A stretch of 32,000 bases of DNA from Candidatus Methylomirabilis oxygeniifera (GCA_000091165.1 FP565575.1:1620001-1652000), one strand, 5' to 3'. Positions 1 through 32,000 are shown, counted from the first letter of the stretch. Program-made: numbers and translations. The notes: generated by a model from the letters alone, not told the origin.

Positions 1-54
1 AACAATACAAATATGAACCATGCCTCGACAATCCGAGCAGAGGAGGGAGCTGGG

Positions 55-294
55 ATGCGTAGGACATTGTCCAAAGGGATTGCATTAGGGGCGCTGGTAC
101 TCGCGCTCACCACAGGGTGCGCCGGGATGTCGACACGCCAGCAACGTGCCTTGAGCGGCGGTGCCATCGGCGCGGCCGGCGGCGCAGCGATTGGGGCAAT
201 GGCCGGCAGCCCGACAACGGGCGCCATCGTGGGTGGCGCGGTAGGAACGGCGACAGGCGCCCTGTGGGACGATATCAAGAAATCGCTGAAGTAA
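55..294 (+). CDS. Small glycine-zipper lipoprotein (Gly-zipper/17-kDa-antigen-like)
   Basis: The ORF is 13..294. The likely start is ATG 55, preceded by GAGGAGGGAG. It has a signal peptide with lipobox LTTGC, followed by GxxxG repeats (GGAIGAAGGAAIGAMAG...GGAVGTATGAL). Confidence 0.75.
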   Translation: MRRTLSKGIALGALVLALTTGCAGMSTRQQRALSGGAIGAAGGAAIGAMAGSPTTGAIVGGAVGTATGALWDDIKKSLK

Positions 295-334
295 GCATTA
301 CGGACTGACCCCGCACCCCCGGTCGGTCAGTCGT

Positions 335-390
335 GACGGCCTCTCTGATCGGACTTCCCGTCCCGCATCAGAGAGGCCGTCTTCTTTCCT
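335..390 (+). terminator. Rho-independent terminator after the lipoprotein gene
   Basis: A perfect 15-bp inverted repeat, gacggcctctctgat (335-349) / atcagagaggccgtc (367-381), is followed by ttctttcct. Confidence 0.7.
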
Positions 391-618
391 CAATCCCCTC
401 TATCAATCCGGCCTATCTCGTCTTTCCGATCTGTTTCGTCGTTTGGTCCGGACCAAATGGACCAACTGGATGATTTTCCGTGCAAAGCGTGCCGATAAGC
501 TGAGTGAAGATCATAGGCTTTTCCGATTTGACTTATCGGATATAAGCTGCGTAGTCTTACAAAAGGTTCGTCTCGCATTGAAGACGGGATCGCATATTCA
601 GCCATCAGGAGGGTTGCC

Positions 619-1494
619 ATGGGTCGGCGGTGGACCCTTGCCGGGTTATCAGGTGTGATAGCGCTTGTAGCGTGCCTCGGACTGCTTGGCCCTGCCTGGT
701 CCGAGACGCCAAAGGTGTTGCGGGTGTCGGCCATCCCGGACGAGAATCCTACCGAGTTGATGCGGATCTACACCCCTTTCGCCGAGTATCTGAGCAAAGA
801 GCTGGGCATCCCGGTCAAATATATCCCCGTGGTGGACTACGCCGCAACCGTCGAGGCCCTGGCGGCGAAGAAACTGGACATGGTGTGGTACGGCGGGTTC
901 ACCTTTGTCCAGGCTCGAAAGCGGACAGGCAATGCGATCCCGGTGGTAAGTCGAGAGGAGGATCTGCGTTTTCACAGTAAATTTATTACCAGGCCGGACA
1001 CCGGCATCAAGACCCTGGCCGACCTGAAGGGCAAGAGCTTTTCATTCGGAAGTGTCAGTTCGACATCAGGCCATCTCATGCCGCGCTATTTCCTGCTGCA
1101 GAATGGGATTGACCCGGAAAAAGATTTTGCCACATTCAGCTTCAGCGGGGCTCACGATGCGACAGCGCTATGGGTAGAGAGCGGGAAGGTTGACGCCGGA
1201 GCTTTAAACGAAGCGGTGTGGGACAAGCTGGTTCAGGCCAAGAAGGTCGATCTCAACAAGGTGCAGGTCTTCTGGACGACGCCCCCCTATATCGACTATG
1301 TCTGGACGGTGCGAGGCGATCTGGACAGCAGTCTCGTCGAAAAGATTGCCGCAGCCTTCACCAGGCTGAACTACAGCATTCCAGCGGACAAAGCATTGAT
1401 GGACCTTCAGCGAACGAAGCGATACGTCCGCGTCAAGGCCGAGCAGTTCAAGCCCGCTGAAGAGGCGGCCATTGCTGCCGGGCTGCTTCAATAG
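619..1494 (+). CDS. phnD: Phosphonate/phosphite ABC transporter periplasmic substrate-binding protein (PhnD family)
   Basis: 291 aa with a signal peptide and a GGAGGG RBS. It resembles the PhnD family (VLRVSAIPDENP..., MVWYGGFTFVQA, SFGSVSSTSGHLMP). It is followed by phnC and phnE. Confidence 0.88.
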   Translation: MGRRWTLAGLSGVIALVACLGLLGPAWSETPKVLRVSAIPDENPTELMRIYTPFAEYLSKELGIPVKYIPVVDYAATVEALAAKKLDMVWYGGFTFVQARKRTGNAIPVVSREEDLRFHSKFITRPDTGIKTLADLKGKSFSFGSVSSTSGHLMPRYFLLQNGIDPEKDFATFSFSGAHDATALWVESGKVDAGALNEAVWDKLVQAKKVDLNKVQVFWTTPPYIDYVWTVRGDLDSSLVEKIAAAFTRLNYSIPADKALMDLQRTKRYVRVKAEQFKPAEEAAIAAGLLQ

Positions 1495-1508
1495 CGCCCT
1501 CCGAACCG

Positions 1509-2327
1509 ATGTACATACTCGATCGCGTCTCGAAGGTATTCGCCGGTCGGACGATCGCCGTGCACGAGCTTGATCTGAAGGTCCGAAAGGGCGAGCGGGT
1601 GGCGTTCATCGGCCCGAGTGGAGCCGGCAAGACCACGCTGTTCCGAATGTTGAATCTGACCATTCCCCCAACCTCCGGGACCCTTCTGTTCGACGGACTG
1701 GATGTCGGTTGCTTCTCAGGACGGCGGTTGCGAGAGGTTCGATGTCGAATCGGAACGATCTACCAGCAACACAACCTCGTCCCTCGCCTGCAGGTCGTTC
1801 ATAATGTACTTTCAGGCAAACTTGGTGCCTGGTCCATCTGGCAGGCCGCGCGCTCGCTGATCCGGCCGACCGAGATCGAGCTTGCCTCTGAGGCACTCAC
1901 GCAGGTCGGCATTTCCGACAAACTGTACGAGCGGACCGAAACATTATCGGGCGGCCAACAGCAGCGCGTGGCGATCGCCCGGACGCTGGTACAAAATCCG
2001 GAGGTGATCCTGGCCGATGAGCCGGTTTCTTCAGTCGATCCTGCGTTGGCCACCGGGATCGTTAAGCTATTGATCGAGCTCAGCCAGACCACTCGCAAAA
2101 CCCTGATCATGAACCTCCACAGCGTGGATCTGGCACTGGCCCACTTCCCCAGAGTGATCGGGCTCAAGGAAGGAAAGATCCTGTTCGACCTGCCGGCCCC
2201 GGCGGTGACAGACGACCATCTGGCAGCCCTCTATGCCGGGAATCAGACCCCACCAGCCGAAGAGGAGGCCCCCAGCCGTGCAGCGCAACGATCCCTCTAC
2301 TCCTGCCAGCCTCACCTTACCAACTAG
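1509..2327 (+). CDS. phnC: Phosphonate ABC transporter ATP-binding protein
   Basis: Walker A GPSGAGKTT, ABC signature LSGGQQQRVAIARTL, Walker B ILADEP. It sits in the phnD-C-E order. Confidence 0.92.
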   Translation: MYILDRVSKVFAGRTIAVHELDLKVRKGERVAFIGPSGAGKTTLFRMLNLTIPPTSGTLLFDGLDVGCFSGRRLREVRCRIGTIYQQHNLVPRLQVVHNVLSGKLGAWSIWQAARSLIRPTEIELASEALTQVGISDKLYERTETLSGGQQQRVAIARTLVQNPEVILADEPVSSVDPALATGIVKLLIELSQTTRKTLIMNLHSVDLALAHFPRVIGLKEGKILFDLPAPAVTDDHLAALYAGNQTPPAEEEAPSRAAQRSLYSCQPHLTN

Positions 2328-3165
2328 GCGCTTCTCCAATCTTCAGATTGCCTGTTCCGCCCTGTTCGTCCTGACGTTTCTGGGAAGCTACAGGCTTGCC
2401 CAGGTGAAGCCGCTTTTGCTCTTCGAATCTGAGGGACGCCGGAACATCTGGAAGTTCGTGACCGGCATGTTCCCGCCGGACCTGTCCTGGAACTTCCTGA
2501 GTCTGCTGGGTCGCCCGATCCTGGAAACCTTTCAGATCTCCCTGATGGGAACCTTCATTGCCGTAGTCATCAGCTTCCCTCTTGGCCTCCTGGCGACAAG
2601 TTCGCTGACCTTTACAGGCATTCTGAACGAACGAGAGCTGGCCGGCTCTCGCCATCGCGCAATCCTCCGAAAGGGATCGTATCTGCTGGCCAGGGCGGTC
2701 CTCAGCCTGTTTCGGACCATTCCTGAATTCGTGTGGGCCTTCATGTTTGTCCGAGCCGTCGGGCTGGGACCGTTTCCCGGTGTCCTGGCGATCGGGATCG
2801 CCTATGCGGGAATGCTCGGGAAGGTCTACTCGGAGATCCTGGAGCATGTAAATCCAGGACCGTTGGAAGCGCTCCAGGCGACTGGCGCCTCTCGGCTCAC
2901 CATCCTCCTGTACGGCCTGTTGCCACAAGCCTTACCGAACCTGGTCTCCTACACCCTCTATCGTTGGGAATGCGCCATTCGGGCATCCGCGATTTTGGGT
3001 TTCGTAGGCGCGGGGGGAATCGGCCAGCAGCTTGAGATCTCGATGCGGATGTTTCAGTTTGACCAGGTCATGACCCTAATCGCGATCCTGTTCGTGATGG
3101 TGGTAGGGGTTGATACTTTGAGCGCGAGGGTGAGAAGTATCATCCTCAGTCGATCGAGCGTCTAA
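2278..3165 (+). CDS. phnE: Phosphonate ABC transporter permease PhnE (copy 1)
   Basis: The ORF is open from 2233. GTG 2278 lies 9 nt after GAGGAGG (2262-2268), so I prefer it as the start. It has multiple TM segments and the PhnE-type EAA loop LEALQATGASRLTILLYGLLPQALP. The start is uncertain. Confidence 0.82.
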   Translation: MQRNDPSTPASLTLPTRRFSNLQIACSALFVLTFLGSYRLAQVKPLLLFESEGRRNIWKFVTGMFPPDLSWNFLSLLGRPILETFQISLMGTFIAVVISFPLGLLATSSLTFTGILNERELAGSRHRAILRKGSYLLARAVLSLFRTIPEFVWAFMFVRAVGLGPFPGVLAIGIAYAGMLGKVYSEILEHVNPGPLEALQATGASRLTILLYGLLPQALPNLVSYTLYRWECAIRASAILGFVGAGGIGQQLEISMRMFQFDQVMTLIAILFVMVVGVDTLSARVRSIILSRSSV

Positions 3166-4038
3166 TGGCAGAGATTCCTACGCATAGGGTGAGACCGGCA
3201 TCAGCACAGGAGCGCAATCCTCTCTCCGCCCGCAACCTGACGATCCTGGCGGGCTTTCTCGCCCTCATGGTCTGGAGCTATGTGGGAACGGAGTTCTCGC
3301 TGCGCGAACTGCTGGGCGGTGAGAGCGCAGCCCAGATCCTGACCTATGCCAAGAAGCTCTTTCCGCCTGACCTTTCTCCGGACTTCCTGCTCAAGACCGG
3401 CTACTGGGCACTCGAGACCTTCGCCATGTCGTTTCTCGGGACGATCCTGGCGGTCGTGATCGCCTTCGGCCTGGTCTTTTTCTCCAGTCGTAATCTGATG
3501 TTCACCGGGCTGATGTTTGAGATGGAGCGGCGCCGTCCGTGGATTCGAGCGCTCCGCACCACCCTGTACCTCAGCGCCAAGGCCGCCCTCAACCTCCTCC
3601 GGACCGTCCCTCACCTGGTCTGGGCGCTGATCCTGGTTTTTGCGGTCGGCCTCGGCCCGTTCCCAGGGATGCTCGCCCTGGGGATTCACACGGGCGGAGT
3701 CCTGGGCAGGCTGTTTGGGGAGGTGATGGAGAACGTCGAGACCCAACCGATTGAGGCGTTGCAGGCGACCGGCGCCAGCCGATTGCAGATCCTGCTCTAC
3801 GGCATCCTCCCCCAGGTCCTACCGGAGTTTGTCGCCTACACGTTGTACCGATGGGAGGTAAACATCCGGGAGGCAATTATCCTGGGCTACGTCGGGGCGG
3901 GGGGGCGTCGGTCAGCAGATTCAGATCGCTATCAGTCTCTTCCTGGAGCACCGGCTACTCACGCTCATCATCGCGATCTACCTGATCGTCGCGATTGTGG
4001 ATGCCCTCAGCGCCTATCTGAGAAGCCGCCTGGTCTGA
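3165..4038 (+). pseudogene. phnE: Phosphonate ABC permease PhnE (copy 2), reading frame broken by one extra G in a G7 homopolymer (3899-3905)
   Basis: The start ATG overlaps the copy-1 stop (TAATG). Up to GYVGAGG the protein parallels copy 1. After the G7 run the annotated frame reads a Pro/Arg-rich tail. The +1 frame instead reads VGQQIQIAISLFLEHRLLTLIIAIYLIVAIVDALSAYLRSRLV*, ending at TGA 4036-4038. That matches copy 1's IGQQLEISMRMFQFDQVMTLIAILFVMVVGVDTLSARV. Confidence 0.8.
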
Positions 4039-4110
4039 TCCTCGGCCTACCGCCGCGCAAGACCGCCGAGACCCCCCAGCCGGAAATCACCGTGTCGTCA
4101 AGCGCGGTGG

Positions 4111-4677
4111 CTACACCCGGTCCAGCGGGCAATGAGGCGGAGGAGGCAACTCGACCTTCACCACATCTCCCGGCCGTACTACCCCGCCGGTCCGCACTAT
4201 CCCCATGATGCCGGCCTTTCGGATCAGTCGCCCGGACTCGTCCCGGCCCAGCACCGCTGCCATCAGTCCAGGCCGGAAAGCATCGAGCTGGGCGCATGGG
4301 GTGCGTAACCCGGTGACCTCGACAACCGCCTCCTGGCCGAGTCGAAGCAGGGTACCGGTCGGCAGGGCGAGCAGGTCGATGCCGCGGGTGGCAATATTTT
4401 CGCCCATCTGCCCGGGGGACACGTCGAATCCCGCGGCCCGCAGTTCGTCGTGCAGTTCGGTATGGATCAGGTGGACCTGCCTCAGGTTCGGCTCGGTTGG
4501 GTCGACCGCCACCCGCGAGCGGTGTTTGACCGTTCGTCCGAGGTGGGCGTCGCCTTCCACGCCGAGGCCTTCAAGCAGGCGAATGGCGTCCAACGGCGGC
4601 TTGCCGAACGAGTGCGTCGAACTGCAGCACACCGCCACTACTTCACACATCGGTCGGCTCTCACCGTCCGACATCAC
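4111..4677 (-). CDS. MOSC domain-containing protein (YiiM-like)
   Basis: 188 aa. It shows the typical MOSC pattern: LEGLGVEGDAH..., GENIATRGIDLLALPTGTLLRLGQEAVVEVTGLRTPCAQLD. Confidence 0.82.
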   Translation of the reverse strand: MMSDGESRPMCEVVAVCCSSTHSFGKPPLDAIRLLEGLGVEGDAHLGRTVKHRSRVAVDPTEPNLRQVHLIHTELHDELRAAGFDVSPGQMGENIATRGIDLLALPTGTLLRLGQEAVVEVTGLRTPCAQLDAFRPGLMAAVLGRDESGRLIRKAGIMGIVRTGGVVRPGDVVKVELPPPPHCPLDRV

Positions 4678-4696
4678 AGTTCACTGGTATCAGGAG

Positions 4697-5227
4697 CTAT
4701 TTCTTTTCCTCCGGCGGACAGTTAAATTCGAAGATATGAAGGTTCCCGCCGTTCCATTGTGTCACCTTTGCGCTTCCCGCACCCTCCGGCTTTTCGGGGC
4801 GGAGAGGATGGCCTTTACCAAACTCAACGGTCGGCGTCTCGGACAGCAGCACAAGTTGTCTGTCGTTGGCCCGGACCTGAAAGGTGGCTTTCCAACTGCT
4901 GTCACCCATTTTTTCGACGCGCAATTTCAGTTTAGGGCAGTCGTCGGTTGTAATGGGAACAATGATCTTGGCTCCGCCCCAGGGCGCCCTCTTGTAATTA
5001 TATGAGTTCTCTTTGAGTTGCCAGTTGCCGAAGTGCCAGCCGGAATCGTAGACGACGATCTTATCGTCCTTCAGTACCTGAAAATTGATCGGTTCGCCTT
5101 TGTCTTTGGCATCGTCCTTGGTATTGATTTCAAAAATCAAATCCGCGATGTTCGTCGCTAAAGCCGCCTGAAACGAGCCCAGCAGAAGAACGCCAGCAAC
5201 AGCACCTATGGTCATATATTTCAGCAT
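4697..5227 (-). CDS. Secreted hypothetical protein (beta-rich, two Cys), no recognisable family
   Basis: The ORF extends to 5266. ATG 5227 follows a GAGGAG RBS and gives the signal peptide MLKYMTIGAVAGVLLLGSFQAALA. The gene is visibly more A/T-rich than its neighbours (judged by eye, not computed). Confidence 0.7.
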   Translation of the reverse strand: MLKYMTIGAVAGVLLLGSFQAALATNIADLIFEINTKDDAKDKGEPINFQVLKDDKIVVYDSGWHFGNWQLKENSYNYKRAPWGGAKIIVPITTDDCPKLKLRVEKMGDSSWKATFQVRANDRQLVLLSETPTVEFGKGHPLRPEKPEGAGSAKVTQWNGGNLHIFEFNCPPEEKK

Positions 5228-5283
5228 CGTCGCTCGCTCCTCGTTGAAAGTATAACAGCCCGGCAACTTGATACCTTGGTGAT

Positions 5284-5309
5284 GCGAAAACTCGGGTCTC
5301 CTGAGACCC
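5284..5309 (-). terminator. Rho-independent terminator downstream of qNor (minus strand)
   Basis: On the minus strand the sequence reads GGGTCTC-AG-GAGACCC followed by GAGTTTTCG. It lies between the qNor stop (5578) and the next minus-strand gene. Confidence 0.6.
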
Positions 5310-5577
5310 TCGAACTACCTACGTGGCGGCCCGCATGGTCGACGGCAGATGTCAGGCCGGTCCGCCGAACTTCTCGATCATCCCCTTTTTGTTGAGAACC
5401 ACCTATCGTTCCGGCTCGTTATGAATGTTCCAATGGCACCTCTCTCCAAGACCGCTGTCGTCCAGGATCGTTCGATGGCCGAAGTCATGCGCGTCGAGTC
5501 TAACGACTGCGGCGATTCTGCTGTCTTCTTGGACACTTGTCAAGTCCGCTCGACAGTGATCGATGTCTGGAGTCGTC

Positions 5578-7770
5578 TCATGATTGACGTCTGCCATTCG
5601 CGTGGATGAATCTCCAGGTCAGGAGCGCCGCCAGCGCCATCGGAACCGCACCGAATGTGATAAATACAGCATCACCCGGAAGGCGCAGCCATTCGAGCAG
5701 ACGCACGAACGGTTGATCCATAAACTCCGGACCGCGCGCATGCCAGTAGCCGTTCGTCAATACATCCCAGAGTTGCAAGACACCGCCGGGGAAGAGGCTG
5801 AGTATCACCATCAGCGCCAAGCCGATGTTCAATCCCCAAAACGAGACGCGCACATACTTTTCCACGTGCTGCCACTGCCGGTCGTCCAGCACCTGCCGGA
5901 ACGCCAGCACCATCAGCGCCAACGCCAGCATCCCGAACACCCCCATCATCGCTGTATGCCCATGATTCGATGTCAGGATCGTGCCAACCTCGTAGAAACT
6001 GACGACCGGCAGGTTGATGAGAAAACCAAACACCCCTGCGCCGACGAAATTCCAGAAGCCGACCGCCATCAGGAAGTAGAACAACCACTTATGCGGTACC
6101 GCCACCGGCAGCTCGCACGCGTCACACTCGCTCTGAGTCAGCTTGATAAAGTCCCATGCATCCAATGTCAGCAACGTCAGCGGCACAACCTCCATGGCCG
6201 AGAACACGGCCGACAGGGCCATCGTGATGGTCGTCTGACCGGTCCAATACCAATGATGTCCGGTACCGATAATGCCGCTGCCGAGGTACAGGATCGCGTC
6301 AAGATAGATGACTCGCTCCACGTTCGCGTGCGACATGACGCCCAACTGGAAGAAGATCAGCGCCACCATCACCGTCACGAATAACTCCAGAAATCCTTCG
6401 ACCCAGAGGTGGACGATCCAGAACCGCCAGTTATCCACCACCGATAGGTGTGTGGTGCTGCCGAAGAACATGGCCGGTAGGTAAAAGAGCGGAATCGCAA
6501 GGGCCGCATACTGAAACAGCCATACGATCTGGCGCTGCTTCGGGTTGTCCCTCGCCGGCGCCATAGCGCGCACCAACAATATCAGCCACAGTACCAGCCC
6601 AATCACCAGCAGAACCTGCCATGCCCGCCCCAGATCCAGATACTCCCAGCCTTGATGCCCAAACCAGAACCAGAGCGGGCCGAACACCTGATTCACCCCC
6701 AGCCACTCACCTAACGAACTGCCGACGACGACCACCACCAGTGCGACACACAACAGGTTGATGCCCGGAACCTGCCCGCGCACCTCCCGGTTGCCCAGTC
6801 CCGCCGCCAGGAATAGTCCGCCCGCAACATAGGCGGTCGCGATCCAGAAGATCGCCAACTGCAAATGCCATGTCCGCATAATGTGGCTCGGCGCGACTTC
6901 CGCCAGGTCCAGACCATAGAACTTGCCCGGCTCAGCCCGGTAATGCGCGACTGCGGCGCCGACAATCACCTGCACCACAAACAGCAGCGCCACCATCGCA
7001 AAGAGCTTGATCGTCGCCCGCTGGCTATCCGAGGCCACACCCGGCAACATCATCGGATGCACATGCCCGCTCCGGCCCTTCCAACCAAGGAAATCAAACT
7101 TGCCGAACGCGACCAGCACCCCAGCGATCCCCGCCAACAGCGTGATCAGGCTCAGCGCGCTCCACAGAATCGCGTCGGCCGTGAGCGTATTCCCGGCCAG
7201 CGGTTCGTATGGAAAGTTGTTCGTGTACGAGTAGGGCTTGTCGGGTCGATTCGCCACGGACGCCCATGCCGTCCACGCGAAGAAGGCCGTAAGCTGTCGC
7301 AACTCCTTGGGGTCAGTGATATATCCGGCCGGCAGCCCTACGCTGCCCATCGGCTCGGCGAAGTACGCCGTCCACCTCGCCACCTGCCGCTCGAATGTCG
7401 CCGTCTCCACCTCCGTAAACGTCAGTATCCCTGTGTGCGGGTCATAGCGATTCTGCTTCAACGCAGGCCCTGCCGCCACCGCCAAGGCGTGCAGATACTC
7501 CGCCGAAAAATCCGGTCCTAGATACGCGCCATGTCCCCAGACGGACCCGTTTTCCATCAGGCCGTACTTCAGGAAGACCTCCTGACCGATTCGGATCTCT
7601 TCGGCCGTCATGACGGTCACGCCGCCAGGGCCGATCACCTTGTCCGGTATCGGCGGCGCAAATTGATAGGTCCGCACCGCCAGCCAAATCAATACGGCTA
7701 ACCCACATATCATTGTGATGGCAAGCGAATACCGCCACCAGGGGGACAGACCATTAGGGCTTGCCCTCAT
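5578..7770 (-). CDS. norZ: Quinol-dependent nitric-oxide reductase (qNor, single-subunit NorB-type heme-copper oxidase)
   Basis: 730 aa with an N-terminal TM segment, a periplasmic extension and a 12-TM NorB core. The canonical motifs are intact: IVHLWVEGFLELF, GTGHHWYW, MEVVPL, SNHGHTAMMG. Confidence 0.9.
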   Translation of the reverse strand: MRASPNGLSPWWRYSLAITMICGLAVLIWLAVRTYQFAPPIPDKVIGPGGVTVMTAEEIRIGQEVFLKYGLMENGSVWGHGAYLGPDFSAEYLHALAVAAGPALKQNRYDPHTGILTFTEVETATFERQVARWTAYFAEPMGSVGLPAGYITDPKELRQLTAFFAWTAWASVANRPDKPYSYTNNFPYEPLAGNTLTADAILWSALSLITLLAGIAGVLVAFGKFDFLGWKGRSGHVHPMMLPGVASDSQRATIKLFAMVALLFVVQVIVGAAVAHYRAEPGKFYGLDLAEVAPSHIMRTWHLQLAIFWIATAYVAGGLFLAAGLGNREVRGQVPGINLLCVALVVVVVGSSLGEWLGVNQVFGPLWFWFGHQGWEYLDLGRAWQVLLVIGLVLWLILLVRAMAPARDNPKQRQIVWLFQYAALAIPLFYLPAMFFGSTTHLSVVDNWRFWIVHLWVEGFLELFVTVMVALIFFQLGVMSHANVERVIYLDAILYLGSGIIGTGHHWYWTGQTTITMALSAVFSAMEVVPLTLLTLDAWDFIKLTQSECDACELPVAVPHKWLFYFLMAVGFWNFVGAGVFGFLINLPVVSFYEVGTILTSNHGHTAMMGVFGMLALALMVLAFRQVLDDRQWQHVEKYVRVSFWGLNIGLALMVILSLFPGGVLQLWDVLTNGYWHARGPEFMDQPFVRLLEWLRLPGDAVFITFGAVPMALAALLTWRFIHANGRRQS

Positions 7771-7874
7771 TCATCGCTCCTTTGACTCATGTTGTGGACG
7801 CACGGCACCGCGTCATCCAGCGGCCTACCTGCGGCGACAATGGACAGTACCATATTCATTCCCAATAACACACA

Positions 7875-7900
7875 ACCCGCCGCGAGGTGGAGCGGCGGGT
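7875..7900 (-). terminator. Candidate terminator hairpin between the 8070..9245 gene and qNor
   Basis: A 9-bp perfect stem, acccgccgc / gcggcgggt, has an 8-nt loop. On the minus strand it is followed by tgtgtgttatt. It lies about 170 nt past the stop, so the call is tentative. Confidence 0.35.
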
Positions 7901-8069
7901 TTACAGCCATCATCCCATCCATTGAGGCTACCGCCTTCGAATCTCACGCACGATGTGAACGATTTCATCTGCGGTCATATCTAAGTCAACTCCCTCAACA
8001 TCAAGTGGTGATTCAGGCTTCGAGACCGGCGCGATCATGAATGCCGATCCGTCTTTCCGTTTCACTCAA

Positions 8070-9245
8070 TCACAACCACCTCAACAGATCGTACTTCAGC
8101 CAGCCGAAGCTTCGCGCAAGCGCCAGACCGGGACCCACTGGACCGAGCCAAATAAAGGCCCATCCCACAAACAATCCGGCGATGCCGGACGTGATAAGTG
8201 CAGCGAGAAAGCAACCGGCGATGACGAGCCTCTCGAACCGTGCCAGGTACCGATCGTTAATGCCACCGGCCGCATGCTGGCTGTGCCCACGATAGACCCA
8301 CCTGGTGGGCGCCCTCACAATCCACGGCGTGATAATAGCCCACGCCAGAAACCCAAGCACGACCACAATGAGATCCTTCTCAGGCATAATATCATTGATC
8401 CCGGCGAGAACCATAAAGGATAGGAGCGTGGTCCACACGAGCGTGAGCAGCGCCTTCATGTATCGCAGAACGAGACGCTTGAGGTTCAGATTATGACGAA
8501 TCAGCGACAGTTCAGTTTTTGCCACCTCCGTAACCAGGTCATGGTTGTATGCGCCGGCAAGACCGAACGCCGCGCACAAGGCGGATCGATCGTCTTCATG
8601 ATCTGTCGGACACTCCTCGAGCCACGAATCATCAGGAAGCGCTACCTGCTTTTCCTCCTCTTCCTCTTCTCTTTCCTTTTCTATAAGGGCTTTGAACCAA
8701 TGCTTGTCTTTATGTACGTGAGGGAGGACGGAGTGCTTCAGTGACGATCCGAACTGAATCGCACGAAGCTGTTTTTTCAGATCCGAGGGTTCATCATCAC
8801 TAAAGGGTATCGCTGTCAGCGAAAACCTGGGATGGAATATCGGCTTATCGGTTTTCCCGAGAGCTACATTTTTAGGGGTATTGACGCTGAAGTAGAACAA
8901 CGTCAGATCTTGAAGCAAAAGCCAGAGCGCATAGACAGGGATCGTGTAGGCGATCACCACGGGAAGACCGAGCGCGATGACGATAAGAAGAGACGGGAGG
9001 TTCCACTGCACCGACAGCATGGGAACGGCTTTATTGATGACACCGAATACCTGAACAGGCGCGTCTCGAAGGAATGTCGGCAGCAGCAACAATAGGCCCG
9101 CACCGCCCAGGAACGCCCCCGCGATGCGGTGCATCGTGGAGAGCCTGACCTCTGCGCGCTGAAGGTAGGCGCGAAGCGCATTCTTATTATCCGGTGCGGT
9201 CGTTTTACTGGACATGCGTTTTTCCTCATTCATCGTGCTACCCAA
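8070..9245 (-). CDS. Hypothetical multi-pass membrane protein with an acidic cytoplasmic insert
   Basis: 391 aa with about 5 hydrophobic helices in two clusters. A roughly 150-aa hydrophilic region containing EKEREEEEEEKQ separates the clusters. I recognise no family. It is more A/T-rich than the flanks (by eye). Confidence 0.7.
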   Translation of the reverse strand: MGSTMNEEKRMSSKTTAPDNKNALRAYLQRAEVRLSTMHRIAGAFLGGAGLLLLLPTFLRDAPVQVFGVINKAVPMLSVQWNLPSLLIVIALGLPVVIAYTIPVYALWLLLQDLTLFYFSVNTPKNVALGKTDKPIFHPRFSLTAIPFSDDEPSDLKKQLRAIQFGSSLKHSVLPHVHKDKHWFKALIEKEREEEEEEKQVALPDDSWLEECPTDHEDDRSALCAAFGLAGAYNHDLVTEVAKTELSLIRHNLNLKRLVLRYMKALLTLVWTTLLSFMVLAGINDIMPEKDLIVVVLGFLAWAIITPWIVRAPTRWVYRGHSQHAAGGINDRYLARFERLVIAGCFLAALITSGIAGLFVGWAFIWLGPVGPGLALARSFGWLKYDLLRWL

Positions 9246-9330
9246 CGAGGCTACGGGTTAGCGGCAGTCAGAAGACGGATGGGATACGCCCCGCTCCCGA
9301 TGCGCAACGCACAACGTCCGCATCACCGGT

Positions 9331-9774
9331 CTAGTGTGAGCGGTGCGCTTTACCGCGTCCGGCTCTACGCTGTTGCTGGGTCTTTAGTTTCTCCCAGAAC
9401 TGCCTCGGAGAGAGGATCACGAGATTCTCGACGTGACCGATATTCAAGAGCTCCTGGTCACCTGTCACGAACACATCGGCTCCAGCCGATATCGCCGCCG
9501 ACAGAATGAGCAGGTCATGCTGATCTTCGATGTCGACCCCAGGCGGTTGGTTCGGCTGCGCCAGCACACTCTCGTGCTGCAATAGCTCAATGAAATCAGC
9601 GATCAAGTCTTGCGGGACACCGAACTTACTCCGTAAGACACGTCTCAGCTCGCTCAGCACGTGTGCGGAAGTCAGAAGCTCATGTGAAGCCAGCACCTCG
9701 CGCAGCACGTCTGCGCACAGTCCGCGAGTTGCCGCTGCACTGGCCAAGACATTAGTATCCAGGAAAACCCTCAC
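9331..9774 (-). CDS. vapC: PIN-domain toxin (VapC-like)
   Basis: It has the N-terminal MRVFLDTNVL... PIN signature and further acidic residues (DIEDQHDL, TGDQEL). A 4-nt ATGA overlap links it to the upstream antitoxin gene. Confidence 0.85.
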   Translation of the reverse strand: MRVFLDTNVLASAAATRGLCADVLREVLASHELLTSAHVLSELRRVLRSKFGVPQDLIADFIELLQHESVLAQPNQPPGVDIEDQHDLLILSAAISAGADVFVTGDQELLNIGHVENLVILSPRQFWEKLKTQQQRRAGRGKAHRSH

Positions 9775-9992
9775 GATACCTTGACGAACACGTCTTCGTC
9801 CGTCAGGTACCCACGCGCCTCCGCAAACGGCATGATCTTGCGCCGCAATGCCTCGAACTGGCTGATCCGAAGCTGGCGACGAAGGGCCTCTCGGGCGACC
9901 TCGCTCCGGTTTCTTCCTGACCGACGACTCGCCTTGGTCAATAGGTCGTCCAGATCCTTATCAAGTCTGATGGTGAGGCTGCTTGTTTTCAT
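9771..9992 (-). CDS. vapB: Ribbon-helix-helix (CopG/RHH) antitoxin
   Basis: Using ATG 9992, the product begins MKTSSLTIRLDKDLDDLLTKASRRSGRNRSEVAREALRRQL, a typical RHH fold sequence. It is translationally coupled to the PIN gene. Confidence 0.8.
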   Translation of the reverse strand: MKTSSLTIRLDKDLDDLLTKASRRSGRNRSEVAREALRRQLRISQFEALRRKIMPFAEARGYLTDEDVFVKVS

Positions 9993-10049
9993 GTCATACA
10001 CTGTAGGACACTTCGGTTGTAGTGTCAATGATAGTATTCGGCTCAACGG

Positions 10050-10113
10050 GGCTGCGGATCAGCGGTGAGCGGAGGCGCGAGCAAGCTCGCGTGGACGACT
10101 GTCCGCCGCAGCC
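10050..10113. repeat. Nested GC-rich palindrome (REP-like or terminator) between the hsdR remnant and vapB
   Basis: The outer arms are ggctgcgg (10050-10057) / ccgcagcc (10106-10113). The inner hairpin is gcgagc-aa-gctcgc. Confidence 0.4.
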
Positions 10114-10140
10114 GCTTAATGGGCACCTCTTCTCCCCGCG

Positions 10141-10644
10141 TTACGCCGCCTTTGCCGTGGCTCGAACGGCCTCCAGTGTGGACAGCAGTTCGTCGAGCTG
10201 GACCATGCTGAACAGTCCATCCGGACCACGCGGCGTAAGATCGGTGAACGGCGACTCGTACAGCGCGCCGGGCTCGACAATACCATGCTCCGTCAAGTGA
10301 TCCACGACTAGGTTAATGAACTCGATCTGATTCGCCGATAGCGCCTTGCCCACGATGAAGCTCGCCATGGCGTCCTTGGCTGCCCCGCGATCCAACCCGA
10401 CGAGTGAACGCACGAAGCTGTAGAGCACGAGCGAAGCGTTAGGCAGGTGGGCCGAGAGCGCGTCCAGCCGACCGAGCGCTACCAGCGCATCGTCGAAGCG
10501 GCGCCGCAGTGCGGACGACCACACAATCGGCGGGTCGGGCGGCAACGCCGCCGGTACGAACGCGCGAAAGCGCTCGCCGGCTGTGGCCATCTCGACGTAG
10601 ATTCCGGGTGGGGATCTGCGCATGGAGTGAACATCCTCAAACAA
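10141..10644 (-). pseudogene. Chimeric remnant: Fic N-terminal domain fragment fused to the C-terminal domain of a type I restriction R subunit (HsdR/EcoEI_R_C-like)
   Basis: The N-terminal part, PPGIYVEMATAGERFRAFVPAALPPDPPIVW...LGRLDALSAHLPNASLVLYSFVR, matches the Fic_N pattern, but no HxFx(D/E)GNGR core follows. From SLVGLDRGAAKDAMASFIVGKALSANQIEFINLVVDHLTEHGIVEPGALYESPFTDL it matches the HsdR C-terminal domain pattern. Family assignment is from memory. Confidence 0.55.
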
Positions 10645-10775
10645 GAACTTCTGTTATTTTAACTTCGTTGTGTAACATAAATCAATGAGACCCTTTGGTT
10701 CAGCTTCCAGCGGTCGGCCCGCTCGCTGGAGGAAGGCGGACTGACTCATGCCTTTACGGGTACGGAGACGGACTT

Positions 10776-10828
10776 GTCACAGTTTGGTGTCACAGCTTGT
10801 CATAGCTCCGCGTCACAGTCTGTCACAG
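10776..10828. repeat. Array of five GTCA(C/T)AG heptamers with alternating 13/10-nt phasing
   Basis: Copies lie at 10776, 10789, 10799 (gtcatag), 10812 and 10822. The last copy overlaps the fic stop codon. Confidence 0.6.
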
Positions 10829-11893
10829 CGACTTACCTTTGGCGGGTACATACTGTCGGTTCGGATCGGTTAATGCGGCACCCACCACCTCCAGTAACCC
10901 TTTCTCGACCAAGGATTGCAGATCGCGCTGAAGCGAGCGGCGGCTGACATCCGGAAATCGCGGCTCCAGCTCGCCGAGTGAAAGTATGCCCGCCGCATGG
11001 ACCTCTACCAGCACCGCGCCCTGGCGCCCCGTCAACCGATGGTGACGCGCCAGTAATTCAGCCCGGACGACCGCGATATCCCGCTCCTTGACCTCCTCAA
11101 GCTGAGATGCCAGCCCATGAACGAAGTACTCCAACCAGCCGGTCATGTCCATGCCGTGCTCGCGCACCCCTTGAAGGGCCGCGTAGAACGGGCCCCGGTC
11201 GCGATCGTAGAACTCGCTCAACGCGAACAGACGTTTGAAGTCATAGCCCGCGCGGTACAGGCAGAGCATCGACAGCAATCGGGAGGTACGCCCGTTGCCG
11301 TCCTTGAACGGATGGATGTGCACAAGCTGGAACTGCGCGATGCCGGACACCAATACCGGGTGCACGCCGGTATCCGCGCGCAACCATTCTACAAGCTCGC
11401 GCATCAGCGGCGGTACCTGCTCCGGGGGAGGTGGCGTGTAGATCGCCTCGCGCGTCCGGCTGTTCACGACATAGTTCTGGGTGGTGCGGTAGCGGCCTGG
11501 ATTGGCCGTGCCTCCGCGCACGCCTTCGACCAGCCGCTTGTGGATCTCGCGGATCAAGCCTTCCGTCACCGGCTCGCCGCTCCCCAGGTAGTCCGAGACC
11601 AAGTTGAAGGCCTCGCGGTAATTGAGTAACTCGCGGACGTCGTCTTTGCTCGCCTCCTTCACCGCCTGGCCGGTCCACAATCGCTCCGCCTGTTCGAGCG
11701 TGAGTTGGGTACCCTCGATGTGCGTCGTGTGATGCGCTTCCAGCAGCAGAGCTCGCGCGCTCATACGCTCGATTAACCCCTCCGAGAGCGTCGCCGCCTC
11801 CAGGAAACCGCGCGCCCGCTCGATAGCCGCGAGCGAGGCCGTGATCGGGTTCGTGATCGTGAATCGCGGTGCAAAGCCGGCCACAGCTACCAC
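10823..11893 (-). CDS. fic: Fic family protein (AMPylase-type) with C-terminal winged-helix region
   Basis: The Fic motif [14 protein letters not shown] is present. The N-terminal [23 protein letters not shown] is typical of this class. The start is GTG 11893 (or GTG 11884) and overlaps the stop of the upstream hsdM stub. Confidence 0.9.
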
Positions 11894-12036
11894 TCCCCCT
11901 GAAAGGCGTCGTCGAGCCTGCGGATGAACAGCAGGTAGGTGATCTGCTCGATCACCTCCAGCGGATTGGAAATGCCCCCGGACCAGAACGCATCCCAGGT
12001 GCGATCGATCTGGCTCTTGATGTCGCCGGTGATCAT
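11887..12036 (-). pseudogene. hsdM: 49-aa stub of a type I R-M / N6-adenine DNA methyltransferase N-terminus (HsdM_N)
   Basis: This ORF is too short for the supplied track. An AAGGA RBS precedes ATG 12036, giving [49 protein letters not shown]. That is the characteristic N-terminus of N6_Mtase/HsdM proteins, truncated before the catalytic domain. Confidence 0.6.
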
Positions 12037-12245
12037 AGTCTGATCCTTGTTAGCGAGGTTATGCGCCGATAAACACCTGAGATGTGCCTAACGGATGGCC
12101 TCTGATCCACTGCTTTACCGACTCATCGCGTTGTTTCGCGCCGATTCTCCTGCCTTTCTAGGGACTTGTCAAGGTTCGACCTATTGGTATGCTATAGTCA
12201 CTGGTACGCGGGGTATCTTCCGGGCGATAAGAACACAGATGATCA

Positions 12246-12755
12246 ATGAAGAATGAAACAGCGATGCGGTTTGTGGCGGATGCGATGTTGGGTCGATTGG
12301 CCACGTGGCTCCGCCTGTCGGGGTACGATACCCTCTATTGGCGGGGCGACGATGCCAGGCTGGTGCGCCTGGTCCTGGCGGAGAACCGGCTGTTGCTGAC
12401 CCGAGACACCCACCTGCCTCCTCGGCTGCCGCCCCATCTGATTTGCTTGATCGAGAGCGATCACTACGATGCGCAACTCGGTCAGGTGGTGGCCCGCTTT
12501 GGGTTGTCGCCACAGATCGGCCGCCTGTGCGCACGATGCAACCTTCCCCTGGAACCGGCTGATAAAACTGCGGTCCGTGCCGAGGTCCCTCCGTTCGTCT
12601 GGCAGACCCAGGAGCGGTTCGCCCGCTGCCCTGGTTGCCTTCGGATCTACTGGGAGGGAACGCATTACGCCCGGATGCTGGAGACGCTTGATCGCTTGCC
12701 TGGCCGGCAGACAGGGGTCGCGGCCATGAGGAAGGAGAACAGCCAATGCGCGTGA
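12246..12755 (+). CDS. Mut7-C RNase domain / DUF82 protein with C-terminal zinc ribbon
   Basis: It has the N-terminus MRFVADAMLGRLATWLRLSGYDT plus CARCN...CPGC...YWEGTHY. The start may be ATG 12264. It overlaps the fmt start by 10 nt. Confidence 0.78.
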   Translation: MKNETAMRFVADAMLGRLATWLRLSGYDTLYWRGDDARLVRLVLAENRLLLTRDTHLPPRLPPHLICLIESDHYDAQLGQVVARFGLSPQIGRLCARCNLPLEPADKTAVRAEVPPFVWQTQERFARCPGCLRIYWEGTHYARMLETLDRLPGRQTGVAAMRKENSQCA

Positions 12756-13681
12756 GCTTCATGGGCACACCCGCGTTCGCCCTGCCATCGCTTACGGCGC
12801 TCATGGCCGCGGGCCACGACATCTGCCTGGTCGTGACCCAACCGGATCGGCCGGCGGGGCGCGGCCGCGTGCCTACCCCCCCACCGGTGAAACTCGCCGC
12901 CCAGGAGCTCGGGCTTCCGATCCTGCAGCCGGAAAAGGTGGGCGAGTCGGCAATTATCTCGGCGTTGCAGGCGGCCCAGCCTGAAGCCATCATCGTTGTC
13001 GCCTACGGTCAGCTTCTGCCGAAGCCGATCCTCACCCTGCCGCCGTATGGTTGCCTCAATCTCCATGCGTCGCTCCTGCCGAAGTATCGTGGTGCGGCGC
13101 CGATCCCACAGGCCATCATCCAAGGAGAGACCGCCACAGGGGTCACCATTATGCAGATTGAGGCGCGGATGGATGCCGGTCCGATCCTCATGCAGCAGCG
13201 CGAGCCTATCGGGCCTCGGGATACCGCCGGGACCGTGGGCGAGCGGCTGGCTGTCATTGGGTCCCAACTGCTGTGCCAGGCCATCGATCAGGTGGCACGC
13301 AAGACAGTCCACCCGATCCCGCAGGACGAGGGTCTTGCGACCTATGCGCCGAAGCTCACCGTCGGCGACACGCATCTGGACTGGGCGCGTGACGCGCGAA
13401 TCCTCGACTGCTTGATTCGTGGCCTGTGTCCCGTGCCGGGTGCCGCGACCAGCTTCGAGGGACGCCGTGTGAAGGTGCTGGAAGCCACGGTGGAGGCAGT
13501 AGTCGACCCCTCTCCCGGCACCGTATGTGCAGTCGATCAGAAAAAGGGGATCCTGATAGCCGCCAGGTCCGGAGGCCTGTGGCTTGCACAGGTGCAACCG
13601 GAGAACCGTCGTGTCATGACCGCAGCGGCGTTTGCCAGTGGGTACCGTGTCCGGCCCGGCGACGTATTCGGGCCATCTTAG
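12746..13681 (+). CDS. fmt: Methionyl-tRNA formyltransferase
   Basis: It has MRVSFMGTPAFALPSL and NLHASLLPKYRGAAPI. It is 311 aa and is followed by rsmB. Confidence 0.93.
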   Translation: MRVSFMGTPAFALPSLTALMAAGHDICLVVTQPDRPAGRGRVPTPPPVKLAAQELGLPILQPEKVGESAIISALQAAQPEAIIVVAYGQLLPKPILTLPPYGCLNLHASLLPKYRGAAPIPQAIIQGETATGVTIMQIEARMDAGPILMQQREPIGPRDTAGTVGERLAVIGSQLLCQAIDQVARKTVHPIPQDEGLATYAPKLTVGDTHLDWARDARILDCLIRGLCPVPGAATSFEGRRVKVLEATVEAVVDPSPGTVCAVDQKKGILIAARSGGLWLAQVQPENRRVMTAAAFASGYRVRPGDVFGPS

Positions 13682-13691
13682 AGGCATACAG

Positions 13692-15050
13692 ATGCACGCA
13701 CGGCGGCTCGCATTCGAGATATTAACCCAAGTAGAGGAGCAGCAGGCCTACGCTAGCCTGCTGCTGGACGCCAAGTTAAAACAGGCCCGCCTCTCGCAAC
13801 AGGATCGGGCGCTGGCAACCGAATTAACGTACGGCGTCCTCCGCTGGCAGGGTCGTCTCGACTACCTGTTGGCCGCCGTGACCGACCGCCCCTGGGACAG
13901 GGTCGATCCGGCTCTGCGCCGCCTGCTGCGTCTTGGCGCCTATCAGATACTCTTTTTAACGCGTGTTCCGGCCTATGCCGCCGTGAACGAGACCGTCGCC
14001 CTGGCCCAGGATGTCATGCGCAGTCAACTCAAGCCTGTTGCCAAAGCCTTCGTCAATGCGATTTTGCGTCGATTGTTGGAGCGGCATGCAACGATCCGCT
14101 TTCCTGATCCGTCCGGCGATCCGGTCGGCGCCCTCGCTGCGCGCTGGTCACACCCGTCCTGGCTGGTCGCCCGATGGCTGAAACGGCTGGGACCGGAGGA
14201 AACCGAGGCGCTGCTCAAGGCCAACAATGATACTTCGGCGCTATCAGTCATGGTCAACCTCGTCAAGCGTCAGCCTGAGGAGGTCCAGGAGCGCCTTACC
14301 CGCATCGCGGGATCGGTGACGCCTGGCCGCTTCGTCTCGGGCGCTTTTCACCTCAACGATGGCGCCGAGGCGCTGCGGGACCCGGCATTTGCGGACGGCT
14401 GGTACTTCCCGATGGATGAGGCGGCGGCCTTGCCAGTTCTTATGCTGAATCCCCAACCTGGCGACGTCGTGTTGGATGCCTGCTCCGGCGGCGGCGGGAA
14501 GACGGCCTTGCTCCTGGGACGGCTCGGCGGACAAGGGAGAGTGATCGCGCTCGACCCGAGCGCTCGCGCTCACCGGCGCCTCCGAGAGGCCAGGACGCGC
14601 CTGTCTCTTGATCGAGTCTTCCCGGTCCAGGCTGATGCCAGGCAGGCCGCGCAGCTCTTCACGCGCCAGGTGGACAGGATTTTGGTCGATGCGCCGTGCA
14701 GCGGCCTCGGCACCTTGAGACGCCATCCCGAGCGGAGGTGGCAGCAGCAAGAGGCAGGCTTAGCAGCCTTGGCGCGCCTGCAACTTGAGCTGCTGCATGG
14801 TGTCGCGCCGGTACTTAGGCCTGGTGGGTTCCTGGTCTATAGTACCTGTTCGCTTGAACCGGAGGAGACCGACGTCGTGGTCGAGACGTTTCTGCGCGAC
14901 TTCCCGGAGTTTGTCGCCGCTGATACCAGCGGCGGGCTTCCTGCAACGGTCGCAGGGCTGATCGATTCCAAGGGCGCCCTTCGCACCTGGCCGCACCGGC
15001 ACGGACTCGACGGCTTCTACGCTATTCGGCTCCGTAGGCGGGACAGATGA
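13692..15050 (+). CDS. rsmB: 16S rRNA (cytosine967-C5)-methyltransferase RsmB/Sun
   Basis: It has a NusB-like N-terminal domain (RRLAFEILTQVEE...) and SAM MTase motifs (LDACSGGGGKT, DAPCSGLGTLRRHPE, YSTCSLEPEE). I prefer ATG 13692 over the ORF's upstream extension. Confidence 0.9.
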   Translation: MHARRLAFEILTQVEEQQAYASLLLDAKLKQARLSQQDRALATELTYGVLRWQGRLDYLLAAVTDRPWDRVDPALRRLLRLGAYQILFLTRVPAYAAVNETVALAQDVMRSQLKPVAKAFVNAILRRLLERHATIRFPDPSGDPVGALAARWSHPSWLVARWLKRLGPEETEALLKANNDTSALSVMVNLVKRQPEEVQERLTRIAGSVTPGRFVSGAFHLNDGAEALRDPAFADGWYFPMDEAAALPVLMLNPQPGDVVLDACSGGGGKTALLLGRLGGQGRVIALDPSARAHRRLREARTRLSLDRVFPVQADARQAAQLFTRQVDRILVDAPCSGLGTLRRHPERRWQQQEAGLAALARLQLELLHGVAPVLRPGGFLVYSTCSLEPEETDVVVETFLRDFPEFVAADTSGGLPATVAGLIDSKGALRTWPHRHGLDGFYAIRLRRRDR

Positions 15051-15631
15051 GACTCCTCCGACTGATTGGCAAAGGACTGGCGTGGGCCATAATCCTGACC
15101 GCAGTGGCTGTCGTGAGCGGCGCCATCACGGTGTGGTTTGCTACCGAAAAGGATAAGGTCCAGCTTCCGCGCGTAATCGGAATGGACGCCACGGCGGCGC
15201 TCGAACTGCTGCGCGAGCAGGGGCTCCAGCCGAAGGTGAGCGGCCGGGAGTATAACGAGAAGATTCCGAAGGATGCCGTCCTGTTCCAACGGCCGGCCAG
15301 TGGCTCGTGGGTGCAGACAAACAGCGAGGTCCGTTTGGTGGTCAGTCAAGGGGGCGATGCAGTGGCGCTTCCGCCTCTCGCCGGGCTGCCCCTACCTGAG
15401 GCTCAGCAGCTTCTCCAGCGATATGGCTTCACCCTTGGCCGGGTAGCGAAGGTTCATTCGTCGGAGCGGCCGAATGGAGAGGTGATCACCCAGGATCCCG
15501 AAGCCGGCGCCATCGTCCGGAGGGGAAGCCCGGTTGCCGTCCTACTGAGCCTTGGCCCGCTTGAGGAGCCGCCTCCCGCACTCACATTGCCTTCCTTGAG
15601 CCTGCGCGAACCGCACAGCACGAAACGATGA
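15047..15631 (+). CDS. Membrane-anchored protein with two PASTA domains (no kinase or PBP domain)
   Basis: An N-terminal TM segment is followed by two PASTA-like repeats (PRVIGMDATAALELLREQGLQPKV..., LPPLAGLPLPEAQQLLQRYGFTLGRV...). An ATGA overlap links it to rsmB. Confidence 0.78.
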   Translation: MRLLRLIGKGLAWAIILTAVAVVSGAITVWFATEKDKVQLPRVIGMDATAALELLREQGLQPKVSGREYNEKIPKDAVLFQRPASGSWVQTNSEVRLVVSQGGDAVALPPLAGLPLPEAQQLLQRYGFTLGRVAKVHSSERPNGEVITQDPEAGAIVRRGSPVAVLLSLGPLEEPPPALTLPSLSLREPHSTKR

Positions 15632-15741
15632 GATGTTCGGCGTCTTGAAGCTGACCTTATACCCGACGAGTTATAAGTGGCGGTTCATCCCGGTCGCCGG
15701 AGGATAATTCACAGATGCGGGTACGGGGCGATGCCACCAGC

Positions 15742-15771
15742 TTGACACGGTGGCGGATCGATTGATACACT
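15742..15771 (+). promoter_or_regulatory. Candidate sigma70 promoter for the small ORF and czcCBA-like operon
   Basis: TTGACA (15742-15747), an 18-nt spacer, then TACACT (15766-15771). This is a motif match only. Confidence 0.3.
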
Positions 15772-15849
15772 CTTTCCCATGCGTGATGTGGGTAGAGTTG
15801 CTCGGCTCCCGCTTGGGCGACGAGCGAACACTTGGGGGGCTAGGCTTCC

Positions 15850-16188
15850 GTGATAAGTCGTGGTCAAAGAGCTTTTGCTCTTGCCTTTACGTTACTCGTT
15901 GTGTACATGGGATCACCAGGCATTCATATGGAAATTATCGGTTCCCACGATCATTCCCATTCGATCCCTCTCGAGAACCAACCTGCCGCTCACCGCTCGC
16001 ATAGGAACCTGCCTGAACAAACAAGCCAACCGATTCCTCACTGCGATCTCGAGGTGAACCAAGCAGCCAATTCACCCTCGTTTACTTTAGATCCACCAGG
16101 ATGCGTCGAGCAGTGTAACGCTCGGCCTGCGCCTTCCCCCTCTTCCATCACGTTGGATCCACCTTTTCTACCCCCTCGCCAGGCGTAG
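15850..16188 (+). CDS. Small His-rich membrane-anchored protein upstream of the RND efflux operon (hypothetical)
   Basis: It starts at GTG. It has an N-terminal hydrophobic helix, then SHDHSHS...AHRSHR...PHC, then an internal repeat FTLDPPGC / ITLDPPFL. Its coding status is less certain than for the other small ORFs. Confidence 0.45.
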   Translation: MISRGQRAFALAFTLLVVYMGSPGIHMEIIGSHDHSHSIPLENQPAAHRSHRNLPEQTSQPIPHCDLEVNQAANSPSFTLDPPGCVEQCNARPAPSPSSITLDPPFLPPRQA

Positions 16189-16320
16189 TTCTCCTTTCCT
16201 TTCTTACGACCGTTTCGTTCGTGACGAGGTGTGAATCGAGCGCCATTGTGATTCTTTCCCCTCACTGCGGACGATCAATCCTCCTGCGGCATATAAGATC
16301 GGCCTATCGTTCGAGGTGTA

Positions 16321-17583
16321 TTGATGGATAGATTGGCGATGAGAATCTCGAAACTATCTGCACTGCTTGCTCTATTCGTATGTTCGATGAGTACGCCTAT
16401 TTTTGCTGAATCCCAGACTGCAACTCCTCCACGAATGCTCTCGCTGGCCGACGCCTTACAGATCGCAGGGCAACATAACCCCGGTCTGCTGACAGAGACG
16501 ACAGCTAAGCAGATTGCACGTGGAAATGCTGCCACCGCCGCGCTGCTCTCTAATCCACAGGTTCTGCTCAGATCTGAAGGGTTTCGCGGGGGCTCATTTG
16601 TGGATCGACAGGAGCTCTTTTTTGAGGTCAGCCAGGAGATTCAGACAGCCGGTAAGCGCTCCCAGCGAATAGCCGTCGCAGGGGCGAATCTTCGCGCGAC
16701 CGAAGCCGACGTCGACAATACGGCCCGCCTTCTCAGGTTCGCGGTCAAGCAGGCGTATTTCCAGATCGTCCTGGCCAAGGCCGATCTTGCCGTGGCCCGC
16801 GACCTGCTGACCGACTTCGACCGGACTATTCGCTCCAAGGAGGAGCAGTTCCGGCTCGGAGAGATTTCCGGAGCGGAGCTGAGGCGTGTGCAGGTTGAGC
16901 GCTTCAGGGTGTTCGACGACGTCGTCGCCGGAGAGCTGAATCTCAAGCAGGCCAGAGCCTCGCTGCTCACGCTGCTCGGCCACCATGACTCGACATTCGA
17001 ATTTGATGTCACCGAATATCTCGTCAAAGGTGAACCTGTCGGCGGTCTGGCGCCATTGCATGTCGAGGCGCTGCAGAGCCGCCCGGACCTTAAAGCCCAG
17101 CATCAGCGGATCGACCGGGCTCGTGAACAGACCAGGCTCGAACAGGCGCAGCGCTTCCCGGATCTGTTTCCCTTCGTAGGCTACAAGCGGAACTTCAGTG
17201 AGGACAGCGTATTATTTGGCGTCTCGGCCCCCCTACCCCTCTTTAATAGAAATCAGGGAGGCGTCGTTCGGGCTCAGGGGGAAGAGGAGCGAGAAGCGTT
17301 CCAGCTCAGGCGGATTGAGGCCCAGGCGCTCCTGGAGGTCGATCAGGCTTTTAACAGGTTTGAGAGTGAACGCCGGCGTCTCGAAGGACTGGAAACCGAA
17401 TATCTGCCCAAGGCCCGCGAATCGCGGGAGATTGCCGAGGCTGCGCACAAGCTGGGAGCTATCGATTTGACGGCGTTTCTGGATGCGCAGCGGACCTTCC
17501 GTGAGGTCCAACGGCTCTACAACCGCTCCCTGTACGAACTGAGCATCGCCAGATTTCAAGTCGAAGCGGCCGTCGGCCGCTAG
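16321..17583 (+). CDS. Outer-membrane efflux protein (TolC family, CzcC/CusC-like)
   Basis: 420 aa with a signal peptide and the two-repeat OEP architecture. It is the first gene of a C-B-A RND triplet. Confidence 0.85.
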   Translation: MMDRLAMRISKLSALLALFVCSMSTPIFAESQTATPPRMLSLADALQIAGQHNPGLLTETTAKQIARGNAATAALLSNPQVLLRSEGFRGGSFVDRQELFFEVSQEIQTAGKRSQRIAVAGANLRATEADVDNTARLLRFAVKQAYFQIVLAKADLAVARDLLTDFDRTIRSKEEQFRLGEISGAELRRVQVERFRVFDDVVAGELNLKQARASLLTLLGHHDSTFEFDVTEYLVKGEPVGGLAPLHVEALQSRPDLKAQHQRIDRAREQTRLEQAQRFPDLFPFVGYKRNFSEDSVLFGVSAPLPLFNRNQGGVVRAQGEEEREAFQLRRIEAQALLEVDQAFNRFESERRRLEGLETEYLPKARESREIAEAAHKLGAIDLTAFLDAQRTFREVQRLYNRSLYELSIARFQVEAAVGR

Positions 17584-17595
17584 GGGCATACGATA

Positions 17596-18858
17596 ATGGT
17601 CTATCTATTAGTTGGGCTCGCACGTCGCGTTACTTTTTTACCGATCGTCATTGTTGCCGTCGCCATACTGGGCGCTTGCAGCCGCGCCCCAGAACAAAAA
17701 CCGGCAGCGCCCGCGAGTAAACCTGAGCCGGACACGGTCACGATTTCGACCGAGGCTCAGGTTAGGTTCGGCTTTGCCGTCGCCCGGCCGCAGCGGATAA
17801 CGCCGGTCCGATTCATTGAAGCCACAGCCGCCATCGCGCCGGATCCGGCGCGCGTAAGCCACATCGCGCCGATCGCCAAGGGGCGAATCGAACGAGTCTA
17901 TGTGCAGGTCGGCGATGCCGTGAACCAGGGGACCCCCCTTTTCGGGTACGACAACATCGAACTGGGGGAGGCCATTGGGGACTATCGGGGTGAGCTGGCC
18001 GAGTTGCAGAAGGACCTCGCCCTCATGGAACACCACCGGGAGATGTGGGAACGTGCCAAGTTGCTGTTGGAAAAAGAGGCGATAGCCCGCAAAGAGGTCC
18101 ACATACGAGAAACGGAGTACCTGGTGGAAAAAGCAGCGGTCGAGAGCCGGTACGCCAGGATTGCCAGGGCGAGGGAGAAGTTGATTCGCTTCGGGATGAC
18201 GAATGAGCAGATCGAGGGTCTGGTGAACAGGCAAGAGCGCGCTCTGCCCCCTGAAACCTCGCACACAATTGTCAGAGCGCCGATCAGCGGTGTCATCATC
18301 AAGCGAGAGGGGGCGCCTGGCGAGGTGGTCGGGCCCGAAAAAGAACTATTGGCGATCGCCGACCTCACGAGTATCTGGACGCTGGTGGACATTTATGAGA
18401 AGGACCTGGGCCAAGTTCGACGTGGGACGGCCGCAGAAATCAACGTTGAGGCGTACCCGGGCGAAACCTTTCGCGGCACCATCAGCTACGTCAGTGATCT
18501 CCTCGATCCCGACACGCGGACAGCCAAGGCGCGAGTGGAGATCCCCAACCCTCAACGCAAATTGAAGCTCGGAATGTTCGCGACCGTCAGGCTTCGGGCC
18601 CGGGTTGCCGATGGAACAGAGGCGGTGACGGCGATTCCCTCAACGGCCATTCAACAGATCGATGGACAGCCGTCGGTATTTGTCAAACTTAACCCGACAA
18701 CCTTTCAGCGACGGAAGGTGAAGCTTGGCCCTGCATCGGGGGACCTCGTTGAGATTGCCGAAGGCCTGAAAGAGGACGAACAACTGGTGACAACGGGCAG
18801 TTTCACACTGAAATCCGAGTTCCTCAAGGAACAACTCGCTCAGGGGGAGGGTCAATAA
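17596..18858 (+). CDS. RND efflux periplasmic adaptor (membrane fusion protein, CzcB-like)
   Basis: It has a lipobox-like ILGAC, coiled-coil hairpin segments and beta-barrel/MP domains (APISGVIIKREGAPGEVV, FATVRL). Confidence 0.87.
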   Translation: MVYLLVGLARRVTFLPIVIVAVAILGACSRAPEQKPAAPASKPEPDTVTISTEAQVRFGFAVARPQRITPVRFIEATAAIAPDPARVSHIAPIAKGRIERVYVQVGDAVNQGTPLFGYDNIELGEAIGDYRGELAELQKDLALMEHHREMWERAKLLLEKEAIARKEVHIRETEYLVEKAAVESRYARIARAREKLIRFGMTNEQIEGLVNRQERALPPETSHTIVRAPISGVIIKREGAPGEVVGPEKELLAIADLTSIWTLVDIYEKDLGQVRRGTAAEINVEAYPGETFRGTISYVSDLLDPDTRTAKARVEIPNPQRKLKLGMFATVRLRARVADGTEAVTAIPSTAIQQIDGQPSVFVKLNPTTFQRRKVKLGPASGDLVEIAEGLKEDEQLVTTGSFTLKSEFLKEQLAQGEGQ

Positions 18859-18876
18859 TCCCCGGAAGGATCTTTC

Positions 18877-21800
18877 ATGCTCCAGCGTATTTTTGAGCTG
18901 TCTCTGGAGAACCGGTTTCTTGTTCTGATCCTCACCGGTCTCCTTATCCTGGTGGGCATTGTCGCCTTGCGTGACCTGCCGATCGACGCCGTCCCGGACG
19001 TCACGACGGTGCAGGTTCAGATTCTGACCAAGACGGCGCCGATGGGTCCGGTAGAGGTAGAGCGCTATGTCACCTTCCCGATTGAGGCGGCCATGAGCGG
19101 CCTGCCGGATTTGGAAGAACTGCGCTCGGTGAGTCGATTCGGTCTGTCGGCCGTGACCGCGGTGTTCAAGGACCACGTCAACGTCTACTTTGCCCGGCAA
19201 CTGGTGGCCGAACGGCTGGCAACCGCCAAAGAACAGATTCCCTCCGGCTTCGGGACGCCTGAACTCGCGCCGGTCACGACGGGGCTGGGCGAGGTGTATC
19301 AGTTCGTGGTCAAGGGCGAAGGGTATACGCCGATGCAACTGCGCGAGATTCTCGATTGGCAGATCGCCTACAGGCTGCGCGCGGTCCCTGGCGTCGTAGA
19401 GGTCTCGCAATGGGGCGGGTATGCGAAGCAGTACCACGTGGTTGTAGACCAGAGAAAACTTGTCTCATATCGAATTCCTATCGGTCGGGTGTTTGAGGAG
19501 CTTGAGAAGAATAACGCCATCGCCGGCGGCGGTTATATCGAGCACAACAGCGAGGCCTATGTGATTCGAGGCGAGGGACTGGTTGAAACTCAGGAGGACC
19601 TCTCTCGCATCTTGGTCGGTACCGGACCGGGCGGCACACCCATTACAATGGCGCAACTGGGTCAGGTGAAAATCGACAGCATGCCGCGGATCGGCGCTGC
19701 CACGCAGGACGGCGTCGGTGAAACGGTCGTCGCTATGGCGCTGATGCTTCGCGGCGGCAACGGCCGCGTCGTAGCCGAGCGGATTAAAGACGAGGTCGAG
19801 CGGATGAAGCCGAGTCTGCCGCCCGGGGTCTTCATTGAGCCATACTACGACCGATCAGACCTTGTGAACAAGGTCATCCGAACCGTCACCACCAATCTGA
19901 TCGAGGGGGCGCTCTTGGTAATCGCGGTGTTGCTCCTCTTGCTCGGCAACCTCCGAGGCGCTCTGATCGTCGCCGCAGCGATCCCTCTTTCGATGCTGGT
20001 GGCCTTCACGGGAATGGTCCAGACAGGGATCTCAGGCAACCTCATGAGCCTGGGCGCGATCGATTTCGGACTGATCGTGGACGGCACGGTGGTGATGATT
20101 GAAAATATCGTCCGGCATCTGGCGGAAGCGCGAGGGGTGCGGAAAGCGGAACGTCCCCTCATTATCCTCCGAGCCGGGCGGGAGGTCCTGCGGCCGATCT
20201 TCTTCGCCGTCAGCATTATCGTCATCGTCTACCTGCCGATTCTCACATTACAGGGCGTCGAGGGGAAGATGTTCAAGCCGATGGCGTTCACGGTCATCTT
20301 CGCGCTCCTCGGATCGCTGATCTTGTCGTTCACCCTCATGCCGGTCCTGGCTTCGCTGTTTCTGCGAGGACCGATTGCTGAGGGCGATTCGTGGCTGCTG
20401 CGCCGGGTCAAGATCCTGTACCTGCCGCGACTGGCTTGGTGCGTCCATCACCCGAAGATGACGGCCCTTGTTGCGGCATCGGCCTTTACCCTCAGCCTCG
20501 TGTTTGTACCGTTCCTGGGCGGGGAGTTCATTCCGCAACTCGATGAGGGTGACCTGGTGTTGCAAACCTGGCGTCTACCGAGTACTGCCTTGAACCAATC
20601 CATCAAGGACTCCCTTGAAATTGAACGTGCCCTCCTCCGTTTTCCTGAGGTGCGACAGGTCGTGTCGAGGATCGGGTCGCCGGAAATCGCGACCGACGTC
20701 ATGGGAATGGACATGTCCGATGTCTTCGTGGCCCTCCGACCGCCGCGGGCGTGGAAGACCGGCATGACCAAAGAGCAGTTGATCGACCAGCTTGCCGCAG
20801 CCCTCGCGTCTGAGGTTCCCGGCGTGGGGATCAGCTTTACCCAGCCCATCGAGATGCGTTTCAATGAATTGATCGCCGGCATCAAATCCGATCTTGGACT
20901 CAAGATTTTCGGTGACGATCTCAAGATTCTCAAGGAAAAAGGGGACCAGGCGGCCCACATTCTGCGACAGATCCGTGGGGGCGAGGATGTCCGGGTCGAG
21001 CAGGTGGCCGGCCTCCCGGCGCTGCGGATCCAGGTCGACCGGCGACGAATCGCCAGATACGGAATCAACACAGCGGATGTCCTAGCCGCTGTGGAGGCTG
21101 CCGGCGCCGGGAGGGTGGTAGGAACGGTCTTTGAGGGGCAGCGGCGATTTCCTCTGGTCGTTCGAGCGGTCGGCAGCGGCCGTACTGATCTGCCTTCTTT
21201 CCAGGACCTGCCCGTTGCCGCCCCAAATGGCGCCCTCATCCCTCTTGCGCAACTGGCCTCCGTCAACATCGAGGAGGGTCCGGCCCAAGTGAGCCGTGAA
21301 GATATCAGTCGGCGGATCGTCGTAGAAGCCAATGTCAGAGGTCGCGACCTGAGCTCGTTTGTACGCGAGGCGCAAGACCGAATTGCCAAAGAACTCACGC
21401 TGCCTCCTGGCTATCATATTAAGTGGGGCGGGCAATTCGAAAACCTGGCGCGGGCAACCAGTCGCCTCGCCATCGTCGTTCCTCTCTCGCTGTGCCTGAT
21501 CTTTGTCCTGCTGTACACCACCTTCAATGCAGTCCGACCCGCCCTGCTGATCTTTTTGAACGTTCCACTGGCGGTAACTGGGGGAGTTCTCGCATTGGCC
21601 TTACGCGGACTACCGTTCAGCATCTCTGCGGGAGTGGGTTTCATTGCCCTGTTCGGCGTCGCCGTCCTGAACGGCGTGGTACTAATGAGTTACATCCTAC
21701 ACCTTCGCGAGGAGGGGCTCTCGGCGAGCGATGCCGCGTTTAAGGCCGCCGAGATCCGTCTGCGGCCGGTCTTGATGACCGCCCTTGTCGCCGGCCTCGG

Positions 21801-21960
21801 GTTTATTCCGATGGCGCTGTCCCATGGCATCGGCGCCGAGGTCCAACGTCCGCTGGCTACCGTCGTCATCGGCGGCCTCGTCACATCCACCCTACTGACA
21901 CTCTTCGTCCTCCCGAGCCTCTATCGCTGGTTTGAACGTGAACCCGCAGACGCCGCCTAA
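18877..21960 (+). CDS. czcA: Heavy-metal efflux RND pump, CzcA/CnrA-like (divalent-cation type)
   Basis: 1027 aa with 12-TM RND topology. The TM4 motif is SLGAIDFGLIVDGTVVMIEN (nt ~20056-20106). This is the DFG..DG..EN signature of divalent HME-RND pumps. It is not the A-x-G..DAA form of CusA. Confidence 0.9.
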   Translation: MLQRIFELSLENRFLVLILTGLLILVGIVALRDLPIDAVPDVTTVQVQILTKTAPMGPVEVERYVTFPIEAAMSGLPDLEELRSVSRFGLSAVTAVFKDHVNVYFARQLVAERLATAKEQIPSGFGTPELAPVTTGLGEVYQFVVKGEGYTPMQLREILDWQIAYRLRAVPGVVEVSQWGGYAKQYHVVVDQRKLVSYRIPIGRVFEELEKNNAIAGGGYIEHNSEAYVIRGEGLVETQEDLSRILVGTGPGGTPITMAQLGQVKIDSMPRIGAATQDGVGETVVAMALMLRGGNGRVVAERIKDEVERMKPSLPPGVFIEPYYDRSDLVNKVIRTVTTNLIEGALLVIAVLLLLLGNLRGALIVAAAIPLSMLVAFTGMVQTGISGNLMSLGAIDFGLIVDGTVVMIENIVRHLAEARGVRKAERPLIILRAGREVLRPIFFAVSIIVIVYLPILTLQGVEGKMFKPMAFTVIFALLGSLILSFTLMPVLASLFLRGPIAEGDSWLLRRVKILYLPRLAWCVHHPKMTALVAASAFTLSLVFVPFLGGEFIPQLDEGDLVLQTWRLPSTALNQSIKDSLEIERALLRFPEVRQVVSRIGSPEIATDVMGMDMSDVFVALRPPRAWKTGMTKEQLIDQLAAALASEVPGVGISFTQPIEMRFNELIAGIKSDLGLKIFGDDLKILKEKGDQAAHILRQIRGGEDVRVEQVAGLPALRIQVDRRRIARYGINTADVLAAVEAAGAGRVVGTVFEGQRRFPLVVRAVGSGRTDLPSFQDLPVAAPNGALIPLAQLASVNIEEGPAQVSREDISRRIVVEANVRGRDLSSFVREAQDRIAKELTLPPGYHIKWGGQFENLARATSRLAIVVPLSLCLIFVLLYTTFNAVRPALLIFLNVPLAVTGGVLALALRGLPFSISAGVGFIALFGVAVLNGVVLMSYILHLREEGLSASDAAFKAAEIRLRPVLMTALVAGLGFIPMALSHGIGAEVQRPLATVVIGGLVTSTLLTLFVLPSLYRWFEREPADAA

Positions 21961-21993
21961 TCCTCCGAGATATTTGTTAAATCCACTGAAGGT

Positions 21994-22086
21994 TCATTCC
22001 CCGCGGCTTGCCGCGAGTTCGTCATACCGGCGAAAGCCGGTATCCAGAAGGCCCCACTGGATTCCGTGTCAAGCACGGAATGACGG
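21994..22086. repeat. REP/MITE-like nested palindromic element
   Basis: Two hairpins are present, cgtcataccggcgaaagccggtatccag and ggattccgtgtcaagcacggaatgacg, and they are imperfect inverted copies of each other. The antisense translation gives the WIPAFAGMT artefact peptide typical of such repeats. Confidence 0.6.
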
Positions 22087-22143
22087 GCCAGAACAGAAGA
22101 CGATACCCAGCGGTTTGCCGAGGGGTCGTTCATTCTTTTTCGC

Positions 22144-22173
22144 TTGACAGCAGTAATCAGGCTTCGATAGCCT
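22144..22173 (+). promoter_or_regulatory. Candidate sigma70 promoter for small protein A and the copCD module
   Basis: TTGACA (22144-22149), an 18-nt spacer, then TAGCCT (22168-22173). The geometry matches the candidate at 15742. This is a motif match only. Confidence 0.3.
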
Positions 22174-22230
22174 ACAAATAGTTGGGAAACAGGCCAAAAC
22201 CGGTAGGCGAAACAGGGTGTATATCCTAAC

Positions 22231-22566
22231 ATGCAAAGATTACATCAAAAGTCCGTAATTCGCCTGCGCCTCAAAACCTTGGCGGCTGCGTCGTTCGGCT
22301 TTTATCTGCTTCTCAACGCCTTCCTCACGCACTGCCTCATCAACCCTCACAACGCACACTTACAAGGCCAAGCCACTACTAGTCCTCTCGCCTCGCTCTG
22401 TGCGTGGGTCCATAAGACCGTTTCGCCTCATACGCCATCAGTCGGATTGATTCTGCCCATAATTGCGGCGGCTCTGTTCATCGTGGCGGCGCCCCTGCAG
22501 CGCTCTTCCCAATTCCAACCCATCAAGCCTATCGGTCGGTCCCCGCCCCAGCTCTGCTTCGTGTAA
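22231..22566 (+). CDS. Small two-helix membrane protein with His/Cys motif and C-terminal GRSPP tail (paralog A)
   Basis: 111 aa. It is a paralog of the 26248 ORF, with roughly half of aligned residues identical by eye. Shared blocks are YLLLN.FL..CL..PHN.HLQGQ, C.WVHKTVSPH.PS and GRSPP. Differences inside the conserved blocks are mostly synonymous. Confidence 0.72.
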   Translation: MQRLHQKSVIRLRLKTLAAASFGFYLLLNAFLTHCLINPHNAHLQGQATTSPLASLCAWVHKTVSPHTPSVGLILPIIAAALFIVAAPLQRSSQFQPIKPIGRSPPQLCFV

Positions 22567-22680
22567 TCCCTTTCAACCGACGGCTTCGCCGTCTACCAAG
22601 CACTGATAGCAGTTAGAGATTTTTCGGGCGACGCATCAACACATTCAGTATCGTAGCCCTGTTTGCTGGTTAATAAGTCT

Positions 22681-22778
22681 CCCGTGTCATTGCGAGGCGA
22701 AGCCGAAGCAATCTCGCAGTCCTCCAGAACAACAACGATGAGATTGCCGCGCTCCCTTCAGTTGCTCGCAATAACGGG
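22681..22778. repeat. REP/MITE-like palindromic element
   Basis: The arms are cccgtgtcattgcgag (22681-22696) / ctcgcaataacggg (22765-22778), with an internal hairpin gcgaggcgaagccgaagcaatctcgc. Confidence 0.55.
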
Positions 22779-22846
22779 TCAGTGAGTGGCGTAGTCTCGG
22801 GGCAAACGTTCATGTCGGGATCGTAAGTCCACATTCGGGAGGGAAG

Positions 22847-23833
22847 ATGATGCGTCAACGAACCGGTTGGCTCAGTATACGCTTATTGTTATTAGGTATT
22901 GCCGTTGTGATCGCGTTGCCGACCGCCGGGTGGGCTCACGGCGTCGTAGGCAAGCGGTGGTTCCCGTCTACGTTGGCAGTCGAAGACCCGTTCGTCTCTG
23001 ACGAGTTAAGTACCGTGGTTGAACACATTAGAGACCCTCACGCCCTGGAGACTGAGATCGAGATGGAGCTGACCAAGCGGCTGACCCCGAATCTGGCGAT
23101 TGGGATCGGCGGCACACGCAGCATCATCAGACCTCGCGGTGGACACGGCGAAGAAGGCGAAGAACATGAGCATGGAGAGGCGACCGGAACGTCTCATGGC
23201 TGGCAAAATCCGGAGTTTATGCTCCGCTACCAGTTCATTCGGGACCCGATGCGAGAGCTGGCCGCTACTGCTGCTATCAATGTATCGCCTGGCGGCGTCG
23301 GTAACAGGAGTGTCGGCAGGCTCTCCGGGACTACCGTCAGCCCGGCCATTCAGATCGGCAAGGGATTTGGCGATCTCCCGGACTGGGCCGACTGGTTCAA
23401 GCCGGTTGCGGTGACCACATCGGTCGGTTTCGACCTGCGCACGAATCGCAACGATAGAGAAGAAGACGCCCAGCACGCCTTCGCCTGGGGAGTCACCATG
23501 ATGTACAGTGTTCCGTATCTGCAGTCGTTTGTGAAAGACGTCGGACTTCCTTGGCCGTTCAACCGCGTGTTCCCCATCGTGGAGTTCAATGGGGAAACCC
23601 TCATCAGCGGACCCGAGAAGGGAAGCCACACCGCCTTTGCGAACCCCGGGCTGATCTGGGCGGGGCGGTACATGCAACTCGGAGTCGAGGCGAAAATTCC
23701 CTTAAACAACACATCAGGCAGCAGCGTCGGAGTGTTAGGGATGGTTCATTTCTTCCTCGACGATATCGCGCCTGATATCTTTACGTGGACACCGTTCCAT
23801 GGCGTCTTGGGACCGCAAACACTGCCGAGATAG
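22847..23833 (+). CDS. Putative outer-membrane beta-barrel protein with a His/Glu-rich loop
   Basis: The signal peptide ends AGWA|HG. About 10-12 alternating amphipathic strands are visible (LAIGIGGT, EFMLRYQF, VAVTTSVGFDL, FAWGVTMMYSV, MQLGVEAKIPL, VGVLGMVHFFL). One loop reads RGGHGEEGEEHEHGEATGTSHGW. The stop lies 8 nt before copC. Confidence 0.68.
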   Translation: MMRQRTGWLSIRLLLLGIAVVIALPTAGWAHGVVGKRWFPSTLAVEDPFVSDELSTVVEHIRDPHALETEIEMELTKRLTPNLAIGIGGTRSIIRPRGGHGEEGEEHEHGEATGTSHGWQNPEFMLRYQFIRDPMRELAATAAINVSPGGVGNRSVGRLSGTTVSPAIQIGKGFGDLPDWADWFKPVAVTTSVGFDLRTNRNDREEDAQHAFAWGVTMMYSVPYLQSFVKDVGLPWPFNRVFPIVEFNGETLISGPEKGSHTAFANPGLIWAGRYMQLGVEAKIPLNNTSGSSVGVLGMVHFFLDDIAPDIFTWTPFHGVLGPQTLPR

Positions 23834-23840
23834 CCGGTCG

Positions 23841-24212
23841 ATGGGACCATGGAGCAGCTCTACGGCTTTCGTGATAGGACTGCTCCTGACGGCGACATCG
23901 GCCTGGGGCCATTCCTTCCCAGACCACTCGGAACCGCGAGTGGGGTGGACGGTCACCAAGCCGCCCGCTCAGGTCAGGATCTGGTTCGACGTACCCATTG
24001 AGCCGATCTTCAGCGCCATCAAGGTGGTCGACGTGAACGGGCAGCAGGTGGATAAACAAGACGGACGCGTGAATCCAGCGGACCACACGGTCTTGGAGGT
24101 AAGCCTTCCATCGCTTCCACCCGGAAAATATCGGGTGTTCTGGCAAGTCATTTCGATCGACACTCACCGCACCGAAGGCGACTATCCGTTTACCATTGGG
24201 GCGAGCCCATGA
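23841..24212 (+). CDS. copC: CopC-domain periplasmic copper-binding protein (Cu(II)-site-only type)
   Basis: The signal peptide is cleaved at AWG|H, making His the first mature residue. It has the CopC fold pattern (KVVDVNGQQV..., PPGKYRVFWQVISIDTHRTEGDYPFTI). The D-x-H ligands are present, and the mature domain contains no Met at all. Confidence 0.87.
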   Translation: MGPWSSSTAFVIGLLLTATSAWGHSFPDHSEPRVGWTVTKPPAQVRIWFDVPIEPIFSAIKVVDVNGQQVDKQDGRVNPADHTVLEVSLPSLPPGKYRVFWQVISIDTHRTEGDYPFTIGASP

Positions 24213-25405
24213 CCGACCTGCAGACCATGCTGCCGATCATCGTCCGCTACCTGGGGTTTGTGAGTCTCACGATGTTGGTCGGCGGCTTCGGCTTTGTGTG
24301 CTTGATCCTTCCGCCACGCCTATTATCCCGCGAGGGTTACCAGATCCTGGATCGACATCTTAGTCGGGTACAAGCCGTCTCGATCCTGATTGTGACGCTT
24401 ACGAGCGTAGCCGATCTGATCTTGAGAACCCTAGCGATGAGCGGCGGGAGCCAGGCCACATTGGGCCTCGCCCTTCCGTTGGTTCTTCAGCATACCCACT
24501 TCGGGACGGTGTGGATCATCAGAACCTTCCTGCTGGGGCTGTTGGGCGCGGCCTGGTGGCTCCGGCTGCAGGGGGCGGCCGCACCCTCGCGGTTCGCCTG
24601 GATTGCCGCGATCCCCCGCGTAGGACTGTCAGGCATGACCTGGTGGCTCAGGCTGCTGGGGACGACCGCCAGCCCACAGTTCGCGTGGGCCTCCTTCTTT
24701 GGCGCCTGCTTCGTGGCCCTCACCACGACCCTCTCAGGCCACGCGGCCGACTGGGGCGATCTGGCGGTTCCAGTACTGGTCGACTGGGTTCACCTCATCG
24801 CGATCTCGATCTGGATCGGCGGGCTGTTCACTTTCGGGTTCGTCCTCAAACGTTCCTTGGCGGCGCCGGGCGCGGAGGAGATGGTACGCGCACTCTCGTC
24901 AATCGCCCGGCTTTTCTCCAGGATAGCGGCCGCCTGTGTGGCCGTCTTTCTGCTGACAGGACTCTACAGCACCTGGTTGCAGGTGGGCGCCCTCTCACCC
25001 CTTGTCACCAGTCCATATGGGTGGACTCTTCTGGTGAAGCTGGCGGTTGTGGTACTGATCCTGGCAATCGCGGCGGTCAACCGACTCTACTTTCTTACCC
25101 GGTTAGGACCAAGCGCGACCACTCACGGTCGATTGGCCTTCAGAACAATCCGACGCGTCGGCGGCAATCCACGAGCAGCCAACGAGACCGGAGACGACCG
25201 GCGGATCCGATACCGGTTTTCCCGGTTTGTCCGGCTGGAGTGGATCATGGTAATGATCACGCTGGCCTGTTCAGCGCTTCTCACCCAACTGATGCCGGCC
25301 CGTCATGTACGTCATCTCGAACATCTCAAGCAACATCAGCACAGCGGTAGCCATCCGTCGGCGCACGACACCCCGATAGCAATGCTACCATCAGCGCGAG
25401 AGTAG
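24209..25405 (+). CDS. copD: CopD-family inner-membrane protein (enlarged, with internal duplication and His-rich tail)
   Basis: An ATGA overlap links it to copC. It is multi-TM with CopD-like motifs (HLIAISIWIGGLF). An 87-nt tandem duplication lies at 24552-24725. The C-terminal tail is HVRHLEHLKQHQHSGSHPSAH. Confidence 0.84.
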   Translation: MTDLQTMLPIIVRYLGFVSLTMLVGGFGFVCLILPPRLLSREGYQILDRHLSRVQAVSILIVTLTSVADLILRTLAMSGGSQATLGLALPLVLQHTHFGTVWIIRTFLLGLLGAAWWLRLQGAAAPSRFAWIAAIPRVGLSGMTWWLRLLGTTASPQFAWASFFGACFVALTTTLSGHAADWGDLAVPVLVDWVHLIAISIWIGGLFTFGFVLKRSLAAPGAEEMVRALSSIARLFSRIAAACVAVFLLTGLYSTWLQVGALSPLVTSPYGWTLLVKLAVVVLILAIAAVNRLYFLTRLGPSATTHGRLAFRTIRRVGGNPRAANETGDDRRIRYRFSRFVRLEWIMVMITLACSALLTQLMPARHVRHLEHLKQHQHSGSHPSAHDTPIAMLPSARE

Positions 25406-25409
25406 GTGC

Positions 25410-25712
25410 GTGTTGACAGTGAACCGGCCTCGCGTACAACACATCAAAGCGCTGGCCCTCGTCCTGGCCCTTTTGCTGTTCGTGTTCGGGGCCGCGCAGC
25501 ACTCGGCCCACCATCTCAGTCATCTCAACCAGCCGATCCAGTGCGTGGTTTGCTCGGCCTCAGCACATCTGGCCGGGGTCGCGGTCGAGTCTGTGGCCAT
25601 CGAGAAACCGGCTCTGCTCTTGGAGTTCGTTCCCGGAACCCGCTTTACCGATCCTTCTATCGCTTGTCTCAGTCCTGCCCACGGACGCGCTCCTCCTTCT
25701 TTTACTGCCTGA
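25410..25712 (+). CDS. Small membrane protein with HxxHHxxH + CxxC motifs and C-terminal GRAPP tail (DUF2946-like)
   Basis: A GTG/TTG start lies 5 nt after the copD stop. It has an N-terminal TM segment (ALALVLALLLFVFGA), then AQHSAHHLSHLNQPIQCVVCSASAHL, and ends HGRAPPSFTA. Confidence 0.6.
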   Translation: MLTVNRPRVQHIKALALVLALLLFVFGAAQHSAHHLSHLNQPIQCVVCSASAHLAGVAVESVAIEKPALLLEFVPGTRFTDPSIACLSPAHGRAPPSFTA

Positions 25713-25736
25713 ACTTCACGTCATTCCTTAGACAAT

Positions 25737-25850
25737 AGCGTTCAGCAGTCAGCCTCAGGCCCTCACCCCCGTCCCCTCTCCCAGTGGGAGAGGGAGGCCG
25801 AAGGCTGGGTGAGGGGAGTATGGGCTATGCTGAACGCTGAAAGCTGATCA
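25737..25850. repeat. Long nested palindrome (REP/MITE-like)
   Basis: An 11-bp perfect inverted repeat, agcgttcagca (25737-25747) / tgctgaacgct (25829-25839), encloses ctcaccc...gggtgag and cccctctccc-agtg-ggagagggag. The right end, gctgaacgctgaaagctgatc, recurs at 26770. Confidence 0.65.
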
Positions 25851-25895
25851 CTTAGGCAGAATTGCATTGACGAGTCATTGGGAGGAGTCACAGCC

Positions 25896-26102
25896 ATGAA
25901 CAAGCATTTATTGCGCGTCGATGAAGCGGCGATACTGCTGAGCGTCAGCCGTTGGACCATTTACCGTTGGGTGCAGGAGGGTCGATTGGAGGCGACCAAG
26001 GTCGGGAAAGGGAGTCTCCGCATTTTTCAAGCCTCTGTAGCTTCGCTGATCGAGCAGAACCGAACCTTGAGCAGGGATCCGGTTAATTGCCATAACGGTT
26101 AG
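25896..26102 (+). CDS. Excisionase-family (MerR-superfamily) helix-turn-helix DNA-binding protein
   Basis: A GGAGGAG RBS precedes ATG 25896. The sequence LLRVDEAAILLSVSRWTIYRWVQEGRLEATKVGKGSLRI is the classic excisionase-type HTH. No integrase is present in the window. Confidence 0.8.
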   Translation: MNKHLLRVDEAAILLSVSRWTIYRWVQEGRLEATKVGKGSLRIFQASVASLIEQNRTLSRDPVNCHNG

Positions 26103-26247
26103 CCGTCCGGAGTAGCTCCTGGCGGTTGGAGCGCCAGTCTCCGATAGCGACGTAAGTGTGGAGCATTTTGTAGCAGCAGTGAGCAGGCGTCTGTAGACAC
26201 GCTCGTCCGGAGAAAGTAAAAAGAGCCATGCACTATTTTCCTCTTCT

Positions 26248-26613
26248 GTGTCGTCGGCTGAAGGAGACGGAGCTGGACCCGTGGCGCTCGTGAGTCGACC
26301 ATCCCATGAAGCTCGGCCTCTGAGGCCTCTTGCGGTATCAGCGCTCTGTCTTTATCTGCTGCTCAATGTATTCCTCATCCTGTGCCTGGTCCATCCCCAT
26401 AATACCCACCTCCAAGGCCAGACAGATAGTCATCCCGGCTCTGTCTGTGAGTGGGTTCACAAAACCGTCTCTCCCCATGTGCCATCGTCAGGAGTCTCCC
26501 TGCCGTTGGCGGCGACTGTGCTGCTCGCCTGCCTCCCGGTGCTGCGGCGTACTTCTGAGCCCTGCCTCATCCGGCTGACCGGCCGTTCCCCACCCCTGCT
26601 CGCCTTCGCGTAG
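26248..26613 (+). CDS. Small two-helix membrane protein with His/Cys motif and C-terminal GRSPP tail (paralog B)
   Basis: It is a paralog of 22231..22566. The more likely start is GTG 26281 (GGAG 8 nt upstream) or GTG 26290. It immediately precedes the exbB-exbD-tonB-receptor module. Confidence 0.72.
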   Translation: MSSAEGDGAGPVALVSRPSHEARPLRPLAVSALCLYLLLNVFLILCLVHPHNTHLQGQTDSHPGSVCEWVHKTVSPHVPSSGVSLPLAATVLLACLPVLRRTSEPCLIRLTGRSPPLLAFA

Positions 26614-26741
26614 CTCTTTCCACTCGATTATTCGACCTGTACCACCAACGTTATCTCGCTTGAACTCGTGCGCCTGGGCCTTACTCAAGGCCGGCGATGA
26701 ACAAACGATCCGAGAAACCGGAAGCGTTCTACAGCGATGTC

Positions 26742-26792
26742 GGGTTACGCTGCGCTAACCCGACCTACGGCTGAACGCTGATGGCTGATCGC
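26742..26792. repeat. REP-like element sharing a 21-nt block with the 25737 element
   Basis: It has the hairpin gggttacgctgcgctaaccc. The block gctgaacgctgatggctgatc matches gctgaacgctgaaagctgatc (25830-25850) at 19 of 21 positions. Confidence 0.5.
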
Positions 26793-26844
26793 GTTGCGGA
26801 ACCGAAGGGATCCTTGACCATATACGCACGTGAGGGAGATAGAA

Positions 26845-27447
26845 ATGTCTGAACTTATTGCGCTTCTCATTAAAGGGGGACCGGTCATGATCCCCCTCCT
26901 CTGCTGTTCGATCACCTCGCTGGCCGTAGTCATCGAACGAGGACTGTTCTGGTGGCGCCTGCGTCCCTCCGGGGAGATGGAACATCTGCTCATGCTGGCG
27001 TCGGCCGGCAACTGGGAGGATGCGCACAAATTCGGCGAGCTGTCCCGCTCTCCGGTAGCGCGCGTCCTCGCGGCCGGGATCCGTCATCGGAACCCGGCCC
27101 CCACGCTGGCGATGGAGGCCGCCGCCCATGAAGAGCTGACCCACATGCGGCGCTACCTACCATTACTCGATACGGTCATCACCTTGTCGCCTCTGTTGGG
27201 TCTCCTGGGCACCGTCACCGGAATGATCGGCAGCTTCGGGGTCATGGCCTCCGGCGGCATCAACCAACCCCACGCCATCACCGGCGGGGTGGCCGAAGCG
27301 CTCATCGCGACCGCGACGGGCCTTGGGATCGCTATTGCTACCTTGGTCCCATACAACTACTTCACAACGCGGGTCGAGCGGATCATGGGCGACATCGAGC
27401 GCTACGGCTCTCGCCTGGAGCTGGCCCTGAAGGAACCCCATCGATGA
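26845..27447 (+). CDS. exbB: MotA/TolQ/ExbB proton-channel protein
   Basis: A GAGGGAG RBS precedes the start. It has three TM segments and the conserved C-terminal half LLGLLGTVTGMIGSF...GGVAEALIATATGLGIAI. Confidence 0.9.
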   Translation: MSELIALLIKGGPVMIPLLCCSITSLAVVIERGLFWWRLRPSGEMEHLLMLASAGNWEDAHKFGELSRSPVARVLAAGIRHRNPAPTLAMEAAAHEELTHMRRYLPLLDTVITLSPLLGLLGTVTGMIGSFGVMASGGINQPHAITGGVAEALIATATGLGIAIATLVPYNYFTTRVERIMGDIERYGSRLELALKEPHR

Positions 27448-27863
27448 AACTGCTGCAGCGCCCGCCAAAGAAGGCCCGCATCGAGATCATCCCGCTGATC
27501 GACACGATCTTCTTCCTGCTGGTCTTCTTCATGATGGCGTCCCTCTCGATGGCGGTCTATCGGGGGGTGCCGGTCAACCTCCCGAAGGCGGCCAGCGGCC
27601 AACGCGAGGTCAAAGAGAACGCAGCCCTGACGGTGACCAAAGACGGCGAGCTATTCCTCGACAAGCAGCCGATCGCTTGGGACGCGCTTCCGAACCGTCT
27701 CACAGCCCTGATGACCGCGAATCCGGAGCTGACCGTCATCATCAACGCCGATGAAGACGTCCCGCACGGTCGCGTCGTGGAGGCGATGGATGTCGCGCGC
27801 GGGGCCGGTGTCGGTCGAATGGCGATTGCGGTCAAACCGACAGAGGCGCGCAGGCGCCCATGA
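27444..27863 (+). CDS. exbD: ExbD/TolR biopolymer transport protein
   Basis: An ATGA overlap links it to exbB. It has IEIIPLIDTIFFLLVFFM and a periplasmic domain (INADEDVPHGRVVEAMDVARGAG). Confidence 0.9.
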   Translation: MKLLQRPPKKARIEIIPLIDTIFFLLVFFMMASLSMAVYRGVPVNLPKAASGQREVKENAALTVTKDGELFLDKQPIAWDALPNRLTALMTANPELTVIINADEDVPHGRVVEAMDVARGAGVGRMAIAVKPTEARRRP

Positions 27864-28732
27864 CCTCACGCGCTTTTACGCTACCGTTGTTCGCATCGCT
27901 CCTGCTGCACGTAGCCGGGCTCGTCACTGCTCGCCTGACGGCGCTCAGCAGTGACACGCCTGTCCCGACATTGATCCCTATCGAGGTGGTAACGGTGCAG
28001 TCCACGCCGCCTGCTCCCCTCCTCCGACCAAAATCGAAGCCGCCTGCAGTGCGGGAGATCACACCGTCACGACCCATCGAGCAACCTCCTTCTCCCCCCG
28101 CTATCCAATCATCTGCAGAACTTCCGCCGCTACCCCAAGAGCTGCCGCCGAGCCTGCCGCCCCCTTCCCCAACACAAGTAGAGGAGCCACAACCTGCTCC
28201 CGTCATCCCTCTGCCCGCCACGGAGCCGACAGATCCTCCAGGCAACGTGATGGGACCGGTTGCGGTGACCGGCAGCCAAGCAGTCCCCTCCTCTGCGCCG
28301 GCAGAAGGAGGAGAGGCGGGGGCCGGACAGCTCTTTGCGAAGGGCGATACGGCCGTCCTCCCTGGGGCAGGGGCGGGAGGAGGCAGTGGAGGACCCGGTA
28401 AGAGCGGGCTTGGCCTCGGAATGACCGATACCGGCGCCAAGGTGACCGGCCTTCAGCTTGGCGTTGCCAGACTTCGAGGCGGCTACCAGATCAAGCCCCG
28501 ATATCCGGAATCGGCGCGGCGACAAGGCATCCAGGGTACGAGCCTGCTCAGGCTGCACGTGCTCGCCGATGGCGCTGTTGGGGAGGTCCTGGTGGAACGG
28601 TCTGCCGGTCACCCGGATCTCGATAGAGCTGCCGTCAGGGCGGTGAAAAAGTGGCGGTTCGAACCGGCCCGGCGCGGCGGCCAATCTGTCGCCGTACGGG
28701 TAATGCTCCCTGTCCGGTTTGAGTTGAGATGA
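27860..28732 (+). CDS. tonB: TonB energy transducer
   Basis: An ATGA overlap links it to exbD. It has an N-terminal anchor (SLLLHVAGL), a long Pro-rich spacer and a TonB C-terminal domain (YPESARRQGIQGTSLLRLHVLADG...AVKKWRFEPA). Confidence 0.88.
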   Translation: MTSRAFTLPLFASLLLHVAGLVTARLTALSSDTPVPTLIPIEVVTVQSTPPAPLLRPKSKPPAVREITPSRPIEQPPSPPAIQSSAELPPLPQELPPSLPPPSPTQVEEPQPAPVIPLPATEPTDPPGNVMGPVAVTGSQAVPSSAPAEGGEAGAGQLFAKGDTAVLPGAGAGGGSGGPGKSGLGLGMTDTGAKVTGLQLGVARLRGGYQIKPRYPESARRQGIQGTSLLRLHVLADGAVGEVLVERSAGHPDLDRAAVRAVKKWRFEPARRGGQSVAVRVMLPVRFELR

Positions 28733-28769
28733 CGAGCGATTATGGACGTTCATACAAAAGGAGATAACG

Positions 28770-31112
28770 ATGCAACGATGCGGATGTAAGCGCACCTGCA
28801 GGCGCGCAGCAGCCTTTATGGGACTGGCATCGCTCCTCGCATGGGGCGCCTTCGCAAGTGAAAGGGTCGTCTGGGCCCAGCTCCAGGCCGCCCCGGATCC
28901 TCAGCAGTTAGCTCAGAAGGTGCAGCGACGTCAGGAACTGCTGCGTGAGTTGGAGCAGATCGAGAAGGATCTGGGGATGCCACCCGCCCCTGCTCCACCG
29001 GCGGAGCAAGTGTCGAGTCCGACGCCCGACCAGCCGGTCACCCTGGAGCCGGTTAAGGTGCTCGCCACCAAAATGGAGGAGAAACCGATTGGCCGAACCG
29101 TCAGCACCGTTGAACGGGAGGACATCGAGCACGCGCGAGGCTTCAGCGTCAAGGAGCTCCTCGAGGCTACCCCAGGGGTCTTCCTCAAGGAAGGGAACGG
29201 ACCTCGTGACGTGGGCATCTCTATTCGAGGGTCCGGAGCCAAGCAATCCTTTGCTGTCCGAAACATCAAGGTCTTCGATGACTGGTTTCCAACGACCCAA
29301 CCGGACGGCCTCGCACGGATGGACCTGAACGATCCCCATGCCTATGAAGGGGTCGATGTCCTGCGAGGTCCCTCATCGGCATTTTATGACAACTACGCTC
29401 TCGGAGGCGTGGTGAATTTCCGCACCCGGAAAGGGCGCGACATCCACGGGTTTGAAGTGGGAAATGAGGGCGGCAGTTACGGCTATTCGAATCATTACGT
29501 CCAGATCGGCGATCAACTCGATAAGTTTGAATACTCCCTCTTTGGAAGCCACGTCCGGGGTGATGGGTTTCTAGCCCACAGCAAGTTCAACACCACCACC
29601 GAAAACCTGGTGGCCACCTTTACGCCGGATGACAAGCGATCGATCACGCTGAAGTTTATCAATAACGACCTCGACACCAAGGTGCCAAGCCGCCTGACGC
29701 TGGCGGAATTTCGAGCCGATCCACGGGGCGCAGGGCGCACCTTTGTCACCGGCAAGGGTTTCGTTACCCCCCAGCAGGCAGACCAGGGAAGAAACGATAA
29801 TCGCACGATTGTCGGCGCCCGATACGAACACCAACTGGACCCACAGACCGGGTTCCGCCTTCTGGGGAGCTACGATTATAAGGACATTAACCAGACCTTC
29901 GGAACGATCGGCGACAACGAGAACCCCAGCTTTAATTTCTATGCCGACGTCACCCGGGAAGGGAACCTGTTGGGCCTGACGGCGAAACATTATGTCGGCC
30001 TCTTCTTCAATCGCATCGAGCAGGAATCGAGTAGTTTCTTCAACCTGGCCGACGGTCAGGGCAGCCGCGGCGACTTGCAGGCCAATACCCGGGGGCACAT
30101 TCGTAATATCGGGGGTCGCGTGCGGGAGGAGGTCCAGTTCTCGCCGCAATGGACCGGATACCTCGGGGTAGGCGTGGAGGGCTCGGAGATTCGGGCCGAA
30201 GTCCGATCCCGCAACAGCACGACCGCCCCGCTCAGCAGGATCGAGGTAAGACGTGAATTCATGAGTGTCGCGCCGGAGGCAGGGGTCATCTACCGCGTGA
30301 ATCCGGACCTCCAGCTCCGCGGACGGGTGGCAACCGCTTACGGCATCCCGGGAATCGGCAATCTGACGACAGCCACGACGGGGCTCGCCGGGAACAATAC
30401 CGGCTTGAAGCCGCAGCGGAATGTCGGGGTGGAGCTGGGGTTCGATCTCCGACCCCTGCCGACGGTCACGGCGAGCCTGACCGGCTACTACGAATTCTAT
30501 TTCAACGAATTCATTACACAGTCGCCCGGTGCCGGCCTCTCCTCCTTTACCAGCAACGCCCCCAACGCCGAGCATCGCGGGATCGAGGCGGAGCTGGCTT
30601 GGCGGCCCTTCGCGGGGGCAAAGGTGTCAACCTCATATACCTTCAACGACCACATCTACACAGAGTTCACCGAGAATATCTGCTCCAGTACCACGTGCAA
30701 GAGTTTCGATCGGAGCGGCAATAAGATCCCGGGCGTTGAGCGCCATATCCTGAACGCGAGGATCGCGTATGACACCAGCCATCACAGTGAATGGTGGCGT
30801 GGGGTGGGCGGCTGGTTGGAGGTTAACTGGCTGGACGATTTCTACGTGAACAACAGCAACACGCTAAAGACGTTGCCCTACCAACTGGTGAACCTGAATC
30901 TCCATTACGACCGGGAGGTCACGATCCCATTCGCCCGATCGCTGTCGGCCTTCTTTGAGATTCAGAATCTGTTCGACGCGACGTACATCGCCAGCGCCAA
31001 CGTCGTCGCGGATTCGCTCAGCGATACGCCGGCCAATCTGGCGACATCGAAGCAGGCGTTTTTTGCCGGTCAGCCCAGATCCTACTTTGCCGGCCTTAAG
31101 CTCAGGTTTTAG
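28770..31112 (+). CDS. TonB-dependent outer-membrane receptor (substrate unknown)
   Basis: An AAGGAG RBS precedes the start. It has plug motifs (ISIRGSG..., VDVLRGPSSAFYDNYALGGVVNF), a 22-strand barrel pattern and a terminal ...AGLKLRF. An unusual Gln/Pro-rich N-terminal extension precedes the plug. Confidence 0.92.
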   Translation: MQRCGCKRTCRRAAAFMGLASLLAWGAFASERVVWAQLQAAPDPQQLAQKVQRRQELLRELEQIEKDLGMPPAPAPPAEQVSSPTPDQPVTLEPVKVLATKMEEKPIGRTVSTVEREDIEHARGFSVKELLEATPGVFLKEGNGPRDVGISIRGSGAKQSFAVRNIKVFDDWFPTTQPDGLARMDLNDPHAYEGVDVLRGPSSAFYDNYALGGVVNFRTRKGRDIHGFEVGNEGGSYGYSNHYVQIGDQLDKFEYSLFGSHVRGDGFLAHSKFNTTTENLVATFTPDDKRSITLKFINNDLDTKVPSRLTLAEFRADPRGAGRTFVTGKGFVTPQQADQGRNDNRTIVGARYEHQLDPQTGFRLLGSYDYKDINQTFGTIGDNENPSFNFYADVTREGNLLGLTAKHYVGLFFNRIEQESSSFFNLADGQGSRGDLQANTRGHIRNIGGRVREEVQFSPQWTGYLGVGVEGSEIRAEVRSRNSTTAPLSRIEVRREFMSVAPEAGVIYRVNPDLQLRGRVATAYGIPGIGNLTTATTGLAGNNTGLKPQRNVGVELGFDLRPLPTVTASLTGYYEFYFNEFITQSPGAGLSSFTSNAPNAEHRGIEAELAWRPFAGAKVSTSYTFNDHIYTEFTENICSSTTCKSFDRSGNKIPGVERHILNARIAYDTSHHSEWWRGVGGWLEVNWLDDFYVNNSNTLKTLPYQLVNLNLHYDREVTIPFARSLSAFFEIQNLFDATYIASANVVADSLSDTPANLATSKQAFFAGQPRSYFAGLKLRF

Positions 31113-31122
31113 GGGAATAGAG

Positions 31123-32000
31123 ATGGTCAGAAAGTCGGGTGTTCCCTCCAATGGACGCGGCAAAGGGGTCAGTGTGCTGAAACGGGAATCAGTCGGATTT
31201 CCGAGTCGCGCGAACGTGACGTCAGGTCCCTCCGGCGTCACCACGGCACCGCTTCGGAAAAAGACTCGCCGGCACCGGAGGGTGACCCTCGTCAAGCTCC
31301 ATAAATGGGTGGGCTTGATTGCAGCCGTCTGGCTGTGCGTGCTTGGGGCAACCGGCTTTCTCCTTGATCACAAGGAGTGGCGATGGATGATGTTTTCGAC
31401 CGTTCCGGAACGACTTGTGCCTGAATCGGTCAAAAGCCTCAGTCGGAATACGATTCAGATCTTCCAGGTCAATCCGGATCGGCCGATGCATCAGGTCGCG
31501 GCGGGAGTGCGAGGGTTGTGGGTCACGGAGGACGGGGCCAAGAGCTGGCAGCAAACACGGGTGATTGGGGATGAGGGCGGGCGTCTTCAAGTCTTTGCGG
31601 TTGAACCGGACCCGGAGTACGGTTGGAATCGGCTCTGGATCGGGACCGACGATGGTGTGTGGATGTCTGCTGATGGCGGCAAGACGCTGGTGAAAGCCGG
31701 GATGGAGGGACAGCGAATTACGGCGCTCACGGCTGGGGCGAGCCATGGGGAGCTGTACGGGGTAGCTGACCGAAGCCGAGTTTTCCAACTGCTCACCGGG
31801 AGACCGAATGATCCGCTCTGGCTTCAATTGGAGACGCCGCCGAACGACGCGCTGCCGTCTGAAATCTCCCTGCGACGACTGATCATCGACCTGCATGTTG
31901 GGAAGGGACTCTTCGCCGAAACCACCTCTCTCCTGCTTAACGATCTGGCCGGCCTCGGTTTGTGCGCCTTGGCACTGAGCGGTGTCTTCTATTGGGGGCT
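31123..32000 (+). CDS. PepSY-associated TM-helix family protein (partial, runs off the window end)
   Basis: This ORF is absent from the supplied track because it has no stop in the window. Translation from ATG 31123 gives ...LVKLHKWVGLIAAVWLCVLGATGFLLDHKEW... and ...DLHVGKGLFAETTSLLLNDLAGLGLCALALSGVFYWG, both PepSY_TM-type helices. The intervening domain carries Asp-box-like TEDGAKSW and SADGGKTL. The exact start is uncertain. Confidence 0.72.
   Translation, partial: MVRKSGVPSNGRGKGVSVLKRESVGFPSRANVTSGPSGVTTAPLRKKTRRHRRVTLVKLHKWVGLIAAVWLCVLGATGFLLDHKEWRWMMFSTVPERLVPESVKSLSRNTIQIFQVNPDRPMHQVAAGVRGLWVTEDGAKSWQQTRVIGDEGGRLQVFAVEPDPEYGWNRLWIGTDDGVWMSADGGKTLVKAGMEGQRITALTAGASHGELYGVADRSRVFQLLTGRPNDPLWLQLETPPNDALPSEISLRRLIIDLHVGKGLFAETTSLLLNDLAGLGLCALALSGVFYWG

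What the first reader, a model, noticed from the sequence alone, without database searches (positions are those of the whole stretch)
22231..26613. Two paralogous small His/Cys-motif membrane proteins under purifying selection, each heading a metal-transport module
**Seen in the sequence**
- ORFs 22231..22566 and 26248..26613 align end to end with one gap. Roughly half of the aligned residues are identical by eye.
- Three invariant blocks are shared: YLLLN-x-FL-xx-CL-xx-PHN-x-HLQGQ, C-x-WVHKTVSPH-x-PS, and a C-terminal GRSPP.
- Inside the WVHKTVSPH block the two genes differ almost only at third codon positions: tgg gtc cat aag acc gtt tcg cct cat versus tgg gtt cac aaa acc gtc tct ccc cat.
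- The same holds in YLLLN/PHN.HLQGQ (ctt/ctg, aac/aat, cct/ccc, cac/cat, tta/ctc, caa/cag).

**Inference**
- This pattern is the signature of real proteins under selection rather than chance ORFs.
- Both are predicted to have an N-terminal helix, a His/Cys-bearing loop, a second helix and a short basic/Pro tail.
- Paralog A precedes the beta-barrel/copC/copD module. Paralog B precedes exbB-exbD-tonB-receptor.
- I do not recognise a characterised family. The closest resemblance, from memory, is to DUF2946-type small proteins found next to TonB-dependent copper receptors.
- Possible roles are a metal-sensing, chaperoning or gating subunit shared by two different uptake machines. All of these are speculative.
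Basis: partly seen in the sequence, partly recalled or inferred. Interest (0 to 1): 0.78.

Follow-up and report, generated by a model that had tools for sequence, protein, structure and literature searches.

The report
Paired metal-sensing ribosome-stalling leader peptides
Two related small genes in a methane-oxidising NC10 bacterium are real and conserved, and most likely encode leader peptides that sense copper while being made and stall the ribosome to switch the metal-transport genes behind them on or off, a recently discovered control principle seen here in a new sequence family and phylum.

Summary
ORFs 22231..22566 (A) and 26281..26613 (B; the true start is probably 33 nt inside the reported ORF) are 52% identical (E 1e-31). 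They are conserved in many Methylomirabilota (NC10) lineages, with dN/dS of about 0.3. The window is Candidatus Methylomirabilis oxyfera.

R-[S/A]-P-P lies 4-5 residues before the stop in every member, and distant members have RAPP. An invariant Cys lies exactly 46 residues upstream in all 45 copies examined. This is the architecture of CruR/CutF (DUF2946): an export signal, a Cys/His metal site, a spacer of about 45 residues, a RAPP-type ribosome-arrest motif, first position before copper genes, and a long intergenic gap. I therefore read A and B as cis-acting, metal-responsive arrest-peptide leaders, not as transporter subunits. This is inference; nothing was tested experimentally.

Neither protein matches Pfam DUF2946, so this is a separate, NC10-restricted family. 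A third small ORF (25410..25712, GRAPP) does match DUF2946 weakly. A fourth (15850..16188) precedes czcCBA. How stalling is coupled to downstream expression is unresolved: SD-masking was not supported, and Rho-type features are only suggestive. I call it a new variant of a known kind, of moderate interest.

The parts
22231..22566 (+). Paralog A, 111 aa (CBE68955.1, 'exported protein of unknown function'): basic N-terminus, TM1 with Y25/C35, His-rich loop, C57-x-W59, hydrophobic segment 2, GRSPP and a 5-aa nonpolar tail
22399..22401 (+). Codon of invariant Cys57 of A, exactly 46 residues before Arg103
22537..22548 (+). R103-S-P-P106 codons of A (CGG TCC CCG CCC): proposed ribosome-arrest site, 5 codons before the stop
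   Evidence: RSPP is arrest-permissive according to PMC12992588
22567..22846 (+). 280-nt leader between A and the 328-aa gene. About 45 nt after the stop are conserved among orthologs. It carries a REP-like hairpin insertion (~22687-22775) that most orthologs lack
22847..25405 (+). Module downstream of A: 328-aa protein with no family match (22847..23833), CopC (23799..24212), CopD (24209..25405)
25410..25712 (+). Third small ORF (CBE68959.1; 97-100 aa): TM, HSxHHLxH, C45xxC48, GRAPP (25686..25697) and a 4-aa tail. Weakly DUF2946-like; it starts 5 nt after the copD stop
25878..26102 (+). 74-aa HTH_17/excisionase-family DNA-binding protein, syntenic in all NC10 loci between the third small ORF and B
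26281..26613 (+). Paralog B, 110 aa from GTG 26281 (the ORF extends to GTG 26248). Not annotated in the reference genome; an identical protein is annotated in a MAG (KAB2959148.1)
26584..26595 (+). R-S-P-P codons of B (CGT TCC CCA CCC): proposed arrest site, 5 codons before the stop
26614..26844 (+). 231-nt leader between B and exbB. The first ~60 nt are C-rich and G-poor (C 0.34, G 0.17) and conserved among B- and C-type paralog leaders. A hairpin follows (26668-26693 in the window), then a REP-like hairpin (~26724-26756)
26845..31112 (+). Module downstream of B: exbB (ATG 26845; ORF from 26830), exbD 27444..27863, tonB 27860..28732, TonB-dependent receptor 28770..31112
15850..16188 (+). Fourth small ORF, 112 aa: N-terminal hydrophobic segment, HDHSHS, Cys residues, C-terminal DPPFLPPRQA. 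It lies 132 nt upstream of czcC (czcCBA 16321..21960). CzcI/CutF-like by position and rule, not by sequence match
   Evidence: CzcI context from PMC9973294

Best explanation
A and B are cis-acting, metal-responsive leader peptides of the CruR/CutF type. Each is translated from the 5' end of a transcript that continues into metal-transport genes.

Proposed mechanism (inferred by analogy, not shown):
- The basic N-terminus and TM1 target the nascent chain to the membrane.
- A ligand set built around the invariant Cys35 and Cys57-x-Trp, plus the lineage-conserved His40/43/61/67, samples metal, most likely copper.
- When the ribosome reaches Arg-Ser-Pro-Pro, 46 residues after Cys57 and 5 codons before the stop, peptide-bond formation is intrinsically impaired, as at RAPP motifs.
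- Whether the stall persists or is relieved depends on whether the sensor segment, which has just left the exit tunnel, has bound metal, folded or been pulled.
- The stalled or released ribosome then decides whether the long leader downstream is transcribed or translated into the following genes.

Both downstream modules look like uptake machinery: an unknown protein with CopC and CopD after A, and ExbBD-TonB with a receptor after B. The gaps are 230-280 nt. I therefore favour the CruR logic: the stall protects the transcript when metal is scarce, and metal relieves the stall and attenuates the downstream genes, possibly through Rho.

Shown here: the anatomy, its conservation, the fixed spacing and the gene context. 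Inferred: the stalling itself, the metal, the direction of regulation and the coupling mechanism.
For: 1. R-[S/A]-P-P is invariant in 57 core members and in distant members at 22-27% identity, which carry RAPP.
2. It is kept through synonymous change, so selection acts on the peptide: the Arg codon is CGG 9, CGT 8, CGC 8, CGA 5; Pro1 is CCA, CCG or CCT.
3. The motif always lies 4-5 residues from the stop, and the tail behind it evolves neutrally (pN/pS at least 1.2, against 0.15-0.22 in the sensor blocks).
4. The offset from Cys(CxW) to Arg is exactly 46 in all 45 copies (30 unique), although the loop before the Cys varies in length. In CruR, CXXC (90-93) and RAPP (139-142) are separated by 45 residues, so Cys93 to Arg139 is also 46. 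There the spacing is conserved to within 1-2 residues and a +5 insertion breaks regulation (PMC9426467).
5. RSPP is arrest-permissive in ApdA/ApdP, was selected as an arrest sequence in E. coli screens, and is depleted from bacterial proteomes (PMC12992588).
6. Context: family members sit in front of CopC/CopD, ExbBD-TonB-TBDR, TBDRs next to NosL or CopD plus cupredoxin, or BBP2 porins. Gaps to the next called gene or confirmed downstream homolog are about 130-330 nt. In the C-type loci (L011-L014) the TBDR lies about 750-790 nt downstream, beyond a small intervening ORF. The order czcCBA-A-...-B-... is kept in at least 10 NC10 lineages. This matches the CruR/CutF neighbourhoods.
7. The AlphaFold model has low confidence (pLDDT 65) with a disordered C-terminal 20 residues, and the C-termini are nonpolar (LLAFA, QLCFV). 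CruR is likewise short-lived and poorly structured.
8. The B/C-type leaders keep a C-rich, G-poor ~60 nt and a hairpin with 3 compensatory pairs. They are 70-78% identical in pairs where synonymous sites are only 40-60% identical.
Against: - No experiment of any kind: stalling, metal binding and regulation are all unobserved.
- No significant sequence match to PF11162. Profile-profile comparison with the DUF2946-like neighbour is not significant (probability 1%). The resemblance could therefore be convergent, or only an analogy.
- RSPP is a weaker arrest motif than RAPP or RGPP.
- The N-terminal half, including TM1, is more strongly conserved than a disposable leader would need. In CruR the export signal was dispensable.
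- Core members have a strongly hydrophobic second segment, so a stable two-helix membrane protein is plausible.
- The coupling to downstream genes is not identified. No SD-masking pairing beats shuffled controls. There is no consensus structure in the A leader. The C>G bias is only around the 90-95th percentile of the window background and is partly explained by Leu/His/Pro codons.
- The receptor is not of the OprC copper type, so the metal is not settled.
Confidence: 0.62

Rival explanations
1. A and B are stable two-helix inner-membrane proteins that bind metal in a periplasmic His/Cys loop. They would work as accessory subunits (chaperone, sensor or gate) of CopCD and of the ExbBD-TonB-receptor system. 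GRSPP would then be a structural or interaction motif.
For: Two strongly hydrophobic segments, with positive charges at the N-terminus and after segment 2. Strong purifying selection on TM1 and on the Cys/His blocks (0.15-0.22). Y25 and C35 inside TM1 are invariant even in distant members. Synteny with transporters is stable.
Against: It does not explain why R-x-P-P is the most invariant feature, why it is always 4-5 residues from the stop, why the tail behind it drifts neutrally, or why the Cys-to-Arg distance is fixed at 46 as in CruR. The second hydrophobic segment is absent in distant members (P0088, P0089) and is the least constrained region (0.55-0.60). The gaps of 190-330 nt to the next gene argue against stoichiometric co-translation. 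The same small protein type precedes unrelated machines (porin, CopCD, ExbBD, TBDR), which fits a regulator better than a dedicated subunit. The model has low confidence.
Confidence: 0.2
2. Both roles at once: the nascent chain regulates the downstream genes in cis by stalling, and the released protein persists in the membrane as a metal-binding factor.
For: This reconciles the arrest-type C-terminus and spacing with the unusually strong conservation of TM1 and the hydrophobic hairpin.
Against: No direct evidence. CruR and CutF, the only studied examples, are degraded after release.
Confidence: 0.12
3. The similarity to arrest peptides is coincidental. These are lineage-specific small membrane proteins of unrelated function, such as assembly factors for copper enzymes like pMMO, that happen to end in RSPP.
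For: No sequence homology to any characterised arrest peptide. M. oxyfera has a high copper demand (general knowledge of pMMO).
Against: R[AGS]PP near the C-terminus is otherwise rare in these contigs. Of 66 small six-frame ORFs (40-250 aa) that carry R[AGSD]PP within about 14 residues of the end, 55 belong to this family or to the DUF2946-like one; most of the rest look spurious. The shift from S to A in distant members keeps the motif within the known arrest set.
Confidence: 0.06

Closest known systems
CruR (Bp2923) of Bordetella pertussis, DUF2946/PF11162; Roy et al. 2022, mBio (PMC9426467)
   Same: A small exported protein encoded first, in front of a TonB-dependent uptake operon. It has a Cys-based metal sensor, and the Cys-to-Arg offset (46) is the same. 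The R-x-P-P motif lies 3-5 residues before a nonpolar C-terminus. The intergenic gap is long (162 nt in CruR; 230-280 nt here). The 3' end of the ORF is C-rich.
   Different: No detectable sequence homology. CruR has CXXC, whereas here there is a single Cys in C-x-W plus a second invariant Cys at the end of TM1 and several His. The motif is RSPP rather than RAPP in the core clade. The spacer contains a second hydrophobic, TM-like segment. The phylum is Methylomirabilota, which is absent from the published list of CruR homologs. There are several paralogs per genome and three or four such ORFs in one array. Rho dependence is untested.
CutF of Rhodobacter capsulatus and 'CutF-like' proteins; Ozturk et al. 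2023 (PMC9973294) and bioRxiv 10.1101/2025.02.05.636593
   Same: A and B meet the operational definition: under 150 aa, PP within 15 residues of the C-terminus, an N-terminal export signal, a Cys/His metal motif, and a same-strand downstream gene within 1 kb. Neighbours of the OEP/RND, TonB and copper-protein types occur in both.
   Different: CutF uses CxxxC and PPP and has a short intergenic region with an SD-masking stem-loop; copper induces its stalling and activates a detoxifying oxidase. Here the gaps are long, no SD-masking pairing was found, and the downstream genes look like uptake genes, so the sign of regulation is probably opposite.
RAPP-type arrest peptides ApdA/ApdP (and SecM, RAGP); Sakiyama 2021, Morici 2024, Fujiwara 2025 (PMC12992588)
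   Same: A C-terminal R-x-P-P core near the end of a small secretory or membrane protein encoded upstream of the regulated gene. The adjacent N-terminal residues are semi-conserved (I-[RK]-x-T-G-R-S-P-P here).
   Different: Those monitor Sec/YidC activity, not metals. Natural use of RSPP as the family-wide core is not described in the papers I read; there it appears as a partially permissive mutant, in some homologs, and in random screens.
CzcI of Cupriavidus metallidurans (CutF-like SSN cluster 20)
   Same: The fourth small ORF (15850..16188) sits directly upstream of czcCBA, has an N-terminal hydrophobic segment and His/Cys residues.
   Different: No sequence match was tested against CzcI. 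The window ORF ends in DPPxLPPRQA, whereas CzcI is reported to lack a C-terminal proline motif.

Membership tests
Pfam PF11162 (DUF2946) | Significant match to the family HMM (gathering score 23.7 bits) | tested here: not met
   A and B: no hit at E<=1. None of the 57 members hit at E<=10. Best among distant members is P0090 at E 0.14, 13.4 bits, aligned to profile positions 53-117 of 117. The neighbouring ORF 25410..25712 family: 5 of 25 members hit, best E 2.2e-4, still below the cut-off.
Pfam PF11162 (DUF2946) | Remote homology by profile-profile comparison | tested here: inconclusive
   hhalign of the A/B family against the DUF2946-like neighbour family gives probability about 1% and E 0.045-0.051. 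A comparison against the Pfam seed itself could not be run with these tools.
CruR-type copper-responsive uORF (functional class) | N-terminal export signal or Nin-Cout TM segment | tested here: met
   Basic N-terminus followed by a ~22-residue hydrophobic helix. A is annotated 'exported protein' in the reference genome. No dedicated signal-peptide predictor was available.
CruR-type copper-responsive uORF (functional class) | Conserved CXXC copper-binding motif | tested here: not met
   A and B have no CXXC. Instead they have invariant C35 and C57-x-W59, plus His40/43/61/67 conserved in the core clade only. The third ORF has C45xxC48, but C48 is replaced by Ala in many orthologs.
CruR-type copper-responsive uORF (functional class) | RAPP motif a few residues before the C-terminus | tested here: met
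   RSPP (core) or RAPP (distant members), 4-5 residues before the stop, in all 45 copies. RSPP is within the arrest-permissive set.
CruR-type copper-responsive uORF (functional class) | Fixed spacing of about 45 residues between the Cys motif and the arrest motif | tested here: met
   Exactly 45 intervening residues (offset 46) in every copy, the same as reported for CruR.
CruR-type copper-responsive uORF (functional class) | First gene before copper-homeostasis or TonB-dependent transport genes, with a long intergenic distance | tested here: met
   Gaps are about 130-330 nt to the next called or confirmed gene. Neighbours are CopC/CopD, ExbBD-TonB-TBDR, NosL, cupredoxin, HMA and BBP2 porin. 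Caveat: A also lies only ~120 nt (270 nt in the window) downstream of czcA, so it may be internal to a longer transcript.
CruR-type copper-responsive uORF (functional class) | Ribosome stalling at the motif, relief or enhancement by Cu, and a cis effect on downstream expression (Rho-dependent in CruR) | not testable with these tools
   Only indirect hints: C>G bias around the stop codon and a conserved B/C leader.
CutF-like proteins (operational definition of Ozturk et al. 2023) | Under 150 aa; PP within 15 C-terminal residues; N-terminal signal; same-strand downstream gene within 1000 nt; Cys/His motif | tested here: met
   A, B, the third ORF and the 15850..16188 ORF all satisfy the rule. 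SPI cleavage was not predicted here. No Methylomirabilis entry is found in the supplementary text held for that paper.
CutF-type SD-unmasking mechanism | Short intergenic region with a stem-loop masking the downstream SD | tested here: not met
   Gaps of 230-280 nt. Duplex energies between the ORF 3' end and the downstream SD are no better than shuffled controls in 13 loci.

The most novel reading that the evidence does not exclude
The roughly 15-kb co-directional array carries up to four nascent-peptide metal sensors in series: orf112, czcCBA, A, omp328-copC-copD, small ORF 3, HTH, B, exbBD-tonB-receptor. Each sensor would act as a checkpoint that lets transcription or translation run on or stop. 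A single metal signal would then partition expression between efflux (upstream) and uptake (downstream) modules. The NC10 family would add two mechanistic novelties: a natural RSPP arrest core, and a sensor made of a membrane-embedded Cys (end of TM1) and a Cys-x-Trp held 46 residues from the peptidyl-transferase centre. That is, a molecular ruler placing the ligand site at the ribosome-translocon junction. It would also be the first handle on copper acquisition control in a methanotroph that depends on copper pMMO.
Probability: 0.2. Interest if true: 0.78.

Novelty: new variant of a known kind. Interest (0 to 1): 0.55.

Why it matters
Copper-responsive arrest-peptide leaders (CruR in 2022, CutF in 2023-2025) are a young regulatory principle. 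They are known almost only from Proteobacteria and are defined through one Pfam family.

This locus suggests the same design has arisen or diverged beyond sequence recognition in Methylomirabilota. It uses a different ligand set and an RSPP core, with several paralogs per genome and three or four in one gene array.

Two consequences follow:
- Searches based on DUF2946 or on RAPP/RGPP alone undercount such regulators. An architecture rule may find more: a TM segment, Cys/His residues, a spacer of about 45 residues, and R-x-P-P within about 8 residues of the stop.
- It gives concrete, testable candidates for how nitrite-dependent methane oxidisers, which need copper for pMMO, control copper uptake.

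The exact 46-residue ruler shared with CruR is a specific clue to where on the ribosome-translocon path the metal is sensed.

Tried and rejected
1. Pfam and NCBIfam scans of A, B and all family members: no family, including DUF2946.
2. Profile-profile comparison with the DUF2946-like neighbour: not significant.
3. tblastn of a distant member against plasmids, to fetch a bona fide DUF2946 gene: no match. The CruR supplementary table holds accessions only, so no DUF2946 alignment could be built.
4. SD-masking model (SecM/CutF type). The MFE fold of the window's A leader pairs UCCCUUUC, just after the stop, with the downstream GGGAGGGA. However, the fold is no more stable than shuffles (z +0.95), the centroid lacks the pairing, and duplex energies across 13 loci are no better than shuffled controls. 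Rejected as unsupported.
5. Consensus RNA structure in the A leader: none.
6. Known RNA families in 15500-29000: none.
7. Sigma-70 promoter scan of 21900-27000: no site. The terminator-like sites all lie inside coding regions.
8. Rho-utilisation reading: the C>G bias is real but modest and partly compositional. Kept only as a hint.
9. AlphaFold model: pLDDT 65, too weak for a fold search, so none was run.
10. Identity of the 328-aa protein after A: no Pfam, NCBIfam or PDB sequence match. The 'beta-barrel' label remains unverified.
11. OprC-type copper receptor: not supported. The best NCBIfam matches are generic, PqqU or siderophore-receptor models far below their cut-offs.

Full report
**Source and observation.** The window is from Candidatus Methylomirabilis oxyfera/oxygeniifera (phylum NC10/Methylomirabilota). 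Paralog A is 100% identical to CBE68955.1, 'exported protein of unknown function', on a 2.75-Mb contig. The two ORFs exist as described. They align with 52% identity over 97 residues and one gap, E 1e-31. The three blocks and the quoted codon differences are correct. One correction concerns the start of B. Nearly all its orthologs are 110 aa and begin at the position of GTG 26281, so B is probably 26281..26613. B is not annotated in the reference genome, but the identical protein is annotated in a MAG.

**Reality and selection.** Word-based searches found 18 relatives of A and 46 of B, all 49-100% identical and all from NC10 sources.

Median pairwise dN/dS values:

| Region or set | dN/dS or pN/pS |
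|---|---|
| A orthologs, whole gene (55 pairs) | 0.28 |
| B orthologs, whole gene (28 pairs) | 0.32 |
| YLLL...HLQGQ block | 0.17-0.22 |
| CxWVHKTVSxH block | 0.15-0.21 |
| Second hydrophobic segment | 0.55-0.60 |
| Five residues after RSPP | at least 1.2 |

These are genuine, constrained genes.

In the 57-member alignment the invariant positions are Y25, C35, L36, C57, W59, H67 and G102-R-S-P-P106. An exhaustive profile search of 1.84 billion representatives found only 15 hits. Among them are distant members (P0086, P0088-P0090, P0092; 22-27% identical to A). They keep Y25, C35, C57-x-W and the C-terminal motif, but as S-I-R-A-P-P. Across the whole family only L14, Y25, C35, C57, W59, R103, P105 and P106 are invariant.

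I located every copy in the window and in 31 fetched loci. That gave 45 ORFs, 30 of them unique. In every one the offset from the Cys of C-x-W to the Arg of R[SA]PP is exactly 46, and the motif is followed by 4-5 residues and the stop. This holds even though the loop before the Cys varies in length. The motif is kept through synonymous change: all four CGN codons are used for Arg, and CCA, CCG and CCT for the first Pro. Selection therefore acts on the peptide.

**Comparison with known systems.** This anatomy matches CruR of Bordetella pertussis (DUF2946). CruR has:
- an export signal;
- CXXC at residues 90-93;
- 45 intervening residues, conserved to within 1-2 across the family, with a +5 insertion breaking regulation;
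- RAPP at 139-142, three residues before a nonpolar C-terminus;
- first position in front of a TonB-dependent transporter;
- a 162-nt intergenic gap.

In CruR, copper sensed by the nascent chain relieves a ribosome stall at RAPP and allows Rho-dependent termination (PMC9426467). CutF of Rhodobacter capsulatus is a second DUF2946 prototype with the opposite sign of regulation and an SD-masking stem-loop (PMC9973294 and bioRxiv 2025.02.05.636593).

RSPP is not a stranger to this field. Ala-to-Ser variants of the RAPP cores of ApdA and ApdP remain partly arrest-competent. RSPP was recovered in random screens for stalling peptides in E. coli. It is also among the most depleted tetrapeptides in bacterial proteomes (PMC12992588).

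**Gene context.** The order czcC-czcB-czcA, A, 328-aa protein, copC, copD, small ORF 3, HTH_17, B, exbB, exbD, tonB, TBDR recurs in at least ten NC10 lineages.
- A lies about 120 nt after czcA in most lineages. In the window the gap is 270 nt because of a REP-like insertion.
- A is followed by a gap of 190-330 nt. B is followed by 217-260 nt.
- Further paralogs elsewhere in NC10 genomes sit after a NosL cluster, or after CopD and a cupredoxin, and in front of another TonB-dependent receptor.
- The distant RAPP members precede a BBP2 porin with an Aq_1264_TM protein, or lie upstream of a TBDR, next to CopD, cupredoxin, HMA and TonB genes.
- Some contigs carry two or three members.

The family was found only on Methylomirabilota-type contigs. 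It is absent from the published list of CruR homologs and from the supplementary text held for the CutF paper.

**The other small ORFs.** ORF 25410..25712 starts 5 nt after the copD stop. It has a TM segment, HSxHHLxH, C45xxC48 and GRAPP followed by 4 residues. Its Cys-to-Arg offsets are 48 and 45. Five of its 25 orthologs hit PF11162, with a best E of 2.2e-4, which is below the family cut-off. ORF 15850..16188 lies 132 nt upstream of czcC. It is 64% conserved in M. limnetica and ends in DPPxLPPRQ. By position it resembles CzcI, which Ozturk et al. place among the CutF-like proteins. The array therefore holds up to four leader-like ORFs.

**Family membership.** A and B do not match PF11162. 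The best result is E 0.14 for one distant member, aligned from mid-profile to the end. Profile-profile comparison with the DUF2946-like neighbour is not significant. They also lack CXXC. I therefore do not file them as DUF2946 members. They do meet the functional-architecture criteria of CruR and the operational definition of 'CutF-like'.

**Mechanism.** I propose that A and B are cis-acting metal-responsive arrest-peptide leaders, with a confidence of about 0.6. The stall itself, the metal and the direction of regulation are inferred.
- For the metal, copper is favoured by CopC/CopD, NosL, cupredoxin and HMA neighbours. The receptor, however, is not OprC-like.
- For the coupling, I tested the SD-unmasking model and found no support.
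- The long gaps favour transcription-level control as in CruR.
- The B/C-type leaders keep a C-rich, G-poor stretch of about 60 nt right after the stop (C/G 1.7-2.7). This stretch is more conserved than synonymous sites in several distant pairs. It is followed by a hairpin with three compensatory pairs.
- These signals are modest. The A leader shows no consensus structure, and no Rfam family matches.

**Rivals.** It does not explain the invariant R-x-P-P, its fixed distance to both the Cys and the stop, the neutral tail, or the loss of the second hydrophobic segment in distant members. A dual role cannot be excluded.

**Verdict.** This is a new, phylum-restricted variant of the recently described copper-responsive arrest-peptide leaders. 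It has an RSPP core, a different ligand set and a serial arrangement. Interest is moderate (0.55). It would be higher if stalling and the serial-checkpoint reading were shown experimentally.

Noticed in passing
window 25410-25712: A third small ORF directly after copD: TM segment, HSxHHLxH, CxxC, GRAPP and 4 residues. It is the only one of the small ORFs with a (weak) Pfam DUF2946 signal. UniRef names it 'DUF2607 family protein'. It sits at the end of the copCD unit rather than at the head of an operon, and upstream of a conserved HTH gene.
   Followed up: partly
window 15850-16188: A 112-aa ORF 132 nt upstream of czcC. It has an N-terminal hydrophobic segment, HDHSHS, three Cys, and a C-terminal LDPPFLPPRQA. 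It is 64% identical in M. limnetica (L009 1643-2017). It may be a CzcI/CutF-like leader for the RND efflux operon.
   Followed up: partly
window 25878-26102: A 74-aa HTH_17/excisionase-family (MerR-like fold) DNA-binding protein, conserved in synteny between the third small ORF and B in all NC10 loci. It may be a transcriptional regulator of the array.
   Followed up: no
window 21985-22100, 22687-22775, 25736-25849, 26724-26790: REP-like palindromic elements fill the intergenic regions. Examples are GTCATTGCGAGGCGAAGCCGAAGCAATCTCGC...; GGCCCTCACCCCCGTCCCCTCTCCCAGTGGGAGAGGGAGG; GTCGGGTTACGCTGCGCTAACCCGAC; and the repeated GCTGAACGCTGA(A/T)(A/G)GCTGATC. Their presence varies between orthologous loci, and they generate spurious minus-strand ORFs.
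   Followed up: partly
window 24536-24688 (inside copD): An internal tandem duplication of 66 nt at 87-nt spacing, 74% identical. It encodes two copies of a G(L/M)xxxWWLRLxG...FAW segment in CopD.
   Followed up: no
window 28770-31112: The best NCBIfam match of the TonB-dependent receptor is the PQQ importer PqqU (E 1.8e-50, but 172 bits against a cut-off of 1200), not the OprC copper type. From memory, M. oxyfera is reported to lack PQQ biosynthesis, so the substrate of this receptor deserves a look.
   Followed up: no
L003 1225-5698 (GCA_973789875.1 contig): Three arrest-type small ORFs lie within 6 kb after a czcC homolog. An RSPP member (1225-1611) is immediately followed by a RAPP member (1772-2104). 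After a BBP2 porin, an Aq_1264_TM gene and a 195-aa gene comes an unrelated 149-aa protein with a TM segment, His residues, CPVHFWH and a C-terminal TRAPPALS (Cys-to-Arg offset 47).
   Followed up: partly
L009 12601-12807; L011 and L014 ~8557-8844: In some lineages a conserved small gene (68-95 aa, MSxHMSHEKxVHPSxDYFxEALRILDND...) is inserted between the B/C-type leader ORF and the transporter genes. It is absent from the window.
   Followed up: no
L015 (DATMXF010000038.1): A contig labelled 'Patescibacteria group bacterium' carries A, omp328 and copC at 79-93% identity to the window. It is almost certainly a mis-binned Methylomirabilis contig.
   Followed up: no
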